Assembly (NCBI GenBank): GCA_963789265.1
Contig: CAWBKB010000003.1
Coordinates: 864,001 to 928,000 of the forward strand
Source: an uncultured delta proteobacterium
Lineage (GTDB): Bacteria > Desulfobacterota > Desulfomonilia > Desulfomonilales > Desulfomonilaceae
Length of the DNA stretch: 64,000 bases
Direction of reading: 5' to 3'
This document shows, piece by piece, positions 1 through 64,000 of this stretch; within the stretch, counting starts at the first letter, position 1, and each line of letters starts with the position of its first letter. Both the position numbers and the translations under genes were made by a program. The notes beneath the pieces were generated by a model that was not told the origin of the DNA, searched no databases, and saw only the letters and a program-made list of their open reading frames with translations.

Positions 1-2
1 CC

Positions 3-884
3 GAGAAAGAGACATCCTCGGGGGATGCGGAATCTACAACGGAACCGACTGTTAAAGTAGCGGTGGTGGGCAGGCCCAACGTCGGCAAATCTACCTTGAT
101 AAATCTCTTGCTGGGGGAAGAAAGATTGGTGGCAAACCCGGAGCCGGGCACCACAAGAGATGCAATCGACACTACAGTGCGCCATTACGGCAAGGAATAT
201 CTTTTCATCGACACCGCCGGCATAAGGAGACGTTCCCGCATCGTGGATCGTGTTGAAAAGTACAGCGTCATCAAGGCATTCAGAAGCATAGATCGAGCTG
301 AAATTGTTCTCGTAATGCTGGATTCGAGAGAAGGAGTAACCGAACAAGATGCCCGAATTGCCGGATATGCCTTCGAGAAAGGGAGAGGGGTAATACTGGT
401 GCTCAACAAATGGGATCTTATTCCGAAAGACAGTACTACCGTCGACAAATTCATCGCTCATGTTAGGGATTCTCTGAAGTATCTGCAATATGCGCCTATA
501 ATTACCATCTCGGCATTAGAGGGGACCAGGGCGGTCAAACTCTTCAACTTGATTAACGATATTGAGACAAAGTTCCGCACGAGGATAAACACCGCGGAGT
601 TGAACAAATTTCTGGAAGTAACATTGCCCTCTCACCCTCCCGGAATGCACCGCAAAGGCAAACGGATCAAAATCTACTATATGACGCAGGTGCGGGTCGC
701 GCCTCCGACGTTTACTCTCTTTTGTAATTATCCCGAGTCCATTCATTTTTCTTATAAGCGATTCCTGGAAAACCGTTTGCGAGAGACTTTCGACTTTGAC
801 GGCTCGCCACTGCGTCTGGTGTTCAAGAAACGACTGGGAAAATCGTTGGATCAAGCCCGGGCCCATAAGAGGGCTTCGGGGTAA
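3..884 (+). CDS. der: Ribosome biogenesis GTPase Der (EngA), 5'-truncated by window edge: second G domain plus KH-like tail
   Basis: GRPNVGKS P-loop, GTTRD, DTAGIRR, NKWD motifs and C-terminal KIYYMTQ...PPTF..F...Y.RFLEN.LR..F.F.G.PL; frame open from position 3. Confidence 0.95.
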   Translation, partial: EKETSSGDAESTTEPTVKVAVVGRPNVGKSTLINLLLGEERLVANPEPGTTRDAIDTTVRHYGKEYLFIDTAGIRRRSRIVDRVEKYSVIKAFRSIDRAEIVLVMLDSREGVTEQDARIAGYAFEKGRGVILVLNKWDLIPKDSTTVDKFIAHVRDSLKYLQYAPIITISALEGTRAVKLFNLINDIETKFRTRINTAELNKFLEVTLPSHPPGMHRKGKRIKIYYMTQVRVAPPTFTLFCNYPESIHFSYKRFLENRLRETFDFDGSPLRLVFKKRLGKSLDQARAHKRASG

Positions 885-1057
885 CCCGCTTGGAACGGAA
901 TACAGTTCAAGCCGGCTGACTTGCGAATTCTGGAGAGAATGCCGAAATATTTGATGTGAGCATTCAGGAGTACGATTACCGCCAGTTGCGTCATCGATTC
1001 GCAGGCCGGAACATTTTGGGACAAATAACCGTGCAACATGAACAGAAAGTAAAAAGC

Positions 1058-3241
1058 ATGTCACAGCCGCTTGTGGGTCCGGGCGGCAAGCCGATAGTGC
1101 GATTCGGCGAGATTCAGGACCTCGTCAAATCTTATTACCCGGATGCCGATCTGGACCTGATTCGAGCGGCCTACGTCTATTCCGCGCAAGTTCACGTCGG
1201 CCAAAAGCGAATATCCGGCGAGCCCTACCTTGTGCACCCTGTGGCCGTGGCAAGCATCCTTGCTCAAATGAAGCTGGACGAAGCCTCGGTTGCAACCGGT
1301 CTTTTGCACGATACAGTGGAGGACACACTTACCACCATTGAGGACCTGGAGCGCTTCTTCGGCAAAGAGATCGCTACCCTGGTCGATGGCGTGACAAAAA
1401 TAAGCAAGATCGAGTTTCAGTCAAAGGAAGAGCGGCAGGCCGAAAATTTCCGCAAAATGATTCTTGCTATGAGCCGCGACATCAGGGTGCTTTTAGTCAA
1501 ACTGGCTGATCGGCTTCATAATATGCGTACGCTTGATCCCATGCCAATCGAGGCTCGGAAGAGAATCGCGGGGAAACAATGGAGATCTACGCTCCTTTGG
1601 CCGCGAGGCTGGGCATATATTGGATGCGGACGGAACTCGAGGACCTCGCATTTAGATACCTTGAACCCGAGCGGTACAACTATATAAAGACTCGCCTTGA
1701 CGAAACAATAAAGCAAACCGAAGAATACGTTAACAATGTTCTGAGAATCATTCGTGAGAAATTGGCGCAATATAACATAAAGGCCGAGACAAAAGGTCGC
1801 TACAAAGAGATTTATAGCGTCCATCATAAGATGCAGTCCCAGAATCTCGAATTCGATCAGGTTCACGACCTTACCGTGTTCCGTATCATCTTGACCAATG
1901 TCAGCGAGTGCTATGCCGTTCTGGGCCTAATTCATTCTTTGTGGCGACCTGTGGCCGGCCGGTTCAAAGACTACGTAGCCATGCCCAAGAGCAATGGCTA
2001 CCAATCTCTCCATACTACGGTCATTGGGCCGCAAGGGGCACGTATAGAAATACAGATACGGACCTATGAGATGGATCTTATCGCTGAAGAAGGGATTGCA
2101 GCCCACTGGTCGTACAAAGAGGGAAAGGTTGTTGATGCTGAAGATGCCAAGGTTATTACTTGGTTGCGCCAGATGATGGAGTGGCAGCAGGACCTGGACG
2201 ATCCCAGAGAGTTCTTCGAGAACGTGCGGGTGGATCTTTATCCGGATGAGGTCTACGTCTTTACCCCTAAAGGAGAAGTGAAAGAATTCCCCAAAGGGGC
2301 CACCCCCTTGGATTTTGCTTACTCCATCCACACTGAAGTGGGGCATAGGTGTGTGGGGGCCCGTGTCAACGGGAAGATGGTCTCGCTGAAGTATCAATTG
2401 AACACCGGAGACAGCGTCGAGATAGTCACGTCGGTGCACCAGAAGCCCAGCAAAGACTGGCTCAAGTATGTGAAGACGGGGCGGGCCAGAACCAAGATCC
2501 GCCATTTTGTTCTCGCGGAGGAACGGGAGCGCGCGATCGAGATGGGGAAAGACAGCGTGGATCGCGAACTCCGCAAGTGGCGCATCGACTTGAATCGGGC
2601 CGAAAAAGAAGGCCAAATCCTTGAGGTCGCACATGAGTTCAGCTTCAAGGGCGACGAGGATCTCTATGCTGCCATTGGGTACGGCCGACTCTCCCCCAAG
2701 GTGGTCATTACAAAGTTAGTGCCGCCCCAGGAGCGGGAAAAGGCCAAAGCTGCCCTCACCGAAGAAAAACAGGTCAAAAGGGAAACGCGGCGCGACAAAA
2801 AGCGGCGTGAGGGTCCAGGGATTGGCCGATGTGATGGTCAACTTTGCGAAGTGCTGCAATCCGCTGCCGGGCGACTCTATCTTGGGATTCATTACCCGAG
2901 GCCGAGGGGTGACCATACATAAAGAAGACTGTATAAACCTTCAGACTACCGATTCGAAGAGGATTGTTGATGTGAGCTGGGACGAAAATCAATCCTTCAG
3001 CCGGATCGTGAGGCTGGGCATCGAAACTGAAAACAGGACCGGCATGCTCGCTACCATAAGTGGTGTATTTTCGTCGAACGATTCGGATATTGTCCAGGCC
3101 AATGTTAAGACGCTTAGTGACCATCATGCGCAGGGGATCTTCATGGTTTCCGTCCGGAATTTGGAGCACTTAACACGTATCATGAACGCGCTGCGAACCG
3201 TCAAGGGGGTGGAAAAGGTCGAACGCCTGGGAATTGTGTGA
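1058..3241 (+). CDS. relA: Bifunctional (p)ppGpp synthetase/hydrolase RelA/SpoT, split by two apparent frameshifts (~1572, ~2800)
   Basis: HD domain (SGEPYLVHP, LLHDTVEDT, KLADRLHNMRTL) in 956..1687; synthetase and TGS (KSNGYQSLHT, EIQIRT, ATPLDFAYSIHT) in 1579..2922; AKCCNPLPGD and ACT domain in 2807..3241; shifts at GGGG and AAAAA runs. Confidence 0.92.
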
Positions 3242-3425
3242 CCGGGCCGATGACCGTCATTGTCATTGCCTAGGTTTTGGTCCGCTCGCCGGGCCGGCCT
3301 TGCAAATGCAGGAGTTGCCGTTTTGAACCCGTTTCTGAAAACCGCCACGCCCTGAGCCCAACAGCGACCGCTGCAAAGCGATACAGACAAACTTGAAAGA
3401 GCTTCAGTAAGGCGGAGGGCAAACC

Positions 3426-3645
3426 ATGATTGAGCCACACGAGGGCCAGGTAATCATCTACCGCGACGGAGCCCTCAAGCTTCAGGTCCGACTCGATGCT
3501 CAGACGGTGTGGCTTACTCAGGCTGGCATGGCCGAGTTGTTTCAGACCTCGCCGCAAAACATAACTATTCATATTAAGAGCATTTATGCGGACCGAGAAC
3601 AGGATGAGACAGCAACTTGTAAAGATTACTTACAAGTTCGCACCA
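3426..3645 (+). pseudogene. N-terminal fragment of RhuM/virulence-family protein
   Basis: GQVIIY...LQVRL..TVWLTQ..MAELFQTS.QNIT.HIK.IY...E....[10 protein letters not shown] matches RhuM N-terminus; similarity stops at ~3645. Confidence 0.8.
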
Positions 3646-4180
3646 GAGACGCATCATCTATGACAAGGCCCGTATGGTGGACTTCGAGGAGCCGGATAAC
3701 AACGACTGGCTGGCGGTCAACCAGTTCACGGTTGTTGAAGGCCAGCACAGCCGCCGAGCAGACATCGTCGTCTTTCTCAACGGTCTGCCTCTGGCTGTCA
3801 TCGAACTCAAGAATCCGGCCGATGAGAATGCTACTATCTGGACGGCGTTCAACCAACTCGAGACCTACAAGTAACAAATCCAATCGCTATTCTCCTTCAA
3901 TGAACTGCTGGTTGTTTCTGACGGGTTGGAGGCTCGTATCGGGTCAGTGACAGCAGGCCAGGAGTGGTTCCTGCCTTGGTGTACCATTGAGGGCGAAGAA
4001 TCGGCTCCCGCTTCAATGCCACAATTGGAGGTGCTTCTCAGAGGAGTCTTTGAGAAGAAGCGACTACTGAATTTCCTTCGCCATTTCATTGTCTTTGAAG
4101 AAGAAAAAGGGAGAGGACTGGTCAAGAAGCTCGCAGGATATCACCAGTTCCATGCTGTAGGACAGGCGGTCAAGGAGACC
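3646..4180 (+). pseudogene. hsdR: Internal fragment of type I restriction subunit HsdR with in-frame stop (TAA 3872-3874)
   Basis: [65 protein letters not shown] motifs; no native start and truncated before the helicase domain. Confidence 0.85.
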
Positions 4181-4644
4181 TTCAGCTTCACAAGATCCTT
4201 CTTCTTCTGTAGCCAGTCTCTTCCCCCCCTCAATGACTTGGCATAGGGGATAGGGCTGTCCGAAAGGATTCCTGCTAAGTCGGCGAGAGGTTTCTTCAGG
4301 CCTTTCCAGAGTCGTTGATCAGTGCCCAGCACAGCTTCTAGTTGATCGAAGAATTGTCTGAGCAAGTCTTCATGACCAGAGAACCACCAGGGATTGAACC
4401 GAACGACAGTCGGCTGATCCATCACGGGCATGTAGTATAGGTAGTGAGTGATAAAATTGATCAAGGTCGTCTTGCCGGTACCCCATGGACCATGAATGCC
4501 CAGAACTAGACCCTCTGTAGGGGTCATTCGGTAAATGGCTTCTGCAACAGACTTTGCGAACGGAGCATATCCGAAACGATCCCGGGATTCAGGATGTGTC
4601 GCAGCCTTGTCGCTGAAAAGCATGTGGAATCTCGGCGTAGGCAT
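4181..4644 (-). pseudogene. N-terminal fragment of KAP-family P-loop NTPase
   Basis: DRFGYAPFA, VLGIHGPWGTGKTTLIN Walker A, VRFNPWWFSGHEDLL; ends abruptly against the HsdR fragment before Walker B. Confidence 0.85.
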
Positions 4645-4767
4645 ATATCACACCACATGGTCGGTTCGGGTCCCCGAAGGGAAGATGAACCTCAGGTAGC
4701 GAACTCCTGCGTAAGCGGAGGCTCAATCATTCGGGTTCTTGATCATGCGCATGCCCGAAGTTCTGTG

Positions 4768-5124
4768 TCAGCGGTCTGGAGAGATGTGATACACTCTCAG
4801 CATCTCATCCCCATAATGGTTGATCACTTTCACAGCAATCTTGCCTGTCTGCGGTCGCTTGAAGGGGCGGCTCTTGGTTCGGTAGAGCTGATCCCAGGCG
4901 TCTTCGTTGATTTCTGCTTTGAGTGCTTTAGAGAGTTTTTCGTATGGTCGGTCAGCGCCGGTAAAATAAGCATGGCGCACAAAGAAGCTCTCACCGTTGT
5001 AGTTCGTGTCGATGAACCAGCAGGCGATGTCGTCAGTAATCCCTTCCTCGGAGAAGCGGAAATGACGAGCGGGTTCCTTGTAAGGAGAGTTGATTACGGG
5101 ATTTTCAATGATTACCTGTTTCAC
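4768..5124 (-). pseudogene. Chimeric remnant: N-terminus of a type III-like restriction endonuclease fused in frame to the C-terminus of its DNA methyltransferase
   Basis: MKQVIIENPVINSPY.EP.RHF resembles Res N-terminus; DDIACWFIDTNYNGESFFVRHAYF...GKIAVKVINHYGDE resembles methyltransferase C-terminus; only 118 aa in total. Confidence 0.75.
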
Positions 5125-5271
5125 CCTTTGATCCTTTCCGCAATCAGTGCGGCCGGAAAAAATTACACCAGCACAGGTTTCTAAGACCAGGAAAATCCTC
5201 GTGCGCTAAAGGTTTTCAGGCTGCTCGGGTGGGTTCCTCATCAAATCCCGGGAGTGAATCAGAACTAATTG

Positions 5272-8200
5272 CTATTGTTCTGACCTAATGTTCTCAAATG
5301 GTTCCAGGCGGATATCAGGAGATCCATAAAATCCTCGCACTCTGAATGTGGTTGTAAGTATCTTTCCGTCCTTGGTCAGGAGATTGCCGAATAGTCCGGA
5401 AACAATTGTGTCCAAGCCGACCAGAGGGGATACATGGACTTTGAAATCTACGCGTTTCTGGTTGCCGAAATACATTCCGGAAGCATTTATTCTCGCGGCA
5501 TCAGATGCCAACTTTAGGTCTTTGACCCTCCATTTGTCGTCAAAGACCGCCATTGTCCAGGTCAGGCGATAAAAAGGGAGCCCTTCCGACATTATGTCGG
5601 GAAACCTTCCCCGCACAATGGAACCGAGGTTAACTACTGAAAATAGCTTCGAAAGAATTTCGAAGCGGTGTATGACTCCGTCATGAACGCGTACCTCAAC
5701 ATTCCCGACTTTGTACACTCCTCCATTTTCCCTTTTCGGACCCGTCTTCCACTCTAAGTGGCCTTCTGTCAGGACTTTGCCTTCTAATTGGGCTTTGTCG
5801 GGGTCGAAGAGCATCATTCTCTCCATTTTCAGGTGATCTCCCTGAAAATCCAGAGTAAGAGGCTTCGATGTGTTTGCCCTGACGTCAAACAAAGCGCTGC
5901 CTCGGAGGGTCCCATCGGCAAAATTCATTTGCCATGCCGGGGCCCTTATCAATCCTCCCCTCCCTACAAGATTGGTCTTGAAATCCGAAAAAGTCCTCCA
6001 CTCCGTCTTCCCTTTAGCTATTTTGAGAGTTCCGATTCCTCTGCTTCGAGCTAGAAACCTGATTAGGAGGTTGGTGCGAATCCATTCACTCCAAGTGACA
6101 TTGCTGACATAAGCGGGAGGCTCTGTAAAATCAGTTGTATCCATGAAGGAGAAATCCAGGACGATCTCGAGCTTGGGATTATAAATGTCCGAGATCGAGG
6201 CCGTGCCGGACGCTAGTGAGCTGCCGACCCTTGCTCTTTCCATATTGAGGTCAACGGATTTTCCTCGCCAGCGAACGGTGCCGGTTAGACCCTCCAAGCG
6301 CTTATGCATTCCCATGAGACGAAGCGATACATGATTCAGCGCCAAGTTTGCGTCAACGGACAGGTCTCGGCACCTCTTCGGTCCAAGCCGAATGACCGCA
6401 TCCCCATCTATTCGCCCCCCTGGCTGAAATTCGAGAGTTGGATCCAGAATCGGGACAAGAGTGCCGGTCGGTACCCCCTTTGGGGGCAGATTTATCGACG
6501 CGACAATCTTTCCCTGATTATCAAAGGTGGCCTTGGCTGAAATCCGGCTTGCCGGGAGGATCAAATAAGCTTCTTCTATCTTGACTCCTGCCTTATCTCT
6601 GAAGCCCGAAGCCTCCACAAGGAGAGGGACTCCAGGCTTTTTCTTGATGATCGGGGCAATACGCAAACCATTGCCCTTAAAATCCAAGCGCGTGGAAAAA
6701 TTCATCGCCGAAGGGCTGCCGGTTAGTTTCATGGATAGCGGTATATGGTTGGATACCACCCAACCGGTGGGCATCAAATTCAGTTTCTTCAGGTCGTTGG
6801 GAGCCATCTTCAGTTGGCCTGAAACATCCATTTTCCCGGGAAAGATCTCTCCGCTCACTTCGGTTGCGCTCTCGCCGATCGTGCCTTTGACAGCCGAAAA
6901 GGTCACACCCGACGTGCGAAATCGCAAAGTGCCGTTGATTTTCTTAATCGGGAGCGGGAGTCCGGAAAACCGGCACTGAAAATCGTCCAGCACCACGCGT
7001 CCCTTCATATTCGGATGACTCAGATTGCCTTTTAGATCCAGAGTGACCGCCACACCTCCCTGCGGTTCGGTAATCCATTCTGACCACGGCTCAAGGTGGC
7101 GGGAAATCAATTTATTTTCGATAATCGGTCTCAAATCCTCAGCGCGGGCCGATAATGTGATGAACAAATCGCTCGTAGGCGAGGTCCTCAAATTCGTTAT
7201 CCAGCCGTTCAGTACCGATGGGGGAACTACCGACGGTCAGGCTGACTCCTTTGAACAGCATTTCATTCGCGTTAAGCCTCATTCGGCCCGTGGCGCCCCA
7301 CACGGGTACGCCAATTACGGGTACGAAGCCGGATATGTTGTCCAAATAAGCGTCAACCGTGAGCGAACCCCCCCAGTTTCGCTCTCTGAAGAGATCCGAC
7401 ACCCTGCCGGTCCAAGCACCCCCGGTTACCAGCAGATGCCCTTTGAGACCGGCTGCGACAAGCCGTTCCCGATCTTCCTTGCGCATCAGGTTTAAAGGAA
7501 TAAACGGAAAGAATTTCTGCAGGTCCAAGTCAGCCTTTCTCAGGGCTATACCGAGGGCTGGATCGGTTGTGGATAATCCGCCTATCGTAGCTCGGCCGGA
7601 TAAGCTGAGGCCGGGAAGCATCGCTTCAGAGACGTCAATATGCAGATTGTCGTTAAGCCGCTTCAAACTGAACTTGAGAGCGGCTTTAGCAACCGGCGCT
7701 TTGCCCCGAAAGGTGCGTCCCGGGAGCAAAACAGCCTGATACAGCGCCAAGTTACCTTTGACCTTGAAGGCCGGTGTTCGACCCGTAATCTCGGCAGTTC
7801 CGCTCAGGATGCCCGCCGAAAATGGAAGATCGTACCGGGTATATGCCGCGAGCGCGCAGAAAGGAAGTATAGGACAAGCCGACATCCGCACCCGAACATG
7901 GCCGCGCCACTCCCCCCCCTTAAATGGCGTCGAGTCTACGCGGCCCGAGACGTCAAAGAGGCCGGCCCTTTCACCTGAAGTGGCGATCCCCTTAATAGCT
8001 AAGTCCTCAGCGCCTCTAATAGTAAGATTCCGAACACTCAGTTGAATTTTCGAGAACAAGACCTTCTCGACATACCGATTGCCCAGAGAATTTCCCAGAA
8101 CCACGCGGCCTTGAAGCAACTCAAGTCGGCGTATAACCGGATAGAGCCGGAAGGCCGGGGCGTGCCAATCCGAAATGGTAAGCGCAGACGCGCCTTGCCT

Positions 8201-8692
8201 GATCTCAGGAAGAAAGATCGTCGACTGGAAAAGCTCCAGTCTGTTAATTTGCAGGGATCCGGAGAGAAAAGGGAGTGCACTAATTTCAATCACTACTTTC
8301 GGAACATTAAGCAGCAGCGGAGCGCCAGGCATCTCACGGACCTTGAGGTCGTTCAACGAAATCCTTGCTCGTTCCAGAGACAGCCAGGACAACTTTGCTG
8401 AGGAAAATGAAATACTTTTGTCAATTGAGCGCCCCAGCCGGTGAACGGCTATGCTTGCAACGGCATCGCCCGAAAGTCCCACCCTGATGAAAACCAAGAT
8501 TCCTGCGCATAGGAAGACGAAGCCCATGACAAGCAACAGAAGTGCTGCCATGATACGCCTTCGCAAGGTCGGCCGAGTCGCAACAGTTGAGGAGAGGTTT
8601 TCGCCCATTGAAGAATGCACGGGGTCAGTCCGGTTAGCCGGTGTCAAGTTTTCGGCAATTTGGGGAGAAGACAATGGAACAAGAATAGGCAA
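5272..8692 (-). CDS. AsmA-like/YhdP-family envelope protein with apparent frameshift at ~7215 (start uncertain, possibly 8608)
   Basis: N-terminal TM anchor, long beta-rich body, AsmA-like C-terminus (V.VSPLVGLD...F.VRG....PDI); ORFs 7139..8692 and 5272..7191 join by removing one base. Confidence 0.75.
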
Positions 8693-8937
8693 TCACGCAT
8701 CCGACACGCTCTTCCTCATTCTAATACACCTATTGCCGAATCCTTGATCCCATTTGCGGGAACGTCCCAGGGCCTCGTCGGGGCACTCCATACGTCAAAA
8801 GAAGCCTTTGTCCCGACGCCGGGCCACCATAGGTCGCTCCTTCAATCTCGATTTGTGTTTCCACGAGAATGATGAGGAAACACCTATTGAAGTGAGCTTT
8901 CCGGATCCCTTAAACGCGAATCAAGGAGGCTCCAGCC

Positions 8938-9273
8938 TCACTTCTCGCGGCGGGTTTGTTTCTTGAGCCGTGATATTTTCCTTCTAAGTATATCCAAGCG
9001 AGAACTCGCTGCCCCCTGGGCCCTTTCCTCACCCTTCACCTTTTTGAGTTCGGATATCTTGGCCTTTATGTCGCGCACGCCTGTGGCTTTTTTCTGCGGT
9101 GGCTCTTCGATGCCCTTTGCCTTTCTCAAGACTGAGAGCAACTCTTCTTTATTCATACCATGAACGCCTTGAACATCAGGGACTTTCAATGCCTCTTCAC
9201 GCAATTCCTTAATAGTCCATCGTTCCAATGGCTTTTCTTTCTTCTCTTTCTGTTCCTTTTTCTTTCCAGCCAT
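8938..9273 (-). CDS. Small basic protein with Rho-termination-factor N-terminal-like domain
   Basis: WTIKELREEA...GVHGMNKEELL..L motif; GGAGG RBS upstream. Confidence 0.7.
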   Translation of the reverse strand: MAGKKKEQKEKKEKPLERWTIKELREEALKVPDVQGVHGMNKEELLSVLRKAKGIEEPPQKKATGVRDIKAKISELKKVKGEERAQGAASSRLDILRRKISRLKKQTRREK

Positions 9274-9460
9274 TTATCCTCCTGTCCGCGCAAGTCGTTT
9301 GTCTAGCGAGACGAATTATGATCGAGAACATGCAGAAATTCAACCGCTTTTTCTAGCACGGGAATGCTGATATGTCTACGGCCGGGGGCAGAATCGGTCA
9401 TGTAGTCGATTGTCCAGGTCGGGCCGGAGAGAACTCAGCACTGTCCAGCTATTCATGGAG

Positions 9461-10819
9461 CTAAGCGATCTCCTTCGGATCAACGCCTTCTTTTCGGCTT
9501 CGAATGTCGTGGTAAAATACCACCAGAGACGCCGCGCCGAAGAGCCCCCCGATGAGTCCCCCGATACTGCTCAACAACTGCTGCAGTACGTTTCCGACAA
9601 TCCGAGATTCAGGCATCAGCGACGCAATTATTGCAGCCGGCACTTGGAAAATGAGGGTAACGGCAGCGCTTATGAGCACAAACAGAATCAGCAGAAGCGC
9701 CAGTCTTGACAGGTATCTTCGAGGCCATGCTGCGGCTGCTTTTCCCGTTAACAGATGCCAGCTTCTTTCCAGTGCACTTATATAAGCTGTATCCTCGATG
9801 ATGACGACTATGTCGGAGAGTAACAACTTCGCAATGACGTACAGCCACAGCCCCGCCAGCATGGGCCAAGTTATCGCGGACCACCAGCCGGAATGGGTGA
9901 ATTGACGGAAAATGAAGAACAGGGCCGCGCCCAACAGCATAGCCAGCAGTAGTGCCGCGCAGGTCACGACAGCGAAAAGAATAGAAGTTAGAATGTACCT
10001 ACCCAGCCTCGCCAGTGCAAAACGATAAGCGTCCCCCACACGAAACTCCCGACCGTTGTGAACCGATGAAACCGCATGAATCAGCGCGCCCTGGGAAAGG
10101 AAGAACACCGCTACCACCACCACGACCACCGACGGGATTACCGTGATTCCAGTCGTGATCAAGACCCACGAAGGTATGCTGCTGAAGGTTCCCCAGGTTA
10201 GACCCGCAACCGCCACGATTATAGCTATAGTTAGACAGAGACTTGCCATAGCGAGGTACGGGATGCCGACTATTGCCAACAACTTCCAAAAATGGGACCG
10301 ACAAATCTGAAACGTTCGATCAATGATGCCGCCGAGCGATAAAGGTTGAATCGAGATCCCTTCCTCGCCGGGAGGGCCTGCACCGCCAGTTCCACCCTGA
10401 GCCTGGCGATGAGAAAGCTGTTCGCCTTCTGATCGCGCCGGCATGACCGGGGGAGCGATTACGTCGTAAGAACTTCTGCCAGGCTCATCCGGCTCTGATG
10501 ACCGTTCTTCTTCGAGAAGCTTGGTCCCAGGTAAAACTTGGGTTTCGGCAAGGTCTATCGGAGCAGCCTCGGGAAGCGGTGGAGATACTTCGAGAGTAGC
10601 TCCCAGCTTTTCCATGAGCCGAACCAACCGTCCCGCGTTCTTGGCGCTGGCTCGCCGTGTCAAAGTCCACGGCAGCGATTCCATCCGTTTAACGGCTTTC
10701 TCCACTGGGAGGTTCGTTGTGATGCGAGAGAGCGTCAGGGCCACCTTTCTTTTACTTTCGTCATCCTTGACGCTTACCAGCACCAGAGTATGAAGAGGTT
10801 CGGAAGCTTCCGCGGCCAT
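9461..10819 (-). CDS. Membrane protein: soluble N-terminal domain, Pro/Glu-rich linker, multi-TM C-terminal domain
   Basis: PLSLGGIIDRTFQI...several hydrophobic helices...FYHDIRSRKEG.D, the pattern of RDD-associated membrane proteins; start overlaps RDD stop. Confidence 0.65.
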   Translation of the reverse strand: MAAEASEPLHTLVLVSVKDDESKRKVALTLSRITTNLPVEKAVKRMESLPWTLTRRASAKNAGRLVRLMEKLGATLEVSPPLPEAAPIDLAETQVLPGTKLLEEERSSEPDEPGRSSYDVIAPPVMPARSEGEQLSHRQAQGGTGGAGPPGEEGISIQPLSLGGIIDRTFQICRSHFWKLLAIVGIPYLAMASLCLTIAIIVAVAGLTWGTFSSIPSWVLITTGITVIPSVVVVVVAVFFLSQGALIHAVSSVHNGREFRVGDAYRFALARLGRYILTSILFAVVTCAALLLAMLLGAALFFIFRQFTHSGWWSAITWPMLAGLWLYVIAKLLLSDIVVIIEDTAYISALERSWHLLTGKAAAAWPRRYLSRLALLLILFVLISAAVTLIFQVPAAIIASLMPESRIVGNVLQQLLSSIGGLIGGLFGAASLVVFYHDIRSRKEGVDPKEIA

Positions 10820-11454
10820 CAGATCTCCTTTCGTCTCATTCGTTGGGCGGGCGATTCCGATTTTTCATAGACAGCTTCACTGCCGGCTGGGCGTGATTCG
10901 GCAGAAAATTTATAGGCGGAGGGCTCTTCGAACTCCGGTTCCATAATTACAGTGGTCCGTGCTGCAAGATCGCCCAGGCGTCGGTTGCGTGAATCTATGA
11001 ACATAATCACGAGTCCCAAGGGATATATCTGACCCAAAATGTCAATTGATCGGAAGACGTTGCGAATCAGGGCATGAACAAAAGAAATGGGGCCACCGTC
11101 TTGTCTCACGACCCGGATCCGTTGAGATATCTTCCCGGGCGTTGCACCGTTCCACAGATATTCGAACGCGACAAAATAACCCGTAGTTATTATCTCAATT
11201 CCGATAATTACGGAAACGATCGGCCACCAGCCGAAGGAATTCTCAAGTTCAGGGAAGAAGTCCAAAATCGATGCAGGTTTCCCGGTGAAGATGAATACGA
11301 GACCTGTTATAAAAAGTAGATCCAAAACTACGCCGATCTGGATCAGTATATCGATGAGATATGCTATTGACCTCGTTCCTATACCGGCCGGTCGGAATTG
11401 AGGCTCCACGTATACCGATGCGTCCACCGTGAGGGTTTGATGATTTTCTTGCAA
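10819..11454 (-). CDS. RDD family protein
   Basis: AGIGTRSIAYLID, YF..FEYLWNGATPGK...IRVV, IRNVFRSID, RRLGDLAA.T.V. Confidence 0.85.
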   Translation of the reverse strand: MQENHQTLTVDASVYVEPQFRPAGIGTRSIAYLIDILIQIGVVLDLLFITGLVFIFTGKPASILDFFPELENSFGWWPIVSVIIGIEIITTGYFVAFEYLWNGATPGKISQRIRVVRQDGGPISFVHALIRNVFRSIDILGQIYPLGLVIMFIDSRNRRLGDLAARTTVIMEPEFEEPSAYKFSAESRPAGSEAVYEKSESPAQRMRRKEI

Positions 11455-11759
11455 CGCCGCATTCCTGACCCAATATGATTCGCGACTGGTTACAGCCCGG
11501 GCAATAATATGTCACCTTTGTCGACAGACGCAAAGCGAAATGGCAAGGGGTCGACAGAGTGGTGACCGCCGGCACGAGTTTGAGATGATTAGCAAGACGG
11601 AAAGGTTTGTGAATCTCTGCAAATTGGGGGCTCCCGTACGCATCACTCTCTTTGGGGCAAAAGTATTAAAACATCTGATCTTTCTGCTTGCGATGATCCG
11701 TCTTCTTTTGTAGGTTAAAACCAGATGTTTCTAACTTGTATCCGGTGCCAACGAGGGCC

Positions 11760-13941
11760 ATGAAGAATCCGGTGGAAATTCTCATCGTCGAAGACAGCCC
11801 CCTGCAGGCCAAGCGGCTGAAGCTTTTGTTAGAGCAGCACGACTACAAAGTGATGATAGCTTACAACGGCAGAGAAGGGCTCCAGGCGACGCGCGATTAC
11901 AGGCCCTCTCTCATCGTGAGCGACATCATTATGCCCGTCATGGACGGCTATGAAATGTGTCGCATTTTGAAACGTGATGAAGACCTCAAGCACACCCCAA
12001 TTGTTCTACTAACATCGCTGTCAAACCCGCAAGACGTTTTTCTTGGGCTGGAATCGGGAGCGGACAGCTACGTGAGCAAGCCTTTCCAAGCCGAGTCTTT
12101 GCTAGCCAGAATTGAATCGGTCCTGGCGGCATCCGTCCACATCAAGACCGGTAAGGAACTGGAAGAATTGGAAATTGTAGTCGGGGAAAAGCGTTACGTC
12201 ATAACTTCCAGCCGTCACCAAATATTGAATCTGCTCCTTTCCACTTACCAGGACGCTGTCGAGCAAAATCGAATTCTACGGGAAATGCGAACCAAATTGG
12301 TAATACTGAACGAAAGGCTCGAGACTTTAGTCGCAGAAAGAACTGCCTCGCTTCGGAAGGAAATTGCTGAACGCAAGCGCACCGAACAAGACTTGGCCTC
12401 GGAGAAGGAACGACTCTCAGTCACCCTCCGGTCCATCGGTGATGGAGTGATTACTACCGATACCGAGGGGAAAGTCGTGTTGCTGAACCGGGCGGCGGAA
12501 GATCTCACCGGCTGGACCCAGGAGGAAACCGTCGGCAGGTCTCTGACGAAGGTTTTCGATCTTACCGGGACAAAGGCCTTTGCCGGCGGAGAAACCGTGG
12601 TAGAAAACATTCTTAAGAACGGAGCCCTGCTGAGTCTTGACGATGAAATCATCCTGCGCTCGAGGAATGGCTTGGAACGAACAGTTGCGGTAAGCGGAAC
12701 CCCGATTTGTGACCTCATGAGCAGAATCATAGGTGCGGTCTTGGTCTTTCGCGACATAACCGAGAGAAGAAAGATGGAAGAAGAACGCACCAAGGCTCAA
12801 AAACTTGAATCCGTAGGCATCCTGGCTGGAGGCATTGCCCATGATTTCAATAACTTACTCACCGCCATCTTGGGGAATGTCACTCTGGCAAAAATCAGTT
12901 CCACCGCCGGCGATAATATTTTCGAGCGATTGGAGGAAGCGGAAAAAGCATCGTTGCGGGCCAAGAATTTGACTCATCAATTGTTGACGTTTTCTAAAGG
13001 TGGCGCGCCCCTTAAGAAGACGGTTTCCATTGCTCAACTGCTGAGAGATTCTGTTTGGTTTGCCCTGAGTGGATCCAATGTGCGCTGCGACCTTTCCGTC
13101 CCCGACGATCTCTGGATGGTCGAGGTCGATGAAGGACAGATAAGTCAAGTCATCCACAATTTGGTCATCAATGCCGATCAGGCCATGCCTGAAGGGGGCA
13201 CAATCAGAGTGTATGCCGAGAATTCGGCGACAGTACCCTCCGCATCACTCGGATGCGTTCTCTAACGACCTCAAATATGTCAAAGTCTCGGTCCAAGATG
13301 AAGGGATAGGTATAGCCCCGGAACATCTTTCCAAAGTATTTGACCCTTATTTCACGACTAAACAGAAGGGTAGCGGATTGGGACTTGCAAGTTGCTATTC
13401 TATATTAAGAAATCACGACGGGTTCGTCACCGTTGAATCCGATCTGGGTGTAGGAAGTACCTTCCACGTTTTCCTGCCGGCTGCCCCGATGAATAAACCT
13501 GCGGTTGAGGAAGCCAAGGTACGGCCTCGGCCCGAGAAAGGAACAGTGCTTGTCATGGACGACGAGGAGATATTGAGAAACTTTCTCGGCGAGCTACTGG
13601 ATTTATTGGGATATGAGGTTGAGTTTGCGTGCCACGGTCTTGAAGCGATAGATCTTTATAGCGAGGCGAAAGCCGCCGGCACGCCGTTCGATTGTGTTCT
13701 CATGGACTTGACAATACCGGGCGGCATGGGCGGAAAAGAAGCAATTCAAAGATTACTGGAAATCGATCCTGATGTTAAGGCGATTGTCTCAAGCGGCTAT
13801 TCGGATGATCCGGTGATGGCTGAACCCGCAAAGTATGGCTTCGTCGGCGTCGTGGCAAAGCCCTATGACGCCAACTTGCTTGGCGAAGTGATCCACAGAG
13901 TTATGACAGAGCACAAAAATAGTGCTCTTTCGCAAAATTAG
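11760..13941 (+). CDS. Hybrid sensor histidine kinase (REC-PAS-HisKA-HATPase-REC), apparent frameshift at ~13251
   Basis: ILIVEDS/SDIIMP receiver, PAS, AGGIAHDFNNLL H-box; DEGIGI and FTTKQKGSGLGL plus a second receiver in the 13171..13941 frame. Confidence 0.9.
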
Positions 13942-13958
13942 TTAGCCCGACGAGCAGT

Positions 13959-14966
13959 ATGTCTCTTTCAAACTCCGTTTATCATGACGACATCACGGAC
14001 GTCCCCGGGATGCGAGTGGGCAATGCTCACGATGCAGATGCCAAGACAGGGGTAACCGTAATTCTACCCCCTGCTGACGGCGCTCGCGCCGGCCTTCACG
14101 TGGGGGGTAGCGCGCCTTCCACTCGTCAGATCGATTCCCTCCGGCCCTTCCATGTGGTGGACCGGGTTCACGGAGTCTGTTTGTGTGGTGGTAGTGCCTA
14201 TGGTCTGGACGCGGCCGGTGGAGTGTTGGTTTACTTGGAGGGAAAGGGAGTCGGGTTCCAGGTAGGTGAGAGAACAATTCCTATCGTACCGGCTGCTGCG
14301 ATCTTTGATTTGAACGTGGGGAATGGATCGATTCGTCCCGACACGGCGATGGGTCGCGATGCATGCCGGAATGCATCTCATGGACCGATAGCACAGGGGA
14401 GTGTCGGCGCAGGCATCGGAGCCAGTGTCGGAAAACTGTTCGGCATAGAACAAGCCATGAAGGGCGGGCTTGGTTCGGCCTCCTGCGTTTCACACGATCT
14501 TGTAGTCGGGGGAATGGTTGTAGTCAATGCATTTGGAGACGTTTGCGATATGCACGGAAACGTTCTTGCCGGGTGCCGAGTGTCTCCCGACGCGCTGGAA
14601 CCTGCTGACTCGGCGCGTCTCTTGAGAGAAGGTAAAGCTCTGTCTAGACGCGTTTCGGTTGAAAATACCTCTCTGGCCGTAGTGGCAGTCAATGCACGGC
14701 TTGGGAAGATCGCGGCGTCAAGGGTGGCCGCGCAGGCCACTCTAGGTATGGCAGCCGTGATTCGACCCTTCCACAGCCACCTTGACGGTGATTTAACTAT
14801 TGTCTTGAGTGTCGGAGACAAGGATGCCGATCTCAGCCGCATTGCTCTGTTGGCGGCTGAAGTCCTCCAGCGATCTGTGATAAAAGCGGTGCAAAGCGCT
14901 GATGGCCTGGGGATTCTGCCTGCATGGAAGGACCGACGCTCGATTGCGGGGGGCTATGGTTCTTAG
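13959..14966 (+). CDS. P1/S58 family peptidase (DmpA-like)
   Basis: ITDVPG.RVG.A, TGVTVI, GGSAYGLDAAGGV, GSVGAGIGA, DGD motifs. Confidence 0.85.
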   Translation: MSLSNSVYHDDITDVPGMRVGNAHDADAKTGVTVILPPADGARAGLHVGGSAPSTRQIDSLRPFHVVDRVHGVCLCGGSAYGLDAAGGVLVYLEGKGVGFQVGERTIPIVPAAAIFDLNVGNGSIRPDTAMGRDACRNASHGPIAQGSVGAGIGASVGKLFGIEQAMKGGLGSASCVSHDLVVGGMVVVNAFGDVCDMHGNVLAGCRVSPDALEPADSARLLREGKALSRRVSVENTSLAVVAVNARLGKIAASRVAAQATLGMAAVIRPFHSHLDGDLTIVLSVGDKDADLSRIALLAAEVLQRSVIKAVQSADGLGILPAWKDRRSIAGGYGS

Positions 14967-15020
14967 TGCTACTCGTACATGCAGCTTCGTCCGCTCAGTT
15001 TTAATTTGTGAGCACGCGAC

Positions 15021-15066
15021 AAAAAAGAAAGGCCCCCGGGGGACGCGCCGAAGGCCTTTCTTCTTC
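15021..15066. terminator. Probable bidirectional intrinsic terminator between convergent genes
   Basis: AAGAAAGGCC (15025-15034) / GGCCTTTCTT (15053-15062) stem with A- and T-rich flanks. Confidence 0.65.
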
Positions 15067-15084
15067 ACTCTTTCGGAGACGATT

Positions 15085-15570
15085 CTAGAAGCTTGACATT
15101 TTCCACGGGCATCCTCCGCACCCTTGACCGCCAACCCTGCAACAGCCTCCAAGGCCCATTGCGGCAAAACCTGGCCCGGCGGAAGCCAACTTCTGCCTCT
15201 GTTCCGGGGTCAAGAGTGCCCTGAACTTGGTGCCCGTCCCTCGTCGCTCGTTGCGCATCGAATCCTGTACGGACCAGATTTCTTGCCTCTTCTTCTCAAT
15301 TGCCTGCTCGTCAGGGTTGTCTTTAGAAGCCAATTCCATCAACTGAATCCTCTTTTGGGCCAGATTGGACCTGAGCGTCTCCAGCTTCTTGAACAACTCG
15401 TTTCTCAGCGCAGTCACTTGCTTCTGCTGATCTGCTGACAGATCGAGCCTTGCAGCCGCGCATCTGCCCATGCCACCTAAACAGCAGCCCATTTGTTGCG
15501 CGAAAGAGGCTGATGCCACCAGCAAAAGCGTCATCGGGACTGCCAATACGGTTGCCTTAGCGAATCTCAT
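15085..15570 (-). CDS. Spy/CpxP/ZraP-family periplasmic protein with Cys-rich ends
   Basis: Signal peptide, LDLSADQQKQ and LLTPEQRQKL (LTxxQ) motifs. Confidence 0.8.
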   Translation of the reverse strand: MRFAKATVLAVPMTLLLVASASFAQQMGCCLGGMGRCAAARLDLSADQQKQVTALRNELFKKLETLRSNLAQKRIQLMELASKDNPDEQAIEKKRQEIWSVQDSMRNERRGTGTKFRALLTPEQRQKLASAGPGFAAMGLGGCCRVGGQGCGGCPWKMSSF

Positions 15571-15720
15571 TCAGTACCTCCTTTTGTCCGGGCGGTTCTT
15601 TTGTATCTAATATTGATTACAGTCCCCGGAGCAAAAGCTCGCGAAAAATCATTGTGAGGTAGCTGAAAGATTGATTGAACAGCCGAGATATAATTGCGCG
15701 GTCTGATCTTTAGGTCCGAA

Positions 15721-16254
15721 TTAGCGAGATGTCTCCCCGGTCACGGGAGGCCGCATGGGGCCGCAAGAACCCATGCCACCTGACCGGCCGCGTCCGCGAC
15801 GCCACCCGCCCCGGCCAAAACACATGCCCGACATCATACAACATCGATTCTTTAGAAAAACGACAAACGCTTGCCTCTTTTCCGGCGGCAACGCGGCCAT
15901 GACGGCACATATTCTTGTGATCGCGTCTTTCTCTAACTTCCCTTTTGCCTTGATCAGTTCACTAATACGCTGCTCCACCGCGGCGGTGTCGGACGGATGC
16001 TTCGCGATTAAGTCCAGAAGCTCGAAATTCTTCGCCAGGATTTCGCTTCTGGCTTGTATCGTTGCCGGCCCCCCGTTCCTCAAACTGAGTTTCCGGATTC
16101 GTTCGACGTCCTGGTTTGTCAAGGCAGGAGCTCCATTCCCGAGGGCCGAGGGAGAAGTTCGTTCCACCCATAAATGGCGGACCAACGTTATGGCTACCGC
16201 CAAATTCAGGGTCAGAGAGAAAACAAAAACACCCGTTAGAATCGCCTTCTTCAT
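15721..16254 (-). CDS. Periplasmic heavy-metal-sensor/Spy-like protein
   Basis: Start ATG overlaps anti-sigma stop; FSLTLNLA TM motif, LTNQD and LPPEKRQAF LTxxQ-like motifs. Confidence 0.7.
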   Translation of the reverse strand: MKKAILTGVFVFSLTLNLAVAITLVRHLWVERTSPSALGNGAPALTNQDVERIRKLSLRNGGPATIQARSEILAKNFELLDLIAKHPSDTAAVEQRISELIKAKGKLEKDAITRICAVMAALPPEKRQAFVVFLKNRCCMMSGMCFGRGGWRRGRGRSGGMGSCGPMRPPVTGETSR

Positions 16255-16697
16255 CTGGAATTCTCCGCACCGGCGATGTCCGCAACAATGTCCGAAAACG
16301 AGTCCCCTGCATCGGGAAGAAGATAGTCCAGCTTGGTCGGCAATGTGTCGCCGGCGAGTATTCCCGTCACAGATCGGCCGGCAATACCCCCCAGGCCGAT
16401 TGCCAGAAGTACGATCACGACGAACAATGGCACTCTGCCCCATGCCGCGGGGAATTTCGATTCGCGGCCGCGCGCGTTTTCTTCGATCAGTCTGGCCCTC
16501 ATTTTGGCGCCGAGCGCCGGTCGCTGCCAACTCTCCCCCAGAGCAGTAAGCTCCTTGTTCAATCCGGCGATCCGCTCGTATTCGTCCCTGCACGAAACGC
16601 AAGTGGTGAGGTGCTTCTCGAGCGCTCCTGCAGCAGATTCTCCAGCTTCGTCATCTATCAGCCTTGATATTTCCTTTTCGTACTCGCGGCATCCCAT
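16251..16697 (-). CDS. Zinc-finger (zf-HC2) anti-sigma factor
   Basis: C...IS.LIDDE, HLTTCVSC (HxxxCxxC), single TM helix; directly after ECF sigma. Confidence 0.85.
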   Translation of the reverse strand: MGCREYEKEISRLIDDEAGESAAGALEKHLTTCVSCRDEYERIAGLNKELTALGESWQRPALGAKMRARLIEENARGRESKFPAAWGRVPLFVVIVLLAIGLGGIAGRSVTGILAGDTLPTKLDYLLPDAGDSFSDIVADIAGAENSR

Positions 16698-16756
16698 GGA
16701 TTGCCCCTCCACCCTTCTATACCTCTTGCCTCGCCTAAATCTCGCGCTAATGAGAA

Positions 16757-17341
16757 TTATTCCTCAAGAATCTCCAACAGCCGCCTCCGACCGCGAAATA
16801 TCAGCGATTCCACGGACGATACGGAAGTGTTCATAACATTTGCGATTTCGGCGTAGGTCAAGTCCTCCTGCGCCTTTAGGAGTACTGCAGTCCGCTGTCG
16901 TTCCGGCAGGACTTTCAGCGCCAATTCTACACGCGAACACTCCTGCTTAAGCGCCAAGAGCCTCTCACAATCCTGCTCGCTACCGAAAGGCAAACAATCG
17001 GGTGCTTCTCCCCCTCGCTCGGCGACGTCGCCTTCATTGAGAAATCTCATCGTGCGCCGCTTTAACGAACTGAAGATGTTGATGCTCTGGTTCCTGGCGA
17101 TGGTTAGCAGCCACGTTTTGAAGGTCGCCGTGCCAGGAGAGAAATTTTCAATATGCTTGAAAGCTCGCAAAAATGTCTCTTGAACCACGTCCTCGGCGTC
17201 CTGTGCGCCGCCCGTGATACCCCGGGCAAGTCGGTAGACAGCAGGGGTGTGGCGGTCAACAAGCGCGGCAAAATCCCTTTCCGATCCGCCCTGGGCCCCT
17301 AAGGCAAGCTCCTCGTCCGTGGGATTGTCGTGGTCCGACAT
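16757..17341 (-). CDS. ECF RNA polymerase sigma factor
   Basis: DAEDVVQETFLRAF, FKTWLLTIARN, LPERQR, TYAEIA..M..SVSSV.SLIFRGRRRL. Confidence 0.92.
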   Translation of the reverse strand: MSDHDNPTDEELALGAQGGSERDFAALVDRHTPAVYRLARGITGGAQDAEDVVQETFLRAFKHIENFSPGTATFKTWLLTIARNQSINIFSSLKRRTMRFLNEGDVAERGGEAPDCLPFGSEQDCERLLALKQECSRVELALKVLPERQRTAVLLKAQEDLTYAEIANVMNTSVSSVESLIFRGRRRLLEILEE

Positions 17342-17793
17342 TTTACTGAATTACCATCCCCCCCCCGGCCGGACGTCAAACAGCGCCCGTTGTGACTCTT
17401 CACTCGCTCGGAGACCGATACTGCGACGAGCAAAGCGACGAAGCAATCCACTTTGCGGGGCCGCGATGATATTGATCGCTTTGTCGCCAGGCTCTGGGCT
17501 CCCAATCTCCCCCGTGGAAAATGCCGTCCCCTCCCCAAGTAACCGAATCGGCGGCACTCAGGCAATGGCGGATGCCTGTTTCCATGCCATCTCCCGGATT
17601 CCCGCGAGCGCGCCCGGGCCGCCGGCGCGTGTGTGACGGAGTTGTTGGGGGGTTAGAGCCCGGGCACGCTGCGCAAAGTCCTAGGGCCCTTGGGGCGTCG
17701 TCACCACGACGCTATGCACACCGCAGTTCCTCTGACATGCAGGAAAGAACTGAGCATGGTCCTCGCCTGCTCCAGCAGCCGGCTGGGAGAAAT

Positions 17794-17827
17794 GAAAAGG
17801 CCGGGACACCTAGCCTCCCGGCCTTTC
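17794..17827 (-). terminator. Intrinsic terminator downstream of 17870..18262
   Basis: AAAGGCCGGGA / TCCCGGCCTTT 11-bp stem with T run on the minus strand. Confidence 0.65.
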
Positions 17828-17869
17828 GGACTATCTCTCAGCTATACCGAAGCAAATGAACTCTGCCGG

Positions 17870-18262
17870 TCACCAACCCTTCGGAGGGATATAGATGTTA
17901 ACCGGCGTGCAGGGCACGGCTGCCGTGACATACGCGGGCCCGTCAAGAGCACATTGACAGCACTCGTCGCCGGGGCACCGGCTAAACAGCGGAGTTGCCA
18001 CAATTGCTGCGGCCCTGAAGGGAATGCTCAAAGCGCAGTGAAGTAACCCGGGAATCAGCGGGGGCTCACACGCGGGGGCAACGGGGCCTCTGAGTGTGTA
18101 GTCCGCCGGATTCAAACCCGTTAGACAGGCACTACCACCACAATAGACGGTGTTCGGAATCCCCGGCGCAGGCCATTTTGCTACGGTGTAACCCCAGGAC
18201 ATCCCTGCACCTAGTGCCAGCATCGCAAGGATTCCAAGAATTACAGCGGATTTCTTAACCAT
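17870..18262 (-). CDS. Secreted Cys/Pro-rich hypothetical protein (130 aa, 9 Cys)
   Basis: AAGGAGG RBS, Sec-type signal peptide MVKKSAVILGILAMLALGAGMSWG, own terminator. Confidence 0.75.
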   Translation of the reverse strand: MVKKSAVILGILAMLALGAGMSWGYTVAKWPAPGIPNTVYCGGSACLTGLNPADYTLRGPVAPACEPPLIPGLLHCALSIPFRAAAIVATPLFSRCPGDECCQCALDGPAYVTAAVPCTPVNIYIPPKGW

Positions 18263-18337
18263 ACCCTCATCCTCCTTTCATTCAAGACCTTCCAGTTTCG
18301 AACCGGAAAAAACGGATACTCTATTTAATATGCCTGA

Positions 18338-18366
18338 TATTTATCTGAATAACAGCTCATTGTCAA
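18338..18366 (-). promoter_or_regulatory. Putative sigma70 promoter for 17870..18262
   Basis: TTGACA-17 bp-TAAATA on the minus strand. Confidence 0.5.
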
Positions 18367-18426
18367 GCACTTTTTCGCCCAGGCAGGGTCGTCGGCACAA
18401 TGAACTCGTTCCAGATCCTCTCAACA

Positions 18427-18461
18427 AGAGGGACCGGACTGTGAGAAATCCTGGTCCCTCT
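18427..18461 (-). terminator. Hairpin/terminator downstream of 18506..18976
   Basis: AGAGGGACC / GGTCCCTCT inverted repeat. Confidence 0.5.
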
Positions 18462-18505
18462 CCACAGTTCACGCGTCCACCCTTGCCCAAGCAAGGGCTT
18501 CGGAT

Positions 18506-18976
18506 TTACCAAAGGCTACCAAACATAACTGAGGGCGCACCCAAAACCATGGGGACACCTGCCAAAACGCAGGAAACCGGACCATAGCAAGGACCGCAGG
18601 GTCCGTCGCCACCTAGACCGCCGCAGGCGCCGCCGAGGCCACATCCATATACGCCGTCGCAGCCGCCGAACAGAACATCAAATGGGAAGCCGAGAAGGTT
18701 GGCAACCGCGTCGCACAATCCCGCGGGGCACCCCTTATCACAGGACCCCGAGCAGCACATGGGGCCGGGTGCCGGGCAGGGACCCACGATCTTGCACTGC
18801 CATGTCTTGACCATTGTCGGGAATTCCGGCGTAGGGCACTCTACAGGAACGTACAGAGGCTTGCACATCCCGCACCCGTCATCGCCGGGAAACCCGACAA
18901 AAAACGCGGAGCACGGACCCACAGCCATAAGCATCAGTGACAAAATACCGAGAACAACAACAGTTCTCTTGACCAT
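18506..18976 (-). CDS. Secreted Cys/Gly/Pro-rich hypothetical protein (156 aa, 17 Cys)
   Basis: Same RBS/leader as the neighbour, signal peptide MVKRTVVVLGILSLMLMAVGPCSA. Confidence 0.75.
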   Translation of the reverse strand: MVKRTVVVLGILSLMLMAVGPCSAFFVGFPGDDGCGMCKPLYVPVECPTPEFPTMVKTWQCKIVGPCPAPGPMCCSGSCDKGCPAGLCDAVANLLGFPFDVLFGGCDGVYGCGLGGACGGLGGDGPCGPCYGPVSCVLAGVPMVLGAPSVMFGSLW

Positions 18977-19070
18977 ACCCTCATCCTCCTTTCATCAATC
19001 CTTTTCAAAGGAAGCTTAAAAACCAGATTTGGATTGCCTCCAAAAAATATAGCCCTGGATGTGATTTAAC

Positions 19071-19099
19071 TTTATTGCAGAAATAACCCCTCTTGTCAA
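19071..19099 (-). promoter_or_regulatory. Putative sigma70 promoter for 18506..18976
   Basis: TTGACA on the minus strand (19094-19099) followed by an AT-rich, weak -10; spacer shares GTTATT with the 18338 promoter. Confidence 0.4.
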
Positions 19100-19545
19100 C
19101 CTTTTTTTCCGGACACCGATCCGGTCAACCGGGGGGGCCAAGCTGCACCCAAGTTTCGACGTAGGTTAGCCGTCATCAAAGTCGATTGTCAAGTGAAAAA
19201 TCGCCACTGTCGCGCGTGTACGGGTCCCAGACTCCCCGGGACCGAACGCTGGCCGAATTCAGGCCGCCACAAAACTTTTTTAACACGGGCACCATATAGT
19301 TGTTCTGCCGAGGGGCGTCGTGGTGACTGCGAAACATTCCCCCCTCAGCACATTGCTCGACGGAACAAATGCCAAAACTCCCGGGTTGGTATTGACTCCC
19401 ATGATCTGTGAAGCTAAAAGTGGAAAGAAGAGTCTGGACGCCTATTCACATTGGCGCAAACATCACATCTGTGCGGGGACTGCACGTTGTGTTTGGAAAG
19501 CTTTTTGATATCAGGCTATTCAAGAAACAGGAGGAGCCACAGTTT

Positions 19546-20397
19546 ATGCTCAATCATTCCACTGGATCTGTCTTCACCGGTGCATCAAAATATGTCCTGG
19601 ATGCGGAGCTTGCGGGGATCGTCAATATTTCTATGGCCCTGGAAATGCCGTTGCTTCTCAAGGGAGAACCCGGGACGGGAAAAACAATGCTCGCGCATGC
19701 AATCGCCGAAAGCCTGAACATGCCGCTCTTTGTGTTGAACGTCAAGTCCAGTCTAAAACTGGTCGATGCCTTGTACCAGTATGACACCCTAACGCGTCTT
19801 AACGACAGCCGGTTCGGAGATTCAAGTCGAGACGTGAGTAATATTGAAGACTACATAAGGATGGGTAAAATAGGACAGGCTTTTGTTTCCGAAACTAAGG
19901 TGGTGTTGCTCATAGATGAAATCGATAAAGCCGACACCGATTTCCAGGACGACATGCTGGACGTCCTCGATCAGATGGAATTCGACATAATGGAAATTGA
20001 CAAGACGGTTAAAGCCAAGACCAGGCCGGTTATAGTCATTACTTCCAACGCCAAGAAAGATCTGTCCGATCCGTTTCTGGGAAGGTGTAATTTCCACCAC
20101 ATTGCGTTTCCCGAGCCCGACATGATGAGGCAGGTTATCCGCGTCCACTTTCCGGACCTTGACAAGGAGATCCTTGATGCATGTGTGAAGACTTTCTATC
20201 GTCTCCGCGAATACCAAGGAATTGAAAAGAAGCCGGCCACCAGAGAACTCATCAACTGGGTGAGGGCCCTTCGTCAGGATCCGGATTTCAGACCTAAGGA
20301 CCTGGTGGCGGGCAAGATCCCATTTCTCGGACTTCTCTTCAAAAAGAGCCCGGATTATCAGCAGGCCCTGTTGCAGGGGCGACGTTTGCGCGGTTGA
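19546..20397 (+). CDS. MoxR-family AAA+ ATPase
   Basis: LLLKGEPGTGKT, VLLIDEIDKAD, VITSN..KDLSDPFL.RC.FHHI.FP; GGAGGAG RBS. Confidence 0.9.
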   Translation: MLNHSTGSVFTGASKYVLDAELAGIVNISMALEMPLLLKGEPGTGKTMLAHAIAESLNMPLFVLNVKSSLKLVDALYQYDTLTRLNDSRFGDSSRDVSNIEDYIRMGKIGQAFVSETKVVLLIDEIDKADTDFQDDMLDVLDQMEFDIMEIDKTVKAKTRPVIVITSNAKKDLSDPFLGRCNFHHIAFPEPDMMRQVIRVHFPDLDKEILDACVKTFYRLREYQGIEKKPATRELINWVRALRQDPDFRPKDLVAGKIPFLGLLFKKSPDYQQALLQGRRLRG

Positions 20398-20419
20398 ATA
20401 GGACCGGTGTGAGTAAATT

Positions 20420-21613
20420 ATGTTTGTCGATTTTTTCTACACACTGAGGGAATCAGGCGTTCCCGTATCCCCCACGTCGTTCCTTCGCTTGCAGAAGGCC
20501 CTACAATATGGGCTTGTCGCAGGATTGGACGATTTCTATACCACTGCCCGAGCCATATTGGTAAAAAGCGAACGCTATTTTGATATTTACGACAGGGTGT
20601 TCGCGCATTTATTTCAAGGCGCTGAGCTACCGGACTTCCGCGGAATCGATTTAGATTCCGCGGCCCGGCAACTGCTGGAAGAGTGGCTCAAGGAACCAGA
20701 GGCATTGGCCCAGGCTCTCGGAATAAGTCAGGAACAGTTGCGGGGAATGCAGCCGGAAGAGCTGATCAAATACTTTCTTGAGCGACTAAAGGAGCAAACC
20801 GAAGAGCATCACGGCGGCAGCCGCTGGATAGGTACCGGCGGCACGTCCCCAGTGGGCCATTCAGGATTTCACCCAGGTGGAATGCGAGTGGGGGGCAGAT
20901 CGATGGGGAAATCCGCGATAAAGGTCGCGCTGGACAGGCGATATCGTGACTATGCCGTAGAAGGTCCTTTGACGCAGGCCCAGATGGGCGAGGCCCTTAA
21001 AAGGCTTCGGAGGATGATCCCTGTCGGCCCTAAGGACCGGGTAAACGTTGATGAAACTATCAGAGCTACCACGAAGAATGCCGGCGAAATTGAAATCGTC
21101 TTTGAAAGAAGCCTCCGTGATCGGCTCAAAGTAATCTTGATGATAGATAATGGCGGATGGTCCATGGATCCCTATGTGGACGTGGTGCAGACGCTGTTCA
21201 ATTATTCCCGATCACAATTCAAGGATCTGAAAACCTTCTTCTTTCACAACACAATCTACGACTTTGTGTGGGAGGACCCTCCAAGGAGGTATAAACCTCA
21301 ACGTGTGCAGGACTTAGCTGCATGGGATCCCGAAACGAGACTAGTGGTTGTGGGGGACGCGAGCATGGCTCCCTACGAACTAATGGCGACAGACGGGTCC
21401 ATACATATCGAAGAGCGCAGTGGGCTACCAAGCATCGACCGCCTCAACTTGTTGATGGAGTCATTTCCTCATTCAGTGTGGCTCAACCCGACACCTTTGC
21501 ACCTGTGGCCCATGACCAGGACCATTGGAATAATTGCCAATATTTTCTCCATGTTTGAACTCACCTTAGAAGGCCTGGACCAAGCGGTAGTTCATTTGAT
21601 GAGCCGCAATTAG
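20420..21613 (+). CDS. VWA-domain (CoxE-like) partner of MoxR
   Basis: HHGGSRWIGTGGTSP.GH.G, IDNGGWSMDPY MIDAS-like motif, VGDASMAPYEL, VWLNP. Confidence 0.85.
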   Translation: MFVDFFYTLRESGVPVSPTSFLRLQKALQYGLVAGLDDFYTTARAILVKSERYFDIYDRVFAHLFQGAELPDFRGIDLDSAARQLLEEWLKEPEALAQALGISQEQLRGMQPEELIKYFLERLKEQTEEHHGGSRWIGTGGTSPVGHSGFHPGGMRVGGRSMGKSAIKVALDRRYRDYAVEGPLTQAQMGEALKRLRRMIPVGPKDRVNVDETIRATTKNAGEIEIVFERSLRDRLKVILMIDNGGWSMDPYVDVVQTLFNYSRSQFKDLKTFFFHNTIYDFVWEDPPRRYKPQRVQDLAAWDPETRLVVVGDASMAPYELMATDGSIHIEERSGLPSIDRLNLLMESFPHSVWLNPTPLHLWPMTRTIGIIANIFSMFELTLEGLDQAVVHLMSRN

Positions 21614-21823
21614 CATCCTGTTGACACTGTGCCCTTGTAGGCTACGGTATCCTACGAGAGGCACAGTCTGACCGCGCTCCTGAGATCCACCCGAACCGCC
21701 CATTAGCTCCGCCTGGGGCGACACTGCGCATTTGCAGGCGCGCTGGCGTCGGTGTGAGACCGGTGTTGATCTCATCGGCGGTTTGATGTAGTTACCTGGC
21801 GGACACGGAACGGCCGTTGCTCG

Positions 21824-24066
21824 GTGCAGGATCGCAGAAGAGATTTTCAAGATCAGGCAGAAGGCCAGTTGGCTCCCAAAACCAAAAGTGTTTTCTTTAT
21901 CATTGCCAGAGTTCTGCGGGTACTTTTTGTCCTGTCCCTCGCATATTTGCTGGTTCTAGTGGGAATAGTAGTGTGGATGTTTGAAGCGAAGTTAAAGAGA
22001 TGGCCCATATTTGTCTACGCGGCCCCTTTCTCGTTGCAGGTTGGGGACGATCTTACCGGATCGCGACTCATGGAACGTCTTGTGAGGCTGGGGTACACAC
22101 GAGGCACCTCTTCCCTCCCCGAGCCGGGTCAGTGGTGCCAGTCCGGATCCACTCTGCACCTCTTTTTGAAATATTCGCCTCTCGTCAGCCAGGGCATTGC
22201 CACTGGTCCGGTTGACATCAGTCTCGACTGGAACCGCGTCCGGTCGATCCGCTTCATGCGATCACATGAAAACGTGAACCGGATTGTTCTCGAACCGGAA
22301 CTGCTAAGTGTATTTGCCGCGCCGCGGTGCGGCCCGGAATTGTGCCGTCCCATTCCGTTAGCCAAAATTCCGTCGCTGTTGGTGGACGCGATTGTTCGCA
22401 CAGAGGATACGCGCTTCTTTTCCCACCGTGGAATAGATCTGCGGTCAATAGGGAGGGCTCTCAAGACTAACCTCAGGGCGGGCCGTTATGTTCAAGGTGG
22501 GAGCACTATACCTCAGCAGCTCATTCGTATGACGGTCCTTACCCCAGAGAAGACTTTGGGTAGAAAAATCAACGAGATCTTGTTGGCACTGGTGGCTGAC
22601 GCAATTTACAGCAAAAAGACCATACTTCAGGCATACTTAAACCGCGTCTATTTTGGGCAATGGGGGCCCTTCCCCATTCAAGGCGTTGCAGAAGCCGCCA
22701 GCCATTTTTTCGGGAAGGATGTCAGCGAACTGACTGCCGCTGAATGCTCTCTGTTGGCGGCTACCATTCGCGCGCCCGGTGTGATCAATCCTCACCGTCA
22801 CCCGCTGAGAACTCAAAGCAGACGAAATATGGTGCTGGGACTTTTGTTCAAGGCCGGAAAAATCTCGCGGGAGCAGTACGACCAGGCTATAAACAGCCCG
22901 GTCAAGGTCGGGAAGCCCGGCGCGCCATCGGTGAGGGCTGCATCATTTCTGGATTTGGTGAAAAATAGCTTGCCGAACCAATTGCCGGGTCCGGCGGGTA
23001 CACGACAAGATGTGGTCACCTCCCTTGACCCGCTGCTTCAAGCTCAGGCGGACTCCACCTTGAAACGTATGGGCGAGGCCGGTGCCTGGGCGCATCTAAT
23101 CCTGGCGAACCCTGTTACAGGCGATTTAAGGGCTTTCATCGCCCCAGCCCCAGGCCGTTGGGATGGAAATGGCGGGAATGTGGAGAGTTTCTTGCCCTTG
23201 ATGATAATCCCCGCCTTAATTCCGGACAAGGAAGACCGCGTCAAATACACGCTTACTTCCCAGATCCTCTCCAACACCCCCACAGGAGGAACAATTACCT
23301 TTCGCGCCGCATTTCGTAATGAAAGAGCCTTCTTAATTCAGCGACTGATTGCCACCGAGGGCGACAAGATTCCGGCTGTGCTCAAGGAATTCGGCGTCAA
23401 TGCAGTGTTCAATCGGGAACACATTTTGACATTGGCTGCGGTTTCACCTATGGAAATGGCAAGAACCTATTCCCTGATGGCGACTCTCGGTAATGCAGCC
23501 CCGTTGAACCCTGGAATCAAGCTTGCAGGGCAAACCTTAACGAATTCCACCGTTGAGAAAAAACGTGTCTCTGTCAAGCCGTCGGTCCTTTTCCTCGTAA
23601 ATTACCTCCTGAAGGGCCTGCACAGCGCGGAAGTTAAAGCTAAAGTGCGCAGCAAAGCCTGGGAGGAGCCCTCCTTCTTCATATCTCGCGATAAAGAAGG
23701 GATATGGAACATGGCATATCGCAGCGATGTGCTTTTCCTGCTACGAATTCCCAGGCATCATCTGGGTCACTTAAACATGAAGGAGGTTGTGAACAAGCTC
23801 CTGCCGAAAACCGGCCCCAGGTACCCGAAGGCCTTCCTGTTGTTCCCGACGGGATCGTGTTCAGGAAGATATGTGTTGAGTCTGGATTACGTGCAACATC
23901 CATCTGCCCTCGCGTCATCCGTGAACCTTTTCTCAAGGGTACTCAGTCGCAAGAATGGTGCCCACTGGTGCATGGATCTAATGCTGTGGGTCCCGAATCA
24001 AGTAAGCAGCCGGGCTTCGCATTACCAGTGCCACATCTGTTTACGAAATTTCGTCACCATTTTTAA
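21824..24066 (+). CDS. PBP1B-like glycosyltransferase with degenerate transpeptidase region; apparent frameshift at ~23815
   Basis: TM anchor, UB2H-like region, EDTRFFSHRGID, QGGSTIPQQL, YLNRVYFG; typical PBP tail (ICVESGLRATSICP..E.F..GT) in the 23704..24066 frame. Confidence 0.8.
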
Positions 24067-24313
24067 CAGATGATCTTGGACTTGAGTTATGTGGGGTACG
24101 GCCTTTGCGCAGCATGCCTATGCCCTGCCAAGTTCACGGACCCGCGGCAGGTTGATTGATTGCCGGCGCTATCCGGCCAGGCCTCCGAAGCACGATGTGG
24201 GTCTTCCGTCAGCATGCGACAGAGATGTGCCCGAAATGGCATGAACGGTTGTGATGAAGTGGCATTCACCTGAAAATGCAAGGATGCAACTATTGCATCA
24301 GAAGGGACCCTCT

Positions 24314-24955
24314 ATGGACGATTTTGTTCAGGCCCATCGCAAGATATGGATGGACACCACCTTGGAATCTCTCAAGAAGCATGGTTTTGGGGCAGGATTT
24401 TTTGCTTCGCGGGAAGCCGTTTGTCAATACATAATGGATATAGCCAAGGACTGCCGGACGGTGGGCATCGGCGGAACCCACACGGTCAGGGCTCTTGGGA
24501 TAGTCCGCTTGCTCGAGAAAGCGGGCAAAACTCTCTACGACCACTGGCAATTGAAGCTCGGGACTCCAGAGGAGTTAGAATGCCGCCGAAATCAAATGAG
24601 AGCCGACCTCTTCCTGTCTTCAGTGAACGCGCTAACTATGACTGGGGAGATCGTCAACCGAGAAGGCGCCGGCAACAGAACAAACTCGATGACATTCGGC
24701 CCGCCAAAGGTTGTATTAGTGGCTGGACGGAACAAGATCGTTCGAGATCTCGACGCTGCCGTCGCAAGGATAGAAGAGACCGCTGCCCCTATACGTGCCA
24801 TGAGTCTCAACAGAAAAACGCCCTGTGTGCACACCGGACACTGCATGGACTGCGATTCTCCGCAAAGAATATGCCGCATAACAAGTATTATCCACCGTCA
24901 GCCCATCTTTACAAAGATCACTGTGTGCATCCTGGATGAGGAGTTGGGGTATTAG
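24314..24955 (+). CDS. LUD-domain (lactate utilisation/DUF1121-like) protein
   Basis: ADLFLSSVNALT.TGEIVNREG.GNR, VAGRNKIV, TPCVHTGHCMDCDSPQRIC, ELGY end. Confidence 0.85.
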   Translation: MDDFVQAHRKIWMDTTLESLKKHGFGAGFFASREAVCQYIMDIAKDCRTVGIGGTHTVRALGIVRLLEKAGKTLYDHWQLKLGTPEELECRRNQMRADLFLSSVNALTMTGEIVNREGAGNRTNSMTFGPPKVVLVAGRNKIVRDLDAAVARIEETAAPIRAMSLNRKTPCVHTGHCMDCDSPQRICRITSIIHRQPIFTKITVCILDEELGY

Positions 24956-24957
24956 GA

Positions 24958-25965
24958 ATGGAGATAAATGTCACTGCCCCCAACCGTATTGATCTCGCCG
25001 GCGGCACCACCGATCTCTACCCGCTGCATCTGCTTATGGACGGAGGGTACACGGTGAACGTGGCAATAACATTGAGCAGCCGCGTTTCTTTCAGAGGAGT
25101 CGACGGGCCGGCTATTCGCATTGTTTCCGGAGACCTCAAAGAATCAGCGGAGGCGAGCACTCCGGACGGTCTTCCTTCGGGCGGACGCCTGGGGCTGATA
25201 GCTAAAGCCGTGAGAGCCGTGCCTCCGCAAACAAGCCTGGAGATCATGACTCTTAATGAGGCTCCGGCGGGATCAGGGCTCGGTGCGTCAAGTGCTCTCC
25301 TGGTGGCTTTACTGAGCGGACTTCTAGAGTTACGATCGGAAAAGCAAGACCCGAAGAATCTTGTTGATCTCGCAGTGAATATAGAGACTAACTCCATAGG
25401 AGTCCCCGCGGGGAAGCAGGACCATATAGCCGCTGTTTACGGCGGAGTCTCTCTTATTGATTTTGGATACCGAGGCTTTTCTCGCCGGACAGTCTCCGAA
25501 GAGAAGGCCGTTGTCGAGAGACTCGAGGAGATGATCCTCCTTTCATATACCGGCGAAGGACGATTCTCCGGAATGAATAACTGGGAGATAGTCAAAGGCT
25601 TCATAGATAACGTGGGCTGTATTAGAGACAAACTGACTCAGATCAGAGACGTGGCTCGCCGGGTTGGCCGGACGCTGCTTTCAGGTGAATGGGAGGAACT
25701 CGGCCCGCTTGTAGATCGCGAGTGGCAACTAAGGCGGATGCTTGCCCCCGGCGTAAGCACCCCCAGGACCGAGTCTATAATGGCCGCCGGATCCGCCGCG
25801 GGCGCACTTGCAAACAAGATTTGTGGAGCCGGGGGCGGCGGGTGCATGTTTACTCTGGTCGCGCCGCGGCACCGGAATACAGTGGAGAAAGCACTTGTCG
25901 ATGCAGGCGCGGAAATCATTTCTTTCAAGATAGACCGGGCAGGGGCGGTGTTGACTTACTCTTGA
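24958..25965 (+). CDS. GHMP-family sugar kinase (heptose-7-phosphate kinase HddA-like)
   Basis: APNRIDLAGGTTD, PAGSGLGASS, GKQD, KICGAGGGGC. Confidence 0.85.
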   Translation: MEINVTAPNRIDLAGGTTDLYPLHLLMDGGYTVNVAITLSSRVSFRGVDGPAIRIVSGDLKESAEASTPDGLPSGGRLGLIAKAVRAVPPQTSLEIMTLNEAPAGSGLGASSALLVALLSGLLELRSEKQDPKNLVDLAVNIETNSIGVPAGKQDHIAAVYGGVSLIDFGYRGFSRRTVSEEKAVVERLEEMILLSYTGEGRFSGMNNWEIVKGFIDNVGCIRDKLTQIRDVARRVGRTLLSGEWEELGPLVDREWQLRRMLAPGVSTPRTESIMAAGSAAGALANKICGAGGGGCMFTLVAPRHRNTVEKALVDAGAEIISFKIDRAGAVLTYS

Positions 25966-26040
25966 ATTAGAGCTTGCGGACAAGCAGGATTCATGTTAGA
26001 GCCGTTTTCAGATCAAATCCAAAAGCTTGGAGGGTGGGTC

Positions 26041-26343
26041 ATGAGGAGTAAAGTATTTCAAAAAGCGGTTATATTTCTCGTTGTCGCGGCCTTTTCACTC
26101 GTGTCGGTGATCGTATTGGCCGCCGAGAAAAAAGAGAAACCTCAGAAGCACCAGAAACAATGGGTGGTAATTAAGGATAAGAAAGGGAAGTGTAGCGTGC
26201 ATACGACCACCAAGGGCAAGACTCCCAAAACCATTGCAGGTCCGTTCGCGACAAAGGAGCAGGCTGAGGCGGAAAAGGCGAAGTTGTGCCCCAAGACCGA
26301 AAAGCGTACTAAAAAAGGAGCGCCTGCGGCCCAGAAGAAGTAG
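26041..26343 (+). CDS. Small secreted Lys-rich hypothetical protein
   Basis: Signal peptide, WVVIKDKKGKCSV...GPFATKEQAE...CP; GGAGG upstream. Confidence 0.65.
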   Translation: MRSKVFQKAVIFLVVAAFSLVSVIVLAAEKKEKPQKHQKQWVVIKDKKGKCSVHTTTKGKTPKTIAGPFATKEQAEAEKAKLCPKTEKRTKKGAPAAQKK

Positions 26344-26393
26344 AGTCCGCCCAGCTTACGTACTCCTTTTCGCAAATACGGTCTCGTATTCTG

Positions 26394-26533
26394 GTACTGT
26401 AGCCGCCATTTCCGCGTACGCGGTCTCGCGTTTCGCGGGACAGTAGGACCGGCATCTTGCCGGTTGTCAGTCAGACCGACCCCCCCGCGGGACGCAAGGT
26501 TGTTCACGAAACGGGACGCCTCAGCTACCGTAC
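26394..26533. repeat. MITE/REP-like element
   Basis: Ends GTACTGTAGC / GCTACCGTAC (inverted, 1 mismatch); internal ACCGGCATCTTGCCGGT hairpin also found near 44410. Confidence 0.45.
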
Positions 26534-26664
26534 AATTGGCACCGCATTTGTGAAACGCTGTACTTAGGCTTCCAATGAAAATTGCGGGGACGAGACCCTG
26601 GAACTTGTCTCGTTCCCCCTGGCCTTGCCCGACGAAATCCTTCCACAGCCTTACTTCAGAGTGG

Positions 26665-28809
26665 TTAAATGTAACCTAGTTCCATCAATCGCTCTTTGAC
26701 CATCTCTTCTTCTTCCGGACTGTATCCCACAGTCGTCTCCCCGGGATTTCGAATCGGTTCTCCCATTTTACACGAAGTCGAAGACGCCGAATGGCCGGCC
26801 TTCCCTGCTTCTTCATACTTCCCCAATTGGATGATGCTGCCTCGCAGGTCGGTGGGAATCGGAAAATCAAACTCGCCTAATATAGTTGGCGTGATGTCAA
26901 GACACGAAGCTTCTTCAATGCGCATTCCTTTTCTTGTCCCGCTGCGGAGGTCGGACATACGTGCACCGATGAAGATGCCTTCGGGGTCGTGATTTGCATC
27001 GTCCAGTCCTGCAGAACCTTTGGCACGCAGTATCTCGCCGTGTCCCACCGTACCTATTGAACGTCTGCTCAGGCCATCAAAATAGACCATAAGGTCGGGC
27101 GGCACGTTGCGGCAAGCCTGATAAATCTCGTCTGGTTTAAGCACGCAGTTTGCCAGTGAATCCCCATTTTCACCAGCCATTCGCTGCAAACGGTCCGTCA
27201 ACTCCCCGCGCAGAGCCTCGTACTCTGATGGTTCCACTATTCCCTCGGGTTCTCGGCCTCTGACGTTAAAGAAGATTCTGGCATAGTGTCCGCCTTCGCT
27301 CCAGGCCCTTGTGCGAGACCAGTCGATCATATCCGGCACCAGCGGGACTTCCGAGCCGGGTGGGGTGCGTAGAAAAAGGTACCCGTTCTGTATCAACCAT
27401 TCGTTTATGCACACTCCGCCGACAGAGGTTCGCGCTCCGTGATCCGAGACAACCATTACTGTGGTATCGTCGTCCAGCAACGCCAACAGTGAACCTATGC
27501 GAGAGTCGAGAAACTTGTAGAAATCCTTGATTACGTCTCCATAAAGGCATGCGGTATCGTGACCTGAATGATTCGTGTCGAGGTATCCCCAGAAACCGTG
27601 GTGCAGTCGGTCCGGCGCGATTTCGACCATCATGAAGAAGCCCCAAGAGCTGCGGGTCAACAATTCAGCAGCAACGCGAAATCGGCCATCCACCATGCTA
27701 TAGATCTCTGATAAGAGACGCTCTTTGTCTTGGTGCCTAAAATTCTTTACATCCGACAAATACTCTCCGCCGGCGATGCCGGGGAGTTCCGCGGCCAATT
27801 CAGCCGGATAAGTGAACTCAGGACACTCACCCGGCACAGGAAAGCCGGAGACCGTGATGCCCCTGTGAGGTCGGGGCGGATAAGTTTGGGGTATCCCCAG
27901 AAGAATCGATGACTTGCCTATGTTCTCAAGGTAGTCCCAGACTCTGGGCTCCCCGACGTGGCTGGCGTCGGCGATGGCCATTTCCCGGTAGTCATTCCTC
28001 TGTCGATTCCTGAAGCCGTACACGCCCAGTTCTCCTGGGTCTTTACCCGTTGTCATAGTGGTCCACGCCGGAATTGTGATGGGGGGATCCGTGGATCGGA
28101 GGGCCCCCCAGACTCCATGTTCCATCAAGGCGCGCAATGTAGGGAGATCACGGCCCCATTCCTCGAAAACTAGAGAGGCCGGAACGCAGTCCAGTCCGAT
28201 CACCGCAACTTTGCGATGAGATTCGCGTAACAACGCGCCCCGACTCCTGGGACGATGCGTCGACAGACGCGGAAAGCGAGCCTCCAGGAAATGAAGAATC
28301 AAGCTCAAAGATTCTTCAACATCCTTTTCTCCTGTCGAAACGACGAGGTCCGACGCAGAGGGCCGCTCAAAGGCAGATGAAATGCCTGTGAACTCGGCAA
28401 TTTCGCCCTTCCGCGCGCGGGAATAGAGACCTTTCGGGTCTCGAGTTTCACAGATTGCCAGCGGACAGTCCAGAAAGATTTCGACGAATGTCTCCGCTCC
28501 AAACACCCCCCTAACGGCTCGCCGCAGACTTTCCAGAGGAGTAATAAATGCTGCCACCACTATATGACCGGCATCACATAAGATCTTAGCCACCTCTGCG
28601 GCCCTGCGAATATTTTCGGTTCGATCCAAGGCAGAGAATCCGAGATCTCTATTCAGACCTCCGCGCAGCGTGTCTCCATCCAGGAGCACCACAGAGCCGC
28701 CCCTGGATTCGAGTGCCATTTTCAGCGCGGAAGAAAGAGTGGATTTTCCTGAACCCGATAGACCCGTAAGCCAAATGGTCTTTCCATTGCGAGCATCCAT
28801 AAGTACCAC
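26665..28809 (-). CDS. Adenylyl-sulfate kinase (CysC) fused to an AlkP-superfamily phosphodiesterase/nucleotide pyrophosphatase domain
   Basis: WLTGLSGSGKST, LDGD.LR.GLNRDLGFS..DR.ENIRR, RDPKGLY; then IGLDC, PPITIPAWTTMTTG, VSDHG, RL.ELGYI in one continuous ORF. Confidence 0.88.
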   Translation of the reverse strand: MVLMDARNGKTIWLTGLSGSGKSTLSSALKMALESRGGSVVLLDGDTLRGGLNRDLGFSALDRTENIRRAAEVAKILCDAGHIVVAAFITPLESLRRAVRGVFGAETFVEIFLDCPLAICETRDPKGLYSRARKGEIAEFTGISSAFERPSASDLVVSTGEKDVEESLSLILHFLEARFPRLSTHRPRSRGALLRESHRKVAVIGLDCVPASLVFEEWGRDLPTLRALMEHGVWGALRSTDPPITIPAWTTMTTGKDPGELGVYGFRNRQRNDYREMAIADASHVGEPRVWDYLENIGKSSILLGIPQTYPPRPHRGITVSGFPVPGECPEFTYPAELAAELPGIAGGEYLSDVKNFRHQDKERLLSEIYSMVDGRFRVAAELLTRSSWGFFMMVEIAPDRLHHGFWGYLDTNHSGHDTACLYGDVIKDFYKFLDSRIGSLLALLDDDTTVMVVSDHGARTSVGGVCINEWLIQNGYLFLRTPPGSEVPLVPDMIDWSRTRAWSEGGHYARIFFNVRGREPEGIVEPSEYEALRGELTDRLQRMAGENGDSLANCVLKPDEIYQACRNVPPDLMVYFDGLSRRSIGTVGHGEILRAKGSAGLDDANHDPEGIFIGARMSDLRSGTRKGMRIEEASCLDITPTILGEFDFPIPTDLRGSIIQLGKYEEAGKAGHSASSTSCKMGEPIRNPGETTVGYSPEEEEMVKERLMELGYI

Positions 28810-28927
28810 CTACGTATTATTGTAGCGAATCGTTTTGGAGTATAACACAGCTATCGCGTCCAATCACCGGGGCCGTTAGCCGATGCGCGCTTTATTTGGG
28901 CAGTCCCGAACGTTTGCTTACGGGGAA

Positions 28928-29081
28928 TTGCGGGATCAACCATTCAGTCTTATGGGGCAGTCCCGCGAGGCGCGGGACTGCCTGCCGGGGAAACCCCGGT
29001 TCAATGGCGGGCTGGAAAGCCCACCCCACGAAGCCATCCGCAAATTCCGGCTGCAACTGAGTGCATACTTGCGGGATCAAC
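28928..29081. mobile_element. Miniature non-autonomous element with 13-bp flanking direct repeats
   Basis: TTGCGGGATCAAC at 28928-28940 and 29069-29081 around 128 bp of hairpins; near-inverted ends CATTCAGT/ACTGAGTG. Confidence 0.6.
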
Positions 29082-29331
29082 AATTTTTTGACGCCGGAAC
29101 CCGTGCCGGCTCCAATCGAAGTCTTAACATCACGTGCGCGCTACTCGCTTCAGGGACATGTATGCTAAAATCTTCTTGAAAAGGTGCATGGACTGATGAA
29201 CAAAAGACCGCTCAGCCACAAAAAGGTAGTGTTCCCTCAAGTACCCTTCAGAAGAGTCCCTGAGCGTTCTCATCGTAGGCGGCGAGGAAGCCCTGGAAGG
29301 CGCCCCGCAGATTCTGGATTCACTGGCGATT

Positions 29332-30768
29332 ATGGGATTCACTCTGAGGCTTGTCGGAGTAGTCTATTGGAGCAGGAAGAAGCTTCCCAAGGAATTTGAA
29401 CCCGGTCCGGGCATCCGCGTGTTTCATGATTATGCGAAACCCATCGCTGAAGCGACCCCGAACCTCTTGATCATAACCTCGGACGATCATCGCCTGCGCA
29501 AGCAACTCACGAAGATCATTCCGCCTCGGACCCGAATCCTCGACTCCTTTGCCTTAAACGCGTTCCGTGCTCTGAAAAATGTCTCGGGCCAATTGGGGAA
29601 GACCCAAAATAAGCTGCAAAGCGTGGAATTGATCAAAGAGGTCCTCATGGCCGGTTCCGAGATCAGCATCAAGGTGATCGACGAGGACTTCAAGGTACTT
29701 GAAATCACTAACGATATTCTGGCCAGGGCCAAGATGCCCAAGCAAGACTGCATCGGCAAGTCATGCCATTGGGTCATAAATCGGTACCTGGAACCCTGTC
29801 ATGAAAAGGGGAGCAAATGCCCCGTAGTGGATGTCCTGCGAACCGGACATTCGGCCCATCACGTCCGAGAAGAAATAAGAGCCGACGGAACAGTCGGATA
29901 TTTCACAGTCAGCGCGTATCCTCTGAAAGAGGACGAACGCGGCAAAAAATGCGTCCTTGTGGTTTGGAAAGACGTCACCCGCGTAATGACGCCTGTGCTG
30001 GATCGTCAGGCCGAGAGCATCCGAAAGAATTTCTTACACTTTCTCCAGCAGGACAAGATGGTGGCCTTGGGAAAGCTGGCCGCCGCCGCGGTCCACGAAA
30101 TCAACAACCCTATTCAGGGAATTCTCACCTTTTCCAAACTCATGAGAAGCTCTCTGAATCGGGATAATCTGTCGCCGGAAGAGCTGACAAAATTCCGCCG
30201 CTATCTGGAGCTTATTGCATCCGAATCTTCGCGATGCGGACAGCTTCTCCGAAACCTTCTTTCTTTCGCTCGTCAGGGGGAACTGGAAAAAGACTTCTTT
30301 GACATTGGTGCTCTGTTAGAAGAGATTTTTCTGCTCACGGGCAACCGCATGGAACTTCAGAGCATAACTCTCAAGCGTGAAATAGCCGAACACCTTCCCC
30401 CCATGTACGGAGACCGGGACCACGTCAAGCAGGCTGTGCTGAATCTCGTTCTTAACGCCATCGAGGCTATGCCGAACGGAGGAACCATCTGCACTACGGT
30501 AAAATTGGGTCCTGATAAGGAACACATTAGTATAAGTGTGAGCGATACGGGGGGCGGAATACCCCAAAAGGTCCAGAGAAGCGTTTTCGAACCGTTCGTT
30601 ACAACCAAAGAAGACGGAAAAGGCGTGGGCCTCGGGTTGAGCGTCGTCTACGGCATCGTGGCGCAGCATGACGGCGCCATTGCGGTGGAAAGTCAAGAGG
30701 GTAAGGGAACCAGCTTCGTCCTTACTTTCCCTATCGTCAGGGAGATCTCCAAGCCCAAGGTCTCTTGA
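29332..30768 (+). CDS. PAS-domain sensor histidine kinase (true start probably further upstream)
   Basis: Cys-rich PAS (CIGKSCHW...PC.....CPV), AVHEINNP H-box, DTGGGIP, FVTTKEDGKGVGLGL; frame open upstream to 29230. Confidence 0.88.
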   Translation: MGFTLRLVGVVYWSRKKLPKEFEPGPGIRVFHDYAKPIAEATPNLLIITSDDHRLRKQLTKIIPPRTRILDSFALNAFRALKNVSGQLGKTQNKLQSVELIKEVLMAGSEISIKVIDEDFKVLEITNDILARAKMPKQDCIGKSCHWVINRYLEPCHEKGSKCPVVDVLRTGHSAHHVREEIRADGTVGYFTVSAYPLKEDERGKKCVLVVWKDVTRVMTPVLDRQAESIRKNFLHFLQQDKMVALGKLAAAAVHEINNPIQGILTFSKLMRSSLNRDNLSPEELTKFRRYLELIASESSRCGQLLRNLLSFARQGELEKDFFDIGALLEEIFLLTGNRMELQSITLKREIAEHLPPMYGDRDHVKQAVLNLVLNAIEAMPNGGTICTTVKLGPDKEHISISVSDTGGGIPQKVQRSVFEPFVTTKEDGKGVGLGLSVVYGIVAQHDGAIAVESQEGKGTSFVLTFPIVREISKPKVS

Positions 30769-30801
30769 GGCTTTCTTCACTGAGGAGGCATTGATCCGCT
30801 C

Positions 30802-32163
30802 ATGAGCCGCAAAAACAGATTCATGGTGGTGGATGACGAACTGATCGTAAGGGAATCTCTGGCTGCTTGGCTGGAAAAGGAAGGGGCAATCGTTGACCGC
30901 GCCGAATCGGGAGAGCAAGCGCTGGATCTAATGGAAGGCAATCTCTACGACATTCTGTTTGTGGATATAAAGATGCCCGGCATGGGCGGTTTCGGCCTTC
31001 TGGAGAAGGTGAAGAAATTCTTTCCCACGACGGTTGTTGTTATCATCACAGCTTATGGAACCGTAGAACATGCGGTTGAAGCTATGAAACTCGGGGCCAA
31101 CGATTTCCTAGTCAAACCGTTCGACCCGGAGGGGCTCGGCCTGCTCGTGACCAAACTTCTCGAACACAAAAGGCTACTCGAAGAGACGCAGTACCTCCGC
31201 GGTGAAGTCTCCCGCTGTTGGGCAGGGCCGGACGAAATCATAGGCCGATCTGCATCTATGATCCAATTGTTCGACACTATCCTGGAGATTGCAAATAGCG
31301 AATCCTCAGTACTGATCCTGGGTGAAACCGGTACGGGAAAGGAACTCATCTCCAGGGCAATCCATGCCAATAGCAAGAGAATGGGGGGGCCGTTCGTTCC
31401 CATCAACTGCGGGGCAATCCCGGAATCCCTCATGGAAAGCGAAATCTTTGGCCATGAAAAAGGGTCCTTTACCGGAGCTATCCGGCCCAAGAAAGGTTTG
31501 ATCGAAGTAGCCGAGGGCGGGACTCTCTTCCTGGACGAGGTGGGCGAAATATCCCCCAAAATGCAGGTGGACCTGCTTCGAGTTCTGCAAGATCGGTCTT
31601 TCCGCCGCGTGGGAGGCGTGGAAGCTATTAAAGCTGATTTCAGGCTCATAAGTGCTACGCATCGGGATCTTGCTCAACAGGTCGCACAGGGCTCGTTCAG
31701 GCAAGATTTCTTTTACCGTATCAACGTCATAACACTTCGGGTCCCACCTTTAAGGGAGCGAAAAGAGGACATCTCACTTCTCGCGACGTTCTTCCTTAAG
31801 CGCTTTGCTCGGGAGACCAACCGTGAGGTGGATTCTATAGGCGATGATTCCATGAAAATATTTTTGGACTACGACTGGCCGGGAAATATTCGCGAGCTGG
31901 AAAACGTTGTAGAACGCGCGGTCGTAACTTCTAAGAAAAGGGTTCTTACTGAAGAAAGTTTTGCCTACCTCAATCCCGAAAGCGCAAGCGCTGCACCCGC
32001 TTTCACTCCCCGGTCGCTTGAGGAGGCGGAGATCGCTCATATCCGACAGATTCTCGAGGAAGAGGACTGGAACATCAGCCACGCTGCGAAGGTTCTGCAA
32101 GTGGATCGGACTACCCTGCACAAGAAGATCCGCAAATATGGCCTCGAACGCTCACAGATCTAG
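30802..32163 (+). CDS. Sigma54-dependent response regulator (NtrC/AtoC family)
   Basis: Receiver, GETGTGKE, GSFTGA, LFLDEVGE, WPGNIRELEN, Fis-type HTH. Confidence 0.93.
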   Translation: MSRKNRFMVVDDELIVRESLAAWLEKEGAIVDRAESGEQALDLMEGNLYDILFVDIKMPGMGGFGLLEKVKKFFPTTVVVIITAYGTVEHAVEAMKLGANDFLVKPFDPEGLGLLVTKLLEHKRLLEETQYLRGEVSRCWAGPDEIIGRSASMIQLFDTILEIANSESSVLILGETGTGKELISRAIHANSKRMGGPFVPINCGAIPESLMESEIFGHEKGSFTGAIRPKKGLIEVAEGGTLFLDEVGEISPKMQVDLLRVLQDRSFRRVGGVEAIKADFRLISATHRDLAQQVAQGSFRQDFFYRINVITLRVPPLRERKEDISLLATFFLKRFARETNREVDSIGDDSMKIFLDYDWPGNIRELENVVERAVVTSKKRVLTEESFAYLNPESASAAPAFTPRSLEEAEIAHIRQILEEEDWNISHAAKVLQVDRTTLHKKIRKYGLERSQI

Positions 32164-32214
32164 ACTGACCGACGCCCGTTTCTGTTAAATTTCATCAGCC
32201 TGCAGGCAGAAGAA

Positions 32215-32803
32215 GTGCCTCCATCTACATCGGCCCTAAAAGGACTTATCGCAGTCGTGCCCCTTGGAAAAGTGGGCGAGGACGTGCTGCGGGTCGTTGC
32301 GGATAGCCTTCAGGGTATATTAAGGCTGCCCATAGATATCTGGGATGCCGTGCCCATACCTGAAGATGCGTTCATGAGATCCCGCAACCAATACAACGCC
32401 ATGACCATCATCAGGTATCTTGCAGAAAATCATTCCGGAGATAATCTCAAAGTTCTCGGCATTATGGACAAAGATATTTGCAACCCCATCATTACTTATG
32501 TCTTTGGTGAAGCGTACATGGGGGGACGGGCAGCCGTCGTGTCAAGCGCACGTCTCAGCGCGACCCTGGCGGGCGAACCGGTCTCCAGGGAGCATTTCTT
32601 GGACAGGATCGTGAAGGTTGCGCTGCATGAAATCGGTCACACCTTCAACATCCCTCACTGCCACACGGGCCGATGCGTCATGCCGCGCGTCCAACAACTT
32701 GGCCGAACTGGACGACAAGCTGAATTATCTCTGCAATTATTGTGAGCTTTTCCTTGCAGATGCTCTGAAGCATGTTTTGCAAGATGAGAAGCAAAAAACT
32801 TGA
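32215..32803 (+). CDS. Archaemetzincin-like zinc metallopeptidase (M54); apparent frameshift at ~32683
   Basis: RNQY.A, YVFGEA, HEIGHTFNIPHC...CVM, then LDDK...LC..C in the 32618..32803 frame. Confidence 0.85.
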
Positions 32804-32833
32804 AAGACATTGATCTTGCGAATCCCCGCGGCG

Positions 32834-32882
32834 GTAGGGGCACCGCATGCGGTGCCTTGGGCGCTGCGTGCTGCGCCCCTAC
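32834..32882. repeat. GTAG-type REP doublet
   Basis: GTAGGGGC...GCCCCTAC ends enclosing palindromes. Confidence 0.65.
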
Positions 32883-32930
32883 AAAAGGCCCGAACATAGC
32901 GGAGATGTGACAGTTTTTTGTGGCACCTCC

Positions 32931-35711
32931 TCACCGGATACTGAGCCTCTTCATACGACTGTACAAACTGGATCGTTTCATTCCCAGCAAGTTTGCCGCG
33001 CCGTTGGGGCCGCCCACCCGGCCCCGGGTCTTTTCGAGTACGAATCTCACGTACCGGCGCTGCAATTCATCGAGAGTCGGCATATCGGCAAAGGGATTAC
33101 GAGCTGACGATCTGTTCTTGGCGGGTAAGTCCAGTGCCAACTGATTCTCGTCGGACAGAACAACTGCCCTTTCAATAACGTTTTTCAGCTCGCGTACGTT
33201 TCCCGGCCAGGGATATGCATTCAATCGTGCTTCGTCATCCCGCGTCAGCATGAGTTGCGAACGATTATGCTTGGCAGCATATCTTGTCAGGAAGTGTCGG
33301 GCCAACAGAACTATGTCGTCGACTCTCTCGCGAAGCGGAGGTAACACAATCGGGACGACGTTGAGGCGGTAAAACAGATCCTCTCGAAAGGTGCCGGCAG
33401 CAACCTCCTCAGGCAAATCGCGATTGGTTGCCGCGACGAGACGGAAATTGGAAGATATGGTTTGGGTCCCCCCAACTCGCATCAGTGTCTTCGCTTGAAG
33501 CACCCGAAGGAGCTTTACTTGTATTGATTTGGGGATTTCGCCGACTTCGTCAATGAACAGAGTACCTTGATGCGCCAGTTCCATGAGACCTTTCTTTTGC
33601 CTATCCGCACCTGTGAAAGCACCCTTTTCGTAACCGAACAGTTCGCTCTCGACTAGATTCTCCGGGATCGTGGTGGGATCCACGGTCACCAGAGCATGGT
33701 TATAGCGGCGGCTCATCTTATGAATTCTGTGCGCCAGGAGTTCTTTGCCGACTCCGGTTTCCCCCGATATAAGCACTGTGCTTTCCGAGGCCGCCACCTG
33801 ATCGACCATGACCAGGATTTTCGTCATGACAGGGCTTCTCGTGAGTATTTCTCTGCTGGCGGGCTGATCGAGATAGACCGATTTCTGGGATGCCGCCGTT
33901 TCCAGCCGAAGGCAATGGCTGTGAACATGAGCGATGTACGTGCTCAAATAGCGCGCCATGTGAATTAACTGGTCTGAGTCCAGAAAATCGAAACATCCGT
34001 CGAGATATGAATTGTCATGATAGAGTACGCCACGCGTTGCGCCCTCGACCTTGAACGGAAGACAAAGCACAGCTTTTTGCCGATAGGACGGGTTGCCGGA
34101 TGCTGCCGGACGGAGAACCTGAGGAGAATTTTCCCGATACGCCTTGAACACCAACGCGAGGTTTGATCGAAAATCCTTGGACTCCACATCGCCTTGGCTC
34201 AAATTGCATGCTGCCCGCAAGACGGGACTCGGCTGCCGGCCCGCGCGCCTGAACCAGAAGATTCCTCCCCGTTCTGCCCCAAAGTAGCGGTTCGTGGCCA
34301 CCACTGCACCAGTCAGTAATGTATCCAAATCCGCCGTGGGCATAAGTTCTTGGATGATTTCGATGAACCGAGCCAGGAACTCCCCCTGAGTTCGTGCATT
34401 CAAGGGACTGTTCGGCACGGTCACCAAATGTCGCAGGTCATCCGGATAAAGCCCCTCGTCTCTACCTGATAATTCCACCCATGCCTTTTGCGCTAGTCTG
34501 CGGGCCGCTTGATGCTCTCCTATTCTCAATTTCAAGCGGGCTATCTCCAGCCTAGTTTTGGCAAGCTGAACCGGAGCTCCCGCACGTATAAGGCAATCTT
34601 CGCTCGACTCCAGATCAGCTAAAACTTCGTCTGCCTGCGCTCCTGAGTTGGCCCTGTCCATGGCCCTTAATCGATAAGCTACTCCGCGCAGATGGATGTT
34701 TGGTTCTCGCAAGATTCTGAGAATTTCATCGTTAAAATTCATCTCGAGGATCGGTGGAAGACCGGATCGATGAAGCTCAAATAGCATTTCCGGGAAACCG
34801 GGCAATGCGTACTGCCGAATCAGACCGGCCTTCGCGCCTTCCGACACGGCCTGACACAGCAATTCTCTTCCTTCCGTAACTCGCCCTTCAATAATATGAT
34901 GGTAGGCAAGCCCTCCCCGACTGAAATAGAGAGCTAACGCGTTCTTCGTTTGGACAGCCTCTTGAAGAGCCCCTGCAAGATGATACGCAGCTTCGCTTCT
35001 CTTGGAAGCCAAGAGCAACACTATGCCCAAGGCCGCCCTGATCGTGGCGGCTAGAGATCGATCCTGTTTTTCCAGGGAAATGCGTCGGTAATAATCAAGT
35101 ATTCCTATGGCGCGGTGAAATTCCCCCATGTAAGCTGCGCAGTATCCCAACCAAAGAGGAGCTGACGGATTGCTGACCACATTGATCTTCGCACTTTCGA
35201 AGCTCCTAACTCCTCGCTCGAAATGGATTACTGCCTCAGAAAAGAGCCCCTGAACAAAATAATACAGCCCAAGGAACTCGCCGGATCTGGTCAGGATGTC
35301 TTCGTCACCGAGTTCCTCCACTTCCCGCTTGCCGTCAGCGAAAACTTCCATCGCTTCCTGACGGCGTTCGCCAAAATAGTATAATCGGCCAAGGTGGAGT
35401 TTAATAAGCGTGGCAGAACGTCGATCGCCCAAGAGATCCGCCGCGACCAATGCATTTTGTAAGAACATAGTGAGTTCGCCAAAGCCTTTCCCCATGACAA
35501 AACCGAGGTCGGATAGTTCCAAGCTGGTCGATACAAGTAGCGCATCGCTTTCAGAAGATCGCGACGCGGCGGAGAGCCGGACCAAGACCCCGAATAGACG
35601 ATTCCACGCGGCTTCCCGATCGCCGGTTTCCAGCGCCTTTTGGGCCAATTCCCGCTCCAGTCGCGATGCTTCCAGACTGTAACTGGAAGCGGGCGCAGTC
35701 GGATAATTCAT
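32931..35711 (-). CDS. Large sigma54 enhancer-binding protein (helical/TPR-like N-terminus, GAF, AAA+, HTH)
   Basis: GETGVGKE, ESELFGYEKGAFTGA, WPGNVRELKN, HTH; divergent from the catabolic operon. Confidence 0.9.
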   Translation of the reverse strand: MNYPTAPASSYSLEASRLERELAQKALETGDREAAWNRLFGVLVRLSAASRSSESDALLVSTSLELSDLGFVMGKGFGELTMFLQNALVAADLLGDRRSATLIKLHLGRLYYFGERRQEAMEVFADGKREVEELGDEDILTRSGEFLGLYYFVQGLFSEAVIHFERGVRSFESAKINVVSNPSAPLWLGYCAAYMGEFHRAIGILDYYRRISLEKQDRSLAATIRAALGIVLLLASKRSEAAYHLAGALQEAVQTKNALALYFSRGGLAYHHIIEGRVTEGRELLCQAVSEGAKAGLIRQYALPGFPEMLFELHRSGLPPILEMNFNDEILRILREPNIHLRGVAYRLRAMDRANSGAQADEVLADLESSEDCLIRAGAPVQLAKTRLEIARLKLRIGEHQAARRLAQKAWVELSGRDEGLYPDDLRHLVTVPNSPLNARTQGEFLARFIEIIQELMPTADLDTLLTGAVVATNRYFGAERGGIFWFRRAGRQPSPVLRAACNLSQGDVESKDFRSNLALVFKAYRENSPQVLRPAASGNPSYRQKAVLCLPFKVEGATRGVLYHDNSYLDGCFDFLDSDQLIHMARYLSTYIAHVHSHCLRLETAASQKSVYLDQPASREILTRSPVMTKILVMVDQVAASESTVLISGETGVGKELLAHRIHKMSRRYNHALVTVDPTTIPENLVESELFGYEKGAFTGADRQKKGLMELAHQGTLFIDEVGEIPKSIQVKLLRVLQAKTLMRVGGTQTISSNFRLVAATNRDLPEEVAAGTFREDLFYRLNVVPIVLPPLRERVDDIVLLARHFLTRYAAKHNRSQLMLTRDDEARLNAYPWPGNVRELKNVIERAVVLSDENQLALDLPAKNRSSARNPFADMPTLDELQRRYVRFVLEKTRGRVGGPNGAANLLGMKRSSLYSRMKRLSIR

Positions 35712-35806
35712 GGTTCACCTCCGCTGGAGTCATGTCTAGGGTCGTATGCTGAGGATAGCATGGAGGATAGGGGTATCCAACAAGAAATGGCGATATTTAG
35801 ACATGA

Positions 35807-35826
35807 AGTGCCGAGATATCGGCACT
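35807..35826. promoter_or_regulatory. Palindromic candidate activator site
   Basis: AGTGCCGA-gata-TCGGCACT perfect inverted repeat ~60-80 bp upstream of the sigma54 site. Confidence 0.6.
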
Positions 35827-35884
35827 GACCGGCGAAATCGAAAGTAGTGACCAAATAAATCACTAACTTACACCTGATGCATTT

Positions 35885-35900
35885 CGGCACATCTCTTGCT
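35885..35900 (+). promoter_or_regulatory. Sigma54 (-24/-12) promoter of the catabolic operon
   Basis: CGGCACATCTCTTGCT = GG-N10-GC; IHF-like AATCACTAACTTA at 35858-35870. Confidence 0.8.
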
Positions 35901-36037
35901 CTTACTTAGCCAAACAACCTTGTTGCTCTTGTCGAGGCTCTCAATCCACGAAAGAAGGTGAATAGGAAGTCAATCATTTCATTCCGCCGGCGCTGTGCAG
36001 AAAAGCAATTCCAACAAATCGAGAAACGGAGGAAATC

Positions 36038-36433
36038 ATGCCTGTGTTCAAGGACACGCAGCAGATGTATGAGGTGCTCGGAGCCCTTTGGAGCTACATG
36101 GTCAAAGAGACCGAGATTGGCTCAAAGCTAAAAGAGTACGAAATAAGCTACAAGTTCGTCCTAACTGACCCGAAGGGGTATCTGTGGGTTGGGCACGACA
36201 AGGTCCTCACCGGCGACGAAGCCAACCAGCCCGCGGTTATTACCATGGAGTTGTCCGGTGATACGACCCACAAGTTCTGGCTGAAACAGATAAGTCTACC
36301 GGTTGCATTGGCCACGAGAAAGATTAAATCCAAGGGGCCGATTCCGAAGGTGCTGAAGATGCTCCCCTTTCTCAAACCGGTCTACGAGAAGTATCCTGAT
36401 TTCTGCCGTCAATTCGGTCTCCCTACTTCGTGA
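36038..36433 (+). CDS. SCP2 (sterol carrier protein 2)-like lipid-binding protein
   Basis: MELSGDT.HKFWL...SLPVALATRKIKSKGPIPKVLK pattern; GGAGG RBS. Confidence 0.75.
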   Translation: MPVFKDTQQMYEVLGALWSYMVKETEIGSKLKEYEISYKFVLTDPKGYLWVGHDKVLTGDEANQPAVITMELSGDTTHKFWLKQISLPVALATRKIKSKGPIPKVLKMLPFLKPVYEKYPDFCRQFGLPTS

Positions 36434-36518
36434 CCGCAGGCAAATATCAAATTTCGAGACCCGGCCTCGTCCCACGCTGACGTGGATTGGTGGCGTTCTA
36501 AGAACGAGGAGATTTACT

Positions 36519-38126
36519 ATGGCTGAAAGCAAGGTGCCCGGACACATTGCTTACGACTTGGATAGCAAAGCAGAAGATCGTCCTGATTTCAATGTCGTAA
36601 CCTTCGAGAACGGAGAGTACCCGAAGGAGGCTCTTACTTACGCGGATATTGTGATCAAAGGGAGAAAAATCGCCGGGCGATTGCAGGAACTCGGTATAGG
36701 GAAAGGTGACACGTTCGCTTTGGTCATGAAAAACCACCCCGAGTTCATTTATTCGCTGTACGCGGCAACAGCCATCGGAGCTATTTTGCTCCCGATCGAT
36801 CCTCGCACCAAGGGCGACAGGCTAAATTACGTGCTGAGCGATTCCAAATCCAAAGGGATACTTTTTTCCAGTGAATTCATGGGTAGCGTGACCGAGTCGC
36901 TCGCCGCGCTTCGTAACATCCAAGTGGTCGGCGTCACTTACAAGGCGGGCGGTGACGTCCCAATGACTGATAAGTACCCTAACATGAACGAGATTCTGGC
37001 AGGGTCCGAAGTGCCGCCACCGGACCGACGCAACGACGTGCTCGATGCCCCCATCGAGATCATCTATACATCCGGAACCACGGGTGCTCCCAAGGGAGTA
37101 GTCCTTAAAGGGGCTCGCTTGGCGCTTTTCAGTCAATTGGCCGAGTTCGTGTGGCAGTACACTCCTGAGGACACGCTTTACACGGGTCTGTCGTTGGCCC
37201 ACGGAAATGCTCAAGCGGTGACCTTGATTCCTTCACTGCTGCTCTCAATTCCCTCCATTTTCAGCCGGACGTTCACTAAAAGCCGCATCTGGGATATCTG
37301 CCGCGAATACGGCTGCACGACGTTTTCCCTGCTGGGCGGAATGATGATGGCAATCTATAGCGAGCCCAAGAAACCAAACGACGGCGATAATCCGGTGCGG
37401 CTCGTGTTGAGCGCCGGTACCCCCCGGGATATTTGGGTTTCTTTTGAGAATCGCTTCAATGTCCTGATCCATGAATGGTACGGTGCCATCGAAGGAGGCT
37501 TTGCCCACAAACCGCCCCATGTCGGCCCGGTAGGATCATTCGGCAAGCCTCTTGAAGGCTTGATGGAAATGAAGGTGGTCCGAGACGACGGGACGGAATC
37601 CGAGCCGGGAGAATTGGGAGAGTTGATTTGCCGTACCATTGGCCAACCAACCGAAGTAGAATACTTGGGCAAAAGGGAAGCTTCGGAACGAAAAACACGC
37701 GGAGGATGGCTGCGGACCGGGGACAAGTGTCACAGGGACGAAAATGGCTGGTTCTTTTTTGACTATCGTGAGGGCGGTGGCCTGCGGCGATCGGGTGACT
37801 TCATTATGCCCCAGCACGTGGAAGCGGTTTTGGCGGAACATCCACAGGTGACTGATGTATGCGTGTATGGAATTCCCGCGACATCGGGTGCTCCGGGTGA
37901 AAGCGACATTGTGGCCGCGGTGGTTCCCGTGGCGAGCGGCGAGATCGACCCCGAATCGGTTTTTCGGCTTTGCATCGAAAAACTATCTGGGAACTTCGTC
38001 CCTTCCTATCTTCAGGTGGTGAACGAGATACCCAAGACTGTCTCGGAAAAGAACCTGGACCGACTCCTGAAGGAGATCTTCCAGAAACAAGGGGACAACG
38101 TTTACCGGTTCGAGGATTTTCGCTAA
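36519..38126 (+). CDS. AMP-forming acyl-CoA ligase (CaiC-like)
   Basis: YTSGTTGAPKGV, WYGAIEGG, WLRTGD, PKTVSEK. Confidence 0.88.
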   Translation: MAESKVPGHIAYDLDSKAEDRPDFNVVTFENGEYPKEALTYADIVIKGRKIAGRLQELGIGKGDTFALVMKNHPEFIYSLYAATAIGAILLPIDPRTKGDRLNYVLSDSKSKGILFSSEFMGSVTESLAALRNIQVVGVTYKAGGDVPMTDKYPNMNEILAGSEVPPPDRRNDVLDAPIEIIYTSGTTGAPKGVVLKGARLALFSQLAEFVWQYTPEDTLYTGLSLAHGNAQAVTLIPSLLLSIPSIFSRTFTKSRIWDICREYGCTTFSLLGGMMMAIYSEPKKPNDGDNPVRLVLSAGTPRDIWVSFENRFNVLIHEWYGAIEGGFAHKPPHVGPVGSFGKPLEGLMEMKVVRDDGTESEPGELGELICRTIGQPTEVEYLGKREASERKTRGGWLRTGDKCHRDENGWFFFDYREGGGLRRSGDFIMPQHVEAVLAEHPQVTDVCVYGIPATSGAPGESDIVAAVVPVASGEIDPESVFRLCIEKLSGNFVPSYLQVVNEIPKTVSEKNLDRLLKEIFQKQGDNVYRFEDFR

Positions 38127-38168
38127 GACTGCAATAGTAAAATCCGTCTCAAGCAACGAGGTGACAGT

Positions 38169-38969
38169 ATGCGCAAGTACGTCGAAGATCTCGATTTCCA
38201 TGGCGAAGAGCACGTAAGCGAATGGACGCCATGGTCTCCTCAGGACATTCGCCGAAAAAAGGGGGTGCTGGAAGCCGCTCGGATCATGCTTAACTCCGCA
38301 TTGACTGCTCCTGCTGCGGGAGGTGTTCCGCAAACAGAAGGTCATTTGGTTTACGGTCAGGAGGAAATGGAGGCAGTAGCTCGCACCGTGGAGGAGATTG
38401 CTCACAAGAATCAGAACTGGAAGGAGCCTTTCCTCTATGAAGCGGTCATGGTGCGAGATTCGGATGTTCTCGTATTGATAGGAAATACGAGATGTCATGA
38501 AACTCCTCTTGACGCAGGATGCGGCATGTGTGGCGGAGGTCTGGACTGCGGCTATTTCTACGAAAAGAAGACTCACCGTTACGGACTCGTAGATATTACC
38601 GATCGCTCTTCCACTCGAATGATTAACGGTCCTCTGTGCACGGCTCGGGTGGACGACTTGGGCTATGCCGTAGGGAGCGCCCTGTGGACGGCACACACCC
38701 TGATGGTCGATGCAAGGCCCTTTGCAAGCGCAGGAATGGCGGGCCAGAAGCTGGGATACTGCCCCAATTCCGGAATGGTCGTCGGAGTCCTGGTGGCCGC
38801 CAAGTCCAAGAATCCGTATGTGGACGTCAACGTGGACTACCACCTTATAAACATGGACAAGGTTCTGGACAACGCTCGGAAGATATACCAGACAGCCCGA
38901 ATCATCCGTGGATTCGATTACCGGAGATGGATACCCAAACCGCAGAATACTGAAGAGGAGGGCGAGTAA
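38169..38969 (+). CDS. DUF2148-like ferredoxin-motif protein, copy A
   Basis: M..SA.TAP..GG, CGMCGGGLDC, GPLC...DDLGYAVGSA, VDARP..SAG.A...LG, KNPYVD. Confidence 0.75.
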   Translation: MRKYVEDLDFHGEEHVSEWTPWSPQDIRRKKGVLEAARIMLNSALTAPAAGGVPQTEGHLVYGQEEMEAVARTVEEIAHKNQNWKEPFLYEAVMVRDSDVLVLIGNTRCHETPLDAGCGMCGGGLDCGYFYEKKTHRYGLVDITDRSSTRMINGPLCTARVDDLGYAVGSALWTAHTLMVDARPFASAGMAGQKLGYCPNSGMVVGVLVAAKSKNPYVDVNVDYHLINMDKVLDNARKIYQTARIIRGFDYRRWIPKPQNTEEEGE

Positions 38970-39835
38970 TGGGACACCTTATAGGTAGGGACTACTATCA
39001 GGACCACCTTCTGGAAGTAGCCAAAAGCATCGTGCTTGCCATCCATAAGGCGCCCCAGATCACCGGCAAGACAGTTATCGAGGCTGAGATCATCTGGGGA
39101 GAAGACTTGATGCCCATAATCGAGATCTTGGAGCCGTGGCTCCAGTAGTCCGTTACATCCAGTGGGACTACGAAACGATCAAAGGGTGCTACGAAAAGGG
39201 AGAATCGCCTGTCATTATCAACATTGGCGCCAAGGTGAATCGCTCCAATCTAGCTTGGAATTGCGGGGCCTGTGGGTTCGACACGTGCGCAGAATTCAAC
39301 GCGTACAGCAAAGACCTTGGAGGCGGAGGGCAGTTGGGTGGGCCTTGCTGCAACTGGAAGATCCTGGACTATGCCATAGCATGCGATTGGGCGTGTGCAT
39401 CCGCCTGGCAGTACAAGGTTGACAACCGGATAATGGGGTCTCTGGGGTTTGCGTTGCAGGCCTTGAATTATCTTCCTGATTCGGACGTCAAGCTCGGACT
39501 TGCACTGGGGCCGCCCAGAGAAAGTGTTTACTTCAGCAGGACCGAGGTTCGCAATGTCATGTCGTATGAGGCGGACAAGATGGACATGATAAAGAGCATT
39601 CCCACTATGTTTGCCGGCTTCCCTGGAAGCGGCAACCCCATGTACAAGACGAAACAAGACTGGTGGGCGCCTCCGGAATTTCTAAATATCGGTTATTCAG
39701 AGGACGCGATGGAAGTCCTGCAGAAAAGTCCTCTACGAACAAATCCCCGAGATCGTCGTCAAGCATGCCGACGCCGTGGCAGCCAGGTACATAACGGACG
39801 AAAAAGCTCCGTCAGAGGAACAATCCGACCAGTAG
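38969..39835 (+). CDS. DUF2148-like ferredoxin-motif protein, copy B; two apparent frameshifts (~39134, ~39727)
   Basis: ATG overlaps copy A stop (TAATG); KAPQITG, NCGACGFDTCAEF, GPCC...D..IA...A, VDNRIMGS.G; corrected frame ends at TAG 39835 before the next RBS. Confidence 0.72.
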
Positions 39836-39850
39836 TAAGGGAGGTCAACG

Positions 39851-41093
39851 ATGGATTTCTTGGATCTGGATTTCAACTTGTCCGAAGAGGACTTAGCGTT
39901 GAAAAAGGCGGCAAACCGGTTCGCCAGGGAAGTCATGCGACCGGTTTCCGTGCAACTGGACGCCATGACCCCCGAGGAGGTTATCGCTCCCGAATCCCCT
40001 CTGTGGGATTTCATGAAAAAAGCCTACCAGCTTGGTTATCATACCATCCTGATTCCCGAATCCTATGGTGGAATGAATGTTACCCCCTTGCAGCAGTCAC
40101 TGATTATGGAGGAACTCTCTTGGGGCAGCGCCGGGCTTGCCGTTCTCCTTGCCGTGGCGGCATTTCCCGCTTTTGTAGCCAGTATGGTCCCGGAAGACGA
40201 ACTCATAGACAATATCATCGTGCCGTTCTGCGAATGCAGCGACGCCAGCATCAGAGGTTGCTGGGGGATCACCGAACCGGATCATGGTTCCGATACACTC
40301 CTCCCCGGTTACCCCAGTTTCTGTGACCCTGCCATAGGTGCCAATTGCCGCGTTAGGTTGGATGGAGACGAGTGGGTAGTCAACGGTCAGAAGTCGTCAT
40401 GGGTTTCCGGCGGCACTATTGCGACCCATTGTGCGCTTTATTGCCAGGTCGATCCTACCGCGGGACACGCTGGAGGAGGGATTTTCGTCGTGCCTTTAGA
40501 TCTGCCCGGAGTATCTAAAGGTAAACCGCTCAACAAGCTTGGACAGCGCGACCTCAATCAAGGGGAGATATTTTTCGACAACGTTCACATTCCCAAATCG
40601 TATATGATTGCACCTCCGGAAGCCTATGAAGCAATGTTGGAAACAACTCTGTCAACTACAACGGCACTTATGGGAGGTACTCGGCACCGGTATCGCCAGA
40701 GCTGCGTTCGACGAGGCGCTGACGTATGCCAAGGAACGGGTGCAGGGAGGAAAGCGGCTCATAGAATACACACACGTGAGAATGACTCTGTTTCACATGC
40801 TGAGGAGGGTCGAAGCCAGCCGTATGATGAGCAGGGCCGCCTATCAATACAACCAAAATACATCGACTCCGGCTGAAGAATACTCGGTCATGGCCAAGAT
40901 TCAAGGCACTGAAGCAGCCTTCCAGAACACTCATGAGGCGATACAGCTCTTTGGTGGCAACGGTATGGCAAAGGAATATCTCATCGAGAAACTATTCAGA
41001 GATGCACGGGCCACACTGATCGAAGACGGTTCCAACCAAACATTGGCTATCGCGGCAGGGCATAAAATCATCGAAACGTATCCGCGATCCTGA
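39851..41093 (+). CDS. Acyl-CoA dehydrogenase; apparent frameshift at ~40675
   Basis: ITEPDHGSD, VNGQKSWVS, KLGQR...GEIFFDNV; YAKERVQGGK, AIQLFGGNG, EKLFRDAR in the 40608 frame. Confidence 0.9.
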
Positions 41094-41142
41094 TTCGGGC
41101 AAACTAGACGAAATTGTGGATAAGATTTTCAGGAGAAACCGC

Positions 41143-42381
41143 ATGCGAGATGTTTATGTGATCGGGGTCGGCATGTTCCGGTTCGGCAAGTACTTGGAAC
41201 GCACGATGAAGGATATGGCCGCAGAGGCAGTCAATCTTGTAATCAAGGATGCTGACATTGAAAAGAAGGACCTTCAGTTTGCGTACGTGTCGAACAGCTA
41301 CTGGGGATTGTTCGAGGGTCAGCATTCCATCAAAGGTCAAGTTCTCTTATTCCCTCTCGGCATCCAAAAGATACCCATCGCAAACGTGGAGAACGCCTGC
41401 GCCGGGGGATCCACAGCTTTCCACATGGCTTGGATGAGCGTCGCATCCGGCCTGTATGATGTCGGATTGGCCCTTGGTGTGGAAAAATTGGCAAATGCCG
41501 ATAAGCAGCTTTCCCTCAAATCCTTCATGAGCAGTATGGACGTCTTGAATTTTGGTAACCAGGTCACGACCATGTTGTCCGCGGTGCAAGGTCTTGCTGT
41601 TCAGCCTCCTCCGGAACAGCAAGCTGCCGGCCAAGGCCGCAGCATATTTATGGACATGTACGCTGCAGGGGCTCGATGGCACATGTCTAAATATGGGTCT
41701 ACTCAAAGACAGCTTGCAGTCATCTCCGCGAAGAATCATTTTCACGGCTCCTTGAATCTCCTGGCTCAGATTCAGAAAGATATGACCGTTGCAGAGGTAT
41801 TGGCTGACAAGCCGATATCCTACCCCCTAACACGCCCTATGTGCGCTCCCGTAGGCGATGGAGCCACGTCCGCCATCTTGTGCTCTGCGGATTACCTGAA
41901 AAAGCTCCCAAATGCGAGACCCGTACGTGTACGGGCGTCGGTTCTCGGTTCGGGAACCGACCGGGGACTTGAAGGCGAGGACATAGGTAAAAGGGTTTCC
42001 CGCAAAGCTTACGAGATTGCAGGAGTAGGCCCCGAAGACATCAATGTGGCTGAATTACACGATGCAACGGCCTACGGTGAACTTCATCAGACCGAAACCC
42101 TCGGCTTTTGCAATGAAGGCGAAGGAGGGCTCTTAGCGGAATCTGGGGCCACAAAGCTTGGAGGAAGGCTTCCGATCAACACGAGTGGCGGCTTGGAGTC
42201 GAGGGGCCATCCCATCGGGGCTTCGGGGCTGGCCCAGATTCATGAGATCGTCACCCAGCTTCGTGGAGAAGCGGGCAAACGCCAAGTGGAACGAGCCTGT
42301 TTAGGACTAACGGAAAATGGTGGCGGCACACTCGGGTTTGAGGAAGCTTCAATGACAATTCACATTTTAGAGAAGGCGTGA
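41143..42381 (+). CDS. SCP2-type (SCP-x-like) thiolase
   Basis: NVENACAGGSTA, ELHDATAYGE, SRGHPIGASG, ENGGG. Confidence 0.88.
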   Translation: MRDVYVIGVGMFRFGKYLERTMKDMAAEAVNLVIKDADIEKKDLQFAYVSNSYWGLFEGQHSIKGQVLLFPLGIQKIPIANVENACAGGSTAFHMAWMSVASGLYDVGLALGVEKLANADKQLSLKSFMSSMDVLNFGNQVTTMLSAVQGLAVQPPPEQQAAGQGRSIFMDMYAAGARWHMSKYGSTQRQLAVISAKNHFHGSLNLLAQIQKDMTVAEVLADKPISYPLTRPMCAPVGDGATSAILCSADYLKKLPNARPVRVRASVLGSGTDRGLEGEDIGKRVSRKAYEIAGVGPEDINVAELHDATAYGELHQTETLGFCNEGEGGLLAESGATKLGGRLPINTSGGLESRGHPIGASGLAQIHEIVTQLRGEAGKRQVERACLGLTENGGGTLGFEEASMTIHILEKA

Positions 42382-42571
42382 AATCCTTCGCGAAGATTAC
42401 AAACCCTTCTTAAGTAAGGATTGAGGTCTCACAGGCCCCGTGATCCCTCTCTGCAATTACTAGCAATATGGCCTTTTAGAGTGGTCCCCGGAAAGCAATC
42501 ACGGAAAAGGATAACGCCTTTAGAGTTTCTGGTTCCCATGCTCCTACCGGTTGTCAGCGACGCGAGGAAAT

Positions 42572-42617
42572 GTAGGGGCGAATGCCATTCGCCCGGGCGA
42601 CCACCGGTCGCCCCTAC
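42572..42617. repeat. GTAG-type REP doublet
   Basis: GTAGGGGCGAATGCCATTCGCCC + GGGCGACCACCGGTCGCCCCTAC. Confidence 0.7.
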
Positions 42618-42803
42618 CATCCCTCGATGGACGCCCGGTAATGGTTTTGTCCCCGCAAATCGGACAAAATTTTTGACATTTGCTATAGCTCTTCACAGTC
42701 CGTCATTACCTTCAAAAACCGCCCTAGGTTCTTTCCTTCCCCCATTCTCCCCTACGCGCTCCCTGTTTGTCTCCTGCCATCTTCCTTTGATCCGTAGCTT
42801 AGC

Positions 42804-42921
42804 TGTGGTTTTGCGCTACACCTGCTGTGGTGTTTTACAACAGGCATTAAGATCTCATTATATCCCATAGATATACGTACCAGACGAATTTGACCACACC
42901 GTAGTGTGGTGTTTCACCATG
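42804..42921 (+). promoter_or_regulatory. Three candidate upstream activator sites (TGT-N11-ACA type)
   Basis: TGTGGTTTTGCGCTACA (42804), TGTGGTGTTTTACAACA (42826, 22 bp later), TGTGGTGTTTCACCATG (42905, imperfect). Confidence 0.6.
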
Positions 42922-43000
42922 CCAACACTCCCTAAGTGCGAAACGGTGGACTCATCTATTATCATGTAATTAGCCATACATAGGTGCCAGACACCGGACC

Positions 43001-43016
43001 TGGCACGAATGATGCT
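43001..43016 (+). promoter_or_regulatory. Sigma54 (-24/-12) promoter
   Basis: TGGCACGAATGATGCT = GG-N10-GC; IHF-like TATCATGTAATTA at 42960-42972. Confidence 0.75.
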
Positions 43017-43102
43017 TTACTAATCGACGACAGATGGAAATCACGGGAAAGCAAACCCGTCAGACTGTTACCAACATCTTCTCAAGCAAAAGGAGGCCCG
43101 TC

Positions 43103-43312
43103 ATGGCAACCGCGCAAGTTGAAAGGATATTCGAACCGGCGGCGGAACAACAGCACTGTGTTCACGCCCACACAGGCAAGGCCCCCCGGACTAAAATGTG
43201 CGCCCAAAACTATGAATGCGGAACCTGCCCTTTTGATCAGATGCTCGACGATGTAGTTCACAGTCGCCAGGATAGCCCCAAACTTCGAGAAATATCGGTT
43301 AAGGCTGCTTGA
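43103..43312 (+). CDS. Small stand-alone Cys-rich domain protein (69 aa)
   Basis: AGGAGG RBS; CVHAHTGKAPRTKMCAQNYECGTCPFDQMLDD closely matches a domain of the next gene. Confidence 0.75.
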   Translation: MATAQVERIFEPAAEQQHCVHAHTGKAPRTKMCAQNYECGTCPFDQMLDDVVHSRQDSPKLREISVKAA

Positions 43313-43479
43313 GGCCCGGCTGCGGAGGCAACTCCTGCTCCGACCGGCCGTTACAGCCCAACGGTTCAATTCCACTGGTCCGATTACGCCTGGCTACGGT
43401 ATTGAAAGCGTTTGACAGCAGATTGTGGACAAAATAGACGAATCAAACCGACAGAGAATACCCTCAAAGGAGGCTACCA

Positions 43480-44376
43480 ATGGCAACAATAGACAAAAAG
43501 AGAAACGTGCCCACCGGGTTCAACTTCTCCGAAAAGGAGTGCATCTGGATGCGGGCTAAGGTCGTGCCCACCAAGTATTGCGACAATGCGTTCGACTGCA
43601 CTACCTGTGCTTTCGACAAAGGCATGGCCCGCAAGATGTCCCTGGAATCCCATGAGGCCGGGTGGGATACGAAAATGTTCGATCTGCCGGTTCAGGATCA
43701 GCGTTGTCGCCATGCTCTCACGGGACGTGCGCCTCAAAACAAGATGTGCGCACGCAACTACGAATGCGGAGACTGTCCGTACGATCAAATGCTGGATGAC
43801 ATGATACAGGTGGACCACACTCTTTTCGGGCCGCCGCAGTATCTGAACGCGCATGGTTTTCTTGTTCCCCGGGACTACTACATTCACAAGGGCCACGGTT
43901 GGGCCCGGCTGGAATACGGCGGCCGCGTGCGTGTGGGATTGGACGATTTCGGAAACCGGCTTGTCGGCAAGGTGGACAAATTTCGGCTTCCGGCGCTGGG
44001 GACTCGTTTTAAAACCGGCGAAGAATCATTCATTCTTCAAAGGGAAGGCAACGAAGCCGGGATAAGGGCCCCGCTTCAGGGAGTGGTCACGGCGGTCAAT
44101 CAGAAGCTCTTGGATCAGCCCCAGTGCGCAAACGCGGATCCGTACAGTTCAGGCTGGGTGATGCTGGTGGATCCTCTTGAGCTGAAACCCGATCTCAAGG
44201 AACTTTGCTTCGGAGTTGACAGCGTGAAGTTCATAGAAGCGGAAGCTGAGCGTCTGCTCTCCATGATTACCGACGACCCGACTGCCGCGGCGGCCACAGG
44301 TGGTGAGCCAATAGCCGACGTATACGGGGCGTTTAGAGAGATAGGCTGGGATCGGCTGGTCAGAGGTTTTATCTAA
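43480..44376 (+). CDS. GcvH-like protein with two N-terminal Cys-rich domains, lacking the lipoyl-lysine
   Basis: YYIHKGHGWAR, VRVGLDDFG..LVG, APLQGVVTAVN, NADPYSSGW; lipoyl site reads LQREGNEA instead of ESVKA. Confidence 0.82.
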   Translation: MATIDKKRNVPTGFNFSEKECIWMRAKVVPTKYCDNAFDCTTCAFDKGMARKMSLESHEAGWDTKMFDLPVQDQRCRHALTGRAPQNKMCARNYECGDCPYDQMLDDMIQVDHTLFGPPQYLNAHGFLVPRDYYIHKGHGWARLEYGGRVRVGLDDFGNRLVGKVDKFRLPALGTRFKTGEESFILQREGNEAGIRAPLQGVVTAVNQKLLDQPQCANADPYSSGWVMLVDPLELKPDLKELCFGVDSVKFIEAEAERLLSMITDDPTAAAATGGEPIADVYGAFREIGWDRLVRGFI

Positions 44377-44389
44377 GACCAATTCGCGT

Positions 44390-44469
44390 TTGTCCTAGGA
44401 GTTAGTGGGACCGGCATCCTGCCGGTCCATGACGGTGCATTCACAGGAATGCGCCGTAACTTGTCCTAG
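44390..44469. mobile_element. Miniature element with 9-bp flanking direct repeat
   Basis: TTGTCCTAG at 44390 and 44461 flanking a GGACCGGCATCCTGCCGGTCC hairpin. Confidence 0.5.
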
Positions 44470-44530
44470 ACAGGACATTGCGGGGTAGTCCCGAGGGACC
44501 CGCGGGACTGCTTGCTGTTCGTTACTCTGG

Positions 44531-44723
44531 ACTCCGATCCAATAGGCGCTAACTTAATGCGGCGTCTTGATTCCGCAAGGCCCCCTCACCCTGCCCTCTC
44601 CCGCCACGGGGAGAGGCTTTTCTTGATCCCCTCCCTTGATGGGAGGGGGAAGGGGGAGGGTGATAAGGCATTGAAATTACCAGGCAGCACGACAATAAGT
44701 TAGCGTCTATGGCACTCCGATCC
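44531..44723. mobile_element. MITE with 15-bp terminal inverted repeats
   Basis: ATAGGCGCTAACTTA (44542-44556) / TAAGTTAGCGTCTAT (44696-44710), flanked by ACTCCGATCC direct repeats; internal CCCTCACCC..CCCTCTCCC / GGGAGGGTGA palindromes. Confidence 0.7.
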
Positions 44724-44893
44724 GGGGTCCAGCGTGGATGCCCGCATAGACGGGCATGACGCCATGCAAGGCGGGTTTGAAACCCGCCCCTACCAGAAAC
44801 ACGGTGTCACTTGCTCGCGCATTGTGAGATCGGCGTGATTTGGTTTCAACGCATGGCCAAGAACCGTTTTCTTTTGCGGTCCATTGTTGCGAG

Positions 44894-46343
44894 CTATGTG
44901 TTGATCAATTTGGCAGCAGTGATGCGAATGATGTCTATTATCGGGGACGGATACACGCCAAGCAGTAGGAGTAGCAATGTGAGGGCTGCCAGAAACTATG
45001 CTTGCTGCAACCGGAGCGGATGAAGACGGAAGGATGGTCTCCCGTTCCGCGGGCGCTCTTGAAAAGGTCACAATAATAACTCTAAGGTAATAAAAAAGAC
45101 CAATAGCACTATTTATTACCAGGATCGTTACAAGCAGCCACAAGGCAGAGCCGATTCCCGCGGTCATCACATATAATTTTCCGAGAAATCCAGCGGTCAG
45201 GGGAATGCCAGCCAATGACAGAAGCATTGCGGTGAAGACGCCGGCCAGCCAGGGCCTCTTCCATGCCAACCCTCGATAGTCTTCCAGGTCCTCCGCGTCT
45301 CCCTCACTGCCAGATAGCACCGTGATAACGCCGAAGGCACCCAACGTAGTCACAAAATAGGCGACTAAATAGAAACTGACCGCAGTAATTGCCATCGGAC
45401 CGGTCGCCAGAAACGCTATCAGCAAGTATCCCATGTGAGCGATGGATGAATACGCCAGAATGCGCTTCACGTTATTCTGCAGGAGGGCCAGGAAATTCCC
45501 GACAAACATTGAAGCGATCGCTACAGCACTGAATACAATAAAGAGCGGCGTCTGAGCTTGAACATTCGATTGCGTCAGGTACCTGAACAGGACCGCAAAC
45601 ATTGCGCCCTTAGACACTGTTGCAATAAAGGCCGTTATGGGTGCGGGCGCCCCCTCATATACGTCGGGGGTCCACATGTGGAATGGCGCCACCGCGAGTT
45701 TGAATCCTATACCTATAATCAGCATGGAGAGGCCTGTCACTACTACGGCTGAGCCTGCACTGCTCATGCTGGATAACAACTTCAGACCAATTAGATCCAT
45801 TCTGCCCACTTGCGCGTATATTAGGGCCATTCCAAAGAGCAAGAACGCATCGGACATTGCCGCCAAAATCAGGTATTTTACGCCCGCTTCAATACTCTTT
45901 GGCAGCCTCCTCAGGTAGGCAATAAGCGCATACAATGACACGTTGAGAGTTTCCAGGCCCACAAAGAAAGAGGCAAAGTGGCTGCTGCTTACCATTACCG
46001 AAGCCCCCAAAGCAGCAGTTAGCAAGATGACATAAAACTCCTCTTTATTCTCTTCGTGTTTCTTCAGATAGCCGTATGCCAGGAGAGCGACAGGTAAAGT
46101 CGTGCCCACCATCAATGCCATGAAGAAGAGAGCGTATCCGTCCATGAGGATGAGTGGCGTTACCTGCCGAGGGGCCACGGGAGAAATTAGAAATATTACG
46201 CCCAATGTCAGGACGAGGCCCGCCACGGTCAATACAGCAGTCAGCAAGTGATTGCGGTAGAACACGATCGCCAACATGATGGCCGCAGGCGTCGCAGCCA
46301 TCACAAAGAAGGGCGAAAGCGTAAAGAGGTCTGCTGAATTCAT
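44894..46343 (-). CDS. nuoN: NADH-quinone oxidoreductase subunit N; apparent frameshift at ~44994
   Basis: EAGVKY, FKLAVAPFHMWTPDVYEGAP, KRILAYSSIAH; last TM helix (LLLLGVYP) restored by removing one base. Confidence 0.92.
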
Positions 46344-47917
46344 GGGTTATTCGGGTCAGCCTCCGAGGGGCCATCGCCCAGCTTTCTAGAAAAAGTCGAT
46401 GAAAACACGACCTCTCGACTGACGACAACTTGCCGTGCGGCAACCACCTTCTTTTGCAAAGCCGAAAGGGCCGGCGCTGAAGTGTTAAGCACTGGCTGAG
46501 GGTGAAGCCCTAACCACAGCAGGCCCGCGGCCATTACGGCAGTAATTGCGGCTTCTCTAACAGATAGATCGGGCAATCGCAAAAACTTGTGAAGAGGTCC
46601 GTAAAACGCCCGCTGAATCATCCAGGTTGCGTAAATGACTGACATGACCAGCCCAAAAGCTGCAGGCACAGCCGCGAACGCGTTTACTTTGTAAGTTCCC
46701 ACCAGCACCAGGAATTCACCTACGAAATTGCCGAGGCCGGGCAAACCGAGAGAAGCTACGGCAAAAAATAAGGCCATTCCTCCCAGCCAAGGTACAGCGG
46801 GCCAGAGTCCGCCCATCTGATTCATGTCGCGAGTATGAATTCGCTCCTGAAGCATGCCCACAAGTACGAAGAGCGCCCCTGTGCTGAGACCGTGGCAGAT
46901 CATCTGCATCACTGCGCCTTGAAGCGCCATCGAATTCAGCGCATAGATTCCAATGAGCACAAAACCCAAGTGGCTGATGCTGGTGTACGCCACAAGCCTC
47001 TTGATATCAGTCTGAGCAAAGGCCATCGCGGCACCGTACAGGATGCCGATTACCCCCAGCCCCATGGCAACTGGTGTGAAAGCCAGGGCAGCACCAGGAA
47101 ACAGCGGAATTGCGAAACGCAATAGACCGTATGCGCCGGTTTTCAGCAGCAAACCTGCGAGGATTACACTGCCGGCGGTGGGGGCTTCCGTGTGCGCATC
47201 AGGCAACCACGTGTGTATGGGTACTACCGGCAGCTTTACCGCAAACGCGACGAAAAAGCCGAGCATCAGCCACATAGACGTGGAGGCTGAGATCGCCGTG
47301 CCCAACAGGTCGGAGTAGTTGAATGTGTATGTACCGGTATTATGGCCGTGTATCAGATAGAGCCCCAAAATTGCCAGCAGCATGAAAAGGCCGCCCGCCT
47401 GAGTGAAGATAAAGAATTTGAAGGCTGCATATATTCTGTTCTCGTGGCCCCATATCCCGATAAGAAAGTACATGGGCACGAGCATCAATTCCCAGAAGAA
47501 GTAAAAGAGGACCAGATCCAAGGCCAAAAAGACCCCTATTATCCCGGCCAGGACCATCATCAAATTGAAATGGAAGAAGCCGACCCGATCTTGTATCTCG
47601 CTCCAGGAGCAAAGCACCGACACGATCCCCAGAAAAACTGTGAGCAGGATCAGAAGAAGACTCAGGCCATCCATCCCGAGATGAAAACTTATGCCCAATT
47701 GAGGGATCCAGGCCCGATTCAGTTCGAACATCCAGGTGTTCTGTCCGAGACTTACCACGCCCGGGATCTGTTTCAGCCAGATTCCCAGAATTATCGCCAG
47801 ATCGATGAAAAGCGCTACCAGTGCAGACCACCGAGACCACTTGGAACTCCAACAGGAAAGAAGCCAGGCCAAAAGACCGCCGGCCAAGGGAATAATGATC
47901 AGCCAGGCTAATATCAT
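46340..47917 (-). CDS. nuoM: NADH-quinone oxidoreductase subunit M
   Basis: DGLS, FWELMLVPMY, AVKLPVVPIHTWLPDAHTEAP. Confidence 0.95.
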   Translation of the reverse strand: MILAWLIIIPLAGGLLAWLLSCWSSKWSRWSALVALFIDLAIILGIWLKQIPGVVSLGQNTWMFELNRAWIPQLGISFHLGMDGLSLLLILLTVFLGIVSVLCSWSEIQDRVGFFHFNLMMVLAGIIGVFLALDLVLFYFFWELMLVPMYFLIGIWGHENRIYAAFKFFIFTQAGGLFMLLAILGLYLIHGHNTGTYTFNYSDLLGTAISASTSMWLMLGFFVAFAVKLPVVPIHTWLPDAHTEAPTAGSVILAGLLLKTGAYGLLRFAIPLFPGAALAFTPVAMGLGVIGILYGAAMAFAQTDIKRLVAYTSISHLGFVLIGIYALNSMALQGAVMQMICHGLSTGALFVLVGMLQERIHTRDMNQMGGLWPAVPWLGGMALFFAVASLGLPGLGNFVGEFLVLVGTYKVNAFAAVPAAFGLVMSVIYATWMIQRAFYGPLHKFLRLPDLSVREAAITAVMAAGLLWLGLHPQPVLNTSAPALSALQKKVVAARQVVVSREVVFSSTFSRKLGDGPSEADPNNP

Positions 47918-49806
47918 GAGAACACCATGATCGCTACGACGAGAACAGCACCGATAACGATTCCTACTGCGTAGCGTCGGAGAATTCCCGACTGAGTGTC
48001 GCTGAGGACGCAATGAAAAAACCGGCTGAGGCCGGCAATGCCCAGGTATATCTGATCCAGCACATCCGAACGATTTATGCGGGCCAACCAAACAAATGGC
48101 TTCACAAGCAATTTGTCGTAAAGCCAGTCGAACCCCCAACCGTTGAACCACAGCCGATGGGCAATTCGGCCTGGTGTGGACGCCGCCAAATTGTCTGCAT
48201 AGCGGGGCTGACGAAGGAAAAAGACATACGCGACGTAGATCCCAATCAGGGAAATGGCTCCGCTTGCTATCTCGAAAATCTCTTCAGCTCGCATAGACAC
48301 GTTTGCCACAGCCGTGGCAGGGAGCGCAGTTTTCAAGAAATCCGAAAAGATCCTAACGTTTCCTAAAACATGAGGCAGTTCAATAAAACCTATGATCACC
48401 GACAGAACCGCCAGTATTATCAAAGGAACTCGGATCACTTTCGTAGGCCGCCACTCGACAGCCTCTTTTGGTTCACCCCAAAAGGTCAAAAATACCATAC
48501 GAAAGGAATAGATCGAGGTTAGTAAAGCGCCTACTAATGCTCCAAGGCCCAGCCAAAAGCCGCCTCTCGGCGCCAACCATGCATGCCAAATGATCGGGTC
48601 TTTGCTGTAGAAACCGCCGGTCACAAGCGGCAGGGCCGACAAGGATGCAGCGCCGACAAGAAAAGTCCAGAATGTGACAGGCAGTTGCTTCCTTAGCCCG
48701 CCCATCTTGAACATGTCACGTTCTTCATGGAGGGCCGTTATTACTACGCCTGCGCTCAGAAAGAGGAGTGCTTTGAAAAACGCATGACTCACGAAGTGGA
48801 AAATTGCCGCAGACCAAGCTCCGACTCCTAGTGCAAGGAACATGTAACCGATTTGACTGATGGTCGAATAGGCCAAAACGCGCTTAATATCGAATTGCGT
48901 CATCGCGCTGAAGCCTGCCAGCAGCAAAGTGGCGCATCCGATTATCGCAACGGCAAACTGAACAGGAGGCGCTAAAGTGAAAAGCGCATGTGTGCGCGCA
49001 ATGAGGTAAACTCCTGCTGTCACCATGGTAGCAGCATGTATCAGGGCGCTAACAGGCGTGGGACCGGCCATTGCGTCGGGCAGCCATGTCTGCAAGGGCA
49101 ATTGAGCTGATTTTCCCAGAGCGCCTCCCAATAACAACGCGGCCGCGACAATGGCTGCGCAGGAACCCACAGGCCATTGCTGCGAAGCGCGGTGCATAAG
49201 TTCTTGGATTTGCAACGTTCCGAGGCTGTTAAAAAGAAAGAATAGGCCGATGGCCATAGCAGTGTCGCCAAGTCGAGTTACAATAAAAGCTTTGATGGCC
49301 GCACGACCGTTAGCCGGATCTTTGTACCAGAAGCCGATAAGTAAATAACTGCAGAGCCCTACCCCCTCCCATCCCAAATATAGAAACACCAGATTGTCTG
49401 CCAGCACAAGCACCAGCATGGACCCAACAAACAAATTCATGTACGCGAAGAATCGGCTATACCCTCCCTCCTCTGCCATATACTCCGCGGAGTATAGATG
49501 AATTAGAAAACCCACTATGGTCACCACAAGTATCATGACCACTGACAATGCGTCCAAATAGAGCGCTATTTGCGGTGCAAAACCTCCCACTTGCATCCAG
49601 GTTTTGATGATCTCAGTGTAAGCGTAATGCGGAGGCGCGGATGTTATAAATTCTATACCCGTAACAGTTGCCGCCAACGCGGAAAGACCAACCGACCCGA
49701 CGCCCACGATTGCTACTCCGGGTCGGGAAATCCGCGAGCCAAACAGCACCAGTATGGCAAAACCGGCTAAAGGAACCGCTGGGACCAGCCACAGGAACTC
49801 AAACAT
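47914..49806 (-). CDS. nuoL: NADH-quinone oxidoreductase subunit L
   Basis: GWEGVGLCSYLLIGFW, GKSAQLPLQTWLPDAMAGPTPVSALIHAATMV. Confidence 0.95.
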   Translation of the reverse strand: MFEFLWLVPAVPLAGFAILVLFGSRISRPGVAIVGVGSVGLSALAATVTGIEFITSAPPHYAYTEIIKTWMQVGGFAPQIALYLDALSVVMILVVTIVGFLIHLYSAEYMAEEGGYSRFFAYMNLFVGSMLVLVLADNLVFLYLGWEGVGLCSYLLIGFWYKDPANGRAAIKAFIVTRLGDTAMAIGLFFLFNSLGTLQIQELMHRASQQWPVGSCAAIVAAALLLGGALGKSAQLPLQTWLPDAMAGPTPVSALIHAATMVTAGVYLIARTHALFTLAPPVQFAVAIIGCATLLLAGFSAMTQFDIKRVLAYSTISQIGYMFLALGVGAWSAAIFHFVSHAFFKALLFLSAGVVITALHEERDMFKMGGLRKQLPVTFWTFLVGAASLSALPLVTGGFYSKDPIIWHAWLAPRGGFWLGLGALVGALLTSIYSFRMVFLTFWGEPKEAVEWRPTKVIRVPLIILAVLSVIIGFIELPHVLGNVRIFSDFLKTALPATAVANVSMRAEEIFEIASGAISLIGIYVAYVFFLRQPRYADNLAASTPGRIAHRLWFNGWGFDWLYDKLLVKPFVWLARINRSDVLDQIYLGIAGLSRFFHCVLSDTQSGILRRYAVGIVIGAVLVVAIMVFS

Positions 49807-49807
49807 A

Positions 49808-50116
49808 TTACCCTCGCATCGTGCGGGCAGCATCCGAATCCAGCGTGCCAAAACGGTGGTACAACTGGAGCACGAGGGCTAGTCCGATTGCCACTTCAGC
49901 CGCCGCCATTGTCAGGATAAATATGAACATTATCTGTCCGTCGGCCTGTTGCCGTGCGGCACCCGCCACTATGAAGGCAAGTCCCGCGGCATTCAGCATA
50001 ATTTCAATAGACATCAACATAAAAATGATATTGCGCCGCACCAGGACCCCGATAGTTCCAAGGGCAAACAGTATCCCGGCCAAAATGAGTCCGTGTTCCA
50101 TTGGGATTGCTGACAT
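49808..50116 (-). CDS. nuoK: NADH-quinone oxidoreductase subunit K
   Basis: [27 protein letters not shown]. Confidence 0.95.
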
Positions 50117-50643
50117 CACGATGATTCCCTTTTTTGCGAAGATGTTACATTGTCCCGGTCCGGCCGCCCGAGGTGATAGGCCCCTATCAGCCCCGCGAGT
50201 AGCAGCATTGACGCCAATTCCACTCCCAAGATGTAAGGCCCGAACAGCACGATGGCAACTTGATTGGGGCCGACTTGCGCGGCCGCGGGGAAATGTCCGC
50301 CACCTCTTACGAGAGCGTAGACCAGTTCCGCCAAGAGAATTATCGCCAGAATGGAAGGCCCCACCCACGTCCCGGGACTGAGCCAATCTTTTTCCCGATT
50401 TAGGTCGGCGCGGCCCGGATTGATCATCATGATGACGAAAACAAATAGAACCATTATGGCCCCCGCGTAGATAATTACCTCGAGAGCTGCGGCAAATGGT
50501 GCTCCAAGTGCAAAAAAGATCAATGCCACTGAAAAAAGAGACAAAATAAGATAAAGCAGAGCGTGTACAAGATTAGTGCGAGTCACGACCATTATCGTTG
50601 AGATGACTGCTACAAGAGCGGATATGTAAAATAGCGCGCTCAT
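50116..50643 (-). CDS. nuoJ: NADH-quinone oxidoreductase subunit J
   Basis: [34 protein letters not shown]. Confidence 0.95.
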
Positions 50644-50669
50644 AATATCCTCGACACAGACACTTTGCC

Positions 50670-51182
50670 TTATGGCATCAACGTATGAATATCCATCGGG
50701 GGGGCTTCATTTTCTGCCTCGCCTTTATCTTTGCCGCCAATGGCCAAGCCGGCTACTTTGTAAAAATTGTACCCGGGATATTTGCCCTGGCCGCTTATCA
50801 GGAGATCTTCTTTCTCGTAAACCAGGTTGTGCCGTTCGTATTCGCACATCTCGAAATCAGGCGTAAGCTGAATGGCATAGGTAGGGCATGCTTCCTCGCA
50901 AAAGCCGCAGAATATGCACCGTGAAAAGTTGATTCGGAAGAATTCCGGGTAGCGCCTGCCATGTTCGTCTTCCGTGGCTTGCAGAGCAATACAATCCACA
51001 GGACAAGCCACTGCACAAAGATAGCAAGCTACGCAGCGCTCTTCTCCGTCCGGATCGCGGGACAATATGATTCGACCTCTCCATCTCGGTGGAATATAAG
51101 GTTTTTCCTCGGGATAAAGTATGGTCTCCCGCTTTCGGAAGGTGTGCAAGAATATAGTCCATACAGTTTTGAGCAATGCCAA
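50670..51182 (-). CDS. nuoI: NADH-quinone oxidoreductase subunit I
   Basis: [12 protein letters not shown] and [12 protein letters not shown] ferredoxin motifs. Confidence 0.95.
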
Positions 51183-51194
51183 CGTAAAGCCTCC

Positions 51195-52151
51195 TCAGCG
51201 GCCCGATGCCAACACGATACCACCGGTCACCAACAAGTTCAGAAGGGTGATCGGCAGCATCACCTTCCAGCCAAAAGACATCAATTGATCGTAGCGCGGC
51301 CTGGGGAGTGATGCTCGGACCAGGATAAAGCCGCCAATGAAGAAGAAGGTCTTCAGGAAAAACCAGACGATGGGCGGCAAAACAGGTCCCAGCCATCCGC
51401 CGAAGAACAGTGCAACGGTCAAGGTAGAAATTAACGTAATACCGAGATATTCACCCACGAAAAACATGCCGAACTTCATTCCTGAGTATTCGGTATGGTA
51501 CCCGGCAACCAATTCATTTTCGGCTTCAGGAAGATCGAACGGCAGTCGGCGAGTCTCGGCAAGACCCGCGATCAGGAAAATCACGAGCCCCAGGAACTGG
51601 GGAATACAAAACCAGATGTTCCTCTGAGCTTCCACGATGTCACGGAGGTTAAACGAGCCCGCCAGCATCACAACGCCCATGACCGACAGCCCCATGAATA
51701 CCTCGTAGCTCAGCATCTGGGCCGCAGCCCGAATCCCGCCCAGCAATGAGTATTTATTATCCGAGGCCCAGCCTGCGAGCGCCACACTGTAGACACTCAA
51801 AGAAGACATCGCCAGAAAGAAAAGAAGCGCAATGTTAAGATTCACCACTTGAATGCCCGGCGCAAAAGGGATCACTGAAAAAGAGAGCAGGACAGTCACC
51901 ATGATTACGGCAGGAGCAATTACGAACACCGCTTTGTCGCCAAACGGCGGAATCCAATCTTCCTTAGTAAATATCTTGATCATGTCTGCAAGAACTTGTA
52001 GCAGCCCGAAAGGTCCCGCGCGGTTGGGGCCGTAACGATCCTGCCAAAGCCCCAAAAGCCGTCGTTCCACCCAGATGAGTCCGGCAGCTATGCCGATCAT
52101 GACGAGCAAAACTCCCACGATGATTATGAGGGGCCTGATGATTTCGGTCAT
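51195..52151 (-). CDS. nuoH: NADH-quinone oxidoreductase subunit H
   Basis: ERR...[29 protein letters not shown]. Confidence 0.95.
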
Positions 52152-52174
52152 ATCAGTCTTCGCTCACTTTGCGC

Positions 52175-54889
52175 TCATTTCGCGACACGGACTCGTCCCC
52201 ATTCAGGCAGTTTAACCCAATTAGATCCCGGCAAGCCGACGATTAAGCCGGCGATACCCCTGGGCAAAGAAGGATCGAGTTTCACGATAAGGCTCTGAGA
52301 CCACTTCGCCATATCAACCTGTACCACCCCGCCACCGGCTATGTTGAGCTCCGCTGCGTCTTCGTCATTCAGCATCAAGTACGGTTCGGGGACTCGCTCG
52401 GCCACGGCGCTTGCATTAGCGCTCAATTCCTCTGAACCGAAGATATGGTAAACGGCCACAATCAGGCATTCATCCTTGCGACGCTCAAAACCTTCGGGAA
52501 TCTCCCGAAAATGAGACTTCTGTTCAGCCTGTGTCGGCTCGATAAGCCGAACGCCGGGATCCCCCCCGCGCAATGGCCCACCAACCTCGCTTTGGAATTT
52601 GTTCAGGGCCTGGACAGAATTCCAACCTGGGGACCAGAAGCGAGGGATTATTGCACTCGGGGGTTGGCCTTCGTATCCTTCCATTGAAAAGGCAAGGGCT
52701 GAATCCCGATCTTCGGGTGGCTTCGGCTCGTGGACGCTCACATTCGCATGCATCGAGGTGCGCCCGCTGTATCGGTGCGGCTGTCGGGGTATTTTCATAC
52801 CCACAACTCGAAAGCCGGCAGCGGGTGTGGTGCCCGGCGTCGCTTCGAATTCAGGGATACTCCGCGCCATCGCAGCGGTTATATCATCCAGTGTTTGCCA
52901 CTTATCCGCCTCAGGCCGTGCCATCAGTGCCATCATGTCCAACAGCCATTTGCGGCTCTGTTGAACGTCCCCTACAGGAGCCATTACCTGAAAGAAACGT
53001 TGCGCTCTTCCTTCGTTATTGACGAGCGTTCCGTCGGCTTCGGCAAAAGTCCCCGCGGGTAGCACAACTTCAGCCTGCTGTAGGCACGCGTGTTGCAAGT
53101 GGTCGATTACTATCAGGTGCTTGGTGCGAGAGAGAAACTCTTTCACCGATTCAGCTTCCCCACGGCGGTAAAGGTCATTTTCCAGTACGATGACAGTGTC
53201 TGCCTTCTCATCCAGCACTTCTGCGAAGGCTTCCGCAAGTCTCCTGCCATTCATTAAACCTAGGCCCAGACTGTTGCACTCCGGTACCGTGAAGCACAGC
53301 CCTGCCGGTTTCCCTTTATTGCACAAAGCCCATGCGACATTGGCCGCGGCCTGAACCAACGAATCAGAGCCGCAACTGCCACCCGATACCACGAGCGGCC
53401 GTTCGGCTTCTTTCAGCGCCTGGGCAGCCGCTTGCGCGAACGATCGCAACTCTTCCGGAAGATCCACGACCGCGGGTGCATCCGGAGCCAGTTCGTGGGC
53501 GACAGCAAAACCTACGCGGGCCAAATCGACCGGCCCAGCGCGCAGGGTATGCAGTGCGACGTCATCGAGCTTGGTTGCAGCGGGGGTGGCAATGAAGAGC
53601 GGTCCGGTTTTGTCCTGGACGACATGTCGGACCGCATAGTCGCTCCACATGGGGCATTTCAGCTCTTTAGGGCGCTCCATCGGCTTCAGGCGCGCAGCTT
53701 GTCGAAGCGTAAGAGCGAGCATAGGTGCAACGTTGGTAACGTCTTCGCCCAGCACAAGCACGGCATCCGAGGCTTCAACCTCATGCAGTGACGGAGACCT
53801 GGCCGGCCCATTTTGCAGGATTTCAAGTATCAGCGAGATCATCTGATACTCGGTTTCCGACATTCCTGCGAAAAAGCGCTCGGGGCCTACGAGTGTCCGC
53901 AGGGCAAAATTTGCCTCAAGCGAGGCCCGCGGTGACCCGATCCCGATCACCCCGTAACTGCTTTTCAGCACAGTATGAAGACGATGGAGTGCCTGTTCAG
54001 TGTCCGTCGGTTCCAACAGGCCGCCTTCTTCGGATTTGACAAGAGGTCTACGAATTCTCTTCTCGCTGTTCACAAATTCGTATCCATAGCGCCCCCGGTC
54101 GCAAAGGAAATAGCCGTTAACCTCACCGTTGTAGCGGTTGCGTATGCGCCGCAACAGGCCGTAACGTTCGCCTGGAATGGTGTTGCACCCGAGACCGCAA
54201 TGGACACACACTGATGGGCCGGTTTGTAAATCCCATTTGCGCGTATAGTGCTTCTTCAGGGTTTTGTCCGTGAAGACTCCTGTGGGACAGATCTCAACAA
54301 GATTTCCGCTAAACTCATTCTCCAGAGTTCCATCCTCGAACCTTCCGAAATAAACGCGAGTGTTTATGCCGAAAACGTTGAAATCGCGGCCACCCGCGTA
54401 ATCGCGATAGAATCGTTCGCATCTATAGCACTGTATGCACCGGTTCATTTCATGGTTGAGAAACGGCCCTAGATATTGATTGCGATACGTGCGTTTCTTG
54501 AAGCGGAAACGGCGATAGGTGTGCCCTGTCATGACCGTCATGTCCTGAAGATGGCACTCCCCCCCTTCATCGCAAACAGGACAATCATGAGGATGGTTGA
54601 CCATGAGAAATTCAATCACACTTGCCCGGAATTCCATTGCTTCCGGATCGTCAATAGAGAGGCGCATACCGTCGGCGGCTGGGGTCATGCATGACATCAT
54701 AATACGGCCGCGCGTGTCCTTTTCATCTCTGAACACCTTGACAGCACACTGGCGGCAGGCCCCCACCGAATGTATGGCAGGATGCCAACAGAAATAGGGA
54801 ATATTGAAACCTAAAGAAAGGCATGCAGTGAGAAGATCTTGTCCGCCTTCAACTTGATACGGTTTATTATCTATATAAATAGTGGGCAT
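52175..54889 (-). CDS. nuoG: NADH-quinone oxidoreductase subunit G (long form)
   Basis: PYFCWHP, HPHDCPVCDEGGECHLQD, CIQCYRC, CVHCGLGC. Confidence 0.95.
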   Translation of the reverse strand: MPTIYIDNKPYQVEGGQDLLTACLSLGFNIPYFCWHPAIHSVGACRQCAVKVFRDEKDTRGRIMMSCMTPAADGMRLSIDDPEAMEFRASVIEFLMVNHPHDCPVCDEGGECHLQDMTVMTGHTYRRFRFKKRTYRNQYLGPFLNHEMNRCIQCYRCERFYRDYAGGRDFNVFGINTRVYFGRFEDGTLENEFSGNLVEICPTGVFTDKTLKKHYTRKWDLQTGPSVCVHCGLGCNTIPGERYGLLRRIRNRYNGEVNGYFLCDRGRYGYEFVNSEKRIRRPLVKSEEGGLLEPTDTEQALHRLHTVLKSSYGVIGIGSPRASLEANFALRTLVGPERFFAGMSETEYQMISLILEILQNGPARSPSLHEVEASDAVLVLGEDVTNVAPMLALTLRQAARLKPMERPKELKCPMWSDYAVRHVVQDKTGPLFIATPAATKLDDVALHTLRAGPVDLARVGFAVAHELAPDAPAVVDLPEELRSFAQAAAQALKEAERPLVVSGGSCGSDSLVQAAANVAWALCNKGKPAGLCFTVPECNSLGLGLMNGRRLAEAFAEVLDEKADTVIVLENDLYRRGEAESVKEFLSRTKHLIVIDHLQHACLQQAEVVLPAGTFAEADGTLVNNEGRAQRFFQVMAPVGDVQQSRKWLLDMMALMARPEADKWQTLDDITAAMARSIPEFEATPGTTPAAGFRVVGMKIPRQPHRYSGRTSMHANVSVHEPKPPEDRDSALAFSMEGYEGQPPSAIIPRFWSPGWNSVQALNKFQSEVGGPLRGGDPGVRLIEPTQAEQKSHFREIPEGFERRKDECLIVAVYHIFGSEELSANASAVAERVPEPYLMLNDEDAAELNIAGGGVVQVDMAKWSQSLIVKLDPSLPRGIAGLIVGLPGSNWVKLPEWGRVRVAK

Positions 54890-54892
54890 ACA

Positions 54893-56170
54893 TTATCTCC
54901 ACGGACACCGCTTTTCTCTGATATGCCTTTCAAAATCTTCCCTAAAATGGGCCAAAGCACTCTGCAAGGGTTCCATAGCCCCGGGCGCGAGCGCGCAAAA
55001 AGTGTGGCCCATGCGGAGCAACTTTGTGTGTAATTCGAGGCGGTCCAGATCTTCAGGCTCTCCCCTGCCATTATCTATGGTTTCTAGGATTTCTGCGGTC
55101 CAAGGCAGACCGTCACGGCACGGGGTGCACCAGCCGCAAGATTCACGCGCGAAGAACCGTTCCAAACTGTGTACCATGCCTACAGGACACGTGTGGTCAT
55201 CGAGGACGACGATGGTGCCGGTTCCAAGGCGACTTCCAGCCTTTTGGACTGAATCGTAATCCATTTCAACGTCCAGGTGCGTCTCCAGCAGAAACTCCGT
55301 CGACGCTCCACCGGGGATTATCCCCCTCAATTTGAGCCCTGCCCGCATACCGCCGGCATGCTCTTCGAAGATTTCTCGTAGGGTGGTCCCCATAGGGAGT
55401 TCCCACGCGCCTGGTTTTTTTACCTTGCCGCTGGCGCCGTAGATTTTCGTGCCACCGCATTCGGTAAGGCTCAAGCCTTTGAACCACTCGACCCCGTTAT
55501 TGATGATGTGAGGAATATTGCAAATAGTCTCAACATTATTGGTCGTGGTCGGCTTTCCCCACAGGCCCACATGAGTAGGACGAGGTACTTTGTCCCGTGG
55601 TATGCCACGTTTGCCTTCGAGCGAATTAAGCAATGCGGATCCTTCGCCGCATATATATCTGCCTGCACTAATGTGAAGAATCATCTTAAGGTTGTAGCCA
55701 GACCCCAGGATATTTTCCCCTAAATACCCGCTGTCGTAAGCCTCGGCAATTGCTTGGCTTAACACTTTCTTCGCCAGCGTGTATTCCCGGCGTAGAAAAA
55801 TAAAGGCAACGTCCGCCTGAATCGCGTATGCCGACACTATCATACCTTCTATGAGCTGATGCGGATCTCCGTCCATTAGCAGACGATCTTTGAATGTGGC
55901 AGGCTCCATCTCATCAGCGTTAACTATCAAGTATCTGGTCCCGGGGACTTCATCCGGCGATGCCATTGACTCCCATTTGACGCCCGTCGGAAAACCCGCC
56001 CCACCACGACCACGCAGGTTGGTCTTCTTCACCATCTCGACAACTTCCTGAGGCGTCATCGTCTTGAGAGCCTTGTGAACCGACTTGTAGCCGCCCGCTT
56101 TTTCATATTCTTTGAGATCCAGTGGCGGTTCGCCCGGCTTAATGTTTTTTGTCAGCGGTCGTTCCATCAA
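54893..56170 (-). CDS. nuoF: NADH-quinone oxidoreductase subunit F
   Basis: GRGGAGFPTGVKW, NADEMEP, ESCGWCTPCRDG. Confidence 0.95.
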   Translation of the reverse strand: MMERPLTKNIKPGEPPLDLKEYEKAGGYKSVHKALKTMTPQEVVEMVKKTNLRGRGGAGFPTGVKWESMASPDEVPGTRYLIVNADEMEPATFKDRLLMDGDPHQLIEGMIVSAYAIQADVAFIFLRREYTLAKKVLSQAIAEAYDSGYLGENILGSGYNLKMILHISAGRYICGEGSALLNSLEGKRGIPRDKVPRPTHVGLWGKPTTTNNVETICNIPHIINNGVEWFKGLSLTECGGTKIYGASGKVKKPGAWELPMGTTLREIFEEHAGGMRAGLKLRGIIPGGASTEFLLETHLDVEMDYDSVQKAGSRLGTGTIVVLDDHTCPVGMVHSLERFFARESCGWCTPCRDGLPWTAEILETIDNGRGEPEDLDRLELHTKLLRMGHTFCALAPGAMEPLQSALAHFREDFERHIREKRCPWR

Positions 56171-56178
56171 TCCGTTTC

Positions 56179-56643
56179 CTATGCATATTTTGCAAGAATT
56201 TGGTCCAATTTGGCCGGGTCCAAATCCCCATAAACCTCGTCGTCGATCATCAGGGCGGGGGCCTGCTCACACACTCCCAGACACTGTATCGGGAGCAAAG
56301 TGAATCTCCCGTCCGCGGTAGTCTGCCCGTATTCCACGCCAAGGCTCGTCTTCAGATGATCGATCAGTTGTTCATATCCCATTATGTAGCAGGTCACACT
56401 GTCGCACACGAGGATCAGGTGTCTTCCAACCGGCTTTCTGAAAAGATGGTTATAAAAAGTCGCCACACCGTCCAGCTCGTCAGGGGTCATTTCCAGGAAA
56501 GCAGCCAGTTCGCGGATTGTTTCATCGGAGAGCCAGCCGAAATGGCGCGTCACAATCTGCATAGCTTCGATGCACGCCGACCCTTTATTCTCTAACCGCT
56601 CAAATTCGGCTTCAATCTCTTGTTTGATCTCTTCCGTCAGCAT
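56179..56643 (-). CDS. nuoE: NADH-quinone oxidoreductase subunit E
   Basis: VATFY, CDSVTC, CLGVCEQAP. Confidence 0.93.
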   Translation of the reverse strand: MLTEEIKQEIEAEFERLENKGSACIEAMQIVTRHFGWLSDETIRELAAFLEMTPDELDGVATFYNHLFRKPVGRHLILVCDSVTCYIMGYEQLIDHLKTSLGVEYGQTTADGRFTLLPIQCLGVCEQAPALMIDDEVYGDLDPAKLDQILAKYA

Positions 56644-56697
56644 CAATTCGACCTTGCTTTCGTGTAAACTTCCGTCATGCCAATGCGCCGGCATTAC

Positions 56698-58446
56698 TCA
56701 CCGGTCCACATCCGCCATCACAAAATCAATGCTGCCGAGGATGGCTATCAGATCGGCAACCGCCAGCCCTCGGCTCATCAGAGGAATCATTTGCAGATGA
56801 GCAAACGACGGCGTGCGAATACGCGTGCGGTACGACACTGTGTTGCCGTCGCTGATCAGGTAATATCCGTTATTGCCTTTGGTGGCTTCAATGCCGCAGA
56901 ATGCCTCACCGGGCGGTATGACGGGACCCCAGCTCACGCTTAAGAAATGGTTAATGAGCGTTTCTATGTCATGCATTGTATGCTCTTTAAGCGGGGGTGT
57001 TGCGAGGGGGTGATCCGCCTTATAAGGTCCTTCAGGCATGTTGTCCAGGCATTGTCTGATAATGCGTAGACTCTGGCGCATCTCCTCGACCCGCACCACA
57101 CCGCGATCGTATGAGTCACCGTGGGTCGCAGTGGGAATATCGAACTCGAATTGATCGTACCCCGAGTAAGGTCTCTTCTTGCGAAAGTCCCACTCTAAGC
57201 CGCATGCGCGTAAGCCCGGCCCGGTCGCTCCCCATTCTATTGCTTCGTCCAAGGTGTAGCTTCCAACCCCCACTGTACGGGCTTGAAAAATCCTGTTCTT
57301 CATCACCAGTTTGTCGTATTCAGCCAATCGCTTCGGAAGATAATCCAAGAACCTTCTCACGAGCTTGTCCCACCCATTGGGCAAGTCTTGGGCCACACCT
57401 CCGATACGGAACCAACTCGGGTGCATGCGGCCGCCGCAAATAGCCTCTACTATCTCAAAAACCCGCTCCCGGTCGTTAAACATAAAAAATACCGGTGACA
57501 TTGCCCCTACGTCCTGCGCAAAGGTGCCGTACCAGACCAAATGGCTCGCGATCCTGAAGAATTCAGCCATCATGACCCTGATAACCTGGGCTTTGTCCGG
57601 AGCCTTGATGCCTGCCAGCTTCTCAACCGCCAGCACGTACGGCAGATTGTTCATCGCGCCGCCGAGGTAATCAATTCGATCCGTATAGGGAATGAAAGTA
57701 TGCCAGGATTGGCGCTCGCCCATCTTCTCCGCGCCGCGGTGGTGATAGCCGATGTCCGGCACCGCGTCCACTATTTCTTCACCGTCGAGCTGAAGCACAA
57801 TTCGAAAAACGCCGTGGGTCCCGGGATGTTGTGGCCCCAGATTTAGAAACATGTAATCAGTCTCGGGACGACCGGAGGACAGGCCCCAATCTTCGGGCCG
57901 AAACTGAAGCAAGCCCTCTTCATACACAGCCCGGGCTTCGGACATGCTAAACGGCTCCATTTCCGTGGCGCGAGCGGGATGTTCTTTCCTCAGCGGATGG
58001 CCTTCCCAATAGGGCGGCATCAGGATTCGCGTAAGATGCGGGTGATCCTCAAATCCGATGCCGAACATGTCCCACACTTCACGCTCGTACCAATTGGCAG
58101 AAGGCCAAATGTCCACCACGCTGCGTACAGAAGGAAATTCCCCTTTCAAAGGAAGTTTTAGTCGGAGATCCTCGTTACGGTCGTAAGAAAGGAGGTGATA
58201 TACCACCGTAAAGTCATAATCCGGCAGTCCGTGAGCATTGGAGCGTACTCTCTCGTCAACGGCCGTGAGATCGTAAAGGGTTCTATACGGCTTCTCAGTC
58301 CCGGATTTGAGCCAACTTAGGATTTCGCGAGCCTTTTCGCTCGATACCCAGACCGTAGGAATTTCGTCACGGGTTGCCTGTATTGCGAGAATTGAATCAG
58401 GAAACTTTGTTTGCAATTGCTGTATGATTATTGAGTCATTATTCAT
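56698..58446 (-). CDS. nuoCD: NADH-quinone oxidoreductase fused subunit C/D
   Basis: [14 protein letters not shown] and [12 protein letters not shown]...DFVMADVDR in one ORF. Confidence 0.95.
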
Positions 58447-58588
58447 TAAGCGTGGCTCTTTTCGCCCTGGGGATCGATCCCCGTCAATACCGCTGACTTA
58501 AGAAGAATGTTATCAGCCCTGAGTCAACATGTTTGGAACCAATGTTAATGGTTACGCGTCTTATCAATCTCCCCCGGCAATAACGTAA

Positions 58589-59212
58589 TTAGATTTCATC
58601 CGGCGAACGCAGTTCCATGGTGCTGCGCCTTTTTTCCCTTTTTGAATCGCGGAGAGCGGGCTTTGCGGGGCGTTCCACCTGTTGCGGGCCGACCACCCAG
58701 CTCAGAGGCCGTCTTTCGTGACCTACAGCCTGTTGCAGCAACAAGAGGCCTTCCAACAATGCGTCGGGCCGGGGAGGACACCCGGGCACGTACACATCCA
58801 CGGGGAGAAACTTGTCCACCCCCTGAACCACGCTGTAAATGTCGTACATGCCTCCCGAGTTGGCACAGGAGCCCATAGAAATTACCCAGCGCGGTTCCAT
58901 CATCTGTTGATACAATCGTTCGATTATAGGGGCCATCTTCATGAACACCGTGCCTGCTATTACCATTAGATCCGACTCTCTCGGCGTCCCTCTTAAAACT
59001 TCGGATCCGTACCGCGCAATGTCGTATCTGCTTGTGAAACTTGTGGCCATTTCCACGTAACAGCAGGAGAGGCCAAAGTTGAAAGGCCATATCGAATACT
59101 TACGGCCCCAGGCAAGGAGATCCTGCAACCGAGTCATGATGACGCTCCGCGTAACGGCATCCGCAACAGAGCCTATCTCCTGTCGCAGGGGCTTGATCGA
59201 CGACCGATTCAT
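58589..59212 (-). CDS. nuoB: NADH-quinone oxidoreductase subunit B
   Basis: [27 protein letters not shown]. Confidence 0.95.
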
Positions 59213-59246
59213 AGGTCTTGAAATCCTTTCACGATATCACGACTAT

Positions 59247-59645
59247 TTAGACTTGGTCCGCCTTTTGCCTGGTTGTTCTCAGCTCCAGTGCTCCAATCCG
59301 CCAAAGATACACGAGTGCAACCAGAAGAACGCCGATGAAAACGACTATTTCCAGGTAGCCCGTCCAACCGAGCTCGCGAAGAGCCACGGCCCACGCAAAA
59401 ATGAAGATTGTTTCCAAGTCGAAAATTACAAAGAAAACAGCAACGAGATAGAATCGCACGTCAAAGCGAACCCGTGCGGAGCTGGTTATAAGGATTCCTG
59501 ACTCGTACGGCTGGCCCGTTGTTCTCTCTTTATGGCGCTCGCCGAGAAAGAACGAAATAAGTATCATGGCGGCCACAAGAGCGATAACAGCAAAAAAATA
59601 GACCGCTAAAGGCCAAAGAGCAGTATCCGCGGCCGACACATTCAA
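59247..59645 (-). CDS. nuoA: NADH-quinone oxidoreductase subunit A
   Basis: PYESG, FYLVAVFFVIFDLE; GAGGAGG RBS, TTG start. Confidence 0.93.
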   Translation of the reverse strand: MNVSAADTALWPLAVYFFAVIALVAAMILISFFLGERHKERTTGQPYESGILITSSARVRFDVRFYLVAVFFVIFDLETIFIFAWAVALRELGWTGYLEIVVFIGVLLVALVYLWRIGALELRTTRQKADQV

Positions 59646-59896
59646 TTGCGTGCCTCCTCATCAATTTCGGCTCACATCGCGACTCTGCAAGCACTATTAT
59701 ACCTTTTCCGTTCTATTGTTCAACCTCTGCTTTTTTCGTTGGTAAACACGCGCATATATAGCTCCGATTTCTTACAGTGCCTTAAATGTTCGCAACTTTA
59801 TTGGATCTTGCTACCGATCTGGCCATCCTGTCCAGCCTAAAGAATGCGTCACGGCTGCGCCGACAATACCAACCTTCTTTGGCATGACATTCCCCC

Positions 59897-61312
59897 TCAT
59901 GTTCTGCGAGCGTTAGTCACTGTGGTAGACCGAGGTACCAAATGAAAGATACCGATTTCCGGCGGGCAATTTATTCTCCACGGGAAAAAGATCAACCCAA
60001 CCCCCTCATTCACGTACATTCTACACTGAAACTTCCTATACCACCCGTGAGTATAGTACGAAAAGAAACTAGCCGGGGTGAAGCCCTTAGGATGGCCGGG
60101 CCGGGGGATGATCATTTGGCCGCCGTGAGTATGGCCTGCAAGCACTAGATCGAATCTCGCGTAGGCCGCGAGAGGCAAAATAGAGGGGCGATGACAAAGG
60201 AGTATACGCATTCCCGGTCTTTTAGGAGATTTGTCCATCAAAGCTTGAAATGTTTCGGATTCAGGAGCAGGCGGCCATTCCACGAGTAGATCGTCCAGGC
60301 CGGCGAGGTGTATCGTCGTCCCTTGATGCTCGAGAGAAGCCCACTTATCGCCCAGGTGAAGGAGATTGCTTCTGCGGAAGCTCGCGAGCGCTCGTTTTGT
60401 TCCCACATACCGCTCGTGATTCCCCATGATGGCATAGTTGCCATAGCGTCTTGGGATGAGTTTTCTCAGCGTAGGTTCCGCTGCTTCCACCGCTGTGAAT
60501 CGGGAATGAAAAATGTCACCCGTGAGGACAACAGCATCAGCGGCAACAGAATTAAGACGTTCGACCAGGTTTTCCAGCTCGTTTGCCCCGAAATACCAGC
60601 CAAAGTGGAGATCCGAAACCTGAACGATTGTGACGGGATTGCGCATTCCGCCCAATGTTGGAAGAGACAGTTCGTACTCATTGAGCACCGGATTTTGATA
60701 GCCTTCTCGCAAACCATAACCTGCGGTGCCAAACGTGGCCGCCAGGCCGGTCAAACCGGCAAATCTGAGAAAAGAGCGTCTGGAAACGTCGCCCACATGG
60801 TTCCCCGGCCATTTTTTCGCATTATGAAGTTCCTTATCGCGATCGCAGACAGCGGCCGGCTGCCCGGACTGTGGCGCAAAATTCTCGCCTTCCCGGGCCG
60901 TGCTGAGATCGGTATCAACACGCCGCTGAGCGCCCCGGGGGCCCCCCATTGAATCGCAGGGCTGCTCGGTCGTGACAACAGGACGATTCGATATGGGGAA
61001 AACCCAACTCAGCGCCAGCAGGCTTGCGAAAAGGAGACATATCAAGACGAACACGGCCACGGAACTGAAGTAAGCCACCGCTAGAAACTGCCGTCCGGGA
61101 AAGTCGGGAGGTAAAAACGGTATGCCTAGCAGTATGACACAGAGCAGTATAAGATTTGTGACCGTCAAAACGCCGATGGTGTAATATTGACTTCTTCGCG
61201 ACGATTCCGCCCCATGCTGGAAAACAATTTTCCGGATGGAAGTAATTGCGTACCATTGCGTTGGAATCACCATGATTCCATAAACCAGAAGGACGGTTAC
61301 AATTCTTAGCAT
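59897..61312 (-). CDS. Membrane-anchored metallophosphoesterase (YkuE-like)
   Basis: SDLH, LTGD, GNHE, LCHRP, AGHTHGGQ; N-terminal TM helices. Confidence 0.88.
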   Translation of the reverse strand: MLRIVTVLLVYGIMVIPTQWYAITSIRKIVFQHGAESSRRSQYYTIGVLTVTNLILLCVILLGIPFLPPDFPGRQFLAVAYFSSVAVFVLICLLFASLLALSWVFPISNRPVVTTEQPCDSMGGPRGAQRRVDTDLSTAREGENFAPQSGQPAAVCDRDKELHNAKKWPGNHVGDVSRRSFLRFAGLTGLAATFGTAGYGLREGYQNPVLNEYELSLPTLGGMRNPVTIVQVSDLHFGWYFGANELENLVERLNSVAADAVVLTGDIFHSRFTAVEAAEPTLRKLIPRRYGNYAIMGNHERYVGTKRALASFRRSNLLHLGDKWASLEHQGTTIHLAGLDDLLVEWPPAPESETFQALMDKSPKRPGMRILLCHRPSILPLAAYARFDLVLAGHTHGGQMIIPRPGHPKGFTPASFFSYYTHGWYRKFQCRMYVNEGVGLIFFPWRINCPPEIGIFHLVPRSTTVTNARRT

Positions 61313-61608
61313 TCTTCAATAATCTATCACCTCATAAAACGAATCAAGAGGTGGGCTTTGTCTCTCGGGTATCGAGCCCTTTTGCGTCGGCTTCGCCAGG
61401 CTTGGCTCTGGAAGGAGCAGCTTGCGCTGTTCTGTCTTCGAGGAGCTTTGAGAACAATATCCTTGTCTTTCAAGAGCTTCTCGGATATATGGTAAAGCGT
61501 CTTTGAAGTGATTGAAGTTTGTTGGATGTAAGCTTTCGCTCCGTGCCACCATCAGTAATTTGGCTAAAGGGTAATTGATTTCCTGGGCAATGGTCGGCCG
61601 AGAAGGAT

Positions 61609-62034
61609 GTGGATATGATTCGAAGCGTCCGTCTCCTGGTCACTGCATTTGCTTTGACTGCTTTCCTAGTCGTGCCCCTGTCAACCCTGGGAGCATACCC
61701 GAACCTTCCCAATAAATGGAGGATAACCAGCATCAAGCTCTGCCGAAGTCGGGGAGGCACTCTCATTCCTAATGTTGATGCGATCGGCAACTACCCGGTT
61801 TATTCCTTCTTCATTCCCCGTCCTGTTTGGACCGTTAACGGCACAGTGGTCGAAGCCCAGCCCATTTACGAACACGGTCGACTAACTGCTTTTGAGCTCT
61901 TTAATGCCGCCGCTTACCTGAAGTCCGGGTCGAAAAACACAATAAAATTTGCCCTGCCTGACCAAAATGCTTCCAAAGTCTTTGTATACGATGAAACCCG
62001 GCCTGCACCGGGACAATGCTACGAATTTTTTTGA
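61609..62034 (+). CDS. Secreted hypothetical protein
   Basis: 141-aa ORF with signal-peptide-like N-terminus; no family recognised. Confidence 0.55.
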   Translation: MDMIRSVRLLVTAFALTAFLVVPLSTLGAYPNLPNKWRITSIKLCRSRGGTLIPNVDAIGNYPVYSFFIPRPVWTVNGTVVEAQPIYEHGRLTAFELFNAAAYLKSGSKNTIKFALPDQNASKVFVYDETRPAPGQCYEFF

Positions 62035-62053
62035 GCACCTTGGTCGGCTTCGA

Positions 62054-62962
62054 TCAGGGAGGACACTTGGCGCAAATTGACTTGAAGAGTGTAGTGCTAA
62101 GATACCTGTCTCCGCGGTCAGGGAGTATGCACACAATAGTGCCGGATTTGAGATCTTTTGAAGCTTGCATCGCACCGTAGACAGCCGCGCCGGAACTCAT
62201 GCCTACAAAAATGCCTTGAGTGAGGGCCAGCCAGCGAGCGGTATCGTAAGCCTGCTCATCGTTTACTACCATGATCCTGTCGATCTTGGCCGGATCATAG
62301 ATAGGGGGCACAATGGCTTCTTTCATGTTCTTCAAGCCTTGAATGGCATGGCCCTCCACTGGTTCCACACCCACGATCTCGATCGCGGGATTGTGCTCTT
62401 TCAGGCGGCGAGCCACTCCCATCAACGTGCCGGTTGTACCCATACCGGCTACAAAAATATCGATTTCGCCTGTCGTTTGTTCGAGTATCTCCACGCCTGT
62501 CGTCATGTAATGAGCTTCGATGTTGTAAGGATTCTCGAATTGATTCGGCATGAAGTATTTTTCGGGATTCGATTCATATATTTGGTGAGCACGCCTTATC
62601 GCGCCGTCAGTGGCTTCCCCGGGTGGCGTGACCTCCAGTTCGGCCCCGTACGCTTTCAAAGTGTTTCGCCTTTCCAGGCTGACGCATTCCGGAAGTGTCA
62701 ACAGACATCGATATCCTTTGTTCGCGGCCACCATCGAAAGCCCGATGCCCGTATTTCCGGACGTTGGTTCAAGTATGATTTTATCCTTGGTGAGTACGCC
62801 TTCTTCTTCGGCCTTCATTATCATGTAATAGGCAATACGGTCTTTGACCGATCCGCCGGGGTTGTTGCCTTCAAGCTTGCCCAGTATGCGAACTCCGTTG
62901 GAGCCGTTCGGGTAATTGATTCTCACCATAGGTGTGTTTCCGATAAGATCGAGAATTCCCAT
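62054..62962 (-). CDS. cysM: Cysteine synthase (CysM-like, PLP-dependent)
   Basis: KLEGNNPGGSVKDR, TSGNTGI, GMGTTGT, PDRGDRYLST. Confidence 0.88.
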   Translation of the reverse strand: MGILDLIGNTPMVRINYPNGSNGVRILGKLEGNNPGGSVKDRIAYYMIMKAEEEGVLTKDKIILEPTSGNTGIGLSMVAANKGYRCLLTLPECVSLERRNTLKAYGAELEVTPPGEATDGAIRRAHQIYESNPEKYFMPNQFENPYNIEAHYMTTGVEILEQTTGEIDIFVAGMGTTGTLMGVARRLKEHNPAIEIVGVEPVEGHAIQGLKNMKEAIVPPIYDPAKIDRIMVVNDEQAYDTARWLALTQGIFVGMSSGAAVYGAMQASKDLKSGTIVCILPDRGDRYLSTTLFKSICAKCPP

Positions 62963-63127
62963 TTTCCGCCTCTGAAGTTGATGCAAACCCGCTTCTTATA
63001 TCATTTCGCCGGCGGATCAAGCAATAGATTCGAGCTTATAATTATTCTTGCCTATTTAATTCAACATGATATACGCCTGACATAAAGTAACACCTCCAGC
63101 CCTCATGGGCTCGAGAGAGGAGGGGCC

Positions 63128-64000
63128 ATGCAGGGTTTCTCTACAACAGGCTTATCATCCGGCGATCACTCGGCTCATACCCAAACTCGAGACGGTGTCT
63201 CCGGTAGTCTCGGCGGAATGCCGATGCAACCTGTTACCCTTTCGAGCAGTGAGACCCCATCTGGAGCCGGACGTAGCGGAGCGGACAAGTCAGCGTGTCA
63301 CATCTCTGAAGAAGGTCCATCCGAATATTCCGCCGAAAGGGACGATAGCAGGCTTATCCGGTCCTTCGAAATGATTTTTCAGCTTCATCAGCGCTCAGAA
63401 GAGGTCCGCACGCACCTCGAAAATGTCGATCGCCTGCTGCTCGGGTACTCGCACGGTGGCAAGTTTGACTGAAAAGCTAACTACAATCTTGGAGAGTGAG
63501 TTTGACCTCGCAGTGGCACGCATATTGTTCAGGCACGATCATCCCGTCGCCAAAGTTTTCCGAAGGACAGCGCCCAGGGGGGCCGGTATCATTCCGCCCT
63601 ACGTGCTCGAAAATGAAAACTTGATTCCCAGCGGCCCGTTTGTGCTGGACGACCCAAACGGGCGCTTGTCGGCCGGCTTGTTCGGTGAAGCTGCACTTCC
63701 CCTGTCCTCCGCTGTAGCCGCTAATCTCTGTGTTGACGGAGACGAACTGGGATGGCTGTGCCTGGGAAGCGACGATCCGAATCGCTACTCTGGAGGGATG
63801 AATACCGATCTCATCGCAACCTTGGCCGACAAGGTCGCGCTTGGCATACAAAACGCCTGGGATCACGAAAGCCATGCCCGTGCAGCACTCACGGGGAAGG
63901 TGGAAGCCATATACACTGAATCCTTCTTCCGGGAATACTTGGCGAAGGAATTCAATCGGTCCTGGCGCACCCACAAGGTCTTCTCCCTAATGGCGCTGTC
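63128..64000 (+). CDS. DUF484/GAF-like domain followed by start of a GGDEF-like domain; frameshift at ~63445, truncated by window end
   Basis: Removing one G in CGGGT gives an open frame to 64000: LCLGSDDPNRY..GMNTDLI..LA, then FFREYLAKEFNRSWR...FSLM. Confidence 0.6.

Follow-up and report, generated by a model that had tools for sequence, protein, structure and literature searches.

The 64,000-nucleotide stretch of DNA analyzed here (the window) carries one sigma-54-controlled six-gene catabolic operon for a CoA-activated acid, in an anaerobic host. In its middle lie two DUF2148 proteins, A and B, which most likely constitute a single, previously unstudied redox enzyme of the flavin type; we found no literature naming DUF2148, COG4739, or PF09918. 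The plus-strand order is SCP-like gene, ligase, A, B, acyl-CoA dehydrogenase (ACAD), and thiolase, with the activator gene divergent:

32931..35711, minus strand: sigma-54 enhancer-binding activator, 926 aa (Sigma54_activat, 2.1e-65; AAA_lid_14; HTH_8; GAF, E of 0.003)
35808..35825: palindrome GTGCCGA-N4-TCGGCAC, ~78 nt upstream of the promoter; candidate activator site
35885..35899, plus strand: sigma-54-type promoter cGGCAC-N5-TTGC, 139 nt upstream of the first gene
36038..36433, plus strand: SCP2-like protein, 131 aa (sub-threshold SCP2 in orthologs)
36519..38126, plus strand: AMP-forming acyl-CoA ligase, 535 aa (AMP-binding, 6.4e-51; AMP-binding_C)
38169..38969, plus strand: DUF2148-A, 266 aa (PF09918, 4.1e-17; 62 bits versus a cutoff of 25)
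38969..39835, plus strand: DUF2148-B, ~288 aa read through (PF09918, 52 bits versus a cutoff of 25; frame broken)
39851..41093, plus strand: ACAD, ~413 aa read through (Acyl-CoA_dh_N, _M, and _1 across two pieces)
41116/41143..42381, plus strand: SCP2/BbsB-type thiolase, 412 to 421 aa (Thiolase_C_1, 8e-39; Thiolase_N)

Promoter, partner genes, and broken frames

Profile searches placed all of the genes named in the initial annotation where it had located them, and the sigma-54 promoter and divergent activator that it described were both found. The activator combines a long N-terminal helical/TPR-like part, a weak GAF match, an AAA+ sigma-54 interaction domain, and a Fis-type HTH. Its ortholog in locus L044 matches GAF and TPR_12, and activators of the same type occur in 32 related loci. 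The promoter element has one mismatch to TGGCAC-N5-TTGC. Matches to this motif with ≤2 mismatches number 71 across the window versus 62.6 expected, so the window alone proves nothing. Among relatives, 48 loci have ≥320 nt of upstream sequence, and in 30 of them GGYAY-N5-YTGC precedes the SCP-like gene; these are 30 of the 38 loci whose first gene is the SCP-like one. The background rate is 0.017 per 320 nt. The genome also encodes rpoN. Palindromes comparable to the candidate activator site (ATGTCC-N6-GGACAT and TGTCCG-N4-CGGACA) are found 77 to 118 nt upstream of the promoter motif in several relatives.

The SCP-like protein had no Pfam or NCBIfam match at an E value of ≤0.01, and 15 of its 16 orthologs gave sub-threshold matches to SCP2 (PF02036; best E value of 2.8e-4 at a loose threshold). 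The gene first described as an SCP2 carrier is present, with an SCP2 identity that these matches weakly support. In the Firmicute loci it adjoins the thiolase gene, and its product is probably a lipid-binding partner of the thiolase in a split SCPx arrangement. The closest solved relative of the ligase is FATP2, a very-long-chain acyl-CoA synthetase (4e-39), and those of the ACAD are generic short/medium-chain ACADs (2.5e-44). The thiolase is closest to BbsB (1.2e-58), an archaeal thiolase (5e-58), and SCP2-thiolase type-1 (3e-55). It retains the nucleophile Cys and the GHP motif, and HDAT replaces the HDCF of SCP2-thiolases, comparable to HDAF in BbsB.

Gene intactness required correction. 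Relative to L047, a 93%-identical relative in which B (288 aa) and the ACAD (413 aa) are intact, B carries two breaks (one base short at 39136, one A too many at 39724) and the ACAD one (one G too many near 40676). All three indels are absent from relatives, and the frame is restored at all three sites in runs X2, X3, and X6. Short 100%-identical contigs from a public run (X1; 7 of 7 pieces ≥99% alike) carry the missing, frame-restoring C at 39136 and otherwise show no difference there. Since the indels are contradicted at one site by identical contigs and are absent from relatives, they are most likely assembly errors. That the operon is decaying in its host, with B and the dehydrogenase as true pseudogenes, is highly improbable. 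The indels do cluster within 1.6 kb, the remaining 6.8 kb of the operon being intact, and X1 covers neither 39724 nor 40676; however, the frames contain no further stops and align in full to L047, and broken frames are common in this 9-contig assembly, where split ECH and 3HCDH matches occur elsewhere.

Conservation and predicted fold of the DUF2148 pair

In a profile search of the kind proposed in the initial annotation, both A and B scored above the PF09918 cutoff. The start of B overlaps the stop of A by one base (TAATG). In 67 of 74 loci the A stop and the B start are −8 to +5 nt apart, 31 of these loci having a 1-nt overlap, and hhalign relates the two families with a probability of 98% (27% identity over 173 columns), which supports their reading as diverged paralogs. 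Both observations agree with the original description of a translationally coupled but divergent pair. The cysteine motifs noted at that time (CGxCG..C plus GPxC) are likewise present: CGxCGG..C and GPxC show little or no variation in either the A or the B family. In the A family, C118, C121, C157, and C198 are invariant and C127 is found in at least 90% of sequences; C118, C121, C127, and C157 make up an inserted Cys motif, and C198 is additional. In the B family, C99, C102, C107, and C128 (numbered as in the intact L047 ortholog) are invariant, and B has a weak match to PF04060 ("FeS").

The neighborhood of the pair, which the initial annotation had suggested surveying, is conserved. Among 78 related loci from Desulfobacterota and Desulfotomaculia-type Firmicutes, B follows A in 74, and a ligase (66 loci), an ACAD (60), a thiolase (58), or at least one of the three (75) lies within 8 kb, so that the pair adjoins CoA-ester genes nearly throughout. 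Restricting the count to the 39 loci flanked by ≥6 kb on either side gives 38 for B after A, 35 for the ligase, 31 for the ACAD, 33 for the thiolase, and 38 for at least one. Gene order differs between the two groups of organisms, while the gene set is retained. In the main arrangement A, B, and the ACAD are contiguous; in L053, L058, L065, and L079, A/B is divergent from an ACAD. Contig 6 of the same genome holds a second, paralogous module (PaaK-type ligase, DUF35, thiolase, A, B, ACAD, and sigma-54 regulator). Contexts outside the core vary and include a glycyl-radical enzyme, an OYE/naphthoyl-CoA-reductase-like protein, and radical SAM. In 7 protein clusters (741 to 759 aa; A part 49 to 58% identical), A is fused to Fer4_20 plus Pyr_redox_2, the NAD(P)H-FAD-[4Fe-4S] module of GltD and dihydropyrimidine dehydrogenase (DPD); a search for fused forms of B found none.

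Structure models were obtained with a pLDDT of 79 for B and 58 for A (<50 in the Cys region). For both, the matches listed by Foldseek comprised only FMN nitroreductase-superfamily chains (E values of 3e-3 to 5e-2; best for A, 6e-3). An independent structure search with B returned the same superfamily in 49 of the best 50 matches (Z of 10.1 to 6.2), which include the enone reductase CLA-ER (Z of 8.2), the FbiB C-domain (8.8), and AlbAB (8.6); the top Z of ~10 is modestly above the 7 to 8 typical for the best matches of models without a clear match. By sequence, neither protein matched PF00881 or any PDB entry, and hhalign to a Pfam nitroreductase gave a probability of <1%. The models predict for A and B the dimeric fold of FMN nitroreductases, into which a four-cysteine motif is inserted.

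Possible roles of the pair

Paralogy, coupling, cysteines, fold, and conserved partners make the initial proposal, a heteromeric Fe-S (possibly flavin) enzyme acting in an undescribed anaerobic CoA pathway, a fair reading; the accompanying idea that the pair supplies a missing hydration or redox step is not supported in that form. For the operon as a whole, we tentatively favor a scheme in which A/B is a heterodimeric Fe-S flavo-reductase of a CoA-ester C=C bond. The large GAF-containing activator would sense a signal, presumably the substrate, and open the sigma-54 promoter so that six proteins are made. The ligase and the SCP2-like lipid-binding protein would convert a bulky or hydrophobic carboxylic acid to its CoA ester, into which the ACAD would introduce a 2,3 double bond. 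A and B would most likely form a nitroreductase-fold heterodimer that binds flavin between its subunits; one four-cysteine [4Fe-4S] cluster per subunit would connect this flavin to an external source of electrons. Acting as a reductase akin to a small DPD or 2,4-dienoyl-CoA reductase, the heterodimer would use low-potential electrons received via its clusters to saturate a C=C conjugated to the thioester, possibly in a dienoyl-CoA made by the dehydrogenase, and would clear an unsaturation impassable for ordinary β-oxidation. Hydration and 3-hydroxyacyl-CoA oxidation could be left to general enzymes encoded elsewhere or, as in relatives, to short-chain dehydrogenase (SDR) genes after the thiolase, and the BbsB/SCPx-type thiolase would carry out the final cleavage of the 3-oxoacyl-CoA.

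That A occurs fused to an NAD(P)H module of the GltD/DPD type favors a redox, probably reductive, role, and the ~45-residue four-cysteine insertion suggests that electrons probably arrive via Fe-S clusters and not directly from NAD(P)H. Against C=C reduction, a reductase within an oxidative pathway requires a special substrate, the operon in the window has no donor module of its own, the fused forms are few and none was found for B, no link to nitroreductases exists at the sequence level, and the A model is poor. Hydration or electron acceptance from the dehydrogenase nevertheless appears less likely. As an ETF substitute, A/B would pass electrons from the ACAD through flavin and Fe-S to ferredoxin, quinone, or another carrier. 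Its position beside or divergent from an ACAD and the suitability of four-cysteine clusters for electron transfer fit this role, as does the lack of ETF in the window operon, the closest ETF genes of the genome being only 39 to 41% identical to cluster-linked ones. However, 13 related loci encode ETF alpha and beta and 8 encode a CCG Fe-S oxidoreductase; in such loci the usual acceptor of the dehydrogenase is thus present along with A/B. Among the 39 full-flank loci, 8 carry A/B but lack an ACAD within 8 kb. The NAD(P)H fusion is also a misfit, since to our knowledge established redox potentials prevent electrons from acyl-CoA oxidation from reducing NAD(P)+. We regard this role, also raised in the initial annotation, as weakened and unlikely.

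A role of A/B in place of enoyl-CoA hydratase and/or 3-hydroxyacyl-CoA dehydrogenase, in which dehydrogenase, A/B, and thiolase would complete a three-enzyme β-oxidation cycle, is decidedly unlikely. The absence of both enzymes noted originally was reproduced: a scan of 25 of the 31 ORFs of ≥110 aa between 14 kb and 62 kb of the window found no crotonase or 3-hydroxyacyl-CoA dehydrogenase, the main arrangement of the core operon always lacks a crotonase or classical 3HCDH, and A/B would be placed between the dehydrogenase and thiolase functions. The genome, however, has 27 ECH_1 and 16 3HCDH_N matches elsewhere, the nearest lying outside the window, and relatives carry a crotonase gene beside A/B (L057 and L059) or SDR genes after the thiolase (21 loci). 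Hydro-lyase clusters have an open iron site, whereas the four cluster ligands here are apparently all cysteine, and we know of no hydration or alcohol oxidation by a nitroreductase fold. It is quite improbable that A/B instead alters a substrate substituent, by reductive dehalogenation or nitro, quinone, or N-oxide reduction that either precedes or follows CoA activation. The best structural matches do include iodotyrosine deiodinases (5krd and 3gfd for A; 5ko7, with a Z of 10.1, for B), and the widely differing contexts outside the core would suit such a role; the structural ranking of B is nearly flat (Z of 10.1 to 8 over 35 matches) and singles out no nitroreductase subfamily, and the constant thiolase and ligase partners point to chemistry on the CoA-bound chain.

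Comparison with known systems

Although A and B score above the curated cutoff of PF09918 ("uncharacterized protein containing a ferredoxin domain"), that model spans only 68 residues, and both proteins carry extra N- and C-terminal parts. Most members are single proteins of ~175 to 220 aa, whereas here paired paralogs of 266 and ~288 aa are found.

Enzymes of the nitroreductase superfamily are dimeric and bind FMN at the subunit interface; certain members reduce or form a C=C beside a carbonyl. The predicted core fold matches theirs (5ko7; 4qlx, CLA-ER; 4xom, FbiB C-domain; 8uc3, AlbA/AlbB), B aligning to 35 chains over 130 to 170 residues. A heterodimeric member has been reported in Lactobacillus johnsonii (PMC4500961). 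A and B differ from the superfamily in the missing sequence-level match, in the four-cysteine insertion, and in being paired with a diverged paralog.

DPD/PreTA and the E. coli 2,4-dienoyl-CoA reductase FadH are Fe-S flavoenzymes that reduce conjugated C=C bonds. Their logic, NAD(P)H to FAD to [4Fe-4S] to a flavin reducing C=C, may by analogy apply to A/B, and the Fer4_20 plus Pyr_redox_2 module fused to A elsewhere is that of DPD and GltD. The A/B catalytic domain is predicted to be nitroreductase-like and not a TIM barrel, and, unlike DPD, A in the window has no fused donor module.

The peroxisomal branched-chain/bile-acid β-oxidation set and the bacterial bbs (benzylsuccinate) operon have no counterpart of the DUF2148 pair. 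Unlike these sets, the operon core lacks a MaoC or crotonase hydratase, and the window copy lacks the DUF35 partner that the contig-6 copy has. The ligase is nonetheless nearest FATP2/VLCS and the thiolase is near SCP2-thiolases and nearest BbsB; the separate SCP2-like protein recalls SCPx, and the SDR-type dehydrogenases that follow in 21 relatives of the operon are a further likeness to both sets.

Operon layout, promoter, and reading frames

At 32.9 to 42.4 kb of the window lie a divergent regulator and a run of six same-strand genes that includes the two DUF2148 genes.

Features of the operon and its control region (positions in the window)
32931-35711, minus strand: sigma-54 activator, 926 aa (Sigma54_activat, 2e-65; AAA lid; Fis-type HTH; weak GAF match)
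About 78 nt upstream of the promoter element: palindrome GTGCCGA-N4-TCGGCAC
35885-35899, 5′ of the first gene: sigma-54-type element cGGCAC-N5-TTGC
36038-36433, plus strand: small SCP2-like protein, 131 aa
36519-38126, plus strand: AMP-forming ligase
38169-38969, plus strand: DUF2148-A (A)
From 38969, plus strand: DUF2148-B (B); the A stop and B start overlap by 1 base in TAATG
39851-41093, plus strand: acyl-CoA dehydrogenase
41116 or 41143 to 42381, plus strand: thiolase

Sigma-54 control, proposed in the initial annotation, is borne out as a prediction from sequence, since a −24/−12 element (GG-N10-GC), a regulator with a Sigma54_activat domain, and a genomic rpoN (C5:66609, on contig 5 of the own genome) are all present. 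The activator ortholog of Desulfatibacillum alkenivorans has GAF and TPR matches as well. Within the window alone the promoter motif is no proof (71 matches with ≤2 mismatches observed versus 62.6 expected); its weight comes from relatives. GGYAY-N5-YTGC was found 5′ of the SCP-like gene in 30 of 48 loci with ≥320 nt of upstream sequence, compared with a background rate of 0.017 per 320 nt. Ten of the 18 loci lacking the motif are Firmicute loci with the small gene in the interior of the operon; when these are set aside, the motif is present in 30 of the 38 loci where the small gene comes first. Several relatives carry palindromes of similar build 77 to 118 nt upstream of the promoter motif, and the palindrome in the window is a candidate activator-binding site.

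No Rfam family was found within 35000-44500, and no convincing terminator was found 3′ of the thiolase gene. The flanks are unrelated to the operon: a histidine kinase, a sigma-54 response regulator, and an M54 peptidase are encoded upstream, and a GcvH-like protein followed by the nuo operon is encoded downstream. The GcvH-like protein (298 aa, 43480-44376, plus strand), between the operon and nuo, begins with a Cys-rich extension, which is followed by a glycine cleavage H-like domain (PF01597, 1e-16). Upstream of it, a 92-aa open reading frame (ORF) (43034-43312, plus strand) repeats the Cys-rich N-terminal motif (MCAQNYECGTCPFDQMLDD, compared with MCARNYECGDCPYDQMLDD in the GcvH-like protein) and looks like either a partial duplication or a remnant. 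The related locus L047 has the same two GcvH-type matches (55% and 98%).

Two frame changes are needed to read through B, and one is needed for the acyl-CoA dehydrogenase gene. L047, which is 93% identical over 9.6 kb and carries intact B (288 aa) and dehydrogenase (413 aa) genes, served as the reference. Relative to L047, a C is missing from the window at 39136, and one surplus base is present at each of two other sites: an A within an A-run at 39724 and a G near 40676. The N-terminal, middle, and C-terminal dehydrogenase domains were all detected in the window, spread over two frames, and lie in one frame in the L047 ortholog. Contigs of four public runs were aligned to 38900-41200. Run X1 gave 7 pieces, all ≥99% alike and otherwise without differences; it covers only 39136 among the three sites and has the C there. 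Runs X2, X3, and X6, from 90 to 99% relatives, read in frame at each of the three sites. Genes elsewhere in this 9-contig assembly are also split into adjacent pieces, indicating that single-base errors are frequent in it. These include a radical-SAM gene on contig 6 (3979-6488 of L005, the contig 6 locus of the own genome, plus strand), three crotonase genes, and one 3-hydroxyacyl-CoA dehydrogenase gene (C7:309413-310157, C1:275842-276592, C1:1347162-1347915, and C6:147200-147740). Given X1, the relatives' runs, L047, and these split genes, the three indels are most likely consensus errors, with those at 39724 and 40676 the less certain. Genuine decay of the operon in this strain, which would also break the frames, is very improbable.

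Conservation of the pair and its neighborhood

A pattern scan limited to one genome per species, and biased toward the branch of A, yielded 78 loci encoding an A relative among the matches listed. Neighbors were tallied by tblastn and by clustering; the simple ORF caller misassigned some genes, such as A of L044.

Genes near A in all 78 loci and in the 39 loci with ≥6 kb on both sides
B after A: 74/78; 38/39
Ligase within 8 kb: 66/78; 35/39
Acyl-CoA dehydrogenase within 8 kb: 60/78; 31/39
Thiolase within 8 kb: 58/78; 33/39
At least one of ligase, dehydrogenase, and thiolase: 75/78; 38/39
Ligase, dehydrogenase, and thiolase all present: 46/78; 27/39

Conservation of the pair with acyl-CoA genes is therefore upheld by the tblastn survey, in which 75 of 78 loci have at least one such gene. 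L081 is the sole full-flank locus without a CoA gene nearby. For 67 of 74 loci, the distance from A stop to B start falls between −8 and +5 nt, and the seven outliers look like miscalled or broken frames. In L046 and L083, a partial A is followed directly by thiolase and B is absent; this could be a deletion or misassembly.

Gene arrangements around the pair
Arrangement 1 (Desulfobacterota): activator, SCP-like, ligase, A, B, dehydrogenase, thiolase
Arrangement 2 (Desulfotruncus, Desulfallas, and other Firmicutes): A, B, thiolase, SCP-like, ligase, dehydrogenase
Arrangement 3: PaaK-type ligase, DUF35, thiolase, A, B, with or without dehydrogenase
Arrangement 4: thiolase, PaaK-type ligase, A, B, dehydrogenase
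Second module of the own genome, in arrangement 3: L005 (contig 6) 8135-16283, minus strand, all genes intact

The contig 6 module encodes a sigma-54 histidine kinase and response regulator, a PaaK-type ligase (490 aa), DUF35, thiolase, A (291 aa), B (279 aa), and a dehydrogenase. Sampling of the phylum turned up A-type genes in 17 of 401 genomes (10 of 255 genera), with up to 6 copies in one genome; in 7 other members of the window's family none was found. This patchy distribution identifies the pair as an accessory catabolic trait and not a housekeeping function. Carriers of the pair include the cultured sulfate reducers Desulfatibacillum alkenivorans DSM 16219, Desulfocicer vacuolatum DSM 3385, Desulfotruncus arcticus, D. 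alcoholivorax, and Desulfallas sp. A literature search on sterol carrier and thiolase in sulfate-reducing bacteria or Desulfatibacillum returned nothing relevant.

Clustered ORFs of relatives revealed further genes downstream of thiolase: a short-chain dehydrogenase (SDR) in at least 21 loci, an extended-SDR (epimerase/3-beta-HSD-like) gene in at least 16, electron transfer flavoprotein (ETF) alpha and beta in at least 13 each, and a CCG-domain Fe-S oxidoreductase in at least 8. These counts are lower bounds because many contigs end early. None of the four types follows thiolase in the window or in its nearest relatives, L047, L037, L038, and L026. The own genome has only 31 to 47% identical paralogs of the linked SDR, ETF, and CCG proteins, and none of the epimerase type at E ≤ 1e-20. 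In arrangement 4, a crotonase and an NMO-type flavoprotein are encoded in L057 and L059, as seen in two domain scans that covered 90/94 and 34/48 called ORFs.

Several loci have other company. L048 (6960-14394), with a 927-aa activator of the same type, encodes radical SAM/SPASM and DUF362 proteins, A, B, two small proteins, and an AMP-ligase, and thiolase and dehydrogenase are absent nearby. The module in L074 (8785-16537) lies beside a glycyl-radical enzyme gene with an amidohydrolase, and that in L057 (5290-16097) lies beside genes for an OYE-type 660-aa reductase, the crotonase, NMO, and a ThDP enzyme. L065 and L053 have modules beside a YCF48-like and MMPL transporter pair, which resembles the "Nanopod" genes named in PMC13101534.

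Fold, cofactors, and fusions of the DUF2148 proteins

Both proteins pass the PF09918 gathering cutoff of 25 bits (A, 62.4 bits; B piece, 52.4 bits), as do orthologs from L052, L059, L048, and L081. A and B aligned with an hhalign probability of 98% (27% identity over 173 columns); together with the TAATG overlap and the tight spacing across loci, this agrees with the initial description of a translationally coupled but divergent DUF2148-like pair. The proteins share the motif CxxC-x4/5-C...GPxC, represented by C118-x2-C121-x5-C127...C157 in A and C99-x2-C102-x4-C107...C128 in B. The ligand cysteines, already singled out from the sequence, are invariant or present in ≥90% of sequences (the latter for C127 of A), and C198 of A is also invariant. 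The cysteines of B are spaced much as in the "FeS" motif of PF04060, to which B has a sub-threshold match (19 bits; cutoff, 23). Four cysteine ligands per protein suggest that each subunit holds an electron-transfer [4Fe-4S] cluster.

DUF2148 is a small family: 326 of 1.84 billion 50%-identity cluster representatives matched at E ≤ 1e-3. Searches for DUF2148, COG4739, and PF09918 among open-license papers and preprints found no paper, and no function has been assigned. In the main text of PMC13101534 and PMC13416013 (benzene activation), the terms "ferredoxin-like" and "nitroreductase" are absent and DUF1329 is the sole DUF named.

Sequence comparison of A, B, and their profiles with PDB sequences gave no meaningful match, and no nitroreductase at E ≤ 10. 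The nitroreductase family PF00881 gave no match at E ≤ 0.01 (hhalign probability below 1%), and a protein atlas search returned DUF2148 clusters only. Alignments of 14 (A) and 21 (B) sequences served as input for AlphaFold models, which had pLDDT values of 58 for A (core confident, Cys region and tails not) and 79 for B. Among the Foldseek matches listed, both models hit only chains of the FMN nitroreductase superfamily (E of 3e-3 to 5e-2; best for A, 6e-3). In an exhaustive VIA search with B, this superfamily made up 49 of the best 50 rows over 130 to 170 residues, with Z of 10.1 to 6.2, where best Z values of 7 to 8 are common according to the tool. B aligned with 5ko7 at Z 10.1 (142 aa, 4.3 Å) and with 3e39 at Z 10.1 (131 aa, 2.9 Å). 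The models thus give a consistent, not overwhelming, signal for a nitroreductase fold in A and B, with the Cys segment predicted as an insertion of ~45 residues between a core strand and a helix. Known nitroreductase-fold enzymes are obligate dimers that bind FMN between subunits. Since A and B are coupled paralogs, a predicted A/B heterodimer is the natural reading.

Seven protein clusters (741 to 759 aa) have an A-type domain (residues 1 to ~250; 49 to 58% identical to A) followed by Fer4_20 (PF14691) and Pyr_redox_2 domains; one was the top match of an exhaustive profile search. The latter two domains form an NAD(P)H-FAD-2[4Fe-4S] unit found in glutamate synthase small subunits and in dihydropyrimidine dehydrogenase, where, via Fe-S clusters, the module supplies electrons to the flavin at which a conjugated C=C is reduced. 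At least in certain lineages, then, the DUF2148 enzyme appears to be wired to pyridine nucleotides through Fe-S clusters. Two metagenome scans found no fused A-GltD genes, and when the full-length fusion was used as query against the phylum, GltD-like genes overwhelmed the result. The N-terminal part of the fusion matched only unfused A genes in the phylum (frames of 259 to 318 aa) and one partial match, in which residues 1 to 155 of the A-type query align within a 499-aa frame (G033:C1:776790-777254, in another genome) that could represent a further fusion or a truncation. Fused forms of B did not turn up, which is weak evidence.

Proposed pathway and alternatives

The other proteins of the operon belong to known families. 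The ligase has the very-long-chain acyl-CoA synthetase FATP2 as its closest solved structure (4e-39), and the dehydrogenase is of the generic short/medium-chain type by similarity. The closest solved relatives of the thiolase are BbsB (1.2e-58), an archaeal DUF35-dependent thiolase, and SCP2-thiolase type 1. Its nucleophilic Cys (NACAGG) and GHPIGASG are aligned and conserved, and it has HDAT at the acid/base-Cys site, where SCP2-thiolases have HDCF and BbsB, itself a true thiolase, has HDAF. The small gene annotated as an SCP2 carrier is present, and its SCP2 identity is sub-threshold only (PF02036, 14.1 bits, E of 0.062; gathering cutoff, 21.3 bits). Fifteen of 16 orthologs likewise gave sub-threshold PF02036 matches (best E, 2.8e-4), and a profile search of the PDB reached E of 1.3 at best, with a fatty-acid-binding protein. 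The gene adjoins thiolase in Firmicute loci and is replaced by DUF35 in PaaK-type modules, so a role as thiolase partner or lipid carrier would fit.

These families support a sigma-54-induced module that converts a bulky or hydrophobic acid to a CoA ester, desaturates it, and cleaves it thiolytically. Sigma-54-type control would switch the operon on, the ligase would form the CoA ester, and the dehydrogenase would desaturate it. An A/B heterodimer could then act as an Fe-S-wired flavin reductase on a thioester-conjugated C=C. The hydration and alcohol oxidation steps would rely in trans on ECH/3HCDH enzymes of the own genome, or in relatives possibly on the linked SDR genes, and the thiolase would cleave at the pathway end. 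We favor this role of A/B, with the two steps in trans, tentatively and with somewhat less than even confidence.

The initial annotation had noted the missing hydratase and 3-hydroxyacyl-CoA dehydrogenase and proposed that the pair supplies the hydration or redox step or accepts electrons. A domain scan agreed: it detected neither enzyme in the operon, nor anywhere else among the window ORFs it covered (25 of 31 ORFs of ≥110 aa at 14 to 62 kb, with the GcvH-like ORF scanned separately). Elsewhere in the own genome we found 27 matches to the crotonase/enoyl-CoA hydratase family (ECH_1) and 16 to the 3-hydroxyacyl-CoA dehydrogenase family (3HCDH_N), several in multifunctional frames of 688 to 726 aa. 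These count against a missing step. Replacement of the hydratase and/or the dehydrogenase by A/B would account for their absence from the operon, but the predicted fold, the all-cysteine ligation, and the co-occurrence of crotonase and SDR genes with A/B make it quite unlikely. The boldest form, a new class of nitroreductase-fold heterodimer with two [4Fe-4S] clusters that converts enoyl-CoA directly to 3-oxoacyl-CoA, or otherwise replaces hydratase and NAD-dependent dehydrogenase, is a long shot.

Electron acceptance from the acyl-CoA dehydrogenase, in the manner of ETF, would suit a pair of predicted Fe-S proteins encoded beside that enzyme. We consider it unlikely, because ETF genes are co-resident in related loci, some A/B loci lack a dehydrogenase, and the fusion of A to an NAD(P)H module suits a reductase and is unsuited to an acceptor for acyl-CoA oxidation. 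Action of A/B on a substituent of the substrate, such as dehalogenation, is improbable.

If A/B proves to be an ene-reductase that combines Fe-S wiring with a nitroreductase scaffold, it would represent a new cofactor architecture in a much-studied flavoenzyme superfamily, and one step by which anaerobes degrade some abundant hydrophobic acid would be identified. If instead enoyl-CoA is converted directly to 3-oxoacyl-CoA, strict anaerobes would possess a three-enzyme, pyridine-nucleotide-independent beta-oxidation for bulky acids. DUF2148 is experimentally tractable here, as an obligate pair in a compact inducible operon with partner enzymes of known chemistry and cultured carriers.

As a whole, the locus is a beta-oxidation-like operon with an uncharacterized enzyme pair added. 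Its arrangement is similar to that of the bbs operon and of peroxisomal branched-chain beta-oxidation, but it lacks their hydratase. The reduction of a conjugated C=C that we propose for A/B is likewise carried out by dienoyl-CoA reductase and dihydropyrimidine dehydrogenase.

Follow-up and report, generated by a model that had tools for sequence, protein, structure and literature searches.

What does a protein with the fold of the glycine cleavage H protein do when it lacks the lipoylated lysine, carries two four-cysteine modules, and is encoded behind a sigma-54 promoter together with a free copy of one of these modules? This question was raised by an operon in the window, i.e., the whole 64-kb stretch of DNA analyzed here. 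An earlier note had described the operon, and all the features quoted there were found in the sequence at the positions given. A sigma-54 promoter is followed by the gene for a 69-aa Cys4 protein and then by the gene for a 298-aa protein, all on the forward strand:

43103..43312, + strand: small ORF, a 69-aa protein that is a free Cys4(+His) module, start ATG at 43103
43480..44376, + strand: large ORF, named "GcvH-X", 298 aa, with Cys4 modules 1 and 2 followed by a GcvH fold without the lipoyl site and a helical extension at the C-terminus
44595..44626, + strand: terminator-like hairpin with a T-tract, downstream of the large ORF

No terminator-like site was found between the two ORFs, and an attenuator or terminator in this position was rejected as a candidate, since the 167-nt spacer folds no better than shuffled sequence (z 0.66). 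In the window, the operon has a thiolase-like gene and nuoN as its neighbors. It belongs to a module of anaerobic sulfate-reducer relatives that appears undescribed in the literature searched, and is not a glycine-cleavage gene.

The DNA upstream of the first gene contains the following elements:

43001..43016, + strand: sigma-54 -24/-12 promoter, TGGCACGAATGATGCT, upstream of the first gene
42804..42831, + strand: distal UAS cluster, two overlapping inverted repeats
42804-20, + strand: distal UAS repeat 1, TGTGGTTTTGCGCTACA, at -197 from the -24 element
42815-31, + strand: distal UAS repeat 2, GCTACACCTGCTGTGGT, at -186 from the -24 element
42893..42910, + strand: proximal UAS, ACCACACCGTAGTGTGGT, a near-perfect palindrome at -108

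The promoter has the -24 GG and -12 GC elements at the canonical spacing, and TGGCAC-N6-TGCT was matched nowhere else in the 64 kb of the window. With the strict pattern, 27 of the 35 related loci also showed a sigma-54 promoter before the gene(s), and 33 of 35 did so when the -12 element was relaxed. Half-sites TGTGGT/ACCACA were present at -170 to -210 in the relatives, including Desulfobacterales loci where the protein is only ~40% identical, and the site at about -107 was also observed in L002, L004, and L016. Inverted repeats were found at conserved distances in 21 of 27 upstream regions, with 36 sites in 7.0 kb of upstream DNA versus 12 in 364 kb of background, an enrichment that is partly circular because the enhancer pattern was written after viewing these sequences. 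The sigma-54 promoter and the three candidate UAS of the earlier note were thus found, and are conserved in relatives; its reading of the operon as a sigma-54 unit was borne out by the promoter and inverted repeats of the related loci, which show the unit and its enhancer sites to be conserved.

About 10 kb upstream of the operon, the window contains a regulatory cassette that is absent from the earlier note:

29332..30768, + strand: PAS histidine kinase (Pfam), with orthologues that adjoin the GcvH-X gene in relatives
30802..32163, + strand: NtrC-type sigma-54 response regulator, with REC, AAA+, and HTH_8
32215..32803, + strand: gene for a Zn-protease of the archaemetzincin type (M54), with a frame shift near 32680 in this assembly

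In 19 of the 35 related loci, spread over two taxonomic orders, the kinase, sigma-54 regulator, and M54 genes adjoin the GcvH-X gene. In 12 Desulfomonilaceae-type loci, a regulator orthologue with 77-92% identity immediately precedes the operon, L027 retaining only a 125-aa fragment, and orthologues with 50-54% identity were found beside the operon in 5 Desulfobacterales loci. The window M54 reached 132.9 bits with NCBIfam NF033823 'archmetzin', against a cut-off of 145; this copy reads HEIGHTFNIPHCHTGRCVM, then the frame is shifted and the C-x2-C motif is found in the +1 frame. The signature HExxHxxxxxH-C-x4-C-x-M...C-x2-C, comprising the catalytic and Cys motifs, was intact in all nine aligned relatives. 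Zinc sites of the form HExxHxxGx3Cx4CxM...CxxC are the signature of archaemetzincins (M54).

The association was also observed at the scale of the phylum. When kinship is ignored, 105 of 401 genomes had both GcvH-X and M54, 10 had GcvH-X alone, 44 had M54 alone, and 242 had neither; i.e., M54 was present in 105 of 115 GcvH-X genomes, often within ~1-3 kb. Among the matches listed, at least 31 of the 61 genomes that have the full-length form, and at least 31 of the 38 that have the short form only, contain both genes within 12 kb on the same contig. Adjacency of GcvH-X, M54, kinase, and regulator was read from the best 150 matches of each search. In the literature searched, no report of a link between GcvH-X and archaemetzincins was found, and we know of no physiological substrate for the latter. 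Two observations were counted against the connection of cassette and operon: the regulatory genes are 10 kb away in the window, and the M54 gene is frame-shifted.

On this genomic evidence, the PAS kinase at 29332..30768 is likely to be the cognate sensor of the operon, and the regulator at 30802..32163 the likely activator of the promoter at 43001. Our prediction is that the phosphorylated NtrC-type regulator binds the inverted repeats (TGTGGT/ACCACA, at -197, -186, and -108), and that the bound protein opens the -24/-12 promoter. The co-inherited archaemetzincin would, speculatively, process or turn over the proteins of the operon.

The large protein begins with two cysteine modules:

43519..43629, + strand: Cys4 module 1, residues 14-50, with C21, W23, C34, C40, and C43
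43687..43809, + strand: Cys4 module 2, residues 70-110, with C76-R77-H78, C90, C96, C99, and D102-Q103

Both of the 4-Cys domains that had been noted before were found as quoted, CIWM..C..DCTTCAFD with Cys 21/34/40/43 in module 1 and CRHALTG..C.RNYECGDCPYD with Cys 76/90/96/99 in module 2. All eight cysteines, and W23 of module 1, showed little or no variation among 53 family members and among 64 proteins of varied architecture, and the last cysteine was followed by Pro in 35 of the 53 members. The spacing, C-x12/13-C-x5-C-x2-C, fits no known Fe-S or zinc motif. For Fer4, no Pfam match to the Cys modules was obtained at E<=1, and the ferredoxin spacing C-x2-C-x2-C-x3-C-P is absent; as for zinc ribbons and treble-clef zinc fingers, which have two C-x2-C knuckles, each module has one C-x2-C, and there was a weak match to zf-CHY (E 0.12, below the cut-off). 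Pfam scans of 22 Cys-module members gave nothing that reached the cut-off of a family. A match of the large protein to rSAM_STM4011 (E 0.044) was dismissed as compositional.

The structural comparison was done with a model of moderate confidence (pLDDT 72) built without metal. With the tandem Cys4 unit (Cys2), Foldseek gave no PDB matches at E<=0.001, and when 48,161 chains were compared with its fold in a wide VIA-align search, none reached Z>=2. The Cys-module profile only gave chance-level matches to PDB sequences, the best being the RNA polymerase subunit ABC10-alpha (E 0.15), and in the ESM Atlas no family other than the protein's own was matched. The Cys4 unit, which no Pfam family or solved structure matches, appears to be an undescribed domain in the literature searched, and it was present in 448 cluster representatives. 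It is plausible, judging from the conserved cysteines, that the modules bind metal or Fe-S, with Fe-S slightly favored over Zn as the putative center; each module would hold a metal center.

Other forms of GcvH-X were found in a redox context. Elsewhere, the protein is membrane-anchored and encoded behind cytochrome c3/NrfC/NrfD genes, or it is part of fusions of HdrA2-like, Fer4, MvhD, Molydop_binding, and GcvH-X, which adjoin HdrA and MetF/MetV. A similar cassette of kinase, M54, and sigma-54 regulator is present in operons that combine cytochrome c3, Fer4_11, NrfD, and membrane-anchored GcvH-X, and sigma-54 promoters were found upstream of the GcvH-X genes in these cytochrome c3/NrfD operons. 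Some of the membrane-anchored homologues are labelled PF28260. The genome that contains the window has no membrane-anchored, NrfD-linked, or HdrA-fused GcvH-X, and only two Cys-fused copies were detected at E<=1e-30; this lack of the redox-type forms was counted against a redox adaptor.

We propose, with a probability of about 45%, that this sigma-54-dependent two-gene operon is the conserved output of the PAS kinase/NtrC-type regulator/archaemetzincin cassette, and that its products form a metal-cluster adaptor for anaerobic redox machinery. The mini-protein would join the large protein as a third module, GcvH-X would not be a lipoyl carrier, its fold being reused as a docking scaffold, and the assembly would be a metal-cluster-bearing adaptor. 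Redox machinery is suggested as the client because GcvH-X elsewhere partners cytochrome c3/NrfC/NrfD or ends HdrA-MvhD proteins. More broadly, we infer that GcvH-X serves as a metal-binding adaptor in either redox or signalling, and both roles are plausible, given the HdrA/MvhD fusions and NrfCD/cytochrome c3 operons on the one hand, and the module in kinase and response regulators on the other.

The alternative that survives best is a signalling or feedback adaptor, which we regard as possible but somewhat unlikely. Here, the tandem Cys4 would be a sensory or interaction module, and the products would feed back on the kinase, the regulator, or the archaemetzincin, e.g., in a redox- or metal-dependent manner, with no electron carriage or service to a respiratory enzyme. 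When 36 unusual architectures were scanned, Cys2 was found in 10 REC-domain proteins, one TPR-Cys2-HisKA-HATPase kinase, and 2 TPR proteins. Moreover, the REC-TPR-Cys2 genes lie directly 3' of a homologous kinase and a sigma-54 regulator with 47% identity to that of the window, and show a promoter-like TGGCAT-N5-TTGA. The operon is the only conserved target beside the cassette, and the M54 gene is located within the kinase/regulator operon. With Cys2 found at the C-terminus of response regulators and within a kinase, a purely signalling role would fit at least as well. However, GcvH-X without Cys2 is found in the cytochrome c3/NrfC/NrfD operons and the HdrA-MvhD fusions, pointing to redox enzymes and not to regulators.

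A broader form of the metal-cluster adaptor proposal is doubtful. It holds that GcvH-X, archaemetzincin, and kinase/sigma-54 regulator make up a previously unrecognized, phylum-wide Desulfobacterota module, in which the lipoyl-less fold would be the archaemetzincin client, as substrate or docking partner. The module would couple sensing to NrfCD/cytochrome c3 and HdrA-MvhD electron transfer, and the Cys4 unit (~40 aa) would be a new metal-cluster sensor/effector domain that histidine kinases and response regulators also contain.

The mini-protein offers another way to read the operon. Its gene has a ribosome-binding site, AGGAGG, at 43091-97, and ORF and ribosome-binding site are kept in 24 of 35 related loci. 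The product contains CVHAHTG..C.QNYECGTCPFDQMLDD, with C19, C33, C39, and C42 as candidate ligands, and H21, G25, P28, K31, and D45-QML-D50 are conserved among mini-proteins. Over 46 aa, it shares 57% identity with module 2 (E 4e-20), compared with 30% for module 1; within a 32-aa core, module 2 and the small proteins are ~70% identical. This similarity and the conservation in 24 of 35 loci corroborate that the upstream gene encodes module 2 as a free-standing copy. When gene conversion was considered, the identity between small gene and module 2 was 72% within a locus versus 68% between loci, weakly suggesting that the two may evolve in concert.

The earlier note had offered the mini-protein as a competitor, i.e., a free module 2 that displaces the intramolecular one or titrates a partner, and so inhibits the large protein. 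The resemblance to module 2 with all four Cys in place speaks for such a decoy, as does the position of its gene, the first of the operon, from which the protein could be made in excess. The second position of the motif also differs systematically, being always C-R-H in module 2 and C-[VILN]-H in the small proteins. In addition, the mini-protein ends in ..KAA, and an -AA end was conserved in 17 of 20 aligned small proteins; such a C-terminus can act as a degron, and could shorten the life of the protein. Nonetheless, a paralogue joins in cis and in frame a small-type module (C-I-H), module 1, module 2, and GcvH-X, an arrangement that ill fits an inhibitor, and Desulfobacterales orthologues are found without any mini-protein. 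The paralogue, encoded in the genome of the window itself (L041/L047) as well as in three relatives (L018, L019, and L021), has a promoter and enhancer sites like those of the operon. This fusion argues that the mini-protein and the large protein work together as one assembly. By comparison of these sequences, the mini-protein looks like a partner rather than a decoy; the competitor is not favored, and we consider it improbable.

It is more improbable still that the pair is a thiol-rich metal buffer or detoxifier, whose 12 cysteines would sequester a thiophilic metal while kinase and regulator sense metal stress. Cys-rich proteins under a dedicated two-component system, with a zinc protease in the cassette, would agree with this. 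In contrast, the rigid 4-Cys frames with the conserved W23, R77-H78, K88, and D102-Q103 resemble a structural or cofactor site and not a metallothionein, no metal transporter is conserved nearby, and the GcvH-X domain with its relatives in redox complexes would be left without a role.

The remainder of the large protein was analyzed for its relation to the H protein:

43852..44214, + strand: GcvH fold, about residues 125-245 (Pfam, HMMER alignment, AlphaFold model)
44023-44067, + strand: lipoylation-type hairpin, ESFILQREGNEAGIR, with G190 at the position of the GcvH lipoyl-Lys
44215..44373, + strand: C-terminal helical extension, AATGGEPIxDVYGxFxExGWDxLVxxF, which defines the GcvH-X subfamily (pLDDT 71-94)

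The Pfam GCV_H family matched residues 135-251 above its cut-off (E 1e-16), and the AlphaFold model superposed on solved GcvH structures (1ONL, 3A8I, 3AB9) with TM 0.90-0.93, rmsd 1.2-1.7 Å, and Foldseek E 2e-11. The C-terminal extension is common to the short, membrane-anchored, and HdrA-fused forms. In GcvH, the lipoylated Lys is found at the tip of the hairpin in an E-S-V-K-A context. In the HMMER alignment to 3IFT and 1ONL, G190 stands opposite the lipoyl Lys, and E189-G190, part of LQREGNEA, form the hairpin turn of the model between strands 182-188 and 191-196. No Lys was found in residues 179-208; hence, the search for an alternative lysine on the hairpin gave none, with Gly in place at the aligned position. 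Among 53 family members, this column contained G (28), S (11), D (5), N (4), Q (2), T (1), E (1), and K (1), which substantiates an H-protein fold devoid of the lipoylated Lys. The GcvH-X domain itself showed no conserved Cys or cofactor site. The protein scored below both NCBIfam gcvH cut-offs, with 51.8 bits versus 115.85 for TIGR00527 and 64 versus 117 for NF002270. A profile search of the contigs of the genome found no gcvT, gcvP, or lipoate ligase on the contig of the operon (C3), as expected from the lack of such genes nearby in the earlier note. The GCV_T and GDC-P matches were confined to contig C8, which contains the genuine gcvT-H-PA-PB operon, and four LplA-like genes are on contigs C1, C4, and C5. 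The missing Lys across the family, the subthreshold scores, and the true gcv operon elsewhere agree with the claim that the protein is not for glycine cleavage. That it is a genuine H protein of glycine cleavage or a lipoyl relay, merely misaligned, is extremely improbable despite the GCV_H match, the TM of 0.9, and the public records that call it 'glycine cleavage system H', because the hairpin lacks a Lys that only 1 of 53 relatives has in that column, the gcvH cut-offs are not reached, and the true gcv operon and the ligase genes are on other contigs.

Database searches listed 575 relatives close to the window form and 1,476 of the membrane-anchored form; hundreds of 'glycine cleavage system H' entries in sulfate reducers, syntrophs, and relatives are mislabelled. 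Since GcvH-X cannot carry lipoate, reconstructions that count these proteins as gcvH, e.g., for the reductive glycine pathway, are inflated. The Cys4 unit provides a new domain definition that reaches into kinases and response regulators, archaemetzincins gain a tight genetic partner and thus a lead on the role of the protease, and the compact sigma-54 regulon, with promoter, enhancer sites, and a two-gene output, is a handle on how anaerobes control NrfD-/Hdr-type redox accessories. In the literature searched, no paper on the GcvH-X/Cys4 family was found. A term search of PMC4641369 for gcvH, 'H protein', lipoyl, cysteine-rich, M54, and archaemetzincin had no matches; the relevant passages of PMC5701242 deal with canonical gcv genes, and those on HdrL and MvhD in PMC2702500 do not mention a GcvH domain.

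When compared with known systems, the proposed adaptor shares some traits with each. The archaemetzincin (M54, NF033823) is here a partner gene that lies inside an operon with a kinase and a sigma-54 regulator and is inherited together with GcvH-X. WhiB-like proteins and the N-terminus of FNR contain short (~40 aa) four-Cys Fe-S sensor modules of irregular spacing, including C-x2-C and C-x5-C. The Cys4 module is likewise a short four-Cys unit used in signalling proteins of anaerobes, but its spacing order is reversed (C-x13-C-x5-C-x2-C), and no sequence or fold similarity was detected. With GcvH (1ONL, 3A8I, 3AB9), GcvH-X shares the barrel-sandwich fold and retains the H-x-W, G-x-D-D-F, and DPY..GW motifs. 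It differs in G190 replacing the lipoyl Lys, in a hairpin remade as R-[ED]-x-[NH]-E-A, in the addition of a ~50-aa C-terminal extension and a ~110-aa N-terminal double Cys4 unit, and in being under sigma-54 control with no linkage to gcvT/P. According to the abstracts of PMC6067878 and PMC12440151, LbpA of the sHdr sulfur oxidizers and GcvH-L of Firmicutes keep the lipoyl Lys, are lipoylated, and have dedicated ligases, whereas GcvH-X has neither this Lys nor a ligase gene nearby. They are GcvH paralogues with roles in redox or stress systems beyond glycine cleavage, as is proposed for GcvH-X, and LbpA has genetic ties to Hdr-like complexes, much as some forms of GcvH-X have to HdrA-MvhD.

The locus was organized as a pair of genes downstream of a promoter and repeats, with the following elements.

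42804-31 and 42893-910, inverted repeats with TGTGGT/ACCACA-like half-sites, 5' of the promoter
43001-16, predicted sigma-54 promoter TGGCACGAATGATGCT, the sole TGGCAC-N6-TGCT match in the 64-kb window
43103..43312, + strand, small ORF of 69 aa, with AGGAGG 6 bases 5' of the start
43480..44376, + strand, large ORF of 298 aa, preceded likewise by an AGGAGG site

Every sequence string quoted in the earlier note was found in the window. The small protein aligned to residues 65-110 of the large one with 57% identity (E 4e-20), in agreement with its description as a free copy of the second Cys domain, and to residues 18-49 with 30% identity; these alignments indicated that the large protein contains two diverged four-Cys copies of about 40 aa, hereafter modules 1 and 2, and that the small gene is a third copy. 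A scan of the locus found no terminator-like site between the ORFs and one at 44595-44616, followed by a T-tract, 3' of the large ORF, and the 167-nt inter-ORF spacer folded no better than shuffled sequence. Since such a site is present only 3' of both ORFs and the spacer lacks notable folding, co-transcription is likely, judging from the sequence. At 42560-42620, in the long spacer 3' of a thiolase-like gene, two GC-rich near-perfect hairpins, GGGGCGAATGCCATTCGCCC and GGGCGACCACCGGTCGCCC, were observed, and these may be terminators or a repeat element.

Pfam GCV_H covered residues 135-251 of the large protein (E 1e-16), and the NCBIfam gcvH models scored about half of their cut-offs. The AlphaFold model, based on 53 sequences, had a mean pLDDT of 75, with most of the H domain above 90, and was superposed on the Thermus and E. 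coli H proteins with TM values of 0.90-0.93. HMMER alignments at the lipoyl Lys placed G190 opposite this residue of 3IFT and 1ONL; in the model, E189-G190 forms the hairpin turn between strands 182-188 and 191-196, and no Lys is present between residues 179 and 208. The lipoyl-Lys column of the 53 family members contained Gly (28), Ser (11), Asp (5), Asn (4), Gln (2), Thr (1), Glu (1), and Lys (1), and R188 was retained in 52 of them. In the same genome, contig C8 encodes a normal gcvT-gcvH-gcvPA-gcvPB cluster, and the four LplA-like genes are all on contigs other than that of the window, in line with the claim that no glycine cleavage or lipoate ligase genes are nearby. With the lipoyl site lost and the genuine cluster elsewhere, it is secure that the large protein is not a glycine-cleavage protein, as had been proposed. 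Further GcvH-type genes are within a few kb of LplA-like genes at about 2.368-2.373 Mb of contig C1 and at about 278-281 kb of contig C4 of this genome, and these pairs may be lipoate-binding-protein/ligase sets unrelated to GcvH-X, the lipoyl-less subfamily with a conserved C-terminal extension to which the large protein belongs.

All eight Cys of the large protein are invariant or nearly so, and likewise W23, R77-H78, K88, and D102-Q103. A profile search with the Cys4 module, proposed in the earlier note, retrieved 448 cluster representatives at E<=0.001, and 36 of them, picked for unusual length or domain position, were scanned: 20 combined the module with GCV_H, 10 were REC-domain proteins with a C-terminal tandem module (Cys2), one was a TPR-Cys2-HisKA-HATPase kinase labelled Dehalococcoidia, two were TPR-Cys2 proteins, and three had no Pfam match. 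Three genes for REC-TPR-Cys2 response regulators (L053, L055, and L056; metagenome contigs, about 2470-6996) are directly 3' of a kinase and a sigma-54 regulator; the latter is 47% identical to that of the window, and a TGGCAT-N5-TTGA site precedes the genes. The module matched no Pfam or NCBIfam family, its profile found no relative among PDB sequences, and its model (64 sequences, pLDDT 72) gave no PDB fold match, a result that does not by itself establish a new fold. The Cys4 modules are predicted to bind metal.

The 69-aa mini-protein and its ribosome-binding site were present in 24 of 35 related loci, drawn from species genomes, and the mini-protein was not found in the Desulfobacterales loci of this set. 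Identity to module 2 over the 32-aa core is about 70%, C-[VILN]-H always being found where module 2 has C-R-H, and of the 20 small proteins aligned, 17 have -AA at the C-terminus, which we take to be reminiscent of C-terminal degradation tags. A 358-aa paralogue on contig C1 of the same genome, preceded by TGGCACACTTAATGAA and similar repeats, carries a small-type module (C-I-H...CEYDQMLQD) as an in-frame fusion before module 1, module 2, and GcvH-X, and the same architecture was found in L018, L019, and L021. The existence of both split and fused versions argues that the mini-protein would work with the large protein, and the in-frame fusion counters the suggestion that it is a competitor.

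The strict -24/-12 pattern was found 5' of the gene(s) in 27 of the 35 loci and a variant -12 element in six more; the remaining two are truncated by contig ends. Repeat sites numbered 36 in 7.0 kb (the 27 upstream regions) versus 12 in the flanking DNA (364 kb), with a pattern composed after inspection of these same sequences. They occurred in 21 of the 27 regions, and their distances were alike, Desulfobacterales loci with a protein of only about 40% identity included; because the pattern was post hoc, the conserved positions are a stronger argument than the enrichment. Both the predicted promoter and the candidate upstream activating sites reported earlier are thus conserved across related loci.

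The gene neighbourhood was surveyed by Pfam scans in 12 of the 35 loci, chosen for diversity, and then by tblastn over all 35. A cassette of PAS histidine kinase, NtrC-type sigma-54 response regulator, and peptidase-M54 (archaemetzincin) genes adjoins the GcvH gene in 19 loci: upstream and on the same strand in 13 Desulfomonilaceae-type loci, convergent in five Desulfobacterales loci, and in one with the contig stopping at the M54 gene. The window contains the cassette at 29332-32745, separated from the operon by the following block.

32931-42381, about 10.3 kb, intervening block between cassette and operon

This block contains the gene of another sigma-54 activator (926 aa, - strand), a 131-aa ORF, two genes for DUF2148 ferredoxin-domain proteins, and an operon for an AMP-binding CoA ligase, an acyl-CoA dehydrogenase, and a thiolase-like protein, and it looks like an insertion because cassette and operon are contiguous in 13 relatives. 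The M54 proteins of all nine relatives aligned retain HExxHxxxxxH-C-x4-C-x-M...C-x2-C. The window copy (32215-32803) has a frame shift near 32680, with the conserved C-terminal part, including C-x2-C, in the +1 frame, and may be either a pseudogene or an error of long-read assembly. A similar split was seen in the acyl-CoA dehydrogenase gene (39851..40876, N-terminal and middle domains, overlapping 40608..41093, C-terminal domain), making two apparent frame shifts in the window. We infer that the regulator at 30802 drives the promoter at 43001-16 and, more speculatively, that the archaemetzincin acts on the operon proteins.

A family profile matched 115 of 401 genomes of the phylum at E<=1e-30; the genome of the window has only two GcvH-X copies, both Cys-fused. 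Besides full-length forms, three other groups were found. Short forms (205-255 aa, often in tandem) contain only the H fold and the C-terminal extension GG..DDVYG..P.LGW.RLV.EF; those aligned show R-x-G-x-K-A, with Lys two positions past the canonical site without an indel, a position occupied by Glu in 36 of the 53 members of the window's family. GcvH-X with an N-terminal TM helix is encoded after cytochrome c3, Fer4_11 (NrfC-like), and NrfD in L048, L049, L050, and L052, operons of other Desulfobacterota that adjoin kinase, M54, and sigma-54 regulator genes; of the nine such loci scanned, L045, L048, and L050 had sigma-54 promoter matches directly 5' of GcvH-X genes. Many membrane-anchored homologues of L050:7873-8574 bear the precomputed label PF28260.1, absent from the Pfam version used, which may be a recently defined family covering part of them. 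The soluble GcvH-X of L048, L049, and L050 has a different N-terminal Cys-rich unit, C-P-F-L..C..C..C-P, doubled in L048 and L050. Fusions of about 1000 aa join HdrA2-like, Fer4, MvhD (FlpD), Molydop_binding, and GcvH-X (L043:4607-7522 and L046:4083-7070), and their genes adjoin HdrA (N-terminal flavoprotein), followed in L043 by MetF and MetV.

An M54 gene was present in 149 of these 401 genomes; in raw counts that ignore kinship, 105 had both GcvH-X and M54, 10 GcvH-X alone, 44 M54 alone, and 242 neither. Among the matches listed, the two shared a contig and were no more than 12 kb apart in at least 31 of 61 full-length-form genomes and at least 31 of 38 short-form-only genomes, also raw counts, and lower bounds because 61 GcvH and 34 M54 matches fell outside the listing, with median distances of 1.2 and 2.5 kb, respectively.

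A pure signalling or feedback role of the operon products is a serious alternative, as the Cys2 unit is found in kinases and regulators. Our preferred reading is that GcvH-X would serve as a scaffold for docking and be tied to redox machinery of the NrfD and Hdr types. The observations of the earlier note were confirmed and its interpretation supported in part: the exclusion of glycine cleavage stood, and the competitor role was not favoured. A literature search found no description of the GcvH-X/Cys4 family, and public records name its members just 'glycine cleavage system H' or 'hypothetical'. Interest attaches mainly to the link with archaemetzincin, to the Cys4 module as a new domain, and to the extent of the mis-annotation; the GcvH-X protein appears to sit in an undescribed regulatory and redox module, on a known fold.
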